Shown here: piece by piece, positions 1 through 64,000 of the stretch | How positions within the stretch are numbered: position 1 is the stretch's first letter | Layout: every line of letters starts with the position of its first letter | NCBI GenBank assembly: GCA_963759765.1 | Contig: CAVXAL010000002.1 | Coordinates: forward strand, 464,228-528,227 | Length of the DNA stretch: 64,000 nt | Origin: Candidatus Aminicenantes bacterium | GTDB taxonomy: Bacteria > Acidobacteriota > Aminicenantia > UBA2199 | Reading direction: 5' to 3' | Translations under genes and position numbers: made by a program | The notes under the pieces: generated by a model | Database searches by the model: none | Seen by the model: only the letters and a program-made list of their open reading frames with translations | What the model was told of the DNA's origin: nothing

Positions 1-267
1 CGCACCATGCTTCAGCAGCAAGGCAGCGGTCTCGGTTTGCTTATTGTTGATCGCTGAGTGGAGCGGTGTTGATTTGTTGACATCCCTTGCATTTATATCT
101 GCTCCGCGTTCCAGCAGCAGAGCCACGGTCGCAGGTTGCCCCCCCGCGGCGGCCTCGTGCAGAGGGCTTGTACCTTCCCGATTCCACGCATTCACATCTC
201 CCCCCACGTCCAACAGGGCTCTCACTTCTTCCGTGTTGCCATAAAAAGCTGCTTTGTGAATGTCCAA
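1..267 (-). CDS. ankyrin-repeat protein, 5' part (gene runs off the left edge)
   Basis: Absent from the ORF track because no stop lies in the window. Reverse-strand translation from TTG at 267-265 (GGGAGG 9 nt upstream) gives MDIHKAAFYGNTEEVRALLDVGGDVNAWNREGTSPLHEAAAGGQPATVALLLERGADINARDVNKSTPLHSAINNKQTETAALLLKHGA, i.e. consecutive ankyrin units (TPLH..A......V..LL..GADVNA). Confidence 0.7.
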   Translation of the reverse strand, partial: MDIHKAAFYGNTEEVRALLDVGGDVNAWNREGTSPLHEAAAGGQPATVALLLERGADINARDVNKSTPLHSAINNKQTETAALLLKHGA

Positions 268-309
268 TGTTCTCTACCTCCCGTTCAATTCTTTGCTTTT
301 ATGACTTGC

Positions 310-1119
310 TTATTTAACTTCGTCATATAATTTATATTTTCTAATTTCAAGGACACCCCAGACGAATTGCATCATTACCAGGAAATTGAATGCTGGGACT
401 TCAGCTTTCGCTATAGCAATCCCATTAAAGACGGCAGCAGTCATGATTGCAAGACTATTCAAAAGAAACATCGTTCTGTGCACAATGAAAATGTTACAAA
501 GGCCCAGGATGATGAGTATCACGCCCCAGATGGGATCCAATACGGAGGCCAATACTATATGCAATGCTCCAAATCCGATGAGTCCATATCCCCATTTCTT
601 TAGTTCCGCTTTCATTCTTTCAGCGGTGACCTCCGGCCTGGGTGATTTTCTAATTTCAGAGATATGATAGGTGCTTCTTATACATTCCAGCACACTTTTA
701 CATCTATTACGGACAGGTATCGGAATCGTTGGGCATTTCCCGTATATTTGTTGTGATTTTATATCAACGATCAATGCGCAGCCCCTTTCGCCCTTTGAAT
801 CTGTTTCACTGAAGTTCTTAAATGGAAAGGCAGAAATTATTTTCAAAGCGTTTTCAGATACTGTTTCTGCTACAATACAGAGAATAAAAAAATTGGCGGA
901 TATCACTTTTTTAGTTTGCTTATTTATTTCCCAATACTTTTTTACCAAATTGGATAATGTGTCCTCATCCAATATCGGATAATGCTTTACCATCAGTCGT
1001 TGTCTCTTCCCCACAAACTTTGTGGAGATGGCTGTTATATCGAATTCAACTCCCATATATGACTCTTTTTTTATATCTCCCCAGTATTTTGGATCTAAAT
1101 TGTTTTTAAATTCGTTCAT
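310..1119 (-). CDS. hypothetical protein, soluble N-terminal domain plus C-terminal multi-pass membrane region
   Basis: 269-aa ORF. The C-terminal third is hydrophobic (GYGLIGFGALHIVLASVLDPIWGVILIILGLCNIFIV...LAIMTAAVFNGIAIA...FNFLVMMQFVWGVL). No family recognised. Visibly AT-richer than its neighbours. Lies directly upstream of, and co-oriented with, the ankyrin gene. Confidence 0.55.
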   Translation of the reverse strand: MNEFKNNLDPKYWGDIKKESYMGVEFDITAISTKFVGKRQRLMVKHYPILDEDTLSNLVKKYWEINKQTKKVISANFFILCIVAETVSENALKIISAFPFKNFSETDSKGERGCALIVDIKSQQIYGKCPTIPIPVRNRCKSVLECIRSTYHISEIRKSPRPEVTAERMKAELKKWGYGLIGFGALHIVLASVLDPIWGVILIILGLCNIFIVHRTMFLLNSLAIMTAAVFNGIAIAKAEVPAFNFLVMMQFVWGVLEIRKYKLYDEVK

Positions 1120-1492
1120 TTATTCTTCTCCTTGTTCTGCCTTTCAGGAATAAGAATTTGCTTTCGGTTCGGCCCGCCCGCGGAGCCCGATTTCATATCA
1201 AGGTCCCCTCCCGCCATACTGATAATTTACAGCCAGCCACTTGGCGAAGTCAAGGATTTTTACCGGGAATCCATCCTGTGAATGTTGGCTTGCGTGTTGA
1301 GATGCCCCCTATCCGGCCACCTCGGTCACTGGAGCCCGGTCCCTTTTAAGCGCCAGCGCCGCAACCCTGAGGCTCTTGATTGTTTGCGCCTGGGGGTAAT
1401 GGCGCATATAGGTTATGAAATCGTTTACTAACTGATCCTATCTGATTTTCCTGTTTTCCCCTGGTGAATAAGGAAGTTACGGCGTTTTCCTT

Positions 1493-1532
1493 TTAGGCTC
1501 CGTTAGGCTAAGTTAAGCGGGTTTAAGCACAA
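1493..1532. repeat. four hexamers TTAGGC/TTAGGC/TTAAGC/TTAAGC spaced exactly 10 bp apart
   Basis: Read directly: ttaggctccg ttaggctaag ttaagcgggt ttaagcacaa. Hexamer starts are at 1493, 1503, 1513 and 1523. Located in a 545-bp non-coding spacer. Confidence 0.6.
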
Positions 1533-1851
1533 TCTGTGACATATGAGCAATTAATATATTTACTTGAAAATAAATTTGACTTTGGCTTATTGCTTAAATA
1601 ATTTTGTGTTTTATAATCGATATTGGTATATGGAATTTATGTTAGTTTATTGAATAGGAGTCATTATGAATGAAACTGATAGCAACTGCGTCCATTGTTC
1701 CGTAAATGAAAGCGGAAGGGAGGTATCCATGAATTCTCTATCAGCACGGGTCAGGAAACTAGCCATTCTTCTCCTCATCGCACTGCCCCTTATTGGAATG
1801 GCCCAGACGCCAAAGCCGGAGGACGTTTGCCAGCCCTTAACCCATATTTCC

Positions 1852-3464
1852 CAGATAGAAATCAAAATTTGTTATAATATTAGCTGAAAAGGCTGATGAA
1901 TAAAGGCTGAAGACGATATTGCAGCGGGAAAATCGGAGAGGGTTGATGGGTGAGAGCAAAAAAGAAGTTTTACGGGTCCAATTTGATCCCACAGTGAAGC
2001 TGGAATTCCACGGTGCCAAGATAACCAGTGACGGCGGTCTGCTACTTTACAGGGAGATGGACGAGGTGCTGGGATTGACGGCTTTAGCCGAGGAAGTTCT
2101 TCAGGATCTGCGCACGGGCCAGAATACCCGGCACACGATGACGGCACTGCTTCGGCAAGCGGTATACGGGCGTCTGGCCGGATACGAGGACACCAATGAC
2201 GCTGAGCGGCTGCGAGTCGACCCGGCTCTGCGCCAGATCGTAGGCGGCCGCGCCAGGAAGCACCTGGCGGCATCGACCAGCCAGATGAGCCGTTTCGAGA
2301 CGGAGATACTAGCCAGCGATGAAAATGTCCAGACGCTGTCCGATCTGTGCGGAAGGTGGATAGCGGAAGCCAATCGGCGTTCCAACGCCAAGGAACTGAT
2401 CCTGGACATGGACAGTTCGGAAAGTCGGACCCACGGCCGCCAGGAAGGGTCGGCCTGGAACGGTCATTTCGAGTGCACCTGCTATCATCCCCTGTTCTGC
2501 TTCAACCAGTTCGGCGATCTTGAGCGGGCGATGCTGCGCGAGGGCAACGTGCACAGCGCCGCCAACTGGCGGGCGGTGCTGGAGCCAGTGGTTGCCCGAT
2601 ACAGACAGCATGTAATGAATCGTTACTTCCGGGGTGATGCGGCGTTCGCCCAGCCCGAGATCTACGAGTATCTGGAAGGCGAGAGGTTTCTTTACGCCAT
2701 CCGCCTGCCAATCAACGACGTGCTGCAACGGGAGATAGAGCACCTGACGACCCGGCCCGTGGGCCGGCCATCTCACAAGCCCAAGGTTTTCTACCACAGC
2801 TTCATGTATCAGGCCAAGAGCTGGAGTCGGCCCCAGCGTGTGGTGGCCAAGGTTGAGTGGCATCATGATGAGCTGTTTCCGCGCGTTGGCTTCATCGTGA
2901 CCAACCTGAACCGGCGGGCCAAGAACGTGGTGCGGTTTTACAACAAGCGCGGGACCGCCGAGCAGTGGATCAAGGAAGGGAAGATCGCGCTGACCTGGAC
3001 CCGGCTTTCGTGTCACGGCTTCCGGGACAACGAGGTGCGGCTGCAACTCTTCGCCCTGGCATACAATGTCGGCAATTTCCTGCGCACCCTGGCCCTGCCC
3101 CGGAAAGTCAGCCGATGGACATTGACCACCCTGCGGGAGAAGTTGATCAAGATAGGAGCCAAAGTCGTGCGGCACGCGAAATACGTCACTTTTCAAATGG
3201 CCGAAGTGGCGATCCCGCGGAGCTTGTTTGCGTTGATCCTGGACAAGATCGCCCAACTGCGGCTGTTGCCTGAAACCAGTTAAAATGGCCGGTACACTGA
3301 AGGCAGCGGAGTCTCAACATCACGGGGAGAGGCCTGTCTTCAAGCCGAGAAAAAGGGTGATTGCAGGGGGAAAATGCCTGAATCGTAGTCCGTTGAGGCT
3401 AAATGGATTGGTCCGGGAGTGTAGCTCTTGAAAATGTTTTCCAACAATAGGAGAATACTATCTG
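1852..3464 (+). mobile_element. candidate IS1380-family insertion sequence (boundaries tentative)
   Basis: Contains the transposase ORF. An imperfect terminal inverted repeat is proposed: CAGATAGAAATCAAAATTTG at 1852 versus the reverse complement of 3445-3464, CAGATAGTATTCTCCTATTG (13/20 identical, first 7 exact). The implied length of about 1.6 kb fits the family. No convincing target-site duplication was seen. Confidence 0.3.
1919..3283 (+). CDS. IS1380-family DDE transposase
   Basis: 454-aa ORF with family-typical blocks: ITSDGGLLLYREMDEVLGL, LILDMDSSESRTHGRQEGSAWNGHF, FRGDAAFA, VRFYNKRGTAEQWIKEGK, FRDNEVRLQLFALAYNVGNFLR. Confidence 0.85.
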   Translation: MQRENRRGLMGESKKEVLRVQFDPTVKLEFHGAKITSDGGLLLYREMDEVLGLTALAEEVLQDLRTGQNTRHTMTALLRQAVYGRLAGYEDTNDAERLRVDPALRQIVGGRARKHLAASTSQMSRFETEILASDENVQTLSDLCGRWIAEANRRSNAKELILDMDSSESRTHGRQEGSAWNGHFECTCYHPLFCFNQFGDLERAMLREGNVHSAANWRAVLEPVVARYRQHVMNRYFRGDAAFAQPEIYEYLEGERFLYAIRLPINDVLQREIEHLTTRPVGRPSHKPKVFYHSFMYQAKSWSRPQRVVAKVEWHHDELFPRVGFIVTNLNRRAKNVVRFYNKRGTAEQWIKEGKIALTWTRLSCHGFRDNEVRLQLFALAYNVGNFLRTLALPRKVSRWTLTTLREKLIKIGAKVVRHAKYVTFQMAEVAIPRSLFALILDKIAQLRLLPETS

Positions 3465-3479
3465 TAGAGGAGGCATCAA

Positions 3480-4451
3480 ATGGCTTGGATCAGGTTCGTG
3501 GTAAGAGGCGCTCTGCTCGTGGCGCTCTTGGCAGGTGTTTGCGCTGCCCAGACTGGCAATCAGCGGCAGCAACTAGAGGCTGATGCAGACTGGACATATG
3601 GCCCCTCGATCAAAGGAATGCCGCAGAAGAGCGTGCCGGCCGTCGAGGTGCCCCGCACAACGTATGTCGAGATGTTGGGAAGAGGCTACGCACGAATTGG
3701 GGAATTCACCTATGACAGCGAAAAACATGGTCACGATGTAGGCCGCTGCAAGCAGGACATGCTGGAGATGGCGATGTTGCATGGGGGCGATGTCGCCTGG
3801 GTTTACGCATCCGCCGATAAGCGGGAAAAAGACACTTGGGTCGATGACCATACAGTCTACTATACTACCTCCAGCGGAACTGCTACGAGCCACACCACTC
3901 CAGGTCACTATCGCCACAAGAAGGTCAAGCACGTCTTCGGGAGTGTTGTTTACTTCGTGCACAACCCGGAACTTGCGGCAAAGCAGTTGGAGGAGGGAAG
4001 GAAGAAGTGGGAGATGAGAGCGGCGGCGATCCCGGGAAAGCGGTCCGGCATGGTCGCTATGTTAGATACTGTGCTCATCAAATTGTCCGCTATGCCTGCG
4101 TCCCAGATATGGCCCTGGAACCGAAGTAAGGAGAAGTATATAAGTGGAATTCGGGCCGCCCAGGATGAGTTGAAGCAAGGGAAATGGGGTCTCTACGATA
4201 CGTGGCCCCGAAGCTTCCGTGACACACTCGAGCGCACAAAAATGGAAGATGGTCCCCTCCCGGGTTTGGGGACCTTCTCGGAGCTTATTAATTTCGTCAA
4301 TAACTATGAGTCGAATCATTGGGCCGAGAGCGCTCAGCTCGGCGAACTGCATCAAGCAGTCTCGGCGGCCAGGGTTTATGCCTACACGAATTGGGACATC
4401 ATCATTGATCAAGTAACGCTGAATTCAGCCGAGCATTTTTGCCCTTATTGA
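3480..4451 (+). CDS. secreted hypothetical protein, paralogue family member 1 (no WG repeats)
   Basis: Signal peptide MAWIRFVVRGALLVALLAGVCAAQ. RBS GAGGAGG lies upstream. Shares an N-terminal module (GRGYARIG...HGGDVAWV...VHNPEL) with the 9685 and 7484 proteins. Confidence 0.7.
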   Translation: MAWIRFVVRGALLVALLAGVCAAQTGNQRQQLEADADWTYGPSIKGMPQKSVPAVEVPRTTYVEMLGRGYARIGEFTYDSEKHGHDVGRCKQDMLEMAMLHGGDVAWVYASADKREKDTWVDDHTVYYTTSSGTATSHTTPGHYRHKKVKHVFGSVVYFVHNPELAAKQLEEGRKKWEMRAAAIPGKRSGMVAMLDTVLIKLSAMPASQIWPWNRSKEKYISGIRAAQDELKQGKWGLYDTWPRSFRDTLERTKMEDGPLPGLGTFSELINFVNNYESNHWAESAQLGELHQAVSAARVYAYTNWDIIIDQVTLNSAEHFCPY

Positions 4452-4484
4452 TGTTCTCCACTTAACACGCAGGGTTTCATCAAT

Positions 4485-5815
4485 GTGCAGCCTCTCCGCT
4501 ACTGGACGTCTATTCGGAGCGACCACGCTCGTCTCGTGTGGATAGTCGACATGGAGCATGGCGAATCGGACCCCCACGATATTATCCTGACCAATAGTTG
4601 GTTCTACGTGTGGCTGGTGCGTTCCGTCCTGAAAACCGACTCCTCCGGACCGTCCCAGGCCGCCACGACCCCGGGCGCCGAATACCAGGTCATCCAGAGG
4701 ATTCCTGTGCCGGACGAGGTGGGCCGCGTCGGGGTGATGAAGGTTAAGAGCGACGGAAGCCTCGTGCTTTATACGGCGCTCCTCAGGAACTCTCTCGAGG
4801 AAGCCCTCCTGGCCAATACCACGCGGTTGACCAATATGTTGTTGGATACGGCCAAGCAAGCCCGGGCCAAAGGCGGGGATCCCCGGATTTCGGTCGAGGC
4901 CGCCGATTACAGCTTCAGCATGATCGCTCAGGTTGAAGTCAGCCCTTTTAATTCTCCCGTGGATAAGGCGGGCGTTTTTGCCGGTGTCGAAGGCGGATGG
5001 GAATGGGTGGCCTATTATGTCACGACCCAGAAGGCCGGCCCCTTTGTATTGATCAACGAGCTGAAAGCCCCGGCCTTCCGCCCTGTCTCTTTCGCCTCAG
5101 GCGCGTTCCCGAGCTTTCTGCAGATCTCGCGCGCTCAAAAGGAAATCGCCTATTGGGCCCAGGCGGGCAGCAAGATCAGTCTCATGGTCGGGCGAGAGCA
5201 GGCCGCCCAGCTGGAGGAAGGCTCGGCCCCGAGGGGCCCGGCCCTCTTCTTCCGGGGAGCCCCCCCATCGGGATGGCCTATGTCGCCGAAAGCCCGGCCA
5301 AAGGGTCGGCCCTTTACCTCAATAATCAAAAAGTCAGTTTGGATTACGAGGCTATCGAACCCGCCCTCAACTCCAAAGGGCGCAACGTCGGCTATATCGC
5401 CAAGGCCGGAAACAGGTTCCTTCTGTTCGTGAACGGGACGGAGCAGGCCACCGGATTCGTCCCGGCCCATGGCTTAACCTTCTTTGCGGGCGGAGACGCT
5501 TACGCTTTCGCCGCCGTCCAAGGGGGCCGGGAATTCGTGGTGAAGAACGGACTCAAATCCTTGTCCACCTTTGTCCGCGTGACCCAAAACAGAGATTTCG
5601 GCCATGTGCTGGACCTCGCGTTCAACAGCATGGCGACGAAAGTGGCCTATGTCGCCGAAGACGGGAAAAAAGAATGGGTTATGGTTGATGACCAGAAGGT
5701 GACTCCGGAATTTGACCGGGTGACCTTCAACCGGGAGAATTATGAATGGGGAGGGCCTCTGGTTTTCGCGGGCTATGACGCGGCAAAGCGTGTGATCATC
5801 GTCGGCAAGTTGTGA
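4485..5815 (+). pseudogene. hypothetical protein with C-terminal YVA/YIA beta-strand repeats, split by a frame break in a C7 run
   Basis: ORFs 4485-5432 and 4997-5815 join sensibly only across ccccccc at 5260-5266 (...ALFFRG|(A/S)PPIGMAYVAESPAKG...). The C-terminal part carries the repeats GMAYVAE, NVGYIAK, DAYAFAA and KVAYVAE. Confidence 0.5.
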
Positions 5816-6071
5816 GCGATCGGGGTATAAGAATTTCTTTTTCGGTTGCACCCGCCAAGGAACGCTGTTTACGGTTGAACGGCTCCATTTCTTCTCCGCT
5901 GGGGACATAAATCGGAGCTCGGAGGATGTCAACGACGGTTGGAGAACTGGGTCGGACGGCCCCCTGGACGTCCTCGGCGGCAGATGAGGTGTCGTGTCCA
6001 AGTCAGAGACCAGATGCTTGAGCATCTTACTTCAGAGGTTGTTTATTGAGCGGGGGCGGGTCAGTTATGTG

Positions 6072-7484
6072 TTATGGCTTTATTGTAACTATGCCGGTCT
6101 TGTCGACATAACCTTCTTGCTTGCCAATTTTAACTTGTGCTAAACCGTTCTTGAATTCAGTTGCATCATCGAATTGCGGTGCGATGATGATCTTTCCTGT
6201 TTTGTCGATATAGCCAAATTTTTTGTTGATTTTTATCCGGGCAAGCCCCTCGGAAAATTCCCACGCGCGGTCGAACTTGGAGTCGATGATGAATTTACCG
6301 GCATAATCTATAAATCCAAATTTATAACTCTTTAGTGTCCCCACCGAAACCGGTGCCAGTCCCTCAGAAAACTGCCCCACGCCCAAGAAGGATGGTTGTA
6401 TAACCCAATGTCCCGTTTTATCGATAAAGCCGAAGCGATGCGCATCCGTTCGGAGATCACCTGCACCGGCGCCAGCCAATCCTTCTGAAAAGCGGCGCGC
6501 CCCATCGAAGATAAGTGGAATCACAAGTATTCCCTCCTTATTGATATATCCGGATTTGCTGTTGAACCAGTATTGGCCCTTGCTGACGCATCCCACACCT
6601 TCAGAAAAGTCCGCGGCAAAGGAGTATTGGGGTTGGATGGCCGTTTTCCCTTGAGCGTCTATGAATCCCATCAAGCCGTTTATCCTGATGCAGGCAAGTC
6701 CTTCTGAAAATCCATATGCATTCTCCAAACCTCTTAGTACTATGTTCCCTGATTTCTTGTCCATATATCCATATTCCAGCGGATCTAAAGACAATTTAAT
6801 AGGAACTAGAAACTCTGAAGAAGGAGCATTATTTTGATATCTTCTTTCTAGTTCATTATATTTTTGAATTCTAATCTGCCTTTCTTTTATCCAGGTGATT
6901 AACTCAGGATCGTGTCTCCACACGGTTCCATAGCTGGTGGTGCCGTATTCAACGGCAGGTATTTTTTCCCAATCGTCAGCCACGTGAACGGTGATTCTAT
7001 CTGTTATAGTATAGCCAGCGTGATCCCAACTTGAGCCAATGTACGTACTCACAGTGCGCTCTTCTTTATGCCAGGCTATGGGTTTACCTCGTACTGTTGT
7101 TTCATGTACAAAAGGATAGTTGTCAGCGGTTAGCACCACGATATCCCCTCCCCGTTTTGCAACCTTTTCCATAAGAATTGAAGTGGTATCATCATTGAAT
7201 GTCTGGGTTTTAGATATGTTTGGGTCGGACAATCTAGCACCCTTTATTACTTTGTGAATGTATGTGATTCCTATCAGGCCAATTTTCAGATACCCGTCAT
7301 GCTCGGGGTTAGCTTGAATGGTTTTACATATTTTCGGTTTGGTCGGCCGAGATGATAGTTTTTCGTGCGCTTCAAGAATCTTGGTTGGGTTATATTCGAT
7401 TTTTGGGTTTGGATCTTTAGCCAAAGCCGTTGAATAAGTGCACAAGAAAAACAAAAGACAGTGGGATACCCTGTGTGACTTCAT
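6072..7484 (-). CDS. secreted WG-repeat (WG_beta_rep type) protein, paralogue family member 3
   Basis: Signal peptide MKSHRVSHCLLFFLCTYSTALA. Repeated units of the form FGFIDKTGHWVIQPSF..VGQFSEGLAPV / FGYIDKTGKIIIAPQFDDATEFKNGLAQV. The N-terminal module is shared with the 9685 protein (RGGDIVVLTADN...WHKEERTV...VADDWEKIP...VWRHDPEL). Confidence 0.8.
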   Translation of the reverse strand: MKSHRVSHCLLFFLCTYSTALAKDPNPKIEYNPTKILEAHEKLSSRPTKPKICKTIQANPEHDGYLKIGLIGITYIHKVIKGARLSDPNISKTQTFNDDTTSILMEKVAKRGGDIVVLTADNYPFVHETTVRGKPIAWHKEERTVSTYIGSSWDHAGYTITDRITVHVADDWEKIPAVEYGTTSYGTVWRHDPELITWIKERQIRIQKYNELERRYQNNAPSSEFLVPIKLSLDPLEYGYMDKKSGNIVLRGLENAYGFSEGLACIRINGLMGFIDAQGKTAIQPQYSFAADFSEGVGCVSKGQYWFNSKSGYINKEGILVIPLIFDGARRFSEGLAGAGAGDLRTDAHRFGFIDKTGHWVIQPSFLGVGQFSEGLAPVSVGTLKSYKFGFIDYAGKFIIDSKFDRAWEFSEGLARIKINKKFGYIDKTGKIIIAPQFDDATEFKNGLAQVKIGKQEGYVDKTGIVTIKP

Positions 7485-7589
7485 TTGAACCTCTCTGTAG
7501 GTAAGTGAGCTAGGGCCATCCAGGTCTACTCCAATAGGAGGAACTCATATGGACTGCCCAGAAAACTAACTCCTTAAATTCTGCTCCGC

Positions 7590-8081
7590 CTATTTCCAGG
7601 ATGTGCCTTTCGGCCCTGTTATAGTAACGGTTGCATAATAGGTAATTTCAGCAAAAACACCCGACCCCATCTTCCAATCTATTTGGAGCAATGGCTGGTC
7701 TTTTCCGGTCGGATCATTCGCGAGGGCAGCCGTATTATCATTCTCGCTGAGTTTATGAACATCTGCGGACTTGACAACCCACCCATTTTTCAGCGAGAGA
7801 CTCCTCCACAGTTCATCCGTTTTCTCACATCCCCTCGTCGCTGCCACACTATGCGTGACTTCGTAATGAGCATCAGGGTAATCTGGAGGATAATAGCGAT
7901 TAGCAAATGGACCATCACTAGAATTGCATGGCGTGAGACTATAGTCCCCAACTTGTGGATCCAACAAGACGAGTTCCAGATCCTGGATTGACTCGGAAGG
8001 GCTTGAAATCGCTTTTTCCGACTTTGGTTTCGACGTAGATATAGCCGTCGTAGGCTGGATATCCGCTCGTATCAGGGACAA
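7590..8081 (-). CDS. hypothetical protein, or the C-terminal domain of the upstream gene; start uncertain
   Basis: 163-aa ORF overlapping the upstream ORF by 143 nt in another frame. No signal peptide. See findings. Confidence 0.35.
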   Translation of the reverse strand: MSLIRADIQPTTAISTSKPKSEKAISSPSESIQDLELVLLDPQVGDYSLTPCNSSDGPFANRYYPPDYPDAHYEVTHSVAATRGCEKTDELWRSLSLKNGWVVKSADVHKLSENDNTAALANDPTGKDQPLLQIDWKMGSGVFAEITYYATVTITGPKGTSWK

Positions 8082-9120
8082 CGGCTATGATTTGCGTATT
8101 CGACCAGATTTGCACGATGGCGTCCATAAATACTCCCGGGGCCACAAGGATAACAACTCTTGGTTGAGCCTCGATGACTTGTTGAGCCATCCCCTCCACG
8201 AACACCTGATAATTTGATCCCTGGATCAACATCGCTTCACCCTTCTGACCCTGGCTTTTGTCAATAGAATCGAACTTCGGAGGTCCCGGCGGATTGATCA
8301 ACGTCCCAGGCTTGATTCTGACAGTCGGAAACGTTGGCGCTGAAGGCTTGGGAAAAGTGGCGACCCTCCTCGCAAGGTCGGCCTTGAATCGATTATCTCT
8401 CGCCGCATACATATTCGCGAGCTCAAGTTGCTGGTTTTTCAACTTCGATTGGACCAGCTGCGAATAGCGTTGCGCAGCCTGTTTGGATCGCGCTCTTGAT
8501 GAAGCCAGCGTTGCCTTGATTTCACCAACGCTTTTCGTGGTGTTGCCGGCACGGATGAGTTGACTATCTGGGAGAGTCCGAAAATCGATTTTCTTGCTCT
8601 CGAGTTCATGGACATCAATGACGTTCTTAGCTACAACACTCTCCTGAGTTGGTGATGCCTTCTGGGCCGGCGCCCGGACCTCAATCGTCAAAACTGTATT
8701 GGATAAGTCGAAAAGCTTCTTTCGGCTGGCATCATAAACGGTCAGAAGATAGTTGCTCGCCACTTGCGCTTTAGCGGAAGCTCTGAGCGAGACCTTAAGC
8801 ACAGTCGGCAACTGAGAATGATCAAGGGATGCCTCAATCCGCGTCGCCGTGTTCCCGGCTCGCGTGACCTGGGCTGAGCCAATCATCGACAGATTAGTTC
8901 CTTTAATTACAACGATAACCGCCTCTCCGCCTTGGATAAGGACGGCCCTCTGGGGTGTGACCGAGATCTTGCTCGGCCGGGCACTGATGACGCTTGGCTT
9001 CTGCAGAGCTTGCTGTGGCTCAGCCATGATGCCGGGCAATCCTGATGAAAGCGCCCAAATAAGAACAAACAAGATCATAAGGCAAGAAAAAACTCCCATC
9101 CGAAAAAACCTTCTTGTCAT
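7939..9120 (-). CDS. secreted or anchored protein with Ig-like (IPT/TIG-like) domains
   Basis: N-terminal hydrophobic anchor MTRRFFRMGVFSCLMILFVLIWAL. Beta-rich segments resemble IPT/TIG folds (VTPQRAVLIQGGEAVIVVIKGTNL; GEAMLIQGSNYQ...IIAVVPD...GYIYVETKVGKSDFKPFRV). Confidence 0.55.
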   Translation of the reverse strand: MTRRFFRMGVFSCLMILFVLIWALSSGLPGIMAEPQQALQKPSVISARPSKISVTPQRAVLIQGGEAVIVVIKGTNLSMIGSAQVTRAGNTATRIEASLDHSQLPTVLKVSLRASAKAQVASNYLLTVYDASRKKLFDLSNTVLTIEVRAPAQKASPTQESVVAKNVIDVHELESKKIDFRTLPDSQLIRAGNTTKSVGEIKATLASSRARSKQAAQRYSQLVQSKLKNQQLELANMYAARDNRFKADLARRVATFPKPSAPTFPTVRIKPGTLINPPGPPKFDSIDKSQGQKGEAMLIQGSNYQVFVEGMAQQVIEAQPRVVILVAPGVFMDAIVQIWSNTQIIAVVPDTSGYPAYDGYIYVETKVGKSDFKPFRVNPGSGTRLVGSTSWGL

Positions 9121-9684
9121 TTTCTCCCTCCTCCTATGAATATCGAAAGAAGAGGAGAAGGCGTCTGTTGGACAATCCGCGGCTTCAGGACCTTTATCCC
9201 CTCTTGGATATGTTTATACCCCCTGGTTGCTTAATTGTCAAGGAGTGCAACAGAATCCCGTCGAGTTCTACCGAGGTGTGCTTTTGGTTTGTCCCACACT
9301 TGTTTCACCTGAAATTGACCTTCCCCTTGAAAAATCAGTCATCACCGGGAAAACGGCCATCCGGACCGACAATCCGCCCGTTGGGGCGGCCGGCCCTCTC
9401 GATCTTGGGCTCTTGACTTAAGCCAACGGCTGGCCTAAACTCCATTTGTGAGGGGACGGCCCGATTCCGAGCTTTAAGGCGGCCCTCTCATGATGGGCCG
9501 AAAAATGAAATTCTTATCCTTTCCGATCCTCAAGAAGCGGTCAGAGCTTCCCAGCGGTGCTAGGAGATTTTGGGTAGACCGAAAGGAAATTGCTATGCCC
9601 AGACCACCTTCTCGCCGTCTGGCGAACACGGTTTGGGACCGCAGTGCCGCCCTTCTTCGCAGCCGGCTACTCCATGGAGCACAT

Positions 9685-11355
9685 ATGAACAGACCCGGAC
9701 TTCGTCTTTTGATCCTGGCATTCCTGATCCTTCTGGCAGGCCCTGAAACCATTGCCTCCGACACGAAACAATTTGTACCTACCGCCGGCATGAAGGGTTT
9801 CGAGCTGAGTCCTCGCCCGGCCCCGGCGCAGGTCGCCCGAGAATCCGAAGAAGAAATGAAGGGGAAGGGGTTCGCGAGGATAGGAACAATCAGCAATTGG
9901 GTTATCACGGCAACCTACTGGGGTTCCACGGATCTCAACGTGTCCGCTCCGTCGACGCGGCGGGATCTCACGAAAGAGGTCTGCGAAGAAGCCGCCGAAC
10001 GCGGCGGCGATTTCGTGACCCTGACGGAGGACAATCTTCCCATCAAGCGGCACGTAACGAAGAACGGCAAAGCGATTCGTTGGCACACAGAGGATAGGCA
10101 GGTGACGGTCAACATAGGCACCGTGGATAGGCCTGTATATAAGGACCAATGGCATACGACCAAAGTGGCTGATGCATGGGAGCAGATCCCTGGCGTCCAA
10201 TGTTCTGTCAGGAGCTCAGGGGATGTCTGGCGCAACGAGCCGGACCTGCCTCGCCGATTTGCCGAATGGAGAAAGGTGGTTGCCGAACGGGAAAAGGCGG
10301 AACGCATGGCCGCGCGCAAGAAGGAGACGCGGAGCGTTTTTTTGCGTGGTGGGGATTACTACTGTCCACCCCGCGGGGTCTATGCGGAGGGCCTGAAGCC
10401 CTTCATGAACGCCGATGAACGTGTCGGGTATGCCGACCGGGACGGCACGACGGTCATCGAGCCGCAGTTCCTCTTTGCGGAGAATTTCAGCGACGGACTG
10501 GCCCAGGTGTTGGCCGAGGGGGAAGGCACGTCGTATATCGACAAAACCGGGACGCGGGTCCTCGTGCCGCCATCCCATTCCTGGCGATGGGGGGATTTCC
10601 GGGAAGGTATGGCACGTGTAGGGGTTGGCGAATCGTACCCGGACCAGGACCTGAAATGGGGGTACATGGACACGACCGGAAAGCTCATCATCCCGGCACA
10701 GTTCGACGACGCAGAGGACTTTTCGGAAGGGCTCGCGCGGGTGAAGATCAAAGGTGCTTCAGACAAGTGGGGATACATTGACAAGAAGGGACAGTATGTT
10801 GTCCCGCTCCAGTTTCTTGTAGCCGGCGATTTCCGGGACGGGCTTGCACCGGTCATGCCTTTCTACCGGGGAGGGAAGTATGGCTACATCGATCCTACGG
10901 GGAAGTGGGTCATTCCCGACACCCAATTCCTGGGCGCCCGGGAGTTCTCGGAAGGACTGGCGCCCGTCGAGATCAACCTCGGAACCGACAAACGGGTGAA
11001 TTTCAAATGGGGTTACATCGACAAGCAAGCCAACTTTGTGATCAAAGCGCAATTCGACGAGGCGTTCCCCTTCTCGGACGGCATGGCCCGGGTGGTGAAG
11101 ATCAAGGGGTGGGACACGAAGAAGTACGGGTTCATCGACCGGACGGGGAGGATGGTCGTCGAACCGGTCTACGACAAGGCGAACGATTTCTGGGACGGAC
11201 TGGCTGTCGCCTGGCCGGTCTGGCAGGTGAACCTCGAGAAATGGACGTTGAAATCCCCTCCCGGAAAGATCCTCAACAAGGAGGGACAGATCATCGGCGT
11301 ATTGGACGTGCTCGGGACGGTCCGGTGGATGTCCAAGCCGCAAGGCGATCGCTGA
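9685..11355 (+). CDS. secreted WG-repeat protein, paralogue family member 2
   Basis: The ORF track starts at 9490. The internal ATG at 9685 gives the signal peptide MNRPGLRLLILAFLILLAG. At least seven WG repeats are present (KWGYMDTTGKLIIPAQFDDAEDFSEGLARV, KWGYIDKKGQYVVPLQF, KYGYIDPTGKWVIP, KWGYIDKQANFVIKAQFDEAFPFSDGMARV, KYGFIDRTGRMVVEPVYDKANDFWDGLAV). Confidence 0.8.
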   Translation: MNRPGLRLLILAFLILLAGPETIASDTKQFVPTAGMKGFELSPRPAPAQVARESEEEMKGKGFARIGTISNWVITATYWGSTDLNVSAPSTRRDLTKEVCEEAAERGGDFVTLTEDNLPIKRHVTKNGKAIRWHTEDRQVTVNIGTVDRPVYKDQWHTTKVADAWEQIPGVQCSVRSSGDVWRNEPDLPRRFAEWRKVVAEREKAERMAARKKETRSVFLRGGDYYCPPRGVYAEGLKPFMNADERVGYADRDGTTVIEPQFLFAENFSDGLAQVLAEGEGTSYIDKTGTRVLVPPSHSWRWGDFREGMARVGVGESYPDQDLKWGYMDTTGKLIIPAQFDDAEDFSEGLARVKIKGASDKWGYIDKKGQYVVPLQFLVAGDFRDGLAPVMPFYRGGKYGYIDPTGKWVIPDTQFLGAREFSEGLAPVEINLGTDKRVNFKWGYIDKQANFVIKAQFDEAFPFSDGMARVVKIKGWDTKKYGFIDRTGRMVVEPVYDKANDFWDGLAVAWPVWQVNLEKWTLKSPPGKILNKEGQIIGVLDVLGTVRWMSKPQGDR

Positions 11356-11568
11356 ACCTGCCTCGGATCGATGTCACGCTGAGGTGTCGGCCGTAAAGTG
11401 AGATCTTCAAGCACCCATGCCGAGCGCGTCGCGGCCAAGCACGCCGTGACGCTCGACAAGCGTTTCATCCACCCCAGGCCGGAGCGGAAGGAGGGCTGAG
11501 CCGGCCGTGTGCCGATGGCGCGCCGAAACAGGGACGAAATGATTGGCGTTTTTTTGGCGCCTTGAATC

Positions 11569-11606
11569 CTAAAAGGGCTTAAAATCCCTTAAAATTGCCT
11601 AAGCAC
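11569..11606. repeat. four YTAAAA/YTAAGC units spaced exactly 10 bp apart (phased A-tracts)
   Basis: Read directly: ctaaaagggc ttaaaatccc ttaaaattgc ctaagcac. Unit starts are at 11569, 11579, 11589 and 11599. Ends in TAAGCAC, as the 1493 array does. Confidence 0.6.
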
Positions 11607-11681
11607 TTTTTCTCTGATCGGAGCCGCGTGGGCGGGCCTAAATAGCTAACTTAACGATTCATATGGGGGGAAACAAGAAGC

Positions 11682-11763
11682 GCGCCCGGGGTGACTCGAA
11701 CACCCGACCTGCTGATTCGTAGTCAGAGGGCGTCCCGTTCTAATTGATTGATATTGCTACGGT
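11682..11763 (-). tRNA. tRNA-Arg(ACG)-like remnant or pseudo-tRNA (3' two-thirds canonical, 5' part degenerate)
   Basis: Reverse strand reads TCTGA-CTACGAA-TCAGC (anticodon arm, loop CU-ACG-AA), AGGTC, GGGTG-TTCGAGT-CACCC (perfect T arm), then CGGGCGC-G. Upstream only CCGTAGC...TAGAACG resembles the D region. The 5' acceptor strand pairs at 4/7 positions, and an extra GGGACGCCC precedes the anticodon stem. No CCA is encoded. Confidence 0.5.
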
Positions 11764-11938
11764 TGTGAACTTTCCTCTCTCCGCTTGCCCCACTTTTGTC
11801 CCACTTATGAACTCGGGCACAGAAAACTCCGCAGGAGATACGATATCCACTTATTGGGGAAGATAAAGCGTGCCTAAGAGGATTCGAACTTCCGGCCTTT
11901 GGATCCGGAGCCACAAGAGCTTTCCTTATACCCCGCCT

Positions 11939-12496
11939 TCACAATACGAAGGGGATGAACCGATAGGTCTTTTTCATATAAGCTTCGTATTCCGGACCGA
12001 AAAAGCGGATGCACTCGGCCTCGTCCGCTCGAGCAGTCAAGAGTAGGCAGACGCTCGCGAAGGCGGCCAGTCCACCTCCGGCCCACGATGGACGTTTGAA
12101 GAAGATGCCCCAAGCCAGTAGGAGCAGGGAACAGTAGAGTGGATGGCGGATGTACTTGTAGATGCCGGTCGTGACCAGCCGAGTGGTCTTCTCGAGGCCC
12201 AGCAGGTTAGGGTCCGTTTCACGCTGCTCGACTGGTTTGCCCACGCGTATCAACAGTACCGTCCCCCATATGACTGGGACGAGGCATGCGCACAGCATAA
12301 TCCAGGCGATGATTTGATACCAAGCGAAGGGATTCTCGAACCAGTGCTCTATGTTGAACAGGGACAGACCTACCATGGCCTCCCAGGCAAAAAACCGGAA
12401 AAAGCCGTGCGAACGTGGATCGCGAAGCGAGGCGCGTGAAATAAAGACCAAGACCCCCGTCACGATGCCGAAGACGATCCACTTCCACAACATCAT
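11939..12496 (-). CDS. isoprenylcysteine carboxyl methyltransferase (ICMT/PEMT-like) family membrane protein
   Basis: 185-aa multi-pass ORF with the family motif LVTTGIYKYIRHPLYCSLLLLAWGIFF. Confidence 0.75.
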   Translation of the reverse strand: MMLWKWIVFGIVTGVLVFISRASLRDPRSHGFFRFFAWEAMVGLSLFNIEHWFENPFAWYQIIAWIMLCACLVPVIWGTVLLIRVGKPVEQRETDPNLLGLEKTTRLVTTGIYKYIRHPLYCSLLLLAWGIFFKRPSWAGGGLAAFASVCLLLTARADEAECIRFFGPEYEAYMKKTYRFIPFVL

Positions 12497-12826
12497 TCCC
12501 TTCCGCCGACAACGGATAGGGACCTTCTTCTAGGTACCGCGCCCTTCCGTCGGTGATAAGAATTGGAGCCGCGCTTTTTCCTCACAAAAAGATGATATTG
12601 CCGGCTGCAGATTTATGTCAAGGATCTCACGAACGGCGTCCCGGAACTTTGACCGCCAGGTTATGGGGCCGCCGCACAATCCCCCGCTCTCGGCTGAGCA
12701 CCATAAGCCGCAGACTTAGTCTCACCTGACCGCATCGAGTGCCGCGCCGCTCAGCGTTTTAAGGGTTGTCGCCTGGGGTGAGTGGTGAAGAAAAGCTATG
12801 GAAAATTATTTTTTCGCATTCCCCCC

Positions 12827-12855
12827 TTGACAAGCAAAATCAGAAAAGTTAATAT
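12827..12855 (+). promoter_or_regulatory. sigma70-type promoter TTGACA-N17-TAATAT
   Basis: -35 ttgaca at 12827-12832, a 17-nt spacer, -10 taatat at 12850-12855. It sits about 50 nt upstream of the AbrB-like ATG at 12905. Confidence 0.6.
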
Positions 12856-12873
12856 TATCAGAACAATCTGATA
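12856..12873. promoter_or_regulatory. perfect 7-4-7 inverted repeat TATCAGA-ACAA-TCTGATA (candidate operator)
   Basis: Read directly. It abuts the -10 element, and a third half-site-like ATCAGG follows at 12875. Confidence 0.5.
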
Positions 12874-12904
12874 AATCAGGCGTATCATACGAAGGAGGAA
12901 CGCC

Positions 12905-13180
12905 ATGGCCAAGAGAAAACAGCTTGGAGATTATTGTTCGGTCATCGGGGAGGGAAGCTGCAGAGTCGCAGCGCTGGTCAGCGTCGATGAGCGCGGCCAG
13001 ATGGTTCTTCCCAAGGAGATTCGGCAGCAGGCCAAGATCAACGCCGGTGACAAGCTCGCGCTCATCACCTGGGAAAAGTCGGGTGAAATCGGCTGCCTCT
13101 TCCTCATCAAAGCCGAAGAAATCGGTGAAATAGTCAAAGACTTCCTGAGCCCGATGATGACGGATTTGACAAAAAAGTGA
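12905..13180 (+). CDS. AbrB/MazE/SpoVT-family DNA-binding protein
   Basis: 91 aa. SpoVT-AbrB core VSVDERGQMVLPKEIRQQAKINAGDKLAL, with an N-terminal Cys pair (YCSVIGEGSC). RBS GAAGGAGG. Confidence 0.75.
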   Translation: MAKRKQLGDYCSVIGEGSCRVAALVSVDERGQMVLPKEIRQQAKINAGDKLALITWEKSGEIGCLFLIKAEEIGEIVKDFLSPMMTDLTKK

Positions 13181-13212
13181 TGGTAGCTGTTGGCAGAACA
13201 AAGGAGGATAAA

Positions 13213-13404
13213 ATGAAAAAGAATGTTGGCGGGATTGACCGCGGTGTGCGCATTGTCCTCGGCTTGGTTATTGGCGCCTTGGGCATCTATTTCAAGAGCT
13301 GGTGGGGCCTGATCGGGATCCCACTTTTTTTGACCGGCCTGATTCGCTTCTGCCCGCTTTACATCCCCTTTAAAATTTCCACATTCAAGGCAAAAAAAGA
13401 TTAA
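13213..13404 (+). CDS. DUF2892 (YgaP-like) small membrane protein
   Basis: Internal ATG with RBS AAGGAGG. MKKNVGGIDRGVRIVLGLVIGALGIYF...GLIGIPLFLTGLIRFCPLY matches the DUF2892 pattern. Confidence 0.75.
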   Translation: MKKNVGGIDRGVRIVLGLVIGALGIYFKSWWGLIGIPLFLTGLIRFCPLYIPFKISTFKAKKD

Positions 13405-13527
13405 AGAAATTCGCCTGCACTCGGTGTGAGAACAGCGAACGGCTGCAGCTGCGTTGCTCTTGACACGGATTCTTTTTTAATGAACCATCTGGCCTGAGGG
13501 AAATCTTCTGAGGGCGGAGGTGAGCTC

Positions 13528-16500
13528 ATGAAGAGAATCGTGATTTTCATTCTGTTCGGGGCGGTTATCTTAACGATATTTGTTCTGTCCTCGGGCGCGG
13601 GCCTCCCTGTCGAGCAGGGAAGCCTGCGGGCACATCCGCCTGTTGCTGCCGCTGGTCAGGAAGGCACCCCCAAAACCCTGCATCTGAGAGCCGGCGATTA
13701 CGATGTCACTGTTTCCGCCAACGGCGCTGTCATGGCGGTGGAAAAGAGAGGCGGCTACGCGCTTAGGAACACTGGCCTGGACACGGCTGGTGAGCTTATT
13801 CTCGATGACCGAGTTTTCCCGCTGGCCAGTCCAACTGCGGTCGAGGAGAAAGTTGACGGTCTCCATTTTCTCTATGACGTGGCCTCAACTCCGGACCTCC
13901 GGGTCGAGCTCGTTTATCGGCTGACGCAAACCGGAAAGTCGGTCAGCCTGGTCCGAGAGATCAACCTGGCGTCTGCCGCGGCCTTGGCCACACCCGCCGC
14001 TCCTCCTTCCTCAGCGAGATTCGGGGCCGACCTTACGGTCCGCCTTCCTCTCGCCCCCCTGAGGCTCACGCCAGAAACCTGGCTGCCACTCAAAAACGGC
14101 GTCGGCAGGACCCTGGCCGACGATAAGCAGGCCATGTATCGCTTCGCCGGCGTCCTTCGCTCCGAGGGAGTGCCGCTCGCCATACCCATGGTCAGCTTCG
14201 CCGCAAAAGAATTCGCCGGCCGCGTGACCGTGGCTTTGGATCCTTATTACTCGGTGCTGTTCTCCAGCGATGCAGTTGAGTGGACGTACCCCAAATCCAT
14301 TGGCCTCGAAAACGGCAAGGAAAGCCGCTCCCTCGCCGTCATCTTCCATCCCGGCACCCCGGACGATGCGGTCGCCGAATTCTACCGCTGCGCTCTTGCC
14401 GATGTTCCGCCCGGGCCTTCCTGGCTCCATGACATCGCCCTGGTTGATTACGACTACCTGAGCGAGGGCGGACGCGGCTGGTTCAAAGATATCGCTGCCC
14501 TGACTGCTGCTATCGCCAGGGAGGACCGCGCCAAAGTCCTGCTCTGTCTTCACGGCTGGTACGACTTTGTCGGCCGCTACACGTTCGACCGGCATACGAA
14601 AACGCTGTCCCCCGCCTGGACCGCCTTCGCCAATTATCCGCAAGTCAAAAAGGACTTCCCCTTCAGCGTGCCCGTCGCCCTGACTCTCAAGGACATGCAC
14701 GAGCGCCTGGCCTATGCCCGGTCGCGCGGCTTCCGCGTCGCGCTCTACTTTGCCGACGGCATGAACGCCGGCGACGGCCTCGCCGACATCTACGCAGCGG
14801 AGCGCGTACTCCGCTGGGGCGGGTGGCAAGGCCCGGACACCAGGGGCAAGACCTACGTCCAAAACCCTCTCTGCCCCGAGGTGCGCGGTTTCTTCCTCGA
14901 CTATGTCAAGGCCCTTCTCCAGGAGTATGGAAAAGAGCTCGACGCCCTGGTCTGGGATGAAACGTTCCATGTGCCGGAGGGGAGCCTGGGCTCGGAAATG
15001 CGGCCCGGCTATGCCGACCGGGCCATGATGCGTCTGACCCGCGACATCACCGCCGAGGTCCGTGCCTTCAACCGGCGCGCCGGTCAAGAGGTGGCCTTCC
15101 TGGCCTCGGACTGCATCGGCGTTTTCAACTGGGTGACGAAACCGCCCTATGCGCTGGTCGCCGACGGCACCTACCAGGACACCCACTGTGCGCCCGAGGC
15201 CTGGTCCTTCGGGATTTTCCCCAACTACCGCAACGTCCTCTGGTCCTGCAACTGGGAGCCGGTCACGCACTGGGATTACACCGAATTCGGCGTCCGCAGC
15301 TACCAGACCGCAGTGGCCGTAGCCAACGGCTGGGGAGATTACTGCGGGTTCGCGGCGATGTCGCCCGCCCTGAAGCAGAAGGTCCTGGCGCTCTTCAACT
15401 GGCGCAAGCGGTTTCCGACGCGCCTGCGAACGCTGGACAGGCTCCCCGTCTATCAAGGCCATCCGGTTGTCAAGTGCATCGCCGATGAGGTCGCTGCCGG
15501 GATTTCCTTTCTGAGTTGGGACACGGAAGGCGGCGACAGGGTCGACACGAACCTGCTGAGGACGGAGTCCGCGGTTAAGCTGCAATTCCTTGAGAATGGC
15601 GCCTGGCTCGACGCGCAGATGAAAAAGCGGAGCGTCGAAGAGAGCGGGGCGGTCAACTATGAACTCGAAGCGGGTGGCGCGCGCTTGACCTGGAGGATTG
15701 AACCGGGAGCAATCCGGGACGTCGGCGGCAAGCTCAAGCTGGCGGTAAGCGCTCCCGGAAACCGCCTAGAATCCGCCCGGTTCCTCTTTCCCTTTGCACC
15801 CGGAATCACGCCTGTCACCGTGCTGCCGAGCGTCTGGCAGGACGACGGGATTTTCCGCCTGCCTGCGGTCATCAACGCGCCTGACTTCGGCCCGCTGCTG
15901 CTTGCGGAAGCCGGTGGCCGGAATGTCTGCGGCCGGCTGGAAGGGAGCCGGCAGAACAAAATCGTCGACCTCACGCTCGAACTACCCGAAATCGTGGCCG
16001 ACAAACCGATCACCCTGACCCTCACGCCACTCCTGCTGAAGCCTCCTGCCGGGCTCGGCGACGCCAACTTGTGGCATTCCGCCCGGCGCGGCTGGCTCAA
16101 CGCCCTCCAGCCCTGCGCCCGCTGGGGCGAACAGGACAAGCCGTTCAGCTCCCCGGCCGGAATACTCGGGAACAATGTTGTCAGCGACCCGGCCAGCGTC
16201 TCGCTCTGGTTCTATGCCGACCAGGCCTTTTGGACTCCGGAGGTCGCGCCCGGCGTCTCCCTCATGCCGCTCGTCCGCCGGACGATCGATTACTGGCTCG
16301 ACCAGCGCCTGCGGCGCGATGAGCAGGGCCGGCTGACGGGCGAGATCACGGGCTACTGGGACTACGGGAATTTCCTCGACGCCAACGCCTCGCCGCTCAT
16401 CTCCGCCTGGGACTACGTCGAGGCAACGGGCGACCAAGCCTGGCTCAGGGCGCGGATCGAACGGCTTGAGCTCGTGGCTGACTTCCTGGCCCGCCGCGAT

Positions 16501-18468
16501 GTCGACCACGATGGCTTCGTCGAAGCAGTCCAGAGCGGAAACCGAGGCTCGCTCGTCCAGCCCAACCGTTCCTGCGCCTGGTGGGACGCGCTCAACTGCG
16601 GCCACAAGGACGGCTACACCAACGCCCTCATCTATCGCGCCTGGCGCTGCCTGGCCGATCTCGAGGCGCAACTCGGACGAAGCGATAGGGCGAGCGAATA
16701 CACCCGGCTCGCCGACAGGCTCAAGTCCGTCTACACGAACACTCTCTACAACCCGCTGACCGGATGGCTGGCCTGGTGGAAGAGCGCCGACGGCGAGCTC
16801 CACGACTACGCTTCGCCGACGCTCAACGGCCTGGCCATCGAATACGGGCTGGTCGAACCGGAGCTCGGGCGCCAGATTCTCGACCGGCTTTGGAAAAAGA
16901 TCAGCGCGGCCGGTTTCACGCGCTTCGACCTGGGAATCCCGCCGATGCTCATCCCGGTCCACCGCAGCGATTATCTCCAGCCCGACGCCATCGGCATACC
17001 GCTGCGCGAGGACGGCACAGACACCTTCGGCCAGTACATGAACGGAGGGATCACGGCCGGCCACGTTCTCCATTTTCTCGCCGCGCACTATGTCCTCGGC
17101 GAAAACGAACGGGCCGACAGAGTGCTGCGGGCCATGCTCGAGCGCCAGTTGCGGGGTGAGTTCCAGAACGGCGTCCGCGACGCCGGCGGCCAGGGTGCCG
17201 ACTGGACGAGCTGGGACGGAAAACCCAGCGGCTACGAGGGCTACCTGGCCGACAGCTTTCGCTTCCTCCAGGCGGTTCTGCTGCGCGAGCCGGCATTCCG
17301 GGCACGCATCTACCGGCCGCTGCATCCGGTGAATAAATCCGATGACCGTCTGAAAGATGACTTTGCCTTCCTCGAGGCCAGCACGAAAAAACTTCTCGAC
17401 GGGTGCATCATCAAGGCGGCCGACGGGACGCCTCTCTACACACCCGACGGCAAAGCCAATTACGCGGCGCTCTGGACAAGGGATTTCGCTTCGATGGTGG
17501 AATATGCTGGCGACCTCATGCCGCCCGATAACATCGAAAAATGCATCGCCTACCTGATCAAGGGCGTCAGGGCCGACGGCGCTGTGCCGGACCGGGTCCA
17601 GGTGGACGGCCGGCCGGTCTATACGGCCGGACCGCCCGATGCGCCACCGGCCGAGCCGAACATCGACAATGCCCAATTCCTCGTTTTCGCCGTCAACTTC
17701 TATCTCGAGTTGGTTCCCGAGGGCGGGCGGGCCGCGCTTTACAGAAAATGGTCGCCGCTGCTCGTCAAGGGCATGGATTATATCCCGCGCACCGCGAACG
17801 GGCTGGTATGGAACGATCCCCGCAAGCCCCATTCGCCCTATGGCTTCACGGACACCGTGGCCAAAACCGGTGACCTCTTCATGGAATCCCTTCTTTACTG
17901 GCGGGCCTCGATGATGCTCGCCCGATGGGAAGGCGCCTATGGGAGTGCTAAGGCCCGGGACGGTTTCTTGGCGCGGGCCGCGGCGATCGAGAAGAGTATC
18001 GGCTCACTCTGGGACGACCGGACGGGCATGTTCTTCGCCGCTTCCGGAGATTGCCGGCAAACGGATGTCTGGGGCAACGCCTACGCCGTCGTCATCGGTT
18101 TCCCGCTGGCCGGGTGGAAAGACCGCATCGTCGATGCCCTTGTATCCAACTACGACCGTTACGTTTGGAAGGGGCAGGTCAGGCATCTCCCGTCCGGCGA
18201 GTACTGGCAGCGTCAACTCATGCCCGTCGAGAAGGAGCGATACCAGAACGGCGCGTTCTGGGCGACACCGGCTGGCTGGCTCATGGGAGCCTTGAACGGG
18301 TGCGCCCCGGACCTTACCCGGCGGATGTTCACGGACCTCGTCGAGGACTTCAGGACCGGAGGAATCTGCGAGTGCGTCAACGCCGGATACCGGAAACTCG
18401 AGAGCTACGTCAACAGCGCGACCAATCCCCGGGGAGCCGCCCGAAAAATCTGGAGTGGTGCACAATAA
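13528..18468 (+). CDS. 1646-aa secreted or anchored multidomain glycoside-hydrolase-like protein
   Basis: N-terminal anchor MKRIVIFILFGAVILTIFVL. Central TIM-barrel-like region (LCLHGWYDFVGRY, FADGMNAGDG, DALVWDETFH). Two regions resemble (alpha/alpha)6 barrels: GYWDYGNFLDANASPLISAWDYVEATGD...WWDALNCGHKDGYTNALIYRAWRCLADLE, and ALWTRDFASMVEYAG...NIDNAQFLVFAVNFYLE...YQNGAFWATPAGWL. The specific family is not assigned. Confidence 0.6.
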   Translation: MKRIVIFILFGAVILTIFVLSSGAGLPVEQGSLRAHPPVAAAGQEGTPKTLHLRAGDYDVTVSANGAVMAVEKRGGYALRNTGLDTAGELILDDRVFPLASPTAVEEKVDGLHFLYDVASTPDLRVELVYRLTQTGKSVSLVREINLASAAALATPAAPPSSARFGADLTVRLPLAPLRLTPETWLPLKNGVGRTLADDKQAMYRFAGVLRSEGVPLAIPMVSFAAKEFAGRVTVALDPYYSVLFSSDAVEWTYPKSIGLENGKESRSLAVIFHPGTPDDAVAEFYRCALADVPPGPSWLHDIALVDYDYLSEGGRGWFKDIAALTAAIAREDRAKVLLCLHGWYDFVGRYTFDRHTKTLSPAWTAFANYPQVKKDFPFSVPVALTLKDMHERLAYARSRGFRVALYFADGMNAGDGLADIYAAERVLRWGGWQGPDTRGKTYVQNPLCPEVRGFFLDYVKALLQEYGKELDALVWDETFHVPEGSLGSEMRPGYADRAMMRLTRDITAEVRAFNRRAGQEVAFLASDCIGVFNWVTKPPYALVADGTYQDTHCAPEAWSFGIFPNYRNVLWSCNWEPVTHWDYTEFGVRSYQTAVAVANGWGDYCGFAAMSPALKQKVLALFNWRKRFPTRLRTLDRLPVYQGHPVVKCIADEVAAGISFLSWDTEGGDRVDTNLLRTESAVKLQFLENGAWLDAQMKKRSVEESGAVNYELEAGGARLTWRIEPGAIRDVGGKLKLAVSAPGNRLESARFLFPFAPGITPVTVLPSVWQDDGIFRLPAVINAPDFGPLLLAEAGGRNVCGRLEGSRQNKIVDLTLELPEIVADKPITLTLTPLLLKPPAGLGDANLWHSARRGWLNALQPCARWGEQDKPFSSPAGILGNNVVSDPASVSLWFYADQAFWTPEVAPGVSLMPLVRRTIDYWLDQRLRRDEQGRLTGEITGYWDYGNFLDANASPLISAWDYVEATGDQAWLRARIERLELVADFLARRDVDHDGFVEAVQSGNRGSLVQPNRSCAWWDALNCGHKDGYTNALIYRAWRCLADLEAQLGRSDRASEYTRLADRLKSVYTNTLYNPLTGWLAWWKSADGELHDYASPTLNGLAIEYGLVEPELGRQILDRLWKKISAAGFTRFDLGIPPMLIPVHRSDYLQPDAIGIPLREDGTDTFGQYMNGGITAGHVLHFLAAHYVLGENERADRVLRAMLERQLRGEFQNGVRDAGGQGADWTSWDGKPSGYEGYLADSFRFLQAVLLREPAFRARIYRPLHPVNKSDDRLKDDFAFLEASTKKLLDGCIIKAADGTPLYTPDGKANYAALWTRDFASMVEYAGDLMPPDNIEKCIAYLIKGVRADGAVPDRVQVDGRPVYTAGPPDAPPAEPNIDNAQFLVFAVNFYLELVPEGGRAALYRKWSPLLVKGMDYIPRTANGLVWNDPRKPHSPYGFTDTVAKTGDLFMESLLYWRASMMLARWEGAYGSAKARDGFLARAAAIEKSIGSLWDDRTGMFFAASGDCRQTDVWGNAYAVVIGFPLAGWKDRIVDALVSNYDRYVWKGQVRHLPSGEYWQRQLMPVEKERYQNGAFWATPAGWLMGALNGCAPDLTRRMFTDLVEDFRTGGICECVNAGYRKLESYVNSATNPRGAARKIWSGAQ

Positions 18469-18559
18469 CGCGGAAAAAAATTGGCGAGATGTTGTGCGCT
18501 GACATTCCCGACAATGATTTGCCTCATGTTCCTGGATGACGTGAATCCCAGAGGGATGT

Positions 18560-21500
18560 CTATTCTTGGATGTTCATTCTCTCCGCTGCGCGCAGAGTCA
18601 CCGGGCCCAGGAGGCCGGAGGGCTGCAGGTGTTCGCCTTTCTTCCAGAGCCGCCAACTCGTGAAAGTGATGCGGCCGGTCGGGCTTGGCTGCCCTGCCTG
18701 GACCCACGGCGGCCAGGACTTGAGCGTGCCGTCGCTGTTGCGCTCGCTGTCTTCGGGCAGCTGCTCGTCGCCGAGCATGCGGTTGATCCAGAGGTTGGTG
18801 ACTTTCACTTCGAGCGTGTTTTCGCCGGGCCGGGCGGCAGCCGTCACGTCCAGGGTAAAGGACGGCTTCCACAGGACGCCGAGGTCCTTGCCGTTTAATT
18901 GAACCCGGGCCATCACGGCGACCGCGCCCAGGTCCAGGTACAGACGCCGGTTCTTGGCGAGCATCTTGGCGGGGATGCGGATTTTTTTTGTGTAGGTCGC
19001 GGTGCCGGAGAAGTATTTCACGCCCGTTTCGGGGTGCTCGCTCCAGGAAATGAGTTTCGCGAGAGAGATTTTCTGCGGCGCACCCAGGTGAGGTGGGAAG
19101 GAGACCTGCCAGGGACCGCTGATCGGCAGGGGTGGAGGAAGCGCCGAAACTCGAACCTGCCGGGTTCGGCCGGAGGCGGTCTTCAGCTCGAAGCGGCCTG
19201 CTTGCTGCGCCTCGAGAATAAGGCGGTTCCCCGCGCCGCGGTGGAGTTCGACCAGGGGCGGGGGGGTGCCGGGAGGGGCGATGGCGATGGTGTCGGTATC
19301 AATGCCGCTGGCAGTAAACGATTTATCCGCGATGGTGTACTCCACCACCACTCGCTTGAGCGTCCCGAAGGCCGGGTCGTCGCCTGCGGCAAGGCGCCCG
19401 ACCTTGAAGCTGAGGTCGCCTCGATCGATGAGTTCCTGCACCTTGGCCCGGACGTCGCGGGTGCGCGGCGGGTCCTCCAGCACCCCGTACACGGCTTTCC
19501 GGACGACGATTGGCGGCAGCGCCTCCGACAGCGAGAGCAGCGGCCGGCGGTCAACGGTCAGGGCCACAACCGGATCGGATTTCTCCGCCCTGTGGCGGAA
19601 GACCACGAACACCGAGCCGTTTGGCCCGAGCGGCAGAAGCACGCGGGTGCAGCTTCTCCTGTTCCCGATAAACCGGGGCGGTTTCGATGCGTCCCGTATC
19701 CGGCCACCAGAGTTCCGGCACTCTGCCGCTGACCCGGAACGTGCAGGTCGTCGGCTCGCAGCCCGGCAGGGAACGGGCGATGAAGTAAATCTCCGTGTCG
19801 CCCGAGCGGCGGTGGATCCAGCGGATATGAGCCGGCGCGCGGACATCGGGCGGAACGCCCAGCACGGCGAGCAACTTCTCGGGCGGCTGGTTCGCCAGCA
19901 CCTTGTTCTTGCCCCACAGTTCTTCGCCAAGCCGCTGCACTTCCTCGTCACAGTGTGGAAAATCGGTCAGGCTGGGTGATTGGGTCGGCCGCGGTCCGAT
20001 AACGGTGGCGCCGGCCTCGGCCAATTCCTTGATCTTGCGCAGCAGCGGCGGGGTCATAGCTGTGACCGGGGGCAACACCAGCAGGCGATAACTCATGCCG
20101 TCGGGCAGGAAGATGCGGCCATCCTTCACGCTCATCCGCGTGAGCACCGCTTCGGCGGTGCAGTTGTCGAAGTCGTAGCCCTGGCAGGGGTGAGAGAGAA
20201 ATCCCTGCGGTGCAGCTTCGGGTTGAAGGTAGCAGATGTCGGCGACGAAAAGGCCCTGGCGCAAGAGGCTTTGGCAGCGCGCCAGATACTCGTGCCAGCC
20301 GGGCGTCAGCTCCCACCAGGTCTGGGTGCGCTCGTAGTGGAGGCCCCACGGCCCCATGCTCATGCCGGGCCGGAAGTTCAGCCAGGGCTGCAGGGCGTAG
20401 CGGTGAAAGACGAAGCGGTTGATGCCGGCGCAGAGGGCGCGGTCGCCGAGCGCCTTGATCGTAGCGGGATGCTCCTGCCAGCGTTCCGAGTCGTCGGCCG
20501 TGAACGATTCCGCGCCGATGATGCGCTTGCCGTAGGTGTGCGCCGCCGATGACATCTCCTTGCACGTCTCAAACGCGCCGCCGCCGACCCAGAACTCGGC
20601 CATCGGTTCGTCGGCGCGGCCGGCGTAAGTCATGTCGTCGCAGGGGCCGCCGTACGCTTCAATGGTGAGGCGGAGGCCGTGCTGCTGAGCCAGCTTTTCC
20701 AGATGCCCGGCGTAGTTCTCCACGAGCAGGTCCGAGATCGTCTGCCGCCAATCCCAGAGGAAGCGTTCCGACACGCTCAGGCTGTCGACCACGCGGCCGG
20801 TCAGCGCCGGCAGAAACAGCAGCGGATCATAACCGCGGCGCCGGCAGAATTCCTCGCGCATCCGGGCCGTCCAGTTCTGCGCGCCGTTCTCCCAGCTGTC
20901 CACGTGCGTGGCGACAAGGCTCTTTCCGGCCGCCGGGCCGACGTCGGCGATCAGCTTGGCCATCATGCCGGCAAACTGGGCTTCGATGCCTTCCGTGCTG
21001 AGTTTATCGCATTCCAAGCCGCGGCCGCTGGCGGGTGCGGGAGCGCACTGGGCACCGGTGCTGGTGTGGCCGAAGCGCAGGATCGTCCACGGGCCGGCCG
21101 GAATGTTCCAGTTCAGGCGGCCGTCCGGCTTCAGCTGCGCCGTCAGATCCACGATGCGGTCGCGCGCGATCAGCAGGGCCGGGGCCAGCCGGTTCTCCTT
21201 TGCCGGAACTATGTCGCCCCGCTCGAAGCCCGCTTTGGCTTTGATGTTTTCGATGCGGAACGCGCCGGGGGTCGGCACGGCCAGCACGGCGATGTCCTGG
21301 TAAAAACCGGCGACCGTCTCCGGCTGTTGCAGGCGGCTGTCGAAATGACGCGGACCTTTGAGATCAACCTCGCTCCAGACGATCTTCTGCATGGATTCTT
21401 CCGGTTTGATCCAGGGCCCGCCGCTGCCGTTCCAGCCGGCATCGTCATTCATGTTCACCTCAAGCCCCAGCCGCTGGGCCTCCGCTGCGGCATGCTTAAA

Positions 21501-21776
21501 CAACTCGCGCCACGGCGCTCCCATGAACGCCACCGGTCCGACCGGAGCGCCCTGGTCCACCTCCATAATTAACACGCCCCCGATGCCGGCGCGCTTCATT
21601 GCCTCCAGATCCGCACTGATGCCCTGTCTGGTGATGTTGCTGTTCAGCCAGAACCAATATACCCACGGCCGCGCCTCCAACGGTGGTGCAATGAAGTTTT
21701 TCTCCAATTCACTGGCCCCAGCCGCGGCTACAAAAACGAACCACAGGGCCATGATCAGAAAATTCTTTTTGTTCAT
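18560..21776 (-). pseudogene. GH106-like (alpha-L-rhamnosidase family) glycoside hydrolase, single frame break
   Basis: N-terminus MNKKNFLIMALWFVFVAAAGA...PWVYWFWLNSNITRQGISADLEAMKRAGIGGVLIME. ORFs 19551-21776 and 18560-19951 join at ...TAPVYREQE|..TRVLLPLGPNGSVFVVFRH, with the break in 19648-19657. Confidence 0.7.
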
Positions 21777-22418
21777 GTTTAGGACTCCTCTCCTGACTCC
21801 CGTCAGAAAAAAAGATTAAACGTACTGGCTTCTTTTTGCAAGCGCTGCCGGAGATTCTCCGGGAACGGGCTTTCCACGAGGACTCCCCGCGCCCGCCCTC
21901 AAAGTGGGTGGAAATTATTTCTTTACTCTGGTCGAAGGTGAAGGCTCCATCGGAGAAAACGATGTCGTTGTTGAAATCGATCAGGTGTGTCACATCATAG
22001 AAGACGCCGGCGGTCGGAGCACCGGCTGGCCCCCCGGTCATCAAATTTTTGCCCCAGGTGATGATCGAGTAGGTGTCGGTGCCGTCCACATTGGCCCACT
22101 GAAACACCGTACCCCAGGCATCGACTGTGGGAAAGGACTTGACGTAAAAGGGCCGGAACCAGGGCTGGTTCATGCCCGTGACCGTTGCGCCCACGCCTCG
22201 GGGAGCCCAGGACCAGTCGGCGATGTACGTGTCAATCGCGTTGCCCAAGGTTTTCATATCGCCCATGGTCGACTTCTGCTTGCCTTTCTGCAGAGCAGTC
22301 ATCAGGTTGGGAATGGCGATGGCCGCCACTATAGCGATGATGGCTGCAACGATCAGCAGCTCGATCAGCGTAAAACCTTTTATTTTCGTGCGAATCTCCC
22401 TTGATTTAGATTTTTCAT
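21709..22418 (-). pseudogene. prepilin-type (GspG/type IV pilin-like) protein; leader separated by a frame break in an A-run; 3' end uncertain
   Basis: ATG at 22418-22416 gives MKNLNQGRFARK then a stop. Shifting one base gives IKGFTLIELLIVAAIIAIVAAIAIPNL, the prepilin cleavage/methylation motif. The break lies in aaaa (plus-strand tttt, 22383-22386). The ORF tail overlaps the GH106-like start by 68 nt. Confidence 0.6.
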
Positions 22419-22732
22419 TGAAAATGAAGCAACAAAAATGCCAATTGCCTGTTGTTGAAAAAAGCCTTTATTTAAAGGAATTTTTCATTTCAGGCGAATG
22501 TTTAATGTACAAAATATGCTAGAAAAAATGCAAAAAATTGTCATTTTTTTTCATATGGCTAGTTGAAAATGTCTCTTGCCTTGCAACCACACTGTGCTTT
22601 ATTCATTTTCCGATTATTGACACGTCATTGTTCCTTTCATTAAAATACATTGGTGATAAAAAACGATTTTTCTATCGCTCTCACGGCAAGAGATGCAGAT
22701 TAAGAAAGAGCGGGATTGAGAGAAATGGAAGG

Positions 22733-25330
22733 GTGAAACGCCGGCGACGTATTCTGGTTCTCGGTTTGCTGGCGTTGCTGGCGCTCTTTTGTTTTATCTA
22801 TATATTTGCCCACCCCTTGCTGCAAGGTTGGCTTGTGTCCAAGGCACGGCAAGCCGGGCTGGAAAAGCTGCAGTTTTCGGTTGACCATGTCGGTTTCAGC
22901 CGCGTGGACATTGCCGGTATAAGTTCTGCTGGCAATGGCCTTGCTATCTCCGGCCTGTCAATCGATTACTCCCTGCCCCAAATCCTAAAAGGGCGCGTGC
23001 GCAGGCTGACTGTAACGGGCATGAAGTTGACGGTGGCCCGGGGGCAGACAGGTTGGGGGGTCCAGGGCTTGGAAAACCTGTTCAACCAGCCGAGTTCCTC
23101 TCCCCTGGTGCTACCTTTCGGTGAATTGATTATCCGCCATTCGCTGCTGCGGGTGGTCCGCGACAATCAATCGTGGGATATTCCGTTTGACCTGTGGCTG
23201 CGAAAAACAGATCAGCGGGATGAATACAGCCTTGAAGTCAACGGCAAATTACTCGGGCGGACGCTGCATGTGAGCGGGGCGCTGCACCCGCAGGGGCGCG
23301 GCACGCTTCAGGTGGATATTCCGGAATTGCCTTTGGGAGAGCTGGGCGAGCGTCTGGGGTTGCTTCCGGGCGTTACCACCAGCGCTACCGTCCCTCTGCA
23401 GGCGGAAATCGGGCTTTTTTCCTGGGGCCTGGAGCGTGTCAAAATTCAGGTGGGCCAGGTTGCCTTGCAGGCCACCGGGGCCGATGTCCATTTGCTTGGC
23501 GCTGGCGATTTCCGGGCTGAATTTCTTCCGGGCATGAAATTGGCGAATTTGAATCTGCAGGCCACTGTCTCAACTTTACAATACGGACAACTAGCCCTAC
23601 AGTCCCCGGTCACGATCCGAATCCTGGGCAAGCAGTTGGAAGCGCTGAACTTCGAAGTGGCCGGATTGAAGCCCAAGGGTCAGCCTGTGGAAATCGAAAT
23701 GATTCGCGGCACCCTGGTCGGCCTTCCCGACCGGCTGGAAATCCGCGGTTCTTATCAGGGTCGGCTGCTGCCGGCCTTCCTGACTAAAGGAGCAGGCAAT
23801 GGGCCAGCGGTTTTTCCGTTGCAGGGTGATTTCAAAATGGACGCGTTTCCCGCACCACCCCATTGGCACATCGAAGGCCGCAGCGTGGCGTCGGGTGCAG
23901 CCGCCTGGAATGGATGGCATGCGCACTTCGGCCATCTGGGGCTTGTCCTGCTTGCCCAGGATGTAGGCCAGCACTTAAAGATTTCCGGCCGGCTGGACGG
24001 AAGCAAGGTAGAAATCCGCTGGAACGATCTGACCCTGCAAGCGGATCGCATCCGGGCCTGGGGAGATATGACCGGTTTTCCTCCTGACCTGATTGACGGT
24101 CAGGCGGTCCTGCATCTGCAAAACGGTCATGTATCGGGAAAGGACAAAATTCCGCTGCAAGCGACAGGCGTGGAACTGGATATACCCTGGCATGTGAAGC
24201 CGCGGGATGCTGCCCCTGGTGGTGCGTTCAGTCTGAAGGAACTGCAGCTGGGCGGGGTCACGTTTCATGGAATTGGCGGCCGCCTCAACCAGACCAAAGA
24301 AGGGTATGTCCTGGTTGGTTCTGCCCGCCTGCCCCTGAACCCCTTGACCTGCACCTTCAAGGGGACCCTGACTCCTGCCCGCGGCGAACTATTCGTTTCA
24401 CTCGCTGTGGAGGAAGCGGAGGTACCCCCGGGAACGAAACTGGGAGTGCTGCATCCGCTCCTGGCCGGCATGACGGGTGGCGGCCGGATCAGGGCGGCGG
24501 TAAGCGTTTTCCGCAAAAGGGGGACTCTTTCCGCCAGCGGAGAGATCGGCATCCACGCTGCGGCTCTGAACATTCCTGACATGTCCGTATCCCTTTCCGA
24601 TCTGTCCGGCGCTGTCTCCTTCAGCGATCTGGCAAACTTGGTGAGCGAACCGAAACAGCGGATACAATTTGGCAGAGTGCAATTGGGGAATCTGTCCTTC
24701 ACCCAGGGCAGTCTGTTTCTGACGATTGAACCACAAAAAACTGTTTTCATTGAATCGGGGGAAGCGGTTTGGTGCGGGGGGCGCATCTCTGTCAGCCTGT
24801 TGCGCTATGCCGGTGCCGGCAAACCGTTGCGCTTCACCTTGAAATGCGAACGCGTGCGTTTCGCCGACCTGCTGAACACCCTGACCGGCAAGGCCATGGC
24901 TTCTGGCGAAGCCCAAATCAACGGCACCATTCCGGTGAGTTTGAGCGATGGCGGCATTGTGATTGAAAACGGATACCTGTACACCACGCCGGGCATGCGG
25001 GGCAATCTCAAATTTTCCCAAAGCGGCATGCTTTCCGGCGGCGTACCGCTGGTGGAAGAAGCAATCAAAGATTTTAATTATGAGTGGCTGCGCATCAGCC
25101 TGAATTCCCTGGGAGGGTTGCTGCAAATGAACGTGGAGCTTAACGGTGCCCCGGCACAAAAATTGCCGCTGACGTATGATTCCAAAACCCGCGCCTTCAT
25201 CCCAGCTCCTGCCGGCGGCCGGAATGTGGAATTGCAGGGGTTGCATCTGGAATTGAAGTTCAAAGACATTGATCTGGCGTACCTATTGAAACACGGCACG
25301 CAATTGCATCTCTTCGACCAACAAAAGTGA
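22733..25330 (+). CDS. ydbH: YdbH-like AsmA-family large envelope protein
   Basis: Start moved to GTG 22733 (GGAAGG upstream), giving MKRRRRILVLGLLALLALFCFIYIF as an N-terminal anchor. The protein is long and beta-rich. The assignment rests mainly on the ynbE- and ydbL-like genes immediately downstream. Confidence 0.65.
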   Translation: MKRRRRILVLGLLALLALFCFIYIFAHPLLQGWLVSKARQAGLEKLQFSVDHVGFSRVDIAGISSAGNGLAISGLSIDYSLPQILKGRVRRLTVTGMKLTVARGQTGWGVQGLENLFNQPSSSPLVLPFGELIIRHSLLRVVRDNQSWDIPFDLWLRKTDQRDEYSLEVNGKLLGRTLHVSGALHPQGRGTLQVDIPELPLGELGERLGLLPGVTTSATVPLQAEIGLFSWGLERVKIQVGQVALQATGADVHLLGAGDFRAEFLPGMKLANLNLQATVSTLQYGQLALQSPVTIRILGKQLEALNFEVAGLKPKGQPVEIEMIRGTLVGLPDRLEIRGSYQGRLLPAFLTKGAGNGPAVFPLQGDFKMDAFPAPPHWHIEGRSVASGAAAWNGWHAHFGHLGLVLLAQDVGQHLKISGRLDGSKVEIRWNDLTLQADRIRAWGDMTGFPPDLIDGQAVLHLQNGHVSGKDKIPLQATGVELDIPWHVKPRDAAPGGAFSLKELQLGGVTFHGIGGRLNQTKEGYVLVGSARLPLNPLTCTFKGTLTPARGELFVSLAVEEAEVPPGTKLGVLHPLLAGMTGGGRIRAAVSVFRKRGTLSASGEIGIHAAALNIPDMSVSLSDLSGAVSFSDLANLVSEPKQRIQFGRVQLGNLSFTQGSLFLTIEPQKTVFIESGEAVWCGGRISVSLLRYAGAGKPLRFTLKCERVRFADLLNTLTGKAMASGEAQINGTIPVSLSDGGIVIENGYLYTTPGMRGNLKFSQSGMLSGGVPLVEEAIKDFNYEWLRISLNSLGGLLQMNVELNGAPAQKLPLTYDSKTRAFIPAPAGGRNVELQGLHLELKFKDIDLAYLLKHGTQLHLFDQQK

Positions 25331-25343
25331 CAGGAGGTATGAA

Positions 25344-25559
25344 ATGAATAAAATTGGCCTGACCGTCATGACGCTGGCGCTTATCCTCGCCGGCGGCTGC
25401 ATCAAGATCAAGCACGAAATGAAGGTGGAACCGATCCATGTCACGGTGGAGATCACGCTGAAAATTGACCGTGAGCTGGGGAATTTCTTCGGCGACATTG
25501 ACAAATCGGTGTCCAAGGATTCTCCAAAAAAGGAAGTCAAAGAAGGAGGTGAAAAATGA
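25344..25559 (+). CDS. ynbE: YnbE-like small lipoprotein
   Basis: 71 aa with lipobox LILAGGC. The core VEPIHVTVEITLKIDREL resembles YnbE (EPITINMNVKIEHEI, quoted from memory). Confidence 0.65.
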   Translation: MNKIGLTVMTLALILAGGCIKIKHEMKVEPIHVTVEITLKIDRELGNFFGDIDKSVSKDSPKKEVKEGGEK

Positions 25560-25933
25560 AGCGCAGACCATTGGCCTGGGCTTTTCTGTTTGCCATTTTC
25601 ATTTCCGGGTTGCTGACCGCCCAAAGTGCAGAAATCAAGGCCCGCTTCCTGCAGCGCTTGCCGGCCATCACGGATTTGAAAAATGCTGGAATCATCGGTG
25701 AGAACAACCTCGGCTTTTTGGAATTTCGCAGTCCGGCGCAGAAGAACGCAGACAACGGAAAGCTGGTGAATGAGGAGAATGCCGATCGCCTTGTGGTATA
25801 CAACGATATCGCCCAAAAAATCGGGGTATCGGCTCAAGAGGTAGGTAAACGCCGGGCTCTGCAGATTGCCGAAAATGCAGCCAAGGGCCACTGGCTTCAG
25901 GATGCCAGCGGACGTTGGTACCAGAAGCAATAA
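25556..25933 (+). CDS. ydbL: YdbL-like DUF1318 periplasmic protein
   Basis: Signal peptide present. The pattern GIIGENNLGFLE...VNEENADRLVVYNDIAQKIGVSAQEV...GHWLQDASGRWYQK matches DUF1318. There is a 4-nt overlap with ynbE. Confidence 0.7.
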   Translation: MKRRPLAWAFLFAIFISGLLTAQSAEIKARFLQRLPAITDLKNAGIIGENNLGFLEFRSPAQKNADNGKLVNEENADRLVVYNDIAQKIGVSAQEVGKRRALQIAENAAKGHWLQDASGRWYQKQ

Positions 25934-26219
25934 TTTGGTCTGCTCCAGGCGGGCTTTCTGCTCGTCGTCGAGATAGAACTCCTGGATGTCTCGGAAATCA
26001 TCGCGGATCGTGCGCAGCAGATCCTTTCCCGGCCACAGATGGGAGTGTTTGGCCATCGTCCTTATCCGTTCAGTTTTTTCAGGGATTCCAGAATCTGGGT
26101 GACTTCGCCCGCATTGTTCGGGTCGCGCCGGATGTCAACCGCTGGATTGATATACTTTCCCAACAGATGGTAACATGGGGATTGGTTTATCCCCATGGAA
26201 TGAATGAGGAGGCGATCCC

Positions 26220-28211
26220 ATGTCACGAAATCAGTCGGATGTGTTTGGGTTGCGCGTTGGGTTGGTCTTATTCGGTTTTGTGGCGCTGACGCTGCGAGCG
26301 CAGTGGACGCCGGAGGAGATGATGAAAGTGAAAAGCGTGGAAGCGGCCCAGGTTTCACCTGACGGCCAACGTGTCCTGTACACGGTGACAACCCCGCTGA
26401 TGACCGAAAATAAAAGTGAATATCTCACCCAGATCTGGCTGGCGAATGCGGACGGGAAGAATACCTACCAGTTCACATTCGGAGAAAAGTCTTCCACCAA
26501 CCCCCAGTGGTCTCCGGACGGCAAATGGATTGCTTTCACCTCAAGCCGATCTGGGAAAAACAACATCTGGCTCATCCGCCCCGACGGCGGAGAGGCTCAG
26601 CAGCTGACGGACGTCCAGACCGGAGTGGAATCCTTCGCCTGGTCTCCGGATTGCCAACGCATCGCCTTTGTGATGAGCGATCCGCCGAGCGAAAAGGAGG
26701 AGATGGACAAGAAGGCCCTGAACGACGCCCGGCTCTGGCGCCAAGACTACAAGATGAACCACCTCTGGGTGATCCCGGTCGAGCCGAATGCCCGGGGCCA
26801 GCGGGAGGCGAAGCGTCTGACCGCGGGAAATTTTCATGTCAGCGGCGGATTCGACTGGTCGCCAGACGGCAATACCATCGCTTTCACCCATGTGCCCACG
26901 CCGCTGGCCGACGACTGGACCAAGTCCGACATTTCGCTGGTGGACATCGCCAGCGGGGCCATCCGGCCTTGGGTCAACAGCCAAGCCGCCGAAATGAAGC
27001 CGCTTTATTCGCCGGATGGACGGTGGCTCGCCTGCACCATCAGCGACGATCCGCCGAGCTGGCCGAGAACCGAACGGGTAGCACTTGTTCCGGTTGCTGG
27101 CGGCCCCATCCGCAAGCTCCGCCTCACCTTCGACGAACAGCCGGGCTTGATTGGCTGGTCGGCAGACAACAAATGGATCTATTTTTCCGAGACCCAGGGC
27201 ACGGCGACCCGGCTCGGAGCCCTGCCTGTGGATGGCGGCAGGCCCACGATCATCAATCCCAGCGGCAACCTTGTCTTCACAGCCAGCCTGAATGCCGAGC
27301 GCACCATGTTCGGATTGAGTATCCAATCGTGGGACAAACCCCAGGAGGCATTTGTGACTTCCGTCTCCCGCTGGCAGCCGCTGGCGGTGAGTGCGGTCAA
27401 CGCCGATTCCCCCCACCATCCGCTGGGCAGGACCGAGGTTATCCGCTGGCAGGGTTCCGGTAACCTGGATATCGAAGGCCTGCTGACCTATCCGGTCGGC
27501 TACGAGAAGGGCAAGCGTTATCCGTTGCTGTTGGTCATTCACGGCGGCCCGACGAGCGTTTTCTTGCAGAGTTATATTGCCAACCGCGGCACCTATCCCC
27601 TGGCCGCGTTCGCCGCACAAGGGTGGGCGGTTCTGCGCTGCAACATTCGCGGCTCCTCGGGCTATGGCCGGCAATTCCGCTATGCCAACCTGAAGGATTG
27701 GGGAGGCAGGGACTTCCAGGACCTGATGGCGGGCGTGGATCATGTGGTCGCGTTGGGGGTGGCCGACGCGCAGCGGCTGGGCGTGATGGGCTGGAGTTAC
27801 GGTGGCTACATGACCTCGTGGACAATCACCCAGACGAAACGGTTCAAGGCGGCCTCCATCGGCGCACCGGTGACCAACCTGATGAGCTTCACGGGCACAG
27901 CCGACATCCCGGGTTTCATTCCCGATTACTTCGGCGCGGAATTCTGGGACAACGGCGAAATCTACCGGAAACATTCGGCCATGTTCAACATCAAGGGCGC
28001 GACCACGCCGGTGCTGATCCAGCAGGGTGACCGCGACGAACGGGTGCCCATTCAGCAGGGGTATGAGCTTTACAACGCCCTGAAGCGGCAGGGGACAACG
28101 GTCAAGATGATCGTTTATCCGCGGCAGCCGCACGGGATTTCGGAGCCCCGGCTCTTGCTCGATGCGGCACGGCGCAACCTGGAGTGGTTCAAGCAGTATC
28201 TGGGTAAATAG
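26220..28211 (+). CDS. S9-family serine peptidase (prolyl oligopeptidase / acylaminoacyl peptidase type)
   Basis: N-terminal TolB-like propeller repeats (WSPDGKWIAF, WSPDCQRIAF, YSPDGRWLA). C-terminal alpha/beta hydrolase with nucleophile motif GWSYGGYM. RBS GAGGAGG. Confidence 0.9.
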   Translation: MSRNQSDVFGLRVGLVLFGFVALTLRAQWTPEEMMKVKSVEAAQVSPDGQRVLYTVTTPLMTENKSEYLTQIWLANADGKNTYQFTFGEKSSTNPQWSPDGKWIAFTSSRSGKNNIWLIRPDGGEAQQLTDVQTGVESFAWSPDCQRIAFVMSDPPSEKEEMDKKALNDARLWRQDYKMNHLWVIPVEPNARGQREAKRLTAGNFHVSGGFDWSPDGNTIAFTHVPTPLADDWTKSDISLVDIASGAIRPWVNSQAAEMKPLYSPDGRWLACTISDDPPSWPRTERVALVPVAGGPIRKLRLTFDEQPGLIGWSADNKWIYFSETQGTATRLGALPVDGGRPTIINPSGNLVFTASLNAERTMFGLSIQSWDKPQEAFVTSVSRWQPLAVSAVNADSPHHPLGRTEVIRWQGSGNLDIEGLLTYPVGYEKGKRYPLLLVIHGGPTSVFLQSYIANRGTYPLAAFAAQGWAVLRCNIRGSSGYGRQFRYANLKDWGGRDFQDLMAGVDHVVALGVADAQRLGVMGWSYGGYMTSWTITQTKRFKAASIGAPVTNLMSFTGTADIPGFIPDYFGAEFWDNGEIYRKHSAMFNIKGATTPVLIQQGDRDERVPIQQGYELYNALKRQGTTVKMIVYPRQPHGISEPRLLLDAARRNLEWFKQYLGK

Positions 28212-28232
28212 AGCGGCAGCCAGAAAAAGAGA

Positions 28233-28269
28233 TCCCTTTCAGGTTAATGCCCTGGAGAAGGGAATTTTT
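28233..28269 (+). terminator. rho-independent terminator candidate
   Basis: TCCCTTTCAGG-ttaatgc-CCTGGAGAAGGGA bulged hairpin followed by ATTTTT, 22 nt after the peptidase stop. Confidence 0.5.
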
Positions 28270-28299
28270 CAGAAAAAAAGCGCTGACGGATAAAAATGA

Positions 28300-28308
28300 T
28301 GTTATAAT
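28300..28308 (+). promoter_or_regulatory. extended -10 promoter element TGTTATAAT
   Basis: tgt-tataat read directly, about 35 nt upstream of the TPR gene ATG. Confidence 0.4.
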
Positions 28309-28343
28309 ATGATTTATTTCAATCAAAAAAGGAGATTAACGCA

Positions 28344-29495
28344 ATGAAGAAATCGGTTTGGGTGGTGATGCTGAGCCTGCTGCTCGTGGCAGCGGTCTTG
28401 TTTGGCGCCGATGTGTCCAAGGATGCCAAAAAGAAAGTGTCCAAAGCGGAAAAGGCATTGAAGGAAAAAGATTATGAGCAAGCCATCGCCTTGTGCCAAG
28501 AAGCGATTCAGGCCGAGCCGGGCTTTGCCAAAGCGTATGCGGTGGCCGGTCAGGTGTTGCTGGCTCAGGGGAAAATGGCCGAAGCCGCAGACAAGTTGGA
28601 AAAAGTCGTGAGCTTGGAACCGGCCAATGCCCAGGCGGCGGATAGTTACGCCAAGACGGTTTACAAGCTGGGCATGGATTGGCAGCAAAAACAGGACGCC
28701 GCCAAATCAAATGAGTACCTGCTCAAGTTCCTGGCTATCCCCAAAGTGGACAGCCTTTACAAAAAACCGTTCGTCACCGCGCTTTACTACTCGGGCAACA
28801 ATTATCTGCAGCAAAGGGATTTTGAAAAGAGCAGTGCCACTTTTGTCAAGTTGATCCAAGTGCCCGGCGTGGCCACGGATATGGCCGAGGTGTATGCCAA
28901 TGCCCTTTATATGGCGGGCAATACCTTCGGCCGTTTGGGGAAATTCGAAAAGTCGAATCAATACCTGAATCAATTTCTCGATTTTAATAAGGGCAAGCCG
29001 GCCGATCAATGGTCGGCGGCAGCCAATTATCTGATTGGGTTTAATTATTATTCGAAGTTGAATCAGCAGGTGGATAAGATCAAAGCCGAACCGCTCAGCA
29101 AGGAAAGCCAGGAGAAGATCACCAAAATCCAGACCGAAAAAGATAAAGTGACCAAGAGCAACCGCCGGGATAAGAAAGAGCAGCTGGCCAAGCTGGACAG
29201 CGATATCACGGCGGTGGTCAACGAGGAAACAGCAATCAAAAAGGGGAAAATCGCCGCTGCCGCCAAAGAAGCCGGCGCCGTGGTCACCTATTTCTCCAAG
29301 GCCATTGAGCAGAAGCCGGACCTGGAAGACGCCTATGTGCAGCTGGGCAACTATTATTATTGGTTGCAGAGCTTGGACGAGGCGATCAAGGTGTACAAGA
29401 CACTGATTGAAAAATTCCCTGCATCAGCGAACATTAACACCTACAAGAATTTCGAGCAGCAGGTCCTGGAAAAGGAAAAAGCCCAGAAGAAATAG
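28344..29495 (+). CDS. secreted TPR-repeat protein
   Basis: Signal peptide MKKSVWVVMLSLLLVAAVLFGA. TPR-like helices (YEQAIALCQEAIQAEPGFAKAYAVAGQVLLAQGKMAEA; DAYVQLGNYYYWLQSLDEAIKVYKTLIEKFP). Confidence 0.75.
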   Translation: MKKSVWVVMLSLLLVAAVLFGADVSKDAKKKVSKAEKALKEKDYEQAIALCQEAIQAEPGFAKAYAVAGQVLLAQGKMAEAADKLEKVVSLEPANAQAADSYAKTVYKLGMDWQQKQDAAKSNEYLLKFLAIPKVDSLYKKPFVTALYYSGNNYLQQRDFEKSSATFVKLIQVPGVATDMAEVYANALYMAGNTFGRLGKFEKSNQYLNQFLDFNKGKPADQWSAAANYLIGFNYYSKLNQQVDKIKAEPLSKESQEKITKIQTEKDKVTKSNRRDKKEQLAKLDSDITAVVNEETAIKKGKIAAAAKEAGAVVTYFSKAIEQKPDLEDAYVQLGNYYYWLQSLDEAIKVYKTLIEKFPASANINTYKNFEQQVLEKEKAQKK

Positions 29496-29504
29496 TTGTA
29501 AATT

Positions 29505-30820
29505 TTATTTTTGCGACTGCCGTTTTCTTCCGGCGGTCAATGACTGAGCGAGAAGCTCAATAACAAAAAGCGTTTGCTGCGAGTGACCGTGCTGCAGCAG
29601 ATTGTCCCGGATGTGCAGCACGCAGGTGGGACAGGCGGTGGCCACCAGAGTCGCCGCGGTTTCTTGAATGCGCTGAACCTTGTGTTCATTGATAGCCAGG
29701 GCCGTTTGATAATGGGTTAGCGAATAGCTGCCGGCGCTGCCGCAGCAGGAATCGGCCTCGGCCATTTCCCGGTAAACCAAGCCGGGAATCAGCTGCAGCA
29801 GGCGCCGCGGCTCCTGGCGAATTCCCTGACCGCGGCTCAGGTGGCAAGGATCGTGATAGGTGACGACTCCCGGCATCTCTCCCAAATCGGCGGGATCAAT
29901 CGCGATGAAACGGTCGATGAATTCATAAATGTCATAGACTTTTTTTGAGAATTCCTGAACCTCTTTGCAGGCGGGAAGCAGACGTTGGCTTTCTTGCTTG
30001 AGAGCCAGACCGCAGGAGGAGCAGGCCGTGACAATGGCGTCCAGCCGGTAGCGCTGGAACAGCTGGAAATTATAGCGCAGCAATCGCTGACTCCCTGGAA
30101 GTCGCCGTTGACCAGTGCCGGCATGCCGTCGCATTTCTGCTTTTTGGGGATGACCACCTGGCAGCCATGATGGGTCAGCACGGTGACCACGGCGCGCACC
30201 ACCTCCGGGTAAATCAGGTTGGCAGCACAGCCCACAAAATAGCCGACTCGCCAGCGGCTTCCGCCTTGGCGGGGTGAAACAACCTCGGGGTAGAGCCCGA
30301 GCCCTGAGCGCAGCGCAAACCGAGGCAAGTTGCGGCGCCGCGACAGGCCGAACAGAGGGAAAAGGAGCCGCAGCGGGTTTTTGGCGTTGCTTCCCAGAAA
30401 AAGCCGCTGAGCGACGGCGATGGTTTTGGCACTTAGCGTCAGCGGCCAGCGCCACTGCAGCAGCAGACGGAAGATGAAACGTCGAGCAAGGCCCAGCCCT
30501 TTCTGCTCGGTCAGGTGCCAGCGCAGGCCCAAGATCACCTCTTCGACGTGAACGCCGGACGGGCAATTGACTGAGCAGGTGCGGCAGACCAGGCATTCGG
30601 CAATGGCCTGCCGCGCACGCGGTGTCAAGGTGAATTCGCCCTGGGCGATTTTTTCGGCCAGCTTGATTTTGCCCCGGGCGGAGAAAAGCTCGTTCTGCAA
30701 TTCCCGGAATACCGGACAGACCGAACGGCATTTGCCGCATTTCATGCAGCGCTCCAGTTCCGCTGCCACCCGCGCCAGATGGTCTTGCGTGCGCACCCCC
30801 CTGTGGCGCTTCCGGCTCAT
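29505..30820 (-). pseudogene. glcF: (Fe-S)-binding GlcF-like subunit, single frame break
   Basis: Two ferredoxin-type clusters (CMKCGKCRSVCP, CLVCRTCSVNCP) and CCG-domain-like motifs (GCAANL; DPCHL; TACPTC). ORFs 29837-30820 and 29505-30740 join at ...GMPALVNGDFQ|.SQRLLRYNFQLFQRYRLDAIVTAC, with the break at 30091-30095. Confidence 0.7.
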
Positions 30821-32193
30821 GCGACGATTTTTCCGGGATTGAGGATGCCGTTGGGATCCAAACTGGACTTTATTTTTTTTATCAACTCGATTCCGGCCTC
30901 CCCCAGCTGGCGTTTGAGGAAAGGTCTCTTCTCGATGCCGATGCCGTGCTCGCCGGAGATGGTCCCATCCAGCTGCAGGGTTAACTCGAACAGTTCATCA
31001 ACCGCCTGTTCCAGGCGGGCCACCTGTGCCGGATCTTTTTTGTCGAACAGGAAGGTGGGGTGCAGGTTGCCGTCACCGGCGTGTCCGAAGGTGCCAATGA
31101 GCAAGTTGTACTTTTGGGCAATCCGGTCAATGCCGCGCAGCAGATCCGGAACCCGGCTGCGCAGCACCGTGGCATCCTCGAGTAAGGTGGTGGGACTCAG
31201 GCGGGTCAGGGCCGACAGAGCCGCTCGCCGGCCTTCCAAAAGCCTTTCGCGTTCGGCCGCAGTTGCAGGACGCAGGATAGAATCGGCGCCGTTGCGGTGC
31301 GCCAAGGCTGAGACTTGTTGCATCTCTTTTTCCGCCGTTTCTCGGTGACCGTCGGTTTCAATGAGCAGCACCGCAGCGGCGGAGCGAGGGTAGTGGCTGG
31401 GTTGGAAATCTTCGATGGCCTGGATGGTCAAGCGGTCGAGGATTTCCAGGGTCGCAGGGGTCACGCCGGCGGCGATGATCGCGGCCACGGTCTGGCCGGC
31501 CGCTTCCAGGGTGGGGAAGGCGGCCAAAGCGGTCTCGCGGTGCTCGGGCAACGGCAGCAAAGAGAGAGTGATCTGAGTGAACACTCCCAGCGTTCCCTCG
31601 CTGCCCACCAGCAACTGTTCCAGGTTGAGGCCGGCCACATGCTTGATCGTAGGACTGCCCAAGCGCACCGTTTCACCGGTGGGCAACACCGTGTGCAGCA
31701 CCTTCACATAATCCTTGGTCACCCCGTATTTGAGACCGCGCAGCCCACCGGCGTTTTCCGCCACGTTGCCGCCAATGGTTGAGAAGCCGACGCTGCCCGG
31801 ATCCGGGGGATAAAAGAGCCCGTGGGCCGCCGCTGCCGTGTCGATGTCGGCGGTGACCACACCGGGTTGAACGGTAATCAAACGGTTGGCCGGGTCGAGG
31901 GCGACCAGCCGATTCAGCCGTTCGAGGGAGAGCACCACGCCGCCGTGGATGGGAACCGAACCCCCCGACAGTCCGCTGCCCGCCCCGCGGGGGGTGATGG
32001 GAAGTTTCTCGGCATTGGCCAGGCGCAGCAGCGCGGATATTTGTTCTTCCGTGCGGGCAAAAACCACAGCCTCGGGTATGAACTCGATGCGGGCCGCATC
32101 GTAGCTGTAGCTGAGCAGGGTTTCCGGATCGCTCAGCACAAAACCTTTCCCGAACAGCCGGTTCAGCTCCTTGAGGATATTTGGTTTCAGCAT
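30817..32193 (-). CDS. glcD: FAD-linked oxidase, GlcD / D-lactate dehydrogenase type
   Basis: 458 aa with an FAD-binding PCMH domain (LPITPRGAGSGLSGGSVP) and a C-terminal FAD-oxidase domain (GTISGEHGIGIEK...LDPNGILNPGK). Overlaps the glcF-like start by 4 nt. Confidence 0.85.
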   Translation of the reverse strand: MLKPNILKELNRLFGKGFVLSDPETLLSYSYDAARIEFIPEAVVFARTEEQISALLRLANAEKLPITPRGAGSGLSGGSVPIHGGVVLSLERLNRLVALDPANRLITVQPGVVTADIDTAAAAHGLFYPPDPGSVGFSTIGGNVAENAGGLRGLKYGVTKDYVKVLHTVLPTGETVRLGSPTIKHVAGLNLEQLLVGSEGTLGVFTQITLSLLPLPEHRETALAAFPTLEAAGQTVAAIIAAGVTPATLEILDRLTIQAIEDFQPSHYPRSAAAVLLIETDGHRETAEKEMQQVSALAHRNGADSILRPATAAERERLLEGRRAALSALTRLSPTTLLEDATVLRSRVPDLLRGIDRIAQKYNLLIGTFGHAGDGNLHPTFLFDKKDPAQVARLEQAVDELFELTLQLDGTISGEHGIGIEKRPFLKRQLGEAGIELIKKIKSSLDPNGILNPGKIVA

Positions 32194-32239
32194 GACGGGA
32201 GCGTGCCTCCGGATGAACCATAGCCTTTTTGTCCTGTTT

Positions 32240-32267
32240 TTGCAACCGCATCCCGATGTTGTATAAT
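32240..32267 (+). promoter_or_regulatory. sigma70-type promoter TTGCAA-N16-TATAAT
   Basis: Read directly in the 107-bp divergent spacer between glcD and kdgK. Confidence 0.5.
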
Positions 32268-32300
32268 GGAGGAAATGGAAATTGCAGAGGAGTTGGCGCG

Positions 32301-33323
32301 ATGGGAGTGATTGTCACGTTTGGGGAGCTGCTCTTGCGGCTGGCTGCGCCCGGCAAAGAGATGCTGTTGCAATCGCCGCTGTTCGAGGTGTGTGTCGGGG
32401 GCGGCGAAGCCAACGTGGCCGTGGCCTTGGCCCATTGGGGTTATGAACCGCGTTACTTGAGCGTGGTGCCGGATAATGAGCTGGGGGCGGCAGCGCTGGC
32501 CGAGTTGCGCCGATTCGGGGTTGATACCGCGTCGGTGGTCAGAAAGGGCGAACGCGTCGGCCTCTATTTTGCCGAGTCGGGGGCCAATCAGCGGCCCGCC
32601 AAGGTGATTTACGACCGGGCGCACTCGGCCTTGGCCGAGGCCCAGACCGGGGCTATTGACTGGAAACGAGTATTGGCGGACGCGAGCTGGTTTCACACCA
32701 GCGGCATCACCCCTGCGGTCAGCGCCAGCGCTGCCGCGTTGACACTGGAAGCGGTGCAGGAAGCCCGGCGTCTGGGCGTCACGGTTTCGCTGGACCTCAA
32801 TTACCGGGCCAAGCTCTGGAAATACGGCAAACGCGCACCCGAGGTGATGACCAACATTGTCCGCGGGATCGATATCCTGATGGCCAATGAAGAGGACTGC
32901 CAGCGGGCGCTGGGTATTGGCGCGGCCGTGTTGGAACGAAAGATTGAACTGAAAAAATATGAAGAACTGACTCGCCAGGTGCAGGTCGCTTTCCCGCAGC
33001 TGAAAAAAATCGCCATCACCCTGAGGGAAAGCCACAGCGCCGATCACAACGACTGGTCGGCGGTGCTGCGTAGCGGCGACCGCTTCCTGGTTTCGAAGAA
33101 ATACGAAATCCGTCACATTGTCGACCGCATCGGTGCCGGCGACGCCTTTGCGGCCGGGCTGATTCACGGCCTGCTTCGCTGGCCGGACGATGCGCAGGCA
33201 TTGGAGTTTGCCGTGGCCGCTTCCTGCCTGAAGCATTCCCTGCCTGGCGATTTCAGCCGCGTCAGCGAGAAAGAAGTGCTGGACCTGCTCGCCGGGGAAG
33301 AGTCCGGGCGGGTGCGGCGCTGA
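32301..33323 (+). CDS. kdgK: 2-dehydro-3-deoxygluconokinase (PfkB family)
   Basis: The internal ATG gives MGVIVTFGELLLRLAAPG. The C-terminal motif is DRIGAGDAFAAGLIHG. Adjacent to eda. Confidence 0.8.
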   Translation: MGVIVTFGELLLRLAAPGKEMLLQSPLFEVCVGGGEANVAVALAHWGYEPRYLSVVPDNELGAAALAELRRFGVDTASVVRKGERVGLYFAESGANQRPAKVIYDRAHSALAEAQTGAIDWKRVLADASWFHTSGITPAVSASAAALTLEAVQEARRLGVTVSLDLNYRAKLWKYGKRAPEVMTNIVRGIDILMANEEDCQRALGIGAAVLERKIELKKYEELTRQVQVAFPQLKKIAITLRESHSADHNDWSAVLRSGDRFLVSKKYEIRHIVDRIGAGDAFAAGLIHGLLRWPDDAQALEFAVAASCLKHSLPGDFSRVSEKEVLDLLAGEESGRVRR

Positions 33324-33335
33324 GGGGTGCGAAAC

Positions 33336-33977
33336 ATGTCGAAAAAAAACGAGGTCCTGCAAACCATTTTTCAAACGCGGCTGATAGCCGTGATCCGATT
33401 GGTCGAAAACGAGAAGCTGCTGCCCGCCTGTGAGGCGCTTCAGGCCGGAGGGGTGAAAGCCCTGGAAATCACTTTGACCATGCCGAATCCTCTGGAGACC
33501 ATCCGTCAATTGAGTAGCCGCAAGGCCGCGGGCACGATCGTGGGTGCCGGCAGTGTGCTGGATGCCGAGACCGCGCGGGCGGCCATTTTGGCCGGAGCTG
33601 AATTTGTCGTTTCCCCGGTTACCAACCACGGCATGATCCGCTTGTGCAACCGCTACGGCGTGGCGGTGGTGGCCGGCGCACTGACGCCCACCGAGATTGT
33701 TACTGCCTGGCAACTGGGTGCCGATATCGTAAAAATATTTCCCGCCTCCTCCCTGGGGCCCCGCTACATCAAGGATATCAAAGCCCCCTTGCCGCAGGTG
33801 GAACTGATGCCCACCGGCGGCGTCACCCTGGAGAATGCAGCCGAATTCATCCGCAGCGGAGCCTGCGGCGTGGCTATGGGTAGCGAACTGCTGGACAAGG
33901 CCATGATCGCCGCACAGAACTGGATGGCGTTAACCGAAAGGGCCCGCCAGCTGCTGGCGGCACTGGCAGTCAAGTAA
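33336..33977 (+). CDS. eda: KDPG / 4-hydroxy-2-oxoglutarate aldolase
   Basis: LIAVIRL...AGGVKALEITLTMPN...GAGSVLDAETARAAILAGAEFVVSP...KIFPA...GGV is the class I KDPG aldolase pattern. Confidence 0.85.
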   Translation: MSKKNEVLQTIFQTRLIAVIRLVENEKLLPACEALQAGGVKALEITLTMPNPLETIRQLSSRKAAGTIVGAGSVLDAETARAAILAGAEFVVSPVTNHGMIRLCNRYGVAVVAGALTPTEIVTAWQLGADIVKIFPASSLGPRYIKDIKAPLPQVELMPTGGVTLENAAEFIRSGACGVAMGSELLDKAMIAAQNWMALTERARQLLAALAVK

Positions 33978-34067
33978 GGGCTATGGCGTTCTTGACAGGA
34001 TTTAAAAAAAGAATTAACTTTATGACTTTGTATTATCCAAATTGATCGAGATAATCTGGAGGTAGCA

Positions 34068-34268
34068 ATGGCAACCAGGAAAATTGTCAAACGGACAAGG
34101 AAGCCAGTCAAAAAAACGATGAAAAAGCCGGCCGCCAAGGCGGTCAAAAAAGGCGCTCGCTATGCCTGTGGGGTGTGCGGGCTGGTGGTGGCCGTGGATC
34201 AGGCGTGCGGCTGCAGTGAAGCCCATGAACTGATCTGCTGCGACAGAGTGATGAAAAAGAAAAAATAA
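34068..34268 (+). CDS. small Lys-rich protein with a desulforedoxin-like Cys motif
   Basis: 66 aa, RBS GGAGG. YACGVCGLVVAVDQACGCSEAHELICCDRVM resembles the desulforedoxin pattern Y.C..CG..V.V......L.CCG..M, except that D replaces G after CC. Confidence 0.5.
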   Translation: MATRKIVKRTRKPVKKTMKKPAAKAVKKGARYACGVCGLVVAVDQACGCSEAHELICCDRVMKKKK

Positions 34269-34361
34269 TTCAGCAAGCGGAAAGCATCCCGAATTGGACT
34301 ATTTTTTTACTGAAGCGCAACGAGCTGGCCTCTCTGTTTAAACGCTGCGTTGCCCGTTGAA

Positions 34362-35507
34362 ATGAAAAGGATTTTTACCATATTGGGGACCCGGCCAGAG
34401 GCTATCAAATTGGCGCCGCTTATTTTGCGGCTGAACGCCATGCCCGGCCGCATCCAGCAAACGGTCTGTGTCACCGCCCAGCATCGCCAGATGCTGGATC
34501 AGGTCTTGTCCGTTTTCCGAATCTCTCCCGATCTGGACCTGCGGGTGATGAAGAAGAACCAGGGGATCTTTGATGTCACCACGGCCGTGCTGACCCGCTT
34601 GCAGCGCGTCCTGTCCGTCGGCAGACCAGATCTGGTTCTGGTTCAAGGGGACACGACCACCGCCATGGCCGCCGGGTTGGCTGCGTTTTACCTGCAAATC
34701 CCGGTGGCCCACGTGGAAGCCGGCCTGCGCACCTATGACAAGTACCAGCCTTTCCCCGAGGAAATCAATCGCCATGTGCTGGGGGTGCTGGCCGATTACC
34801 ACTTTGCCCCGACCGAGAACGCCCGCGTCAACCTGCTCGGCGAAGGCGTGCCGTCCGAGCGAATCTGGGTAACCGGCAATACCGTGATTGACGCGCTGCT
34901 GCAGGTGGCGGCCCGGCAGAAAAGGAAGAGTCAGGTTGAGAAATGGATCGCCTATTTTCATGCCCACTGGAATTTACGGCTGGCGGCCGCGGATACTGCT
35001 GAAAAGATCATTTTGGTCACCGGCCACCGCCGCGAGAACTTCGGTCGAGGTTTTGAATCCATCTGCCGGGCGTTGAGGGAAATCGTCCGGCGGCATCCAC
35101 CCTGCCGCATCGTTTATCCGCTGCATCTCAACCCGCGTGTGCAGGAGCCGGTGCGCCGCATCCTTGGCCGTGAACCCCGCGTCCACCTGCTGCCGCCGCT
35201 CGCTTACGAGCCCTTCGTCTTTTTAATGAGCCGCGCCCACCTTGTCCTGACCGACTCGGGGGGTATTCAGGAAGAAGCGCCCTCCTTGGGCAAACCGGTA
35301 CTGGTCATGCGCGAGGTGACCGAGCGGCCGGAAGGCGTGACAGCCGGCACGGTGCGTCTGGTGGGAACCGTCCAAGAGCGCATCGTGTCGGAAACGCTGC
35401 GGCTGCTGTCCAGCCGCGCGGCCTATGAACGGATGGCGCGGGCGGTGAATCCCTACGGGGACGGAAAAGCAACCTCGCGGATTGTGCGTGTCTTATGCCG
35501 ATTGTAA
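34362..35507 (+). CDS. wecB: UDP-N-acetylglucosamine 2-epimerase (non-hydrolysing)
   Basis: MKRIFTILGTRPEAIKLAPL...VTAQHRQMLDQV...VLVQGDTTT...HVEAGLRT...PFPEE...DSGGIQEEAPSLGKPVLVMR. Confidence 0.9.
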   Translation: MKRIFTILGTRPEAIKLAPLILRLNAMPGRIQQTVCVTAQHRQMLDQVLSVFRISPDLDLRVMKKNQGIFDVTTAVLTRLQRVLSVGRPDLVLVQGDTTTAMAAGLAAFYLQIPVAHVEAGLRTYDKYQPFPEEINRHVLGVLADYHFAPTENARVNLLGEGVPSERIWVTGNTVIDALLQVAARQKRKSQVEKWIAYFHAHWNLRLAAADTAEKIILVTGHRRENFGRGFESICRALREIVRRHPPCRIVYPLHLNPRVQEPVRRILGREPRVHLLPPLAYEPFVFLMSRAHLVLTDSGGIQEEAPSLGKPVLVMREVTERPEGVTAGTVRLVGTVQERIVSETLRLLSSRAAYERMARAVNPYGDGKATSRIVRVLCRL

Positions 35508-35539
35508 ACACTGCTTCAGTTGCGGATAAAAAAAAGGGG

Positions 35540-38500
35540 ATGAGAACGGTCCGCCTGATTCTGCTTGTGGGTCTGGCTCTGGCCAGCGGCAGGGCCTCGC
35601 TCTGGTCCAAAGATGTGTTGATCCTTTACGACGGCGTCAAGGAGCGATCGGAAGCTTACATCGACGCCCATTACATCAGCAACTTGCTCGGCCATTTTGC
35701 CATCGGCCGCAAAGAAATCGTTCATCCTTCGCAATATCATCCGCGGCAAGCGGCAACAGCCGACCTGGTCTTTGTCATCTGCAATGAGAACCAACCGCCG
35801 TTGCCTGCGTCGCTGCTAAAAGATTTGCAACGGGCGCGCGGGGACATCGTCTGGCTCAATATCCGGATTGAGACTTTCCTGCGCAACAGCCCGCATGATT
35901 ACGGCATCGCCTGGGATCAGATTGAAAAGCGCCGTGACTGGAAAATTTTTTACAAGGGCATCGATTTTACCAAAGAGGATTCCGCGTTAAACCGGATCCG
36001 GGTGAATGCAGCGGAGCGGGTGCAGATTTTTTCCGAGATTCAGGATGGGCAGGGACACCGCTATCCCTACATATTGAAAACGGGGAATCTCTGGTATGTG
36101 GCCGATTCGCCTTTTTCCTATGCCGAGGAGGGCGGCCGCTATCTGATTTTCGCCGACCTGCTTCACGACATCCTCGGCCAAAGCCATCCCGTTTCCCGCC
36201 ACGCGCTGGTCCGGCTCGAGGATATCACGCCGGATGATGAGCCGGACAAACTGAAGAACGTCATCGATTACCTTTACCGAGAGGGGATACCTTTCCAGAC
36301 GGGGGTGATCCCGATTTACAAGAATCCGAATGAGCAGTACGAGGTTTTCCTTTCGGAAAGCCCCGATATGGTGAAAGCCTTGAAATACGGGGTCGGCCAT
36401 GGCGGAACCATCGTCATGCACGGCGTGACCCATCAGAACCGAGGAGCCAGCGCCGATGATTATGAATTGTGGGACGATATAGCCGGCAAACCGCTGGAAC
36501 ACGAATCGCCCGATTGGCTCAGCCAGCGCCTGCGCGGCGGCCTGACAGAATTTTTCCGCAATGGTCTTTACCCGCTGGCCTGGGAAACGCCGCATTACGC
36601 CGCTTCCTATGAGGATTACCGACTGATCGGAAAATATTTTGATACCTTTTATGAACGGGTGATGGCCACCTCGTTTGAAGGATCGGAACAACTTTTTCCC
36701 TACCCGGTCCGGTTGAGCGATATCGGCATTTCCGTTGTGCCAGAAAACTGCGGTTTTGTGGACAGCAACCATCCCGATCCCCAGGCCGTCATCGCCACGG
36801 CCCGGCGCATGCTCTGCGTCCGCGACGGCGTGGCTTCCTTCTTCTATCATCCCTTCCTGCCGGTTAGCTATTTGAAAACCATCGTGGAAGGGTTCCAGGC
36901 ATTGGGGTGGAAGTTCATTTCGTTGAAGGATTTTAAATGCAACTTGCGGACCGGTGCGCAGTGGGTAACCAGCACCGGCGGCAGCGGCAAAGTGACGCTG
37001 AGCCGTCAGTATTTACACGAACTGGTGCAGGACCGCAAGGGGAAGATCAAGAAGGAGAGCTTTTCCGATAGCCGCAGGACCCAGGTGGTCAACAAGATTG
37101 TCAATTTGAGCGACGGCTCTCTTTACGTGCTGGAGGCGCTGGATCTGCTGCCGCTGCGGCAAAAGACCATTTTCCAGACTGCCGGTAGTTGGCTGCATGG
37201 CTTGCTGGCCAGCAAAAAGGAGAAAACCGGCATCAGCTTTTCCCGCTCCCTGATCATCATGAGCCGGAACGTTTCTCCAGAGGAGGAGGCTGACCAGAAA
37301 AGCTTCCTGTCGGTATTGACCATTTTTGGCTTCAATCCAATAACCTATTACCTGGGAACGGAGAAACGGTTCTCGTTGGACGGCATTACGTTTTTGGCTG
37401 TACCCTTCGGAGCGGCCAAACGGCTGATGGACATCGAGGTCAGCACGATTCTTGATTTCGTCGAAAAAGGTGGGCAACTGCTGACCGACGGCCAGACCTC
37501 CTTGAGCCGGAGATTGGGCCTGCAGTTTTCCGAACGCCGGGTAGAGGTGTCGGAGGTCCGCGATCTGTCCGCTCCCATGCGCTTGATCAACTGGAAGCCG
37601 CCGGCGCAGCTGAATCCCTTTGCCCTGGAAGGTGCGACGGTGCAGTGCCGGGATACCGTTGAGGACCTGCCACTGGCGGTGAGTTTTCCTTTCGGCCAGG
37701 GGAAGGTTCTGTTTCTTGGGGCCCTTTTTGACCCCTATACTCCCTATGGCAGTAGCCGTTACCCGTATTTGCCTTATTACTTGAAAGAGTCCCTCGACGT
37801 GCCTTTTATCGTCCACCGCAACAGTCTCGAATTCTACTTTGATCCCGGTTTGCGGCAGACGGTCAGCTGGGAAAACTTGGTGCGCCGCTGGAAGTTGAGC
37901 GGCGTCAAAATCGTCTATCTGGCAGCCTGGCATTTCTATCCCGCACCTTCCAATTATCGTTTCAATTATGCCTATTTCATCTCACTCTGTCATAGCCTGG
38001 GCATTGCCGTTTATGCCTGGTTCGAGTTCCCCTATGTGACACCGCAGCTTTGGCAGGAACATCCCGAATGGCGGGAGAAGAACGCCAACTTGGCTGACAG
38101 CCAACCCAGTTGGCGGTTGCCGTTAAATCTTTTTCAACCCCAGGCCCGCCAAGCGGTGACAGAGTTCCTCTGGAAATTGTTGGGCGAACTGGATTGGGAC
38201 GGGGTCAACTTGGCCGAGTTGCATTTCGAAACCGACGAGGGCCTGCGCAATCCCGGCCGTTTTACCCCGCTCAACGACGAGGTACGCCAACGCTTCAAGA
38301 GCCAGCAGAAATTTGATCCGCTGCTGTTGTTTAAGCCGGGGTCCTCGTTTTTTTGGCAGAGGAATTCTCGGGCGCTGAAACAATTTTTAACTTTCCGCAC
38401 CGAGCTGACCCGCCAGTTGCACATTTACTTTTTGACCGAGATTGAGAAGATCAAGGCGGCCAAGAAGAAGGAAATGGAAGTCATTGTAACCGCCATGGAC

Positions 38501-39412
38501 TCCCTGCTCCATCCCGAGATTATCGAGGAATGCGGGATCAATACGCTGGACATCGTCCAGCTGATGGAGCGGTTTTCGTTCACCCTGCAGGTGGAAGACC
38601 CGGCGCGCAGCTGGGCCGATCCGCCCTCCCGCTATGCCGTTTACTATCAGGCATACAAACCGTATATCAAAGACAGTCAGCGCCTGATGTTTGACATCAA
38701 CGTGGTGCCTCGCGATAAAGTGGAGTCCACCCACTTGCCCTCAGCGCTGGCCGTGGGCAGCGAACTGGCCACCACCCTGTTTTATGCGGCCGCCCCCTCT
38801 GGGCGCGCGGGCATTTATTCGGAATACACGGTCAATCCCTTCGATATGGACCTGTTGCCCTACGTGATGGGGTCGGATGTGCAATGGCGAGAGCAGGACA
38901 ACGGTTTTGCCATCCGCTCCAAGCAACCCATCACCCTGGCATTCAACAATCCGGAGTATGTCCCCTTTTTGGATGGGCAGATGTGGCCTTTTTTTGGCCC
39001 GCGCGGGATTTCCCTGCCCTCGGGCGAACACCGCCTGGTGTTGAAAAAATCTCGTTTTTTTGACCTTTCCGGCATGGCCACGCGCCTCGGCTTTGATGGC
39101 GATATGTTCGATTTGTCCTTGGAAAGCAACGCCTACAGCCTGCGCTACCTTTCGCCAACCCCGGTGGCCCTGACCTTCACCAAGCCTTTGGAGCAGGTCC
39201 GGGTCGATGCCCAGCCTTTGGATATACCGGGAGGCGGCGGCAGCCTGATCTTGCCCCGCGGCGAGCACCGCTTGGAAATTTACTTGGAAAGCCCGCCCTC
39301 GTACATGGTCGATGTGGTGGGGTATCTCTCTTCCAAGCTCTTTCTGGTTCTGGGCCTGTTTTCGGTTTCCCTGTTGCTGCTGATGTACTTTTATTCACGG
39401 TCTCGACGATGA
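35540..39412 (+). CDS. about 1290-aa fusion protein: DUF2334 polysaccharide-deacetylase-like domain, central region, glycoside-hydrolase-like TIM-barrel region, C-terminal TM anchor
   Basis: Start moved to ATG 35540 (signal peptide MRTVRLILLVGLALASG). DUF2334-like block LVRLEDITPDDEPDKLKNVIDYLYREGIPFQTGVIPIY...GTIVMHGVTHQ. GH-like block VKIVYLAAWHFY...IAVYAWFEFPYV...HPEWREKN...DWDGVNLAELHFE. C-terminal TM LFLVLGLFSVSLLLLMYFY. Confidence 0.65.
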   Translation: MRTVRLILLVGLALASGRASLWSKDVLILYDGVKERSEAYIDAHYISNLLGHFAIGRKEIVHPSQYHPRQAATADLVFVICNENQPPLPASLLKDLQRARGDIVWLNIRIETFLRNSPHDYGIAWDQIEKRRDWKIFYKGIDFTKEDSALNRIRVNAAERVQIFSEIQDGQGHRYPYILKTGNLWYVADSPFSYAEEGGRYLIFADLLHDILGQSHPVSRHALVRLEDITPDDEPDKLKNVIDYLYREGIPFQTGVIPIYKNPNEQYEVFLSESPDMVKALKYGVGHGGTIVMHGVTHQNRGASADDYELWDDIAGKPLEHESPDWLSQRLRGGLTEFFRNGLYPLAWETPHYAASYEDYRLIGKYFDTFYERVMATSFEGSEQLFPYPVRLSDIGISVVPENCGFVDSNHPDPQAVIATARRMLCVRDGVASFFYHPFLPVSYLKTIVEGFQALGWKFISLKDFKCNLRTGAQWVTSTGGSGKVTLSRQYLHELVQDRKGKIKKESFSDSRRTQVVNKIVNLSDGSLYVLEALDLLPLRQKTIFQTAGSWLHGLLASKKEKTGISFSRSLIIMSRNVSPEEEADQKSFLSVLTIFGFNPITYYLGTEKRFSLDGITFLAVPFGAAKRLMDIEVSTILDFVEKGGQLLTDGQTSLSRRLGLQFSERRVEVSEVRDLSAPMRLINWKPPAQLNPFALEGATVQCRDTVEDLPLAVSFPFGQGKVLFLGALFDPYTPYGSSRYPYLPYYLKESLDVPFIVHRNSLEFYFDPGLRQTVSWENLVRRWKLSGVKIVYLAAWHFYPAPSNYRFNYAYFISLCHSLGIAVYAWFEFPYVTPQLWQEHPEWREKNANLADSQPSWRLPLNLFQPQARQAVTEFLWKLLGELDWDGVNLAELHFETDEGLRNPGRFTPLNDEVRQRFKSQQKFDPLLLFKPGSSFFWQRNSRALKQFLTFRTELTRQLHIYFLTEIEKIKAAKKKEMEVIVTAMDSLLHPEIIEECGINTLDIVQLMERFSFTLQVEDPARSWADPPSRYAVYYQAYKPYIKDSQRLMFDINVVPRDKVESTHLPSALAVGSELATTLFYAAAPSGRAGIYSEYTVNPFDMDLLPYVMGSDVQWREQDNGFAIRSKQPITLAFNNPEYVPFLDGQMWPFFGPRGISLPSGEHRLVLKKSRFFDLSGMATRLGFDGDMFDLSLESNAYSLRYLSPTPVALTFTKPLEQVRVDAQPLDIPGGGGSLILPRGEHRLEIYLESPPSYMVDVVGYLSSKLFLVLGLFSVSLLLLMYFYSRSRR

Positions 39413-40689
39413 CCTCTTTGCTCCACTTTTTGGTCAACGCCCTGTTTGTGTTTTCAGTGGTGTTCATCTGGCTGATGTTGCTCTACCAGTTTGTCTTGTG
39501 CATTGGAGGCTTTTTGTGGCACCAGCAGGCGGGGCGCGGGCAAAAAACCTCGGTTGGAAACGATTGCCTGCCCCGGGTCTCCATCCTCATTCCGGCGCAC
39601 AACGAAGAAAAGGTCATTGAGCTCGCCGTGACTCGGATGTGCGAATTGCATTATCCGAAAGACAAATTGGAAATTCTGGTCATCAATGACGGCAGCAGCG
39701 ACCGGACGGGAGAGATCCTGACGCGGCTGATGGCCGCCGATGCGCGCGTTCGGGTACTGGATGTGCCCCGGGAGCGGGGCGGCCGTGGGAAAAGCGCCGC
39801 GCTGAATCTGGCCTTGGCCCAGGCGCGATTCGAGGCCCTGGCCGTGTATGACGCCGACAACATCCCCGAAAAAGATTCCCTGTTGCTGCTGGCGCGGGCG
39901 CTGCTGAGTGATCGGCGGCTGGCCGCGGTGACGGGAAAATTCCGGGCGTACAACAAAAGCCGCAGCCTGCTCACCCGTTTGGTCAACCTGGAGTCGATCG
40001 CTTTCCAGTGGATTGTCCAGGCGGGTCGCTGGTTTTTTCTCCGTATTTCGGCCCTGCCCGGCACCAATTTTATCATCTGGAAGCGGGTGGTGGAGGAGTG
40101 CGGGGGCTGGGACGAAGCGGCGCTGACCGAAGATACCGAGCTTACCTTCCGCCTCTATGAACGGGGCTTCCGCATTCAATTCCTGCCCACGGCGACCACC
40201 TGGGAACAGGAGCCCGAGAACCTTTCCGATTGGATGCGGCAGCGCACCCGCTGGGCGAGGGGGAACAATTACATCATTGCCAAATACGGCAGAACTGTTT
40301 TTAAAAAGAAACCCACCGCCGGCCTCCTGGAGCTGTTGAACTTGTTTTATCTCTACTATTTTTTTATTTTCGCCATCCTCGTTTCCGATGTGCTGTTTCT
40401 CCTTTCCTTGATTGGCGTGGCCCATATCCGGCTTGCCGGCCCCTATGCCGAGTTATGGGGGCTGGCCTTTTTGCTTTTTCTGCTGGAGTTGCTGGTGGCA
40501 CTCTCCTTTGAAAAAGAAGACAACCTGCTCAATCTGGGAGTCGGACTGCTGGCCTATGTCACTTATACCAAGTTGTGGGTGCTGGTGGTGTTGAGGGCCC
40601 TCTATCTTGATTACGTCAAGAAGAGCTCCCGGAGTTGGAGTAAGACCGAACGGTACGAGACGGGCAAGCCGACAGGACCTTCCGTATAA
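39409..40689 (+). CDS. family-2 glycosyltransferase, processive synthase type (PgaC/IcaA/cellulose-synthase-like)
   Basis: VSILIPAHNEE...LVINDGSSDRT...AVYDADN...TEDTELTFRL...QRTRWARG (the D,D,D,QxxRW signature), flanked by TM helices. ATGA overlap with the upstream gene. Confidence 0.85.
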   Translation: MTSLLHFLVNALFVFSVVFIWLMLLYQFVLCIGGFLWHQQAGRGQKTSVGNDCLPRVSILIPAHNEEKVIELAVTRMCELHYPKDKLEILVINDGSSDRTGEILTRLMAADARVRVLDVPRERGGRGKSAALNLALAQARFEALAVYDADNIPEKDSLLLLARALLSDRRLAAVTGKFRAYNKSRSLLTRLVNLESIAFQWIVQAGRWFFLRISALPGTNFIIWKRVVEECGGWDEAALTEDTELTFRLYERGFRIQFLPTATTWEQEPENLSDWMRQRTRWARGNNYIIAKYGRTVFKKKPTAGLLELLNLFYLYYFFIFAILVSDVLFLLSLIGVAHIRLAGPYAELWGLAFLLFLLELLVALSFEKEDNLLNLGVGLLAYVTYTKLWVLVVLRALYLDYVKKSSRSWSKTERYETGKPTGPSV

Positions 40690-40707
40690 ACGTTTATTTC
40701 TTAACGC

Positions 40708-40736
40708 TTTACCCAGCCAACGGATTCGGTTATAAT
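40708..40736 (+). promoter_or_regulatory. sigma70-type promoter TTTACC-N17-TATAAT
   Basis: Read directly, 27 nt upstream of ATG 40763. Confidence 0.5.
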
Positions 40737-40762
40737 GAGTGTTCAGTCGTTGTAGGAATCCA

Positions 40763-41740
40763 ATGAAACCGAAAAGTGACCCGACTATTCTGGATGCCAT
40801 CGGCCACACGCCGCTGGTTAAACTCACGCGCATCACCGCCGCGCTCAAGTGCGAGGTGTTCGCCAAGCTGGAATTTCTGAACCCCATGGGCAGCATCAAG
40901 GACCGCATCGCCCGCTACATGATCGAGAAGGCCGAACGGGATGGCCGCCTGAAACCGGGCGGCCTGATCATTGAGAATTCCTCCGGCAACACCGCTCTGG
41001 GCCTGGCTCTGATCGCCATTCAGAAAGGCTATCGCCTGAAGGTCATTGTGCGCGACAGCATCAGTCGTGAAAAGCTGAACCAGCTCAAAGCCTTGGGCGT
41101 GGACATCCACCCGGTTGACGCCAACCTGCCGCCCGAATCCCCTGACAGCTACAACAACATCACTCCCAGGCTGGCCCGGGAAATCCCCGGCGCTTATTTT
41201 CCCGACCAGCACAACAACCGGGAAAACAACGAAGCCCATTACCGCACCACCGGTCCGGAAATCTGGAAACAGATGGCAGGCCGGATCGATTATTTTGTGG
41301 CCGGCATCGGTACCGGTGGCACCATCGGCGGGGTTGGCCGCTTTCTGAAGGAACAGGACCCGCGCATCCGGATCATCGCGGTGGATCCGGAGGGATCGGT
41401 GTTCTACGACTATTTCCATTCCGGACGCAAGGTCAAGCCCAGCCGTTATCTGCTCGAGGGGTTGGGCGACGAATTTCTTATCGGTTGCGCCGACTTGGAG
41501 GTTGTCGATGACATGATCCGGGTCAGCGACCGCGAGGCCTTTCGGGTGACCCGCGAGCTGGTTCTTCGGGAAGGAATCATGGCCGGGGGTTCCAGCGGCG
41601 CCGCCCTCTGGGGGGTTTTCAAACTGGCCGAAACCCTGAAGAAGCCGGCGCGGGTGGTGACGGTATTCCCCGACAGCGCTTCGCGCTACCTGAGCACCAT
41701 CTTCAACGACCAGTGGCTGAAAGAACGCCAGTTGCTGTAG
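40763..41740 (+). CDS. PLP-dependent cysteine synthase / cystathionine beta-synthase family enzyme
   Basis: IGHTPLVKL...KLEFLNPMGSIKDRIA (PLP lysine), ENSSGNTALGLA, GIGTGGTIGGVGRFLKE. Confidence 0.85.
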   Translation: MKPKSDPTILDAIGHTPLVKLTRITAALKCEVFAKLEFLNPMGSIKDRIARYMIEKAERDGRLKPGGLIIENSSGNTALGLALIAIQKGYRLKVIVRDSISREKLNQLKALGVDIHPVDANLPPESPDSYNNITPRLAREIPGAYFPDQHNNRENNEAHYRTTGPEIWKQMAGRIDYFVAGIGTGGTIGGVGRFLKEQDPRIRIIAVDPEGSVFYDYFHSGRKVKPSRYLLEGLGDEFLIGCADLEVVDDMIRVSDREAFRVTRELVLREGIMAGGSSGAALWGVFKLAETLKKPARVVTVFPDSASRYLSTIFNDQWLKERQLL

Positions 41741-41805
41741 TTCCGGACGCGCGCTGAACCTTTTTCCTCTGTTTTACGTATCACTTTTACTTATGGAGGA
41801 TTCTG

Positions 41806-43356
41806 ATGAAAAAGACCGCATGGGCCATTTTGATCTTGTTTGCCCTGAGTTGGCTTGCGACCGCTGCCGACACCCAGGAAATCCAACCCCTGTCGCTGGA
41901 AGATGCGATCGTCAAGGCGTTGAAAAACAATCTCGATTTGCAGATCGCCATGGCCAATCCCGACATATCCCAGCAGCTGCTCAGCAAGAGCCGGTCGCTT
42001 TTCGTCCCCCAGCTGACACTGAACTATAGACGGAACCAGACCAACCAGCCCACCACCAGCGCCATCGAAGGCGGGACTGTGGTCACCAACAAGCTGGATT
42101 CGCTGAACCTCGCCTTGTCGCAAAAAATAGCGCTGGGCGGCACGTTGCAGGTCCAATTCGCCAATTCCCGCACCTTCAACACGTCGCTTTTCTCCAGCTA
42201 CAATCCCTATTACAATTCGGGTTTAAATTTCAGCCTGACTCAGCCCTTGCTCAAGAATTTCGGGACATCCGTAACCAAATACAACATTTATGTGGCCATC
42301 AACAACGAACAGCAATCGGTCTTCGCCCTGCGCCAAAACATCATCGACCTCATTTACTCGGTGGAACAGGCGTACTGGGACCTGGTGTATGCTTACCAGA
42401 ACCTCGGTGTGCAGCAGAAGTCGGTGCAGTTGGCTCGCGACCTGCTCAAGCAGAACGAGGCGCAGGTCAGAGTTGGCGTGTCGGCGCCCATGGACATTCT
42501 CACCGCCCAGGCCGAGGTGGCCGCGCGGGAGAGCGATCTGCTCAGTGCCCAGAACACGGTTGAGATAATGGATAAAAATCTCCGCGTCATCCTGAATCTC
42601 AATGAGCTCAAAGCCAAGCTCAATCCCACGGACATGCCGATCTTCAGGGCGGTGGAAACCGACTTTAACGGCTTCCTGCTGGAAGCTCTGGACAAGCGCC
42701 CCGATATCCAGCAGGTGCGCCTGGACCTGAAAAACAAAAACCTGGGGGTCCGTTATACTCGCAACCAGCTCCTTCCCCAACTGGATCTGACCGCCCAGTA
42801 CTACACCTCGGGCATCAGCGGCGACAAGTTGATCTTCAACGGCAATCCGCTTTTCGGCGGCACCGTGATCGGCGTGATCAAGGGCGACATCGGGCAGGCG
42901 ATGAAGGACGTGTTGGCCAGCGTTTATCGCAACTACACGCTGGCGCTGCAGCTTTCGGTCCCGCTGAAAAACGACTCGGCACGCGCCGATTACGCGCAAG
43001 CGCAGTTAGCCCTCAAACAGAGTCTGCTGCAGCTGAAAAAGACAGAGAGCACCATCTTTTCCGATGTGAAGCAGATCGTCACCGACTTGGAATACAGCAA
43101 AAAGCAGGTCGAGGCCACCCGCATCTCGCGGGAGTTGCAGGAGCAGAAGCTGCAGGCCGAGCAGAAAAAGCTGGCGGTCGGCCTATCGACCAATTATTTG
43201 GTGTTGCAATACCAGCGCGATTTTGCTACCGCGCAAGTCGCCGAGCTGAACGCGATCATTATCAACAACCTGGCATTCTCGCGCTTGAGCAAGGTGCTGG
43301 GCACCACCCTGGAAAAACATCAGATCGAATTCAGCAACTTTTTACCGCAGCGATAG
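41806..43356 (+). CDS. TolC-family outer-membrane channel
   Basis: Signal peptide, then two tandem OEP repeats ([20 protein letters not shown]...; [39 protein letters not shown]...). No adjacent pump partner in the window. Confidence 0.8.
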
Positions 43357-43371
43357 GCCGCCGACCCTTTA

Positions 43372-43400
43372 TTTACATCTGCAACCCAATCTGGTATAAT
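43372..43400 (+). promoter_or_regulatory. sigma70-type promoter TTTACA-N17-TATAAT
   Basis: Read directly upstream of rpsO (GTG 43437, RBS GAGGAGG). Confidence 0.55.
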
Positions 43401-43436
43401 GAAAAGTGGCAAAACCATACCCATGAGGAGGATAGT

Positions 43437-43706
43437 GTGAGCATTGGCAAGGAGACCAAGCAGAAGCTGATCGGGCGCTTTCAAAAAACCAATAAAGACA
43501 CCGGTTCGTCGGAAGTCCAAATTGCCGTTTTGACTGAAAGAATAAAAAACCTGTCCGACCATTTTAAAACCCACCCCAAGGACAACCATTCGCGTCGGGG
43601 GCTGCTGGCCATGGTCATGAAGCGCAAAAAGCTGCTCAACTACCTGCGCCGCAGCGATTTTGACAAGTACAGCAAGCTGATTCACGATCTGGAAATTCGC
43701 AAGTAA
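43437..43706 (+). CDS. rpsO: 30S ribosomal protein S15
   Basis: 89 aa. [48 protein letters not shown]. Confidence 0.95.
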
Positions 43707-43722
43707 CCATTAGGAGAGTTCG

Positions 43723-45816
43723 ATGCAAAAGACCATAGAAATACAGGTGGGTGGGTATCCACTCCGAATCGAGACCCACCGCTGGGCCAAACAGTCCAAC
43801 GGTTCGGCGGTGATCAGTTACAAAGACAACATCATCCTGGTCGCTGCCAACATGAGGGAAGAAGCCAAGGAGGGCCAGGATTTTCTGCCCTTGATGGTCG
43901 ATTTCCGGGAAAACACCTACGCGGCCGGCAAGATCCCGGGTGGGTTTTTCAAACGGGAAGGGAAGCCTTCGGAAAAGGAGGTGCTGCTCTCCCGGCTGAT
44001 CGACCGTCCCATCCGTCCCCTGTTCACCAAAAATTTCAACCACGACACTCAGATCATCGCCATGCTGCTGTCAGCCGATTTCAGCATCGATTACGATTCA
44101 CTGGGCATCATCGGCGCCTCGGCCGCTTTGCTCTCCTCGACCATCCCTTTCACCCTGCCCGTGGGAGCTGTCAAGGTTGGTTGGAAAAACGGCGAATTCG
44201 TCGTTAACCCGGGCCTTGATTCACTCAAAGAGATGCAGATGGTTTTGCAGGTGGCCGGTACCGAAAACGACGTGGTGATGCTCGAAGCCGGCGGTATGGA
44301 ATTTAGTGAAGAAGTCGCTCTGGAGGGGTTGAAGCTGGCCAAGGAGAACATCGCCCGCATCTGCCAGGCGCAGAAGGAACTGCTCAACCCGGACAAGATC
44401 GCGGTGCCGAACAATTCGGAATTCCTCGCCCTCGTCGCCGAGATCAAGGCCACCAGCCAAGACCGTTTCCGCGACGCCGTTTTCACCAAGGATCGCAACG
44501 AGCGAGACCGGAAACTGAAGGCCATTGAAGAGGAACTGCTGGCCGGAAAAGAGGACGAGGCGGAAATCGCCTTGCGCAAAAACGCTTTCCACCAGGTGGA
44601 AGCAGAGGTATTCCGCCAGACCCTGCTGGCCGAACGGCGGCGGACCGATGCCCGGGCTCTGGACGAGATCCGGCCGATCACCATCGAGCTCGGCGTTCTG
44701 CCCCGCGTCCACGGCTCGGCAGTCTTCACCCGCGGCGAGACCCAGGCCTTGGCCACGATCACCCTCGGATCCGAGGATGACGCCCAGAGGCTGGACCTGC
44801 TCAGCAACGGCGACGAACCGTTCAAACGCTTCATTCTCCATTACAATTTCCCGCCCTTCTCTGTCGGTGAAGTGAGCTTCATGCGCGGCGCCGGCCGGCG
44901 CGAGATCGGCCACGGCAACCTGGCCGAGAAATCCCTGAGCCGCGTCATTCCGGATAAGGATCAATTCCCCTACACCATCCGTGTGGTTTCTGACATCCTG
45001 GAATCGAACGGCTCGTCCTCGATGGCCTCGGTCTGCGGCGGCACCTTGGCCCTGATGAACGCCGGCGTGCCCATCCGGGCACCGGTGGCCGGTATCGCCA
45101 TGGGCCTGGTCAAGGAGGGCGAGGATTTTGTCGTGCTGACCGACATCGCCGGCTACGAGGACCATTTCGGCGACATGGATTTCAAAGTGGCCGGAACCGA
45201 GAAAGGCATCACCGCCCTCCAGCTGGACATTAAAATTCGGGGCTTGAACGACGCGGTGGTTCAGCAGACGCTGGCCAAAGCCAAGCAGGCCCGCCTCTTC
45301 ATCCTGGAGAAGATGAAAGCGGCCATCCCGGCCCCGTCGGCCACACTGTCCGAATACGCGCCGGTCATCAGCAGCATCCAGATCGGCACCGATAAGATCC
45401 GGGACATCATCGGTCCAGGCGGTAAGACCATCAATGAGCTGACCTCGACTTATAAAGTCAAAATTAATGTCGACCCCGACGGCAAGGTATCCATCGCCGC
45501 GCCCAACAAGGACGTGGGCGACCAGGTCATTGAGAAGATCAAAGAACTGACCGGAGCGGTGGACATGGATAAGATTTATCACGGCAAGATCACGCGCATC
45601 GAGGAGTACGGATTGTTCGTCGAACTCACTCCCGGAGCTACTGGGTTGGTGCACATTTCCGAAATCGCCCACCACCGCGTGCAGAATCTTCGCAGCATGT
45701 TCCGCTTGGGTGAAATCATCGATGTCAAGGTCATCGGTTTCGACAAAGACGGCAAAATCAAGTGCAGCAAAAAAGCCGCCGAGCCCCCGCCCCATGGCCG
45801 GCCCAGTCCCCACTAA
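43723..45816 (+). CDS. pnp: polyribonucleotide nucleotidyltransferase (PNPase)
   Basis: 697 aa with two RNase PH domains, KH (GPGGKTINEL) and S1 (GKITRIEEYGLFVEL...GLVHISE). Conserved rpsO-pnp synteny. Confidence 0.95.
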   Translation: MQKTIEIQVGGYPLRIETHRWAKQSNGSAVISYKDNIILVAANMREEAKEGQDFLPLMVDFRENTYAAGKIPGGFFKREGKPSEKEVLLSRLIDRPIRPLFTKNFNHDTQIIAMLLSADFSIDYDSLGIIGASAALLSSTIPFTLPVGAVKVGWKNGEFVVNPGLDSLKEMQMVLQVAGTENDVVMLEAGGMEFSEEVALEGLKLAKENIARICQAQKELLNPDKIAVPNNSEFLALVAEIKATSQDRFRDAVFTKDRNERDRKLKAIEEELLAGKEDEAEIALRKNAFHQVEAEVFRQTLLAERRRTDARALDEIRPITIELGVLPRVHGSAVFTRGETQALATITLGSEDDAQRLDLLSNGDEPFKRFILHYNFPPFSVGEVSFMRGAGRREIGHGNLAEKSLSRVIPDKDQFPYTIRVVSDILESNGSSSMASVCGGTLALMNAGVPIRAPVAGIAMGLVKEGEDFVVLTDIAGYEDHFGDMDFKVAGTEKGITALQLDIKIRGLNDAVVQQTLAKAKQARLFILEKMKAAIPAPSATLSEYAPVISSIQIGTDKIRDIIGPGGKTINELTSTYKVKINVDPDGKVSIAAPNKDVGDQVIEKIKELTGAVDMDKIYHGKITRIEEYGLFVELTPGATGLVHISEIAHHRVQNLRSMFRLGEIIDVKVIGFDKDGKIKCSKKAAEPPPHGRPSPH

Positions 45817-46273
45817 ATCTCGGCGTGGATTCACCCTGATCGAGCTGATCACCGTCACGGTGATCATTGCCATTTTGGCGGCGCTGGCCATGCCCCTGGC
45901 AGAGAACGCCATCCGCCGCGAGCGAGAAATCGAGTTGCACCGGGCCCTGCGCCAGTTGCGCACAGCCATTGACGACTACAAGAAGTTTGTCGAAGAGAAT
46001 AAAATCAAGGTCGGCGAGGACACCTACGGATATCCGGAAAAGTTGGAAGACCTGATCCGGGGCATCGAGTACAAGACCAAAGACAACAAGACCCGGATAG
46101 CCAAGTTCCTGCGCCGCATTCCCCTCGACCCGCTGACCCGCTCCACCGACTGGGGGCTGCGCTCCTACCAGGACAAGCGCGACGCCAGCCATTGGGGTGG
46201 CGAAAATGTCTGGGATGTCTACTGCCGTTCGGATCAGCGGGCACTGGACGGCACCCGTTACCGGGACTGGTGA
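45794..46273 (+). CDS. type II secretion GspG-like pseudopilin
   Basis: The internal ATG gives MAGPVPTKSRRGFTLIELITVTVIIAILAALAMP, the prepilin methylation motif. Overlaps the pnp end by 23 nt. Confidence 0.7.
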   Translation: MAGPVPTKSRRGFTLIELITVTVIIAILAALAMPLAENAIRREREIELHRALRQLRTAIDDYKKFVEENKIKVGEDTYGYPEKLEDLIRGIEYKTKDNKTRIAKFLRRIPLDPLTRSTDWGLRSYQDKRDASHWGGENVWDVYCRSDQRALDGTRYRDW

Positions 46274-46311
46274 GCCCGGTCTGAGCGCTCGTTTCGGCCC
46301 CTTTTATTCTA

Positions 46312-46339
46312 TTGACAATTCGCTTTTTTCCCATATAAT
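46312..46339 (+). promoter_or_regulatory. sigma70-type promoter TTGACA-N16-TATAAT
   Basis: Read directly, 15 nt upstream of ATG 46355, the first gene of the Mrp-Mbh cluster. Confidence 0.6.
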
Positions 46340-46354
46340 GATTTCCTTCAAATT

Positions 46355-47792
46355 ATGACAAACCATAGCCAAACCATTGTCCTGTTAACGGTTTTTGTCC
46401 CCATTCTCGGTTCGCTGACCATCCCGCTGGCCGGCCTGATATCCAGGCGGGCCCGCTCGGTCTGGGCGGTGACCATCGGCCTGGCCACGGCCGGCTTATC
46501 GCTTCTGCTTATACCCTTTGCTCTGAGCGGCGGTGAACTGGTCTGGCGCTTGCCGATGGCCTTGGGGCTGGATTTTGTCCTGCTGGCCGACGGCCTGGCG
46601 GTATTCATGGCTGCTGTCTCCTCGTTTGTCGGTGCCCTGATCGTCATTTATTCTCTGGGTTACATCGGGCATGAGGAGAACCAAAATGAATACTACCTGA
46701 TGGTCCTGCTCTTCATCGGCGCCATGATGGGACTGGTCTTTTCGGCCAACCTGATTTTCCTCTACCTCTTCTGGGAGATCGCCGCCATCGCCTGCTGGCG
46801 GTTGATCGGTTTTTACCGCAAACCGGAACACGTGATCAAGGCCGACAAGGCTTTTCTGGTTACCTTCTTCGGTGCTGTGGTCATGCTTCTCGGCTTCATC
46901 CAGATCTACGGTCAGACCAATACCTTCGATATCACCGCCATGCGCGGCGTGGTCGTGCCCGGAACCGCTGTGCTGCTGATCCTGGTTGGCATGTTTTCCA
47001 AGTCGGCCACCGCCCCGCTGCACACCTGGCTTCCCGACGCTGGCGTGGCACCAACCACGGTCACGGCCCTGCTCCATGCAGCGGTGCTGGTTAAAATCGG
47101 CGTCTACGCCTACGCCAGGCTCTTCTGCTACACCTTCAAGCTGCCGGCGGGCTGGACCAGCGCCATCCCCATCCTGGCCGTGCTCTCCAGCTTGATTGCG
47201 GCCGGCGCCGCAACGGTGGAAACTGATTTCAAGCGCATTCTGGCCTATTCCACGGTCAGTCAGATCGGCTACATTTTTCTCGGCTTTGCCGCACTCAACC
47301 CCATCGGCATTGCCGGGTCGGCCCTGTTCATTCTGATGCACGGCCTGGCCAAGGCCGGGCTCTTCCTCTGCGCCGGCATTGTCATCCATGCCACTCACCA
47401 GCGTGACATCCGTCAGACTGGGAGGGTTGCTGAGGAGCATGCCGCTGACCGCCCTGGCATTTCTTTTTTGCGCCTTTTCGGTCATCGGCATCCCGCCGTT
47501 TGGTGGTTTTTTCTCCAAGCTGATGGTCATCGTCGGCGCGGTCAAGGCCGGCCAGATCGGGGTGGCGGCCCTGGCCCTGTTTGTCGCCGTGCTGACCATG
47601 TTCTACATGTTCCGCATGTTCAGCGCTGTGTTTCTGGGCGAGGCCAAGACCCCGGCCCGCGAAGGAACCGCTGGCATGGTGGCCGTGGTGGTCATTTTGG
47701 CGATGCTCTCCCTGCTGGCCGGCCTGTTGGTCCGTTACCCGTTAAAATTGGTGGATGTGGCCACTGCTGAAATCCTGAGGTGGATGCCATGA
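46355..47792 (+). pseudogene. MrpD/NuoN-like antiporter subunit, one frame break
   Basis: Proton-conducting membrane transporter motifs (LFWEIAAIACW, SATAPLHTWLPDA, AYSTVSQIGYI). The frames join as ...HATHQRDIRQ|LGGLLRSMPLTALAF if A47417 is ignored. Confidence 0.75.
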
Positions 47793-49651
47793 ACCCCGCG
47801 ATGCTTTTGCTGCCGATTGCCCTGCCTCTGCTACTGGCCCTTTTCTCGTTTGCCCTGCCCGGCCGGGTGCGGCTGGTGCGCGAGCTGGTTTCGGTGCTGG
47901 GCGCTGGCGCGTTGGTCTATATGGGCTTTCTCTTTTTCCGGTCGGGCGAGCTGCTCTATTCTCTGCCCTGGGTCGGTCCGGGCATGGAGTTTGAGCTTCG
48001 GCTCTACCATTTCAGCCAATTCATCTTCTTGGCGCTGACCGGATTTGTTTTTCTGATCACCCTTTATTCCACCGTCAAGATGGCCGCTCATCCGCGCGTC
48101 CGCGAATATTACGGCTATCTTTTCCTGACCGCCGCATTTTCTGCGGGCGCGGTGCTGGCCAATAATTTCCTGCCACTGGTCTTCTTCTGGGAAGGGCTGC
48201 TGCTGACGCTCTACGCGCTCATCACCCTGGGCGGGGCTCAGTCCCACCGCACGGCGGTCAAGAGTTTCATCATCAGCGGTTTCTGCGATTTTTCCATGAT
48301 CCTGGGCATAGCCATTATCTGGCACCTGACCGGAACGTTGCGTCTCTCCCAGGTGTCGCTGGTCCCCCAGGGCCTGGCCGCCGTCAGTTTTGTCCTGATG
48401 ATGATCGGCGCCATCGGCAAGGCCGGGGCCATGCCCTTCCATACCTGGATTCCGGACGCGGCCGTTGACGCGCCGGTCACCGTGATGGCGTACATCCCTG
48501 CTTCGCTGGAGAAGCTGCTGGGCATTTACCTGTTGGCCCGCATTTCTCTCGATTTCTTCAAACTCGAGAAAAACAGCGCCCTGGCCCTGACACTGATGAT
48601 CATCGGTGCTCTGACCATTGTGCTGGCCGTGTTCATGGCCCTGGTTCAGAAGGACTTCAAGCGTTTGCTTTCCTACCACGCGGTTAGCCAGGTCGGCTAC
48701 ATGATCTTGGGGATCGGCACCGCCGTGCCCATCGGCATTGCCGGCGGCATTTTCCACATGATCAACCATGCCATGTACAAGTGCGGTCTGTTCCTGTCGG
48801 CCGGCTCGGTGGAGCTGCGCGCCGGCACGACCGAATTGAAGAAGCTGGGCGGGCTCTGGCGCCAGATGCCGCTGACCGCCTTAAGTTTCGCGATCTGCGC
48901 GGCCGCCATTTCAGGTGTCTGGCCGCTGAACGGCTTCGTGTCCAAAGAGATGGTCTTTCATGGCTCGTATGAGACCGGTTACCCGATATTTACCATTGCC
49001 GCCTGGGTGGGCGCCATTTTCACCTTCGCTTCTTTCCTCAAGGCGGGCCATTCGGTCTTTCTGGGGCCGCGCGCCACGCCAGCGGTTCCGATCAAAGAGA
49101 ACAAGAGCCCGATGACTATCGCCATGCTGACGTTGGCGGGTCTCTGCGTCACTTTCGGCGTCTTCAACCGGCTGCCCCTCAAGCTCTTTATCGAACCGAT
49201 CCTCAAAGGCCATACCCACGGGGAGGCGGTCAATCTCAGCGCCCATGCCCTGGATCTGTTCAACCCGATCGCCCTTATTTCCCTGGGCTGTCTGGTCATT
49301 GCCCTGATCATTCACCTCTACGGTTTCAACAAAAACCAGAAGAAAGCCTATCTGGCGTCTGAGCCTATCCATAACCTGCCACTGTTCAAAACGATCTACC
49401 GCTGGGCCGATGCCCGGGTCTTTGATCTTTATGAACAGGGCATCAAGTTTTTGCAGCTGCTGGCCCGTTTGCTCTTCCGCTTCGTTGACCGCCCCATCGA
49501 TTTCGTCTACGAGAAGATCGTGGTCGGCGTGGGCCGCACCTTCACCGGTATCCTACAGGCGGCGCACAACGGGTTTTACGCCAATTATCTCGCCTGGTCG
49601 GTCGCCGGTTTGGTGGTGCTCGTCTGGATCATCCGCCTGCTGCTCAGATAG
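47780..49651 (+). CDS. NuoL/MrpA-like antiporter subunit
   Basis: 623 aa. FFWEGLLLTLYALI, GAMPFHTWIPDAAVDAPVTVMAYI, SYHAVSQVGYMILGIG. Confidence 0.8.
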   Translation: MDAMNPAMLLLPIALPLLLALFSFALPGRVRLVRELVSVLGAGALVYMGFLFFRSGELLYSLPWVGPGMEFELRLYHFSQFIFLALTGFVFLITLYSTVKMAAHPRVREYYGYLFLTAAFSAGAVLANNFLPLVFFWEGLLLTLYALITLGGAQSHRTAVKSFIISGFCDFSMILGIAIIWHLTGTLRLSQVSLVPQGLAAVSFVLMMIGAIGKAGAMPFHTWIPDAAVDAPVTVMAYIPASLEKLLGIYLLARISLDFFKLEKNSALALTLMIIGALTIVLAVFMALVQKDFKRLLSYHAVSQVGYMILGIGTAVPIGIAGGIFHMINHAMYKCGLFLSAGSVELRAGTTELKKLGGLWRQMPLTALSFAICAAAISGVWPLNGFVSKEMVFHGSYETGYPIFTIAAWVGAIFTFASFLKAGHSVFLGPRATPAVPIKENKSPMTIAMLTLAGLCVTFGVFNRLPLKLFIEPILKGHTHGEAVNLSAHALDLFNPIALISLGCLVIALIIHLYGFNKNQKKAYLASEPIHNLPLFKTIYRWADARVFDLYEQGIKFLQLLARLLFRFVDRPIDFVYEKIVVGVGRTFTGILQAAHNGFYANYLAWSVAGLVVLVWIIRLLLR

Positions 49652-49660
49652 GGAGGCCCC

Positions 49661-51121
49661 ATGATTTTTCTCTTCATCATCATTCCCCTGGTCGTGGCCA
49701 GCGTCATGCCCCTGCTGGGCAGAATATCCAAGCGCGTCCTGCCCGACTTAATCGGCAACCTGACCCTGCTTTTCCTGCTGGTCTATTCGGCCTTTATCGC
49801 CCGGGGGCTGATTGCCGGCGGCGGCATCATCCAACAAGCGGTCTGGCTGGGCACACCGCTCAACATCACCCTGCTGCTCGACGGGTTCAGCCTGCTGATG
49901 CTGCTGACCATTTCTCTGGTCAGCCTGGCGGTGGGCCTCTATTCAATCGACTACATGGAACACTACGGTGCCAAGGCCAACTACTACGCCCTGCTGCTGC
50001 TGATGATCGCCGGCATGAACGGCCTGGTGCTGACCAACGACCTGTTCAATGTCTACCTGTTTTTGGAGGTGGCGGCCGTGGCCTCCTACGCCCTGGTGGC
50101 CTTCGGGCTGGGACATGACGAGCTGGAAGCCTCGTTCAAATACCTGATGCTTTCGGCCGTGGCCTCGGCTTTCATCCTGCTGAGCATCGCGTTGATATTC
50201 GGCCTGGTGGGCAGCCTGAACTTCAAGGATGTGGCCGGCGGCCTAGCAACGCTGAACGTCAAATACCTGGTGGGATTATGCAGCGGCTTGTTCCTGATGG
50301 GATTCGGCCTGAAGGCGGCTCTCGTTCCCTTCCATGCCTGGCTGCCCGACGCCCACCCTTCGGCGCCGGCGCCCATCTCGGCGATGCTGTCCGGCGTGCT
50401 GATTAAAGTGTCGGGTATTTATGCCCTGACCCGGATTATACTGAATGTCTTCGGGCTGACTCCGGCCTTGAGCACCGTGCTGATGGGGCTGGGCGTGGTT
50501 TCCATTTTGGTCGGGGCGCTGATCGCCCTGGGCCAAAAAGACATGAAACGGATGCTGGCCTATTCCTCGATCAGCCAGGTCGGCTACGTGGTGCTGGGTA
50601 TCGGGCTGGGCACGCCGCTGGGCATCCTGGGCGGGCTTTTCCACCTGTTCAACCACGCTATATTCAAGGCTCTCCTCTTTTTGAATTCCGGTTCCGTGCA
50701 GCAGGCAACCGGCACCCGTTTGCTCGACCGGATGGGCGGTCTGGCCAAGCGCATGCCCCTGACCGCCGCCACCAGCGCCGTGGGCTCGCTGGCGATTGCA
50801 GGCGTGCCGCCGCTCAACGGCTTCTGGAGCAAACTGATCATCATCATTGCCCTGATCCAGGCCAAGCAGGGCGTGCTGGCGGTTCTGGCCGTCCTGGGTT
50901 CGGTGATCACCCTCTGGTATTACCTGATCCTGCAGCGACGCGCTTTTTTCGGCCAGTTGAACGAGGCCTGGCGTTCGGTCAAGGAGGCGCCCTTCTGGAT
51001 GTCGCTGGCCACCCTGATGCTGGCCCTGCTCTGCATCGCCATCGGCCTGCTTTACCCCCTGCTCATCCGTTCCTGGCTGAAGCCGGCCGCGGATGTGCTG
51101 GCCGGGGTTTTTGGATTTTAG
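49661..51121 (+). CDS. MrpD/NuoM-like antiporter subunit
   Basis: 486 aa. FLEVAAVASYALV, ALVPFHAWLPDAHPSAPAPISAMLSG, AYSSISQVGYVVLGIG. Confidence 0.8.
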   Translation: MIFLFIIIPLVVASVMPLLGRISKRVLPDLIGNLTLLFLLVYSAFIARGLIAGGGIIQQAVWLGTPLNITLLLDGFSLLMLLTISLVSLAVGLYSIDYMEHYGAKANYYALLLLMIAGMNGLVLTNDLFNVYLFLEVAAVASYALVAFGLGHDELEASFKYLMLSAVASAFILLSIALIFGLVGSLNFKDVAGGLATLNVKYLVGLCSGLFLMGFGLKAALVPFHAWLPDAHPSAPAPISAMLSGVLIKVSGIYALTRIILNVFGLTPALSTVLMGLGVVSILVGALIALGQKDMKRMLAYSSISQVGYVVLGIGLGTPLGILGGLFHLFNHAIFKALLFLNSGSVQQATGTRLLDRMGGLAKRMPLTAATSAVGSLAIAGVPPLNGFWSKLIIIIALIQAKQGVLAVLAVLGSVITLWYYLILQRRAFFGQLNEAWRSVKEAPFWMSLATLMLALLCIAIGLLYPLLIRSWLKPAADVLAGVFGF

Positions 51122-51130
51122 GAGACGCGC

Positions 51131-51604
51131 ATGCACCTCTTTCTGCTCATCGCCTTGATCGTCTTTTGCGGCCTGGCCGTGCTGCTGCGCGACCTGCTAA
51201 AGGCCGCCATCTGTCTGGCCGTGGCCAGCATCTTCCTGGCTCTGATTTTTTTCCGGCTGAACGGGCCCTATGTCGGGGTGTTTGAGATTTCCGTGGTGGC
51301 TGGATTGATCACCGTGCTGTTCATCACCGCCATCACCCTGACCCGCGCCGAGGGCGGCGTGCACGAGGCCCGCTGGCCGCTCTGGCTTTTTCCCCTGTTC
51401 TTTGTGGCGCTGTTGCTGGCCGATGTAGCAGTGATGCACAAACTCTTCAGCCAGCTGCCCGCCTTGAACCAGTCGACCGCCGGCACATTCGGCGAGGTGC
51501 TCTGGAACCGGCGTACCTTTGACCTGATCGGCCAGGTCGGCGTCATTTTTGCCGGCGTGTTCGCTGTCCTGGCCCTGTTCCGCAAGGGGGGGACGCATGA
51601 GTAA
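51131..51604 (+). CDS. MbhD/MnhB-like membrane subunit
   Basis: 157 aa with four predicted TM helices. Position and pattern (AAICLAVASIFLALIFFRLNGPYVGVFEISVVAGLITVLF) fit the DUF4040/MnhB type. Confidence 0.6.
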   Translation: MHLFLLIALIVFCGLAVLLRDLLKAAICLAVASIFLALIFFRLNGPYVGVFEISVVAGLITVLFITAITLTRAEGGVHEARWPLWLFPLFFVALLLADVAVMHKLFSQLPALNQSTAGTFGEVLWNRRTFDLIGQVGVIFAGVFAVLALFRKGGTHE

Positions 51605-51905
51605 TTTCTGGTTGTTGCATATGGGGTTCGTGGTGCTGCTCGTGGCCGTCGGCCTTTATTGCCTGCTGACCATGAAGAACATGCTCAAGCTGCTTATCGG
51701 TGTGGAAATCATCGTCAAGGGAGTCACCCTGGCCCTGCTGGCCACCGGTTTCGACCGCCAGAACGTCGCGGTCGCGCAAGCTCTGGCCATCACCGTGATC
51801 GTCGTGGAAGTCAGCGTGGTGGCCACGGCCCTGGCCATCGTCATCAACATCTACCGGCACACCCACAGCCTGGATGTGCGCAAACTGACCAAACTGAAGG
51901 GATAA
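51597..51905 (+). CDS. MnhC/NuoK-like membrane subunit
   Basis: MSNFWLLHMGFVVLLVAVGLYCLLTMKNMLKLLIGVEIIVKGVTLALL...AQALAITVIVVEVSVVATALAIV. Confidence 0.75.
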   Translation: MSNFWLLHMGFVVLLVAVGLYCLLTMKNMLKLLIGVEIIVKGVTLALLATGFDRQNVAVAQALAITVIVVEVSVVATALAIVINIYRHTHSLDVRKLTKLKG

Positions 51906-51908
51906 GCC

Positions 51909-52244
51909 ATGAAACCATTGACCGATATACTCCTGTCGCCGCCCGTGGCATTCATCGTTTTCCTGCTGCTTTTCTTTGTGGTCTACCTGCTGGCAGGCCG
52001 AATGGCCCCCAAGGCCCAGGCAGTGGGCGGAAAATTGAAAACCTACGCCTGCGGTGAGGATATCCCCGGCTACAAGATGCAGTTCGGCTACCGGCTCTTT
52101 TTCTTTATCGCCCTGTTTTTTACTATGATGCACGTGGCCGCCCTGGTGGTGGCCACCCTGCCCAAGGGCCCGGTGGTCTACTTCGGCATCTTCTACCTGG
52201 GCATGATCTTCCTCTCCGTGCTGGCGTTGATCACCAAGGATTAA
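51909..52244 (+). CDS. small membrane subunit (NuoA/MbhI-like)
   Basis: 111 aa with three predicted TM helices and YACGEDIP. Assigned by its position between the antiporter and hydrogenase modules. Confidence 0.5.
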   Translation: MKPLTDILLSPPVAFIVFLLLFFVVYLLAGRMAPKAQAVGGKLKTYACGEDIPGYKMQFGYRLFFFIALFFTMMHVAALVVATLPKGPVVYFGIFYLGMIFLSVLALITKD

Positions 52245-52245
52245 C

Positions 52246-52665
52246 ATGCTGCAACGATTGGTACACTGGTCGCGCGTCAAATCCCCTGGGTCCTGCACCT
52301 GAACACCGGCGCCTGCAACGCCTGCGACATTGAGATTCTGGCGGCGTTGATGCCCCGCTTCGACCTCGAGCGTTTCGGCATCCTGCTCAAAGGCACTCCC
52401 CGCCACGCCGATGTCATCCTCTGCACCGGTCCGATCACCCGCCAGAACCGGGACCGGGTCGTGCGCATCTGCGAGCAGGTCCCCGACCCCAAGTTCGTCG
52501 TGGCGGTCGGCGCCTGCGCCATGTCCGGCTGCGTCTACCGCGGTGCCTACAACATCATGGGCGGCATCGACCAGGTGCTGCCGGTGCAACGCCTATATTC
52601 CCGGCTGCCCCATCCGCCCCGATGCCTTGATTGACGGGGTGGTCAAGCTCCTCAAATCCATCTGA
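52246..52665 (+). pseudogene. hydrogenase small subunit, NuoB/MbhJ-like, two frame breaks
   Basis: Re-threaded: MLQRLVHWSRVKSP|WVLHLNTGACNACDIEILAALMPRFDLERFG...GTPRHADVILCTGPITRQ...VVAVGACAMSG...GGIDQVLPV|.YIPGCPIRPDALIDGVVKLLKSI. Breaks at 52283-52286 (CCCC) and about 52587. Confidence 0.75.
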
Positions 52666-52669
52666 GAGG

Positions 52670-53146
52670 ATGTCGATGAACGTGGAAGAGATCATCGCCA
52701 AAACCAAGGAACACCTGCAAGCCAAGGCGTTGGAGATCACGAATCCGGCGCCGCGGCGGATTTTCGTCACCGTTGACCGCAGCGACCTGGTGGAAACGGT
52801 CCGCTTCCTGCGCGACCGGCTGGGGTTTTACCATCTGGCCACAATTACCGGCGTGGACCTGGGCGACCAGTTCGAGCTGCTTTACCACCTGGCCAACAGC
52901 CAGGCCAACCTGAACCTGCGCCTGCGCACGCCGCGCAGCGCCCCCCGGGTGCCCAGCATCTGCGCCGTCATTCCCGGCGCCATTCTGTACGAACGAGAGC
53001 TGCAGGACATGTTCGGCATCGTGGTCGAGAACATACCCGACCCCCGGCCTCTGCTGCTGGCCGATGACTGGCCCCAGGGCCAGTATCCCTTGCGCAAGGA
53101 CTGGAAGTGGGAGCGGCCGCCCGAAGTCATCCCCGGAGGCAAATAA
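52670..53146 (+). CDS. NuoC/MbhK-like subunit
   Basis: LATITGVDLGDQFELLYHL...ILYERELQDMFGIVVENIPDPRPLLLADDWP. Confidence 0.8.
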   Translation: MSMNVEEIIAKTKEHLQAKALEITNPAPRRIFVTVDRSDLVETVRFLRDRLGFYHLATITGVDLGDQFELLYHLANSQANLNLRLRTPRSAPRVPSICAVIPGAILYERELQDMFGIVVENIPDPRPLLLADDWPQGQYPLRKDWKWERPPEVIPGGK

Positions 53147-54352
53147 TGGAATTCAAGATAGCGATAGGCCCCCAGCATCCGGCCCTGCATGAACCAATCA
53201 GCCTGCGCATGACGCTGGACGGCGAGGTGATCAAGGACGCCGATCTGAGACTGGGATACAACCACCGCGGTCTGGAGAAACTGGCCGAAGACCGCACCTA
53301 TGTGCAGAACCTCTACTTGACCGAGCGCATTTGCGGTATCTGTTCGTTCTCCCACCAGACCTGTTACACCCAGGGGGTTGAGAAGCTGATGGAGATCGAG
53401 CCGGCGCGGCGCGGCCTCTACATCCGCACCCTGGTCTGCGAATTGGAACGGGTGCACAGTCACCTGCTCTGGCTGGGCGTGGCCGGGCAGGAAGCCGGCT
53501 TTGAGTCTTTTTTCATGTACACCTGGCGCGACCGCGAAGTGGTGATGGACATTCTGGAGATGATCTCCGGCAACCGCGTCCATTACTCGATGAACATTTT
53601 CGGCGGTGTGCGCCGCGACATCGACGAGCTGCAGAAGAAAAAGATCCTCGATTCCCTGGGCCTGCTCAGAAAGCGTACCGAATATTATTTCAATATCGGT
53701 GCCAGCGAGCCGACCTTTGTGGCCCGCATCTCCGGAGTGGGTAAACTTCCCAGGGAGAAGGCCATCGCCCTGTGTGCCGTGGGCCCGACCCTGCGTGCCT
53801 CCGGCGTGCCCATGGACGTGCGCAAAGACGACCCTTATGCTGTGTATGGCGAAGTGCCCTTTGAAGTCTGCACCGCCGACAGCGGTGACGTGCTGGGCCG
53901 CGTGGTGGTTCGGGTCAAGGAGCTGCTGCAGTCCTACAACATCATCGAGTTTTTGCTCAAGAACCTGCCCGAAGGCCCGGTCAAAGTCAAGTTTCCACGC
54001 AAGGTCAAGCCCAACGAGGTCTTCAGCCGCTACGAGGCACCGCGCGGCGAGAACTGCCACTACATCAAGAGCAACGGTTCGGATAAGCCGGAGCGGCTGA
54101 AGGTGCGGGCGCCGACGCTGGGCAATTATCCGGCGACCATTGAAATGCTCAAGAACGGGTTCATCGCCGATATCCCGTTGATCTTCGCCGCCATCGATCC
54201 CTGCATTTGCTGCGCCGAACGACTGGTGCAAGTGGATAACCCGCGCCAGGGCACGAGCCGCGTCCTGACGCTTCAGCGAGCTGCGGAACATGGCGAACGA
54301 TTTCTACAAACACATCGACCTCAAACACAGGGAATGCGTATGGCCATTTTGA
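53146..54352 (+). pseudogene. group-4 [NiFe]-hydrogenase large subunit (MbhL/EchE-like), one C-terminal frame break
   Basis: Both Ni-Fe ligand motifs are present: RICGICSFSH and DPCICCAER. After ...RVLTLQ the sensible continuation ELRNMANDFYKHIDLKHRECVWPF-stop is in the +1 frame (break at 54274-54278). That stop, at 54350-54352, overlaps the next ATG at 54340. Confidence 0.8.
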
Positions 54353-55319
54353 AGCCGATTCTTTATATCCTGGTGTATCCCGGGTTTGCTATTCCTGCTG
54401 CTTTACTCCACCTTCTGCGAGTGGTTGGACCGCAAGCTGTATGCCCGCATGCAGAACCGCTCGGGCCGCTGCATACCGGCCGCTCCGGCATCCTGCAGCC
54501 GGTGGCCGATTTTATCAAGCTGTTCGCCAAGGAAGACATCGTGCCTGAACTGGCCGACAAAGCGGATGTTCACCGCCCTGCCCGTGTTGGCCCTGGCCAT
54601 CGTCTGCACCGCCGCCATCTACCTGCCGCTCTGGCATTACTCGCCGGCGCTGGTCTCCTTCAACTCCTTCTCCGGGAGACCTGATCGTTGTGGCTTACCT
54701 GCTCGGACTGCCAACGCTGATCTTGTTCTTGGCCGGCTGGCATTCGACCAATCTCTTTTCGACCATCGGCAGCGTGCGCGTGCTGACCATGCTATTCGGC
54801 TACGAGGTGCCCCTGTTGCTGGCGCTGCTCAGCCCGGCCATCATCGCCGACTCCTGGCGGCTGGCCAAAATCGCTCAGCTTTTACCAGGCTAGGCCCCTG
54901 CTGCTGCTGCCCAATCTCCTGGGTTTTTTTATCGCGCTGATCGCCCTGCAGGCCAAGCTGGAGCGCGTGCCCTTCGACATCCCCCATGCCGAGACCGAGA
55001 GTGGTGGGCGGGGCCATTCACCGAATATTCGGGCAAGAAGCTGGCTTTTTTCCGGCTGCTGCGGCGACATCGAGATGGTCGTGGGCAGCGGCCTGATCGC
55101 CGCCGTGTTTCATGGGCGGGTTCCCCGGCGGGCTGCTCTGGGGTCTGCTGCAATTTGTGGTCAAGACCTTGGTCGTCGTCTTCCTGCTGGCCGCCATGCG
55201 CGCCGCCATTTCCCGCATCCGCATCGACCAGATGATCGACTTTTCCTGGCGTTGTCTGGCGCCGCTGGCCGTGCTGCAGCTTCTGATCGCCATTCATCAT
55301 CAAAGGGATGTTACCATGA
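54340..55319 (+). pseudogene. NuoH/MbhM-like membrane subunit, about ten frame breaks
   Basis: The conserved sequence can only be read by hopping frames: MAILKPILYILVYPG|LLFLLLYSTFCEWLDRKLYARMQNRSG|PLHTGRSGILQPVADFIKLFAKEDIVPELADK|RMFTALPVLALAIVCTAAIYLPLWHYSPALVSFNSFSG|DLIVVAYLLGLPTLILFLAGWHSTNLFSTIGSVRVLTMLFGYEVPLLLALLSPAIIADSWRLAKIAQL|YQARPLLLLPNLLGFFIALIALQAKLERVPFDIPHAETE|VVGG|PFTEYSGKKLAFFRLLR|DIEMVVGSGLIAAVF|MGGFPGGLLWGLLQFVVKTLVVVFLLAAMRAAISRIRIDQMIDFSWRCLAPLAVLQLLIA|FIIKGMLP-stop. Confidence 0.7.
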
Positions 55320-55680
55320 GCAACAAGCCTCGCCGCCTTTTTTACCCGAGATTCTGCGCCACCTGTTCAAGAAACCGGCCACCGTCCGCTACCCTTTCGA
55401 AAAGGATGCCGGTAGCCCAAGGATTTTCGGGGCAATCTGGTATTCAATCCGCCCAAGTGCATCGGCTGCATGATCTGCGTCAACGATTGCCCGGCCGAGG
55501 CCATCGACATCATCCGCGTCTCGGAAACGGAGAAAAAATTCAAGATGATCCTGCACAACGACCGCTGCATCCACTGCGCCCAGTGCGTCGATTCATGCCC
55601 GACCAAGACCTATCGAGATGAACGCCGATTTCGAGCTGGCCGCCTTCAGCCGCCACGACCTGAAGATCGAATACAAATAG
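55316..55680 (+). pseudogene. 2x[4Fe-4S] NuoI/MbhN-like subunit, three frame breaks
   Basis: Re-threaded: MSNKPRRLF|LPEILRHLFKKPATVRYPFEKDAGS|PKDFRGNLVFNPPKCIGCMICVNDCPAEAIDIIRVSETEKKFKMILHNDRCIHCAQCVDSCPTKT|IEMNADFELAAFSRHDLKIEYK-stop. Breaks at T6 55338-55343, CCC 55416-55418 and T55611. Confidence 0.7.
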
Positions 55681-55727
55681 GACCTATACCATTTTCCCGC
55701 TTGACGCCAAAATCCAATAAGAATAGT

Positions 55728-56297
55728 GTGGGCAAAAAGGCCGGGCGCAAAGTCATTCCGGCAGAATGGCAAGATCGTTTGCGGCGCTGGCTGCGGGGCT
55801 GCCGCCGGCTGCTCGTCCTGGGTGTCGGCCAGCGGCTGAAGGGAGACGACGGCGTTGGCGTGTATGTGGCCCGGCTGCTGCAGCGTCGGGTGCGCCAGCG
55901 AGGTTCGGCGAAGCTGGCGATTATCGCTGCCGGCGAAACCCCGGAAAATTACACGGCCCGCATCCGCCGGCTGCAGCCCAGCCATGTGCTGATTGTCGAC
56001 GCGGCTGCCCTAGGCCGGGCACCGGGGGCCATGGGTATCGTCGCTTGGCGGCACATCGCCAACGAGGACATTTCCACCCACCGCCTGCCTCTTTCTCTTT
56101 TGGCCCGCTTTCTGGAGCAGACCCTTCCCTGCAAAGTGCTGCTGCTGGCCATCGAACCCAAATCATTTTCGCTTCCGCAACGATTGTCGGCCGAGGTCAA
56201 AAAATCGGCTCTGCAACTGGCCCGCTTCCTGGCCGACGTCGGGCAAGGCAACAAAATGCAGTGTTCCAGGGGAAAATTTCCAACGTCCTCCGTCTAA
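55728..56297 (+). CDS. hydrogenase maturation endopeptidase (HycI/HyaD family)
   Basis: A GTG start is proposed. LLVLGVGQRLKGDDGVGVYVARLL...LIVDAAALGRAPG...STHRLPLSLL fits the HycI family. In the ORF track it is fused to the mbhN-like tail (ORF 55470-56297). Confidence 0.65.
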   Translation: MGKKAGRKVIPAEWQDRLRRWLRGCRRLLVLGVGQRLKGDDGVGVYVARLLQRRVRQRGSAKLAIIAAGETPENYTARIRRLQPSHVLIVDAAALGRAPGAMGIVAWRHIANEDISTHRLPLSLLARFLEQTLPCKVLLLAIEPKSFSLPQRLSAEVKKSALQLARFLADVGQGNKMQCSRGKFPTSSV

Positions 56298-56317
56298 TCC
56301 TATCTGAGGAGGTTGAC

Positions 56318-57439
56318 ATGAAACCCGTTATTCGATTTCTGGCTTTGCTTGTGATGGTGACCTGGATGTCGGCAGCTCTCGTTTCCGCAACGGGCAAGCC
56401 GCTGGTGCAATTGGCCATCCTGCTCGACACCAGCAACAGCATGGACGGTCTGATTGAGCAGGCCAAGGCCCAGCTCTGGCAGGTGGTCAATGAACTCGCC
56501 ACCGCCCGCAAAAACGGCTTGACGCCGCAATTGCAGGTGGCGCTCTACGAATACGGCAACAACTCGTTGCAAGCCGGCGAGGGCTACATCCGCCAGATCG
56601 TGCCCTTGTCCACTGACCTGGATCGCCTTTCGGCTGAACTCTTCCGGCTGAAAACCAACGGCGGTGACGAGTATTGCGGCCAGGTGATCCAGCGGGCCAG
56701 CCGCGATCTGGCCTGGAGTGCCGACCCGCAGGATTTGAAAATGATCTTCATTGCCGGCAACGAACCCTTCACCCAGGGTACGGTGGATTATCGCGAAGCG
56801 GTAAAGGATGCCATCGCCAAAGGGGTGGCGGTCAACACCATCTTCTGCGGCAACTTTCAGGAAGGCGTAAATGGAAACTGGAAGGACGGGGCTGACCGGG
56901 CCGACGGCCGCTACCTGACCATCGACCAGGACCAGCCGCTGCCCCATATTCCGGCTCCCCAGGACAACGAACTGTCTCAACTCAACCAGGACTTGAATAA
57001 GACCTACCTCGCTTACGGCCTCAAGGGCAAAGAGCGCAAGGTGCTGCAGGAGCAGCAGGATGCCAATGCCGCTACGCTCAGTCCCAGCGTGGCCGCCCAG
57101 CGCGCCGCCACCAAAGGTTCGAGCCAGTACCAAAACGCGGAATGGGATCTGGTGGACGCCAAAAAAGAGGGTAAGGTGAAAGTAGCGGAAATGAAGGATG
57201 AAGAACTACCCGAGGAGCTGCGCAAACTGCCGCCCGCCGAGCGCGAAGCCTATGTCGATCAGCTGCAAAAAAAGCGCCGTGATGTTCAGGATAAAATCCA
57301 GAAGCTGAGCCAGGAGCGCGAAAAGTATGTCAGCGAACAGATGAAAAAGCAGGCCGGCCAGCATACCCTGGACCAGGCCATGCTGAGCGCCATGCGCGAT
57401 CAGGCGCTGCGCAAGCATTTCCGTTTTGAGAAAAAATAG
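56318..57439 (+). CDS. secreted VWA-domain protein
   Basis: ATG 56318 with RBS GAGGAGG. Signal peptide MKPVIRFLALLVMVTWMSAALVSA. MIDAS-like LLDTSNSMDG...NGGDE. Coiled-coil, Lys/Glu-rich C-terminus. Confidence 0.75.
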   Translation: MKPVIRFLALLVMVTWMSAALVSATGKPLVQLAILLDTSNSMDGLIEQAKAQLWQVVNELATARKNGLTPQLQVALYEYGNNSLQAGEGYIRQIVPLSTDLDRLSAELFRLKTNGGDEYCGQVIQRASRDLAWSADPQDLKMIFIAGNEPFTQGTVDYREAVKDAIAKGVAVNTIFCGNFQEGVNGNWKDGADRADGRYLTIDQDQPLPHIPAPQDNELSQLNQDLNKTYLAYGLKGKERKVLQEQQDANAATLSPSVAAQRAATKGSSQYQNAEWDLVDAKKEGKVKVAEMKDEELPEELRKLPPAEREAYVDQLQKKRRDVQDKIQKLSQEREKYVSEQMKKQAGQHTLDQAMLSAMRDQALRKHFRFEKK

Positions 57440-57452
57440 TCCGGAGGCAGCC

Positions 57453-59687
57453 ATGAGAACCGACAGACGTTTACTGGTTTCGACAATGGCGTTGATGGCG
57501 ATGCTGTTAATTCCAGGGATAGGTCTTTATGCCGACGGCTTGATCGTTATCCCCCGGCCGCCTCAGCCGCTGCCGCCCACTCCCTTTTCCCTCGAGGTCA
57601 CGTTCCACAAGGTCACGGTCACCATCCAGGACCAGGCCGCGGTCACCGCCATCGACCAGGAATTTTTCAATCCCAGCAACCAGAGGCTGGAGGGTTACTA
57701 CCTCTTTCCCGTCCCGCCGACAGCGGTGATCAAGCGCTTCAGCATGGAGATCGATGGCCGCGACACGCCGGCCGAGCTCCTGGACGCGGCCAAAGCCCGC
57801 ACCATCTACGAAGATATCGTGCGCCGGCTGCGTGACCCGGCCCTGCTCGAGTACAGCCAGCAGGGGGTTTTTCGGGTGCGGATATTCCCGATTGAGCCGC
57901 ACTCCAGCAAGCGGGTCAGAATCTCCTACCAGGAGCTGCTCACCAAGGAAGACAGCACGGTGGAATACCTGTATCCGCTGAACACGGAAAAATTTTCCGC
58001 CCAGCCCCTGCGGCAGGTGAGCATTCAGGTGAATATCGCATCCAGTCGGCCGCTCAAAAACGTCTACTGCCCGACCCATGAGGCGGAGATCGTCCGGCAC
58101 GGCGAGCAGCAAGCCCGCCTTTCCTATGAGAGCCGCAACGTCAAGCCGGACCGCGATTTCAAGGTTTATTTCAGCACCGAAAAGGAGCGCCTGGGCATCT
58201 CGCTGCTCACCTTCCAGAAGGCGGGGGAAGAGGGTTTTTTTCTGCTGGTGGCCGGTGGCGGATGGGGCCAGAGGTCCGGGGGCGCGATGGAAAAAGACAT
58301 CGCCTTTGTCTTGGACTGCTCGGGCAGCATGGCCGGCGCCAGCCTGCAGCAGGCCAAGCGGGCGCTGCGCTTCTGCCTGGATAATCTCAACCGCGGCGAC
58401 CGTTTCAATATTATTCGCTTTGCGACTGAAGCCGAAGGCCTGTTTACCGCCCTGGCGTCGGCCAGTGAGGAAAACCGGGAAAAAGCGCGTCAATTCGTGC
58501 AAAATCTCCAGGCCATCGGCGGCACAAACATGGAGGAAGCGCTGAGATTGGCCTTGGCCGAGCGGCAGGACAGTTCGCGGCCTTTCTTGGTCGTTTTCGT
58601 CACCGACGGCCGGCCGACCATCGGCGAGACCGACGAGGAGCAGCTGGTCAAGATCATTGGGAATGCCAATACGGCCCGCACGCGTATCTTTACCTTCGGC
58701 ATCGGCAATGACATCAACACGCATCTGCTGGACAAGATCACCGAATTGACCCGTGCGTTTCGCAGCTACATCGGGCCCGAAGAGGACATCGAGATCAAAA
58801 TTTCCAATTTTTACAACAAGATCCAGTCGCCGGTGCTGACCGACCTGCACCTGGATGTATCGGGCCCGGTGCAGGCGAGCAAAGCGTATCCTCAGAACCT
58901 GCCCGATCTGTTCCGCGGTTCGCAGCTGATGCTGCTGGGACGGTTTCGCGGTAGCGGCAAGGCCAGAATCACGCTCAGTGGCCTGTCCGGTAGCCGGCGC
59001 GAGGAGTTCACCTCGGAAACTGATTTTGGCGCCGGGGAAACGAAAAACGATTTCATCCCGGCGCTCTGGGCGGCCCGGCGTATCGGCTTCCTGCTGGACC
59101 AGGTGCGGCTGCACGGCGAGAACCGGGAATTGATCGATGAGATCGTGCAGCTGGCCAAAACCCACGGCATCGTCACCCCTTACACCAGTTACCTGATCCT
59201 GGAGGACGAGCAGCGACGGTTGCAGCGCGGTGATATCCGCCCCAGCGACGCCACTCTCAGCCAGATTGCGGCCCGCAACCGCGACCTGGAGGAGACAAGC
59301 AAAAAGGAATACCGCTACTTGGCTCAGAAGACGGGCGCGGCCAGCGTTCAGGCCAGCCGCGAGGTTCAGGAACTGGCCGGCGTGGCCAACGTCGACCAGT
59401 CGCGCCCGGGCGAAAAACGTTTGGGCATTCAGGGCGGCAGCGGCGGCCAGCAGAGTCTGGGCCAGCTGGTCAAAAACGCCGCCGGCCGTGCCTTTTATCA
59501 GGTCGAAAAATTCTGGATCGATTCCCGGTTGGCAGGGCAACAATCGGTCCAGGTGCAACGCCTGCAGTTCGCTTCCCCCGAATACTTCAAGCTGCTGCGG
59601 GAAAATCCCGCGCTTTCGTCCATTCTGGCCTTGGGTCCGAACCTGCGCTTTGTCTGGCAGAATCAGATTGTGGAAATCTCGGAATAA
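57453..59687 (+). CDS. secreted VIT + VWA domain protein (inter-alpha-trypsin-inhibitor-like architecture)
   Basis: Signal peptide, then a VIT-like block (VTVTIQDQAAVTAIDQEFFNPSNQRLEGYYLFPVP...FRVRIFPIEPHSSKRVRISY) and VWA MIDAS (FVLDCSGSMAG...IGGTNM...VVFVTDGRPT). Confidence 0.8.
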   Translation: MRTDRRLLVSTMALMAMLLIPGIGLYADGLIVIPRPPQPLPPTPFSLEVTFHKVTVTIQDQAAVTAIDQEFFNPSNQRLEGYYLFPVPPTAVIKRFSMEIDGRDTPAELLDAAKARTIYEDIVRRLRDPALLEYSQQGVFRVRIFPIEPHSSKRVRISYQELLTKEDSTVEYLYPLNTEKFSAQPLRQVSIQVNIASSRPLKNVYCPTHEAEIVRHGEQQARLSYESRNVKPDRDFKVYFSTEKERLGISLLTFQKAGEEGFFLLVAGGGWGQRSGGAMEKDIAFVLDCSGSMAGASLQQAKRALRFCLDNLNRGDRFNIIRFATEAEGLFTALASASEENREKARQFVQNLQAIGGTNMEEALRLALAERQDSSRPFLVVFVTDGRPTIGETDEEQLVKIIGNANTARTRIFTFGIGNDINTHLLDKITELTRAFRSYIGPEEDIEIKISNFYNKIQSPVLTDLHLDVSGPVQASKAYPQNLPDLFRGSQLMLLGRFRGSGKARITLSGLSGSRREEFTSETDFGAGETKNDFIPALWAARRIGFLLDQVRLHGENRELIDEIVQLAKTHGIVTPYTSYLILEDEQRRLQRGDIRPSDATLSQIAARNRDLEETSKKEYRYLAQKTGAASVQASREVQELAGVANVDQSRPGEKRLGIQGGSGGQQSLGQLVKNAAGRAFYQVEKFWIDSRLAGQQSVQVQRLQFASPEYFKLLRENPALSSILALGPNLRFVWQNQIVEISE

Positions 59688-59690
59688 GAA

Positions 59691-60753
59691 TCAGGCCAGC
59701 AGCCGGATGCGGGTAAAGAGGTAGTCGAGAGGTTCCTCCTGCAGCACCAGCCGGCAATAGGGGGTTCCTGCCAGCGCTTCGGGTGGGGACCCCCGGCTTT
59801 CGAAGTGGCGCGGTTCCCGCTCGCTGTCGAACCAGTATACCAGGCGGATGCTGCCCGCTTCGAGCTCGAGGGCCGTGATCCCTTTCTTGCCGATGGCGCA
59901 GCCGGAGTTGAACAGGCAGGGAACCAGCGGCTCGCTGGCGTAGAGCGAACCGCTGTCGGCCGCTCCTTCCTTGCGGTGAACCAGGTCCTGGAGCTCTTCT
60001 CGGGCCTGTTTTATTTGTTTTTCCAGAATGGCCTTTTCCTGTCCGTCGGCCCGGGGATAGAGGCGGCAGAGTTGTTCGATGTGAAATTTCAAACTGTCCC
60101 GCTTGGATAATGACTCGAAGAGCGGCCGGTGGGTGTGGCCGATCAGGGCGATGATTTTGCGCTGGCGGGCGAATTCGTAAATTTTTTTCTCGATGGCGAA
60201 TTTCTTGCTGCTGCTGCGGGCCACGCTGTAGTTGCGAATGTGCAGGGGCTGCGCCAGAAAACGGAGCGAGAGGGCGATCAGGAAGCGGAACAGTTCCAGG
60301 AAGAACGAGGCCTGGTAGCCGTGCAGGATAAAAATGGTCTGCCCGTGAAAACCGAATTTCAACGTTTCCTGCACCGGGAAATGGCGCGGCCTGTTTCTGG
60401 GCAGATGCAGCTCGTAATCGTGGTTACCGAAAATTTTGATTAGCGCGTGCCGCTGCTTAAAGGCGTCAAAGAGGTGATAAATTTTCTTTCCGGGATCTGG
60501 CTATGGCCTTGCGGCTGAAGCGCAGGAGCTCCTCCACGTCGCCGTTGAGGACGAGGCCGAAGCCATGGCGGAGATAATGTTTCTCTAGGGCGTTAGCAAA
60601 CAGGTCGGCGTTGATCCGGAAATCGTCTCCGCCCTTGCCGTTGCCCATGTGCAAATCGCTGACGATCACCCATTTTTCTCTTTCAGAAAGGGGAACCGTT
60701 GGCGCCGTTTCGTACAACGAGGCTAACCGCTTCTGGATCTTTTTGCTGCCCAT
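59691..60753 (-). pseudogene. calcineurin-like metallophosphoesterase, one frame break
   Basis: Motifs VSDLHMGNG, LNGDVEEL, FGNHDYE and IGHTHRP are split between ORFs 60466-60831 and 59691-60374. The middle segment DPGKKIYHLFDAFKQRHALIKIFGNHDYEL lies in the second ORF's frame but has no start codon. The break is in 60487-60500. Confidence 0.65.
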
Positions 60754-60794
60754 GGCCGTTTTGCTGGAAGAATTATACGCCGTTGCCGCATTTT

Positions 60795-60803
60795 TGCTAT
60801 AAT
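60795..60803 (+). promoter_or_regulatory. extended -10 promoter element TGCTATAAT
   Basis: Read directly in the 88-bp divergent spacer, 38 nt upstream of GTG 60842 (RBS AAGGAGGA). Confidence 0.45.
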
Positions 60804-60841
60804 GAAAGTTCGACGACCGGAGTGCCCGCAAGGAGGATGCC

Positions 60842-61567
60842 GTGATCGAGATCAGCGGTGTTTCGAAAAGCTACAACCACGGTCAGGTGAAAGCGGTACA
60901 GGAGCTCAGCCTGGAGGTCCGCTCCGGAGAGATTTTCGGCTTCCTGGGCCCCAACGGCGCCGGCAAGACTACGACCATCAAGATGATCGTCGGTCTGCTC
61001 AAGCCGGACGCCGGCACCATTCGCGTCAATGGGCTGGACAACCAGAAAGAGGCGCTGGCCTGCAAGCGCCAGACCGGCTATGTGCCCGATTTTCCGGCCA
61101 TCTATGAGCGCCTGACCGGACTGGAATACTTCAATTTTATCGGCGATATCTATGGGGTTGAACGTAGCCAGCGCCTGGAACGGATGGAGAAGTGGCTGGA
61201 ACTATTTGAACTGGAAAAAGCGGTGGCCAATCCCATCCAGAGCTACTCGCACGGCATGAAGCAGAAGATCGTGCTGCTGGCCGCGCTGCTGCCCGCACCC
61301 CGGGTGCTGGTCCTGGACGAGCCGCTGGTCGGGCTGGATCCGCGCGCCGCCCACTCGCTCAAGGAGATCATGCGCCAGCATTGCGATGGCGGCGGCACCC
61401 TCTTTTTTTCCACCCACATCATGGAGGTGGCTGAAAAGCTCTGCGACCGGATCGGCATCATTCACAAGGGGAGGTTGATCGCCTGCGGGCGCATGGATGA
61501 GTTGCGGAACCTGGCCAAAGATACCCGTTCGCTGGAAGATATTTTCCTGGAGTTGACCGAAAAATGA
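60842..61567 (+). CDS. ABC transporter ATP-binding protein
   Basis: Walker A GPNGAGKTT, signature YSHGMKQK, Walker B VLVLDEP, H-loop STHIM. Confidence 0.9.
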   Translation: MIEISGVSKSYNHGQVKAVQELSLEVRSGEIFGFLGPNGAGKTTTIKMIVGLLKPDAGTIRVNGLDNQKEALACKRQTGYVPDFPAIYERLTGLEYFNFIGDIYGVERSQRLERMEKWLELFELEKAVANPIQSYSHGMKQKIVLLAALLPAPRVLVLDEPLVGLDPRAAHSLKEIMRQHCDGGGTLFFSTHIMEVAEKLCDRIGIIHKGRLIACGRMDELRNLAKDTRSLEDIFLELTEK

Positions 61568-63253
61568 GAGCTTTCTGGACTCTGCTGCGTGCCGGCCTGC
61601 GCGCCAACTTCGGCTTTTCCCTGCTGCGCCACCGGCTCCTGGTTGAAAAGAAGGATCGCTGGCTGGTGCCGCTGATCGTTCTGGGCATTATCGGGGCCCT
61701 GCCCGCCTTCTACTACGGCTACCTGATGCTGATCAAGGTGACCTACTCGGCGCTGCTGACCCTGGGCCAGCAAAAGGTTATCTTGACCGTGGCGGTGCTG
61801 TTTGGCCAGCTGCTGGTACTGGTGCTGGGCGTCTATTACGTGATCGCCGCCTTCTACTTTTCCAGCGATTTGGAACTGCTGATTCCCCTGCCGCTCAAAC
61901 CGGTCCAGGTGATTGCGGCCAAATGGGGCATCATTCTGATCAACGAATATTTGACCCTGCTGCCCCTGGTGCTGCCGGTCCTGATCTATTTTGGCATCCT
62001 GGCCCATTCGCCCCTTTCCTACTGGCTGCTGCTGCCCCTGGTCTATCTGCTGCTGCCTGTCATTCCTCTGGCCATCATTTCGCTGCTGGCGGTGGGACTG
62101 ATGCGGCTGGTCAACCTCAGCCGCAAAAAGGATGCGCTGATTATTGTCGGCAGCCTGCTGCTGATGGTGGTCGTGATGGCCATGCAGTTCCAGCTGGGCA
62201 AGTTGGGCAACAAGGGCGGCGCCCGCGGCCAGGAGGCACTGGTGCGGCTGCTGACCTCCAGGGATGGTTTGGTGCAGGCTCATTGGTTCGCGCTTCCCGC
62301 CCAGCATCTGGGCCTCCGAGGCCCTGGGTGAAGGTTGGTCCCGGCAGGGAATCGGGTCGCTGGCGCTGCTGGCCGGGGTATCGCTGCTTTTCTTTTACGG
62401 CCTGCTCTGGCTGGGCCAGCGGCTCTTTTACCATGGCCTGATCGGTCTGAAAGAGGTCGCCTCGCGCCGGCCCTTGGCCCGGCGACTCTGGCAGCGGCGT
62501 GTGGCTTCGGGCGCCCGGCCCTTACGCGCCATTTTTCTGCGCGAATGGCGCTTGATGAATCGCACGCCGATCTTTTTTCTCAACGGAGTTCTGGTCATAG
62601 TATTGGTGCCTTTGTTATTCTTTCTGGGCGTGAAAAGCGGCGGCGGCAGGGGAGGATTTGATTTCATTCTGCAGGCGATAGCATCGGGCCGGAAATTTTA
62701 CGTGATCCTGGCCACGGCCGGATTCCTGGTGTTCTGTTCCAGCCTGAACGGCACGGCCTCCTCCACCTTTTCGCGCGAAGGGGGGCAGTTCTGGATTTCC
62801 AAGGTGATCCCGGTTTCCTGGCGGAAACAGGTGCAGGCCAAATTTTTCCACTCCTACCTGATCGCCCTGCTGGGAGTGGCCGGTGGAGGAGTGGTGGCCT
62901 GGCTGACCTTTAAAATGAAGGCGCTCGATTTTGTGATCGCCGCGGCGTTGGCCCTGGCTGCCGCCGCTGCGCTGACCGCCATCGGCATGGCCATTGACCT
63001 GGCCCGCCCCCTGCTCGACTGGATCAATCCCCAGAAGGCGATCAAGCAGAATTTGAATGTGCTGCTGGCCATATTGGCCGACATCCTGGTTCTAACGCTG
63101 CTCACTTTTTTCAGCCTCTGGCTTTCTCGCCGCGGGCTGCCGCCCTATCTGGCACTGGCCCTGCTGCTGCTGGTCCTGCTCTTGGCTGTGGGCGGGGCGT
63201 TCGCCCTGCTTTTTTATCTGGCCGAGCGGCGCTATCCCCGCATCGAAATCTAG
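61564..63253 (+). pseudogene. multi-pass ABC-exporter permease candidate, one frame break
   Basis: ORFs 61564-62331 and 62264-63253 are both highly hydrophobic. They join at ...LLTSRDGLVQ|LIGSRFPPSIWASEALGEGW, with the break at 62275-62280. There is a 4-nt overlap with the ATPase gene. Confidence 0.6.
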
Positions 63254-63257
63254 AAAC

Positions 63258-63665
63258 TCAGTCGGCGGCCGTTTTAACGCGGGTGGAGATATTGAAGCGG
63301 GGCGGTTTTTCCAGATGCTTTTTGACCGTGCAGAGTTGCGCCGACTGAACCAGCGCGGCGCGGTATTTTTCCGGGAATGTCGCCGGGACAAGGATTTCCA
63401 GATTGACGGTTTCGACCAGATGGGTCTGCGGGTTAAAAACCAGGGACTGGCGGAGTTCCAGATCCCGGGTGTCGATGGAGCGCTGCTGGCAGAAGCTCAG
63501 CATGTAAAAACCCGCGCAGGCGCCCAACGAAGCCAGAAAAAGATCGAAGGGGGTGGGAGCGCTGCCTTTCTGATCCTGCGGACCGGGCTGATCGGTCTGG
63601 TGGGTGAAGCCGTTGAAGTCGGCGTATACTTTTTTACCGCCGGGAAAGTAAATGCGCATGTCCAT
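63258..63665 (-). CDS. OsmC/Ohr-family protein
   Basis: 135 aa. APTPFDLFLASLGACAGFYMLSFC...AALVQSAQLCTVKKHL is the typical OsmC pattern with paired Cys. Confidence 0.75.
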   Translation of the reverse strand: MDMRIYFPGGKKVYADFNGFTHQTDQPGPQDQKGSAPTPFDLFLASLGACAGFYMLSFCQQRSIDTRDLELRQSLVFNPQTHLVETVNLEILVPATFPEKYRAALVQSAQLCTVKKHLEKPPRFNISTRVKTAAD

Positions 63666-63817
63666 GCCGTGTTCTCCTGCTGTTATTATTTAACAAATTT
63701 TATTATAACCCCAGAGGTCAGCGCTGTCAAAGGGAAGGCGCCTGTGGCTTGCTTCCGCTGCCGGGCCGTGCTATCATCGGCTTTCCCTTGTCAGGAAATG
63801 ATCGCTGGGAGGAGTCC

Positions 63818-64000
63818 ATGAAACGTGTGCTCGGGATGTTGGCTGCGCTGCTGTCGGTGGCCCTGTATCTGCGTGGGCAGGATGCTCCCGTCTTTTCCAA
63901 TTTTTTTCGGAATCAGACCCTGCGTCTTGACTACATGCACGGCGGCGACGCCCGCCAGGAGTGGGCCACCCTGGACCGCCTGTGGCAGGAAGGCGTTTGG
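63818..64000 (+). CDS. secreted protein, 5' part; N-terminus resembles the peptidase M64 N-terminal domain
   Basis: Not in the ORF track because it runs off the edge. ATG 63818 with RBS GGGAGGAG. MKRVLGMLAALLSVALYLRGQDAPVFSNFFRNQTLRLDYMHGGDARQEW... The family call is from memory of the M64_N pattern (LR.DY.H.G). Confidence 0.45.
   Translation, partial: MKRVLGMLAALLSVALYLRGQDAPVFSNFFRNQTLRLDYMHGGDARQEWATLDRLWQEGVW

Follow-up and report, generated by a model that had tools for sequence, protein, structure and literature searches.

The stretch of DNA analysed here (the window, 64,000 nucleotides) harbors on its forward strand a row of genes that resemble the subunits of group 4 [NiFe]-hydrogenases. 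Three antiporter-like genes are followed by small membrane subunits, by NuoB-, NuoC-, NuoD-, NuoH- and NuoI-like genes (J to N), and by a gene for a HycI-like protease.

46355..47786, + strand: antiporter-like subunit 1 (MrpD/MbhH/NuoL-M-N type; Pfam Proton_antipo_M, Proton_antipo_N)
47780..49651, + strand: antiporter-like subunit 2, unbroken (Pfam PF00361; break census)
49661..51121, + strand: antiporter-like subunit 3, unbroken (Pfam PF00361)
51131..51604, + strand: MbhD/NuoJ-like membrane subunit, unbroken (Pfam MbhD, Oxidored_q3)
51597..51905, + strand: NuoK-like (Oxidored_q2) membrane subunit, unbroken (Pfam PF00420)
51909..52244, + strand: small membrane subunit of 111 aa (MbhI position), unbroken (exact protein in Logan)
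52246..52665, + strand: J, NuoB-like small subunit (MbhJ), 2 breaks (NuoB subfamily NF005012)
52676..53146, + strand: K, NuoC-like subunit (MbhK), unbroken though inside the affected tract
53146..54349, + strand: L, NuoD-like [NiFe] large subunit (MbhL), 1 break near the C-terminus
54340..55319, + strand: M, NuoH-like membrane subunit (MbhM), 10 breaks
55316..55680, + strand: N, NuoI-like 2x[4Fe-4S] subunit (MbhN), 4-5 breaks
55701..56297, + strand: HycI-like hydrogenase maturation protease, unbroken (Pfam HycI)

The placement in group 4 follows from the NuoB-, NuoC-, NuoH- and NuoI-like proteins that are encoded together, as detected by Pfam and NCBIfam in J, K, M and N after re-threading across the breaks. 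Re-threaded J (139 aa) matches NF005012 with 144.9 bits at a cut-off of 116. The large subunit L, 400 aa after re-threading, is NuoD-like, matches Pfam Complex1_49kDa and NiFeSe_Hases, and carries both Ni-Fe ligand motifs of the group (N-terminal RxCGxCxxxH and C-terminal DPCxxCxxR). The product of 53146-54349 retains these as RICGICSFSH (L1) and DPCICCAER (L2), and N has eight cysteines in two CxxCxxCxxxCP motifs; the preliminary description of this DNA had already reported the ligand motifs and all eight NuoI-type cysteines as intact. That description had also recognized NuoB/D/H/I-like genes of an energy-converting hydrogenase, an assignment borne out by the Pfam and NCBIfam matches and by the match to chain L of PDB 6CFW. 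The Mrp-linked, Mbh-type character of the cluster is evident from three PF00361 proteins together with MbhD/Oxidored_q3 and Oxidored_q2 proteins at 46355-51905. Antiporter-like subunit 3 lies in a single frame with 77-80% identity to two related loci (L003 and L061). The MbhD/NuoJ-like protein (51131..51604) has an identical copy in the Logan assembly (sources NCBI, Logan and ENA), and a 102-aa gene called on Logan contig L081 corresponds to the NuoK-like subunit. The start ATG of N overlaps the stop of M (ATGA), and the start codon of the protease is ambiguous between 55701, 55728 and 55779. Judged by homology, the complex would be predicted to evolve H2 from ferredoxin and to couple this reaction to ion translocation.

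The best solved match of L is the membrane-bound hydrogenase of Pyrococcus furiosus (PDB 6CFW; group 4d, Mrp-linked; 6cfw_L, E = 2e-86). In both systems, NuoB-, NuoC-, NuoD-, NuoH- and NuoI-like subunits come, in that order, after an Mrp-antiporter-like membrane arm; the two Ni-Fe ligand motifs are present, as are the Fe-S cysteines. In contrast with the P. furiosus system, the window cluster is bacterial (Aminicenantes), and its catalytic genes are preceded by those for three large antiporter-like subunits and followed immediately by the gene for a HycI-like protease. Next among the solved relatives of L comes formate hydrogenlyase/hydrogenase-3 of Escherichia coli (PDB 7Z0S, E = 4e-80), which shares a HycI-type maturation protease. 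However, the window encodes no formate dehydrogenase or HycB-type partner, and instead of HycC and HycD only, its Mrp-like membrane arm includes three antiporter subunits. Orthologous clusters are found in other Aminicenantes, for example Candidatus Saccharicenans subterraneus BY38 (locus L019) and loci L001, L003 and L061. These clusters are collinear with the window from the first antiporter-like to the NuoI-like gene and show 75-95% amino-acid identity for J, L, M and N. They differ in that their orthologues are single-frame throughout and in that the flanks beyond 46.3-55.7 kb are not syntenic.

Frame breaks in the catalytic genes

Identification of the breaks relied on protein-to-DNA alignment with frameshifts allowed, using orthologues from L019, L001, L003 and L061. 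A homology-free Viterbi model of codon usage, trained on the sequence itself, served as a second caller and agrees with the alignment. Orthologues from 15 related Aminicenantes genomes formed the comparison set. Between 52282 and 55619, 17-18 one-base frame breaks interrupt the NuoB-, NuoD-, NuoH- and NuoI-like genes.

47414-47419, + strand: isolated 1-nt insertion in antiporter-like subunit 1 (frame change by homology)
52282..52287, + strand: break 1, J, one base missing in or beside a C run (AAATC-CCCTGG)
52586..52587, + strand: break 2, J, 1-nt insertion GTG[C]AAC; L001 has GTC here
54268..54274, + strand: break 3, L, 1-nt insertion ACG[C]TTC
54377..54382, + strand: break 4, M, insertion TAT[C]CCG (at 54379)
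54459..54462, + strand: break 5, M, base missing, CGC TC_ GGG (at 54461); relatives have ATC or ATG
54559..54565, + strand: break 6, M, insertion GAC[A]AAG
54671..54676, + strand: break 7, M, insertion TTC[T]CCG
54876..54884, + strand: break 8, M, insertion GCT[C]AGC
55000..55002, + strand: break 9, M, insertion GAG[A]GTG
55010..55016, + strand: break 10, M, insertion GGC[G]GGG
55061..55064, + strand: break 11, M, insertion CTG[C]GGC (at 55062)
55107..55113, + strand: break 12, M, insertion GTG[T]TTC (at 55108)
55292..55295, + strand: break 13, M, insertion ATT[C]ATC (at 55295)
55325..55343, + strand: break 14 (or 14 and 15), start of N
55404..55408, + strand: N, insertion GAT[G]CCG
55414..55417, + strand: N, insertion GTA[G]CCC; L001 has GTG
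55610..55619, + strand: last break, N, insertion TAT[C]GAG (at 55614)

The total is either 17 (14 insertions and 3 deletions) or 18 (16 insertions and 2 deletions). The start of N can be read as two C insertions (~55328 and ~55335, giving MSNKLAPFLPE) or as a single deletion within or ahead of the T6 run. Both the frameshift-aware alignment and the Viterbi model recovered every position listed in the preliminary description to within ~6 nt, so the breaks themselves stand, but its count of 16 (12 insertions and 4 deletions) does not; the numbers differ because, in frame arithmetic, two nearby insertions are equivalent to one deletion. N harbors 4-5 breaks rather than the three first described, among them two G insertions 7-10 nt apart (55405-08 and 55415). 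The last break in N joins the mid-N frame to the downstream protease, which accounts for the 275-aa N-protease fusion in the source annotation.

The breaks are concentrated in a small part of the operon. While 3.4 kb contain 17 of the 18 breaks of the 9.3-kb syntenic operon (binomial p = 5e-7), the neighboring 5.9 kb of the same operon contain one, and the clustering is not chance. The contrast with intact neighbors drawn earlier is correct: the open reading frames at 13528-18468 and 35495-39412 run without a break, and the three antiporter-like genes share the single break at 47414-19.

The spectrum of lesions is narrow. Each event involves exactly one base, and 14-16 insertions face 2-3 deletions (p = 0.006 against 1:1). 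The inserted bases are mixed (C7, G3, A2, T2). About half of the breaks had been placed in homopolymers, a share that falls to about a third, as only 4 of the 14 insertions lengthen one and the other 10 do not. In 12 of the 14 the added base could replace the adjoining third-codon base synonymously, compared with 37-60% in simulations of random insertion (p = 0.0002-0.04); this enrichment is modest, and its strength varies with the choice of null model. Relatives carry the alternative base in several of these cases.

In mutation-accumulation and pseudogene studies, neutral decay yields about ten substitutions per indel and is characterized by a deletion bias, by varied indel sizes, and by one-nucleotide indels that fall mostly in homopolymers. 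The indels of J, L, M and N do not follow this spectrum, and the re-threaded genes are free of nonsense codons and of indels longer than one base. At the 494 columns invariant in the 15 orthologues they show 6 mismatches, plus one deleted codon; 6 of 494 falls inside the range that intact relatives give in a leave-one-out comparison, hence there is no excess of substitutions at conserved sites. Identity to relatives is 92-95% for J (93-95% to its nearest relatives), 84-86% for L, 82-84% for M (323 aa, free of stops) and 79-87% for N. None of the broken genes is worse in this respect than unbroken K, which is unusually divergent (59-63%).

An independent assembly and a second haplotype

Three Logan contigs from sequencing run ERR10755944 are 100% identical to the window along stretches of 3572 bp, 4097 bp and ~1590 bp (9.3 kb in total). 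Over these 9.3 kb outside the tract the window shows no error relative to Logan, which rules out poor quality of the assembly as a whole as the cause; a local cause is assumed. The last 330 bp of contig L081 contain 7 substitutions and 1 gap relative to the window (Fisher p = 2e-12).

52151..52479: left end of the second-haplotype tract, after 1.59 kb of perfect identity

The first substitution, at 52151, falls within the gene for the 111-aa small membrane subunit. Of the three residues specific to Logan, two (I41 and Q47) also occur as variants in relatives; the second allele is therefore genuine, not noise, and it begins where the breaks begin. The gap in the alignment is break 1 itself: the Logan contig reads AAGTCTCCCTGG at this position and its frame is open, so the independent assembly restores the frame at the sole break that it covers. 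In none of the other assemblies was a contig spanning 52.5-56.3 kb found, and independent sequence covers break 1 only. As the Logan contig represents a different haplotype, it shows the sample to contain an intact allele, which does not make the allele of the window intact. Only the 842-kb source contig (NCBI/ENA) contains the broken L, the fusion of N with the protease, and the truncated form of the antiporter subunit. Another split gene, at ~30085, is identical in a Logan contig; the population therefore carries at least one frame disruption that is present in reads.

Origin of the frame breaks

The preliminary description had left two alternatives, a locally poor consensus (low coverage, strain mixture or miscalls) or a very recent inactivation of the hydrogenase. 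The evidence favors the former, specifically in its strain-mixture form, and weighs against the latter. With a probability of about 0.88, the genes constitute an ordinary, intact-looking Mrp/Mbh-type group 4 [NiFe]-hydrogenase operon of an Aminicenantes (Acidobacteriota) population, and the 17-18 breaks are consensus errors in a ~3.5-kb tract (~52.15-55.7 kb) for which at least two haplotypes ~2% apart exist. This verdict draws on the lesion spectrum, the absence of decay, the open frame at break 1, the second haplotype, and the same signature elsewhere. The source assembly was probably built from long reads only. Reads of both haplotypes, very few reads of the assembled one, or both, would have been merged by polishing into a single consensus. 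Where sites vary, mostly at third codon positions, this consensus would have retained an extra base, in many cases probably because both alleles were written side by side (allele doubling), and would occasionally have lost one. Breaks 2-18 would then be absent from the reads.

The signature elsewhere comes from related genomes. Microflora Danica genomes were assembled from Nanopore reads only, with metaFlye and one round of Medaka (PMC12313526). Two loci with Microflora Danica sample names, L066 and L057, contain one-base insertions and deletions in ratios of 44 to 1 over 13.6 kb and 17 to 0 over 14.8 kb, respectively. Within J-N, L004 and L032 show a single insertion apiece. All four are Nanopore-only Microflora Danica loci and display the same insertion-dominated pattern of one-nucleotide indels in conserved coding sequence as the window. 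Of the other 13 loci tested, 11 have no breaks in J-N, and L006 and L064 have one deletion each; short-read relatives show zero or one one-base indel. The inserted bases of the window are less dominated by C and G than those of L066 and L057, and the process behind the errors may therefore differ. Indels left in Nanopore consensus sequences cause false frameshifts below ~40-fold coverage, and one-base indels that split conserved genes, as in the window, are the target of the IDEEL test (PMC9262707). That description stresses homopolymers and low coverage throughout a genome, whereas the breaks of the window lie mostly outside homopolymers, occupy only 3.4 kb of a contig that is clean elsewhere, and begin with the second haplotype.

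Some of these observations would also suit a real and very recent pseudogenization, in which 17-18 one-base indels disrupted the catalytic module of the assembled strain and a second strain living alongside it kept the module intact. The breaks are strongly local, elsewhere the window and the independent assembly agree without exception, and two haplotypes exist from 52151 on. The split gene at ~30085 is present in both assemblies, and breaks 2-18 lie outside independent coverage. Such an event is nevertheless improbable in light of the unchanged invariant columns and missing stop codons, an indel spectrum of one-base events (~5:1 in favor of insertions and mostly outside homopolymers) that is unlike neutral decay, and the absence of break 1 from the sole independent sequence. 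Moreover, other long-read-only genomes show the same pattern across whole loci.

A mixed consensus could also have arisen by collapse of two paralogous modules, the second being a ~98% identical chromosomal copy, or by a chimeric join. Two metagenome-assembled genomes of the clade have two large-subunit loci each, DAHVOV (L005 and L011) and JBGOYP (L067 and L071), and the divergent tract corresponds to just the catalytic genes. These paired loci, however, may reflect strain duplication within bins, and the window holds no second copy in its 64 kb. The Logan contig also continues without interruption from 1.59 kb of identical, unique upstream genes into the divergent tract, which is more easily explained by an allele of this locus than by a copy with other flanks. 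Collapse, which is slightly less probable again than pseudogenization, is in any case a variant of the artefact reading with the same practical conclusion. Restoration of the frame by programmed ribosomal frameshifting or transcriptional slippage has nothing in its favor beyond the conservation of every inter-break segment. It would require 17-18 sites, some only 7-10 nt apart, acting in both directions without a shared slippery motif, although the orthologues in 15 relatives are single-frame. The missing motif and the intact orthologues effectively refute it.

Implications for annotation and for hydrogen metabolism

In the public record, the large subunit of this locus is annotated as truncated or fused, N as a fusion with the protease, and NuoH as fragments; metabolic reconstructions would hence treat the hydrogenase as missing or as a pseudogene. 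The related public loci L066 and L057 hold dozens of the same false breaks. That the breaks of the window begin with the second haplotype and that the extra bases adjoin third-codon positions suggests that errors concentrate in loci varying between strains. If so, apparent pseudogenes in genomes from long-read metagenomes would be biased toward strain-variable genes.

Pseudogenization, if true, would point to an ongoing loss of the energy-converting hydrogenase in a natural population, by an unusual mutational process that favors insertions and produces indels only. As consensus errors, the breaks carry no physiological message, and a loss of H2 metabolism should not be concluded from them.

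The hydrogenase operon and its frame breaks

The operon encodes a Mrp/Mbh-type group-4 [NiFe]-hydrogenase with the components listed here.

46.3-56.3 kb, + strand: Mrp/Mbh-type group-4 [NiFe]-hydrogenase operon
Within it: three antiporter-like proteins (PF00361)
Within it: an MbhD/NuoJ-like protein, a NuoK-like protein and a small 111-aa membrane protein
Within it: NuoB-like (J), NuoC-like (K), NuoD-like (L), NuoH-like (M) and NuoI-like (N) subunits
Within it: a HycI-like maturation protease

The large subunit L carries both the RICGICSFSH and the DPCICCAER motifs, and among solved structures it is closest to 6CFW chain L, from the membrane-bound hydrogenase of Pyrococcus furiosus (E = 2e-86). 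Among 80 related loci that were fetched, nearly all from MAGs of Aminicenantes or Acidobacteriota, the nearest are L001-L007 and L061, with 86-88% identity in L. As a hydrogenase cluster, the operon is unremarkable and belongs to a known kind. The records L061, L002 and L006 are titled Patescibacteria group, Chrysiogenales and Clostridia, yet they hold an Aminicenantes-type hydrogenase cluster with the same gene order and 86-88% amino-acid identity; these bins are probably mislabelled or contaminated.

Frame breaks were located with a purpose-written protein-to-DNA aligner that tolerates one-base frameshifts, using as references Candidatus Saccharicenans subterraneus BY38 (L019, genes read by eye) and the closer Aminicenantes relatives L001, L003 and L061. 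GC-rich DNA such as that of L003 contains long alternative ORFs. The preliminary description had reported sixteen one-base breaks in J, L, M and N, and the aligner recovered those in J (2), L (1) and M (10) to within ~6 nt. For N the count changes: this gene carries a pair of G insertions at 55405-08 and 55415, separated by 7-10 nt, and a C insertion at 55614. The start of N is also broken; a pair of C insertions, at about 55328 and 55335, fits best and yields MSNKLAPFLPE where relatives have KIAPFLPE, and the alternative is one deletion. The break set is confirmed with a slightly corrected total of 17 (14 insertions, 3 deletions) or 18 (16 insertions, 2 deletions). Trained solely on the long ORFs of the window, a codon-usage Viterbi model changes frame at the same sites.

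The homology-based census covered 46.3-55.7 kb, the flanks being non-syntenic with every fetched relative; codon-usage Viterbi and Pfam domain splits were used for the remainder of the window. Within the syntenic operon (46349-55677), 17 of 18 breaks fall in 3.4 of 9.3 kb (p = 5e-7). The first antiporter-like gene harbors an isolated one-base insertion at 47414-47419, 4.9 kb upstream of the cluster and outside a homopolymer (CGT[C]AGA or CAG[A]CTG). Programmed frameshifting was ruled out, as the break sites have no common motif. The insertion at 55614 joins the mid-N frame to the HycI-like protease gene (window 55470-56297) and accounts for the 275-aa ferredoxin-protease 'fusion' of the public annotation (P0243), which does not exist as a real protein.

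Independent sequence and the question of decay

Three Logan contigs of run ERR10755944 were located by exact-protein look-ups.

L082: window 38405-41976, 100% identity
L083: window 28231-32327, 100% identity
L081: window 50558-52479, identical over ~1590 bp, then 7 substitutions and 1 gap in the final 330 bp

The concentration of differences in the tail of L081 is significant (Fisher p = 2e-12). The gap coincides with break 1 in J (52282-52287), at which AAATC-CCCTGG in the window stands against AAGTCTCCCTGG in Logan; the Logan sequence leaves J in frame. Three J residues differ between Logan and the window. Because two of the Logan residues, I41 and Q47, are variants known in relatives, the tail, which starts at ~52151, 130 nt ahead of the first break, is on sequence comparison a genuine second haplotype. 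Both haplotypes of the population deviate at J residue 76 (window 52471-52473): all 15 relatives have Y, the window C (TGC) and the Logan allele W (TGG). Outside the tract of ~52.15-55.7 kb that holds nearly all the breaks, the window and the Logan contigs agree at every position over 9.3 kb, which rules out a generally noisy assembly.

The broken products (a 512-aa L, the 275-aa N-protease fusion and a 471-aa truncated antiporter subunit) are known from the source contig alone, unlike the intact small neighbour proteins, which are present in Logan as well. Exact-protein look-ups returned no record for the second and third antiporter subunits, for K from either of two start codons or for the downstream VWA-like gene. 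In homology searches with re-threaded M, K and the HycI-like protein, no near-identical protein appeared beyond the source's own, the next best matches being at 84%, 71% and 57%, respectively. No independent contig spanning 52.5-56.3 kb was found, and the Logan comparison reaches break 1 only.

Neutral decay that fixes 17 indels is expected to fix about a hundred or more substitutions as well, and to show a deletion bias, mixed indel sizes and one-base events chiefly in homopolymers. In the hydrogenase genes all events are of one base, insertions are in excess (p = 0.006 versus 1:1), and a homopolymer run is extended by just 4 of the 14 insertions. The re-threaded genes, read with the frame restored at the breaks, contained no in-frame stops. 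Across J, L, M and N, the window deviates at 6 of 494 columns that are invariant in 15 orthologues, plus one deleted codon; this is within the range seen for intact relatives when each is left out in turn. Identity to the nearest relatives is 92-95% for J, 84-86% for L, 82-84% for M and 79-87% for N, and just 59-63% for the unbroken K. K (52676-53146) is also the fastest-evolving subunit among the relatives (64-77%), and its value in the window compares with 79-95% for the flanking J, L, M and N.

The same aligner was run on relatives, setting loci with Microflora Danica sample names and Flye-style contig names against 13 others. Insertion-type breaks in the hydrogenase cluster occur in the former (16 in L066, 4 in L057, and 1 each in L004 and L032), whereas 11 of the 13 others have no breaks and two (L006 and L064) have one deletion each. 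In L066 and L057 the breaks extend beyond the hydrogenase throughout the whole 20-kb loci, with 44 insertions and 1 deletion over 13.6 kb of aligned coding sequence in L066 (MFD10007.bin.2.27), and 17 insertions and 0 deletions over 14.8 kb in L057 (MFD00905.bin.2.121). The insertions in these two loci are mainly G or C beside a third-codon position, and most genes are falsely fragmented. Nanopore data alone underlie the Microflora Danica long-read MAGs, which were assembled with metaFlye and given a single Medaka round (PMC12313526), and in such long-read assemblies leftover consensus indels break genes below ~40-fold coverage (PMC9262707). The shared error signature suggests that the source assembly of the window is of the same kind.

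Other frame disruptions and features of the window

Several further features were recorded outside the hydrogenase operon.

1919-3283: intact DDE_Tnp_1_4 transposase
4485-5815, + strand: overlapping same-strand ORFs, codon-model frame switch ~5253
6072-7484, - strand: WG-repeat protein
9490-11355, + strand: WG-repeat protein
18560-21776, - strand: GH106 alpha-L-rhamnosidase ORF (741 aa; Pfam E = 5e-195), then a 463-aa ORF in another frame
29505-30820, - strand: Fe-S oxidoreductase (GlpC/LutA/HdrD-like; Fer4 + 2xCCG) in two overlapping ORFs, frame change near 30085
~60497, - strand: overlapping same-strand ORFs, codon-model frame switch

In the Fe-S oxidoreductase, the frame change near 30085 cuts the first CCG domain at position 51 of 85 (Pfam) at a site without a homopolymer. 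L083 is base-for-base identical over the split, and the gene called there gives the same truncated protein of 327 aa. Since L083 is 100% identical at ~30085, this disruption is present in reads, in contrast to the hydrogenase breaks. The 463-aa ORF that follows GH106 contains a GH2-N-like sugar-binding domain, and the codon model shifts frame at ~19648 in the +1 (insertion) direction; on sequence grounds this is probably another isolated frame break. The codon model marks ~5253 and ~60497 as further candidate isolated breaks. No Pfam domain is present in the ORFs 4485-5432, 4997-5815 and 59691-60374. The composition of window 1-12500 is uneven (43-48% G+C at 1-2 kb and 6-9 kb versus 55-66% elsewhere), and a codon model trained on the remaining sequence of the window detects little coding signal in this region. 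Neither Rfam nor tRNA scanning of the window gave matches.

Origin of the breaks

In 12 of the 14 insertions, the added base could stand at the adjacent third-codon position without changing the amino acid. Examples relative to L001 include GTG[C]AAC with GTC, ACG[C]TTC with ACC, TAT[C]CCG with TAC, and GTA[G]CCC with GVG-type GTG. When simulated random insertions are passed through the same aligner, the share is 37-60%, varying with the assumed base composition (p = 0.0002-0.04, dependent on the null model), and the observed insertions lie in homopolymer contexts less often than the simulated ones. These synonymous alternatives fit, and modestly favor, the idea that the consensus writes both alleles of a polymorphic site side by side. 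The C/G-dominated insertion spectrum of L066 is unlike the transition-rich spectrum of polymorphism, and the C/G-rich spectra of L066 and L057 suggest that a compositional error bias also contributes.

On the simplest reading, the catalytic module is a strain-variable tract where polishing combined reads of two haplotypes ~2% apart, had few reads of the assembled haplotype to draw on, or both. The preliminary description had left two readings, a locally poor consensus or a very recent inactivation of the hydrogenase. The former is supported in the form of a strain mixture by the lesion spectrum, the lack of decay and the second haplotype; the same spectrum and lack of decay leave inactivation unsupported. 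A variant of the artefact, in which two paralogous modules have collapsed, is in keeping with two MAGs of the clade that give two loci each, but the Logan contig passes from unique upstream genes directly into the divergent tract, which an allele fits better. A truly shattered hydrogenase allele in one strain would agree with the local nature of the breaks, with the existence of two haplotypes and with another split gene, the Fe-S oxidoreductase, that is identical in Logan; these points are outweighed by the lesion spectrum and the lack of decay, making such an allele very improbable.

The breaks are unfit as the basis for any claim on the physiology of the organism. They serve only as a caution that long-read metagenome genomes can show false pseudogenes where loci vary between strains.
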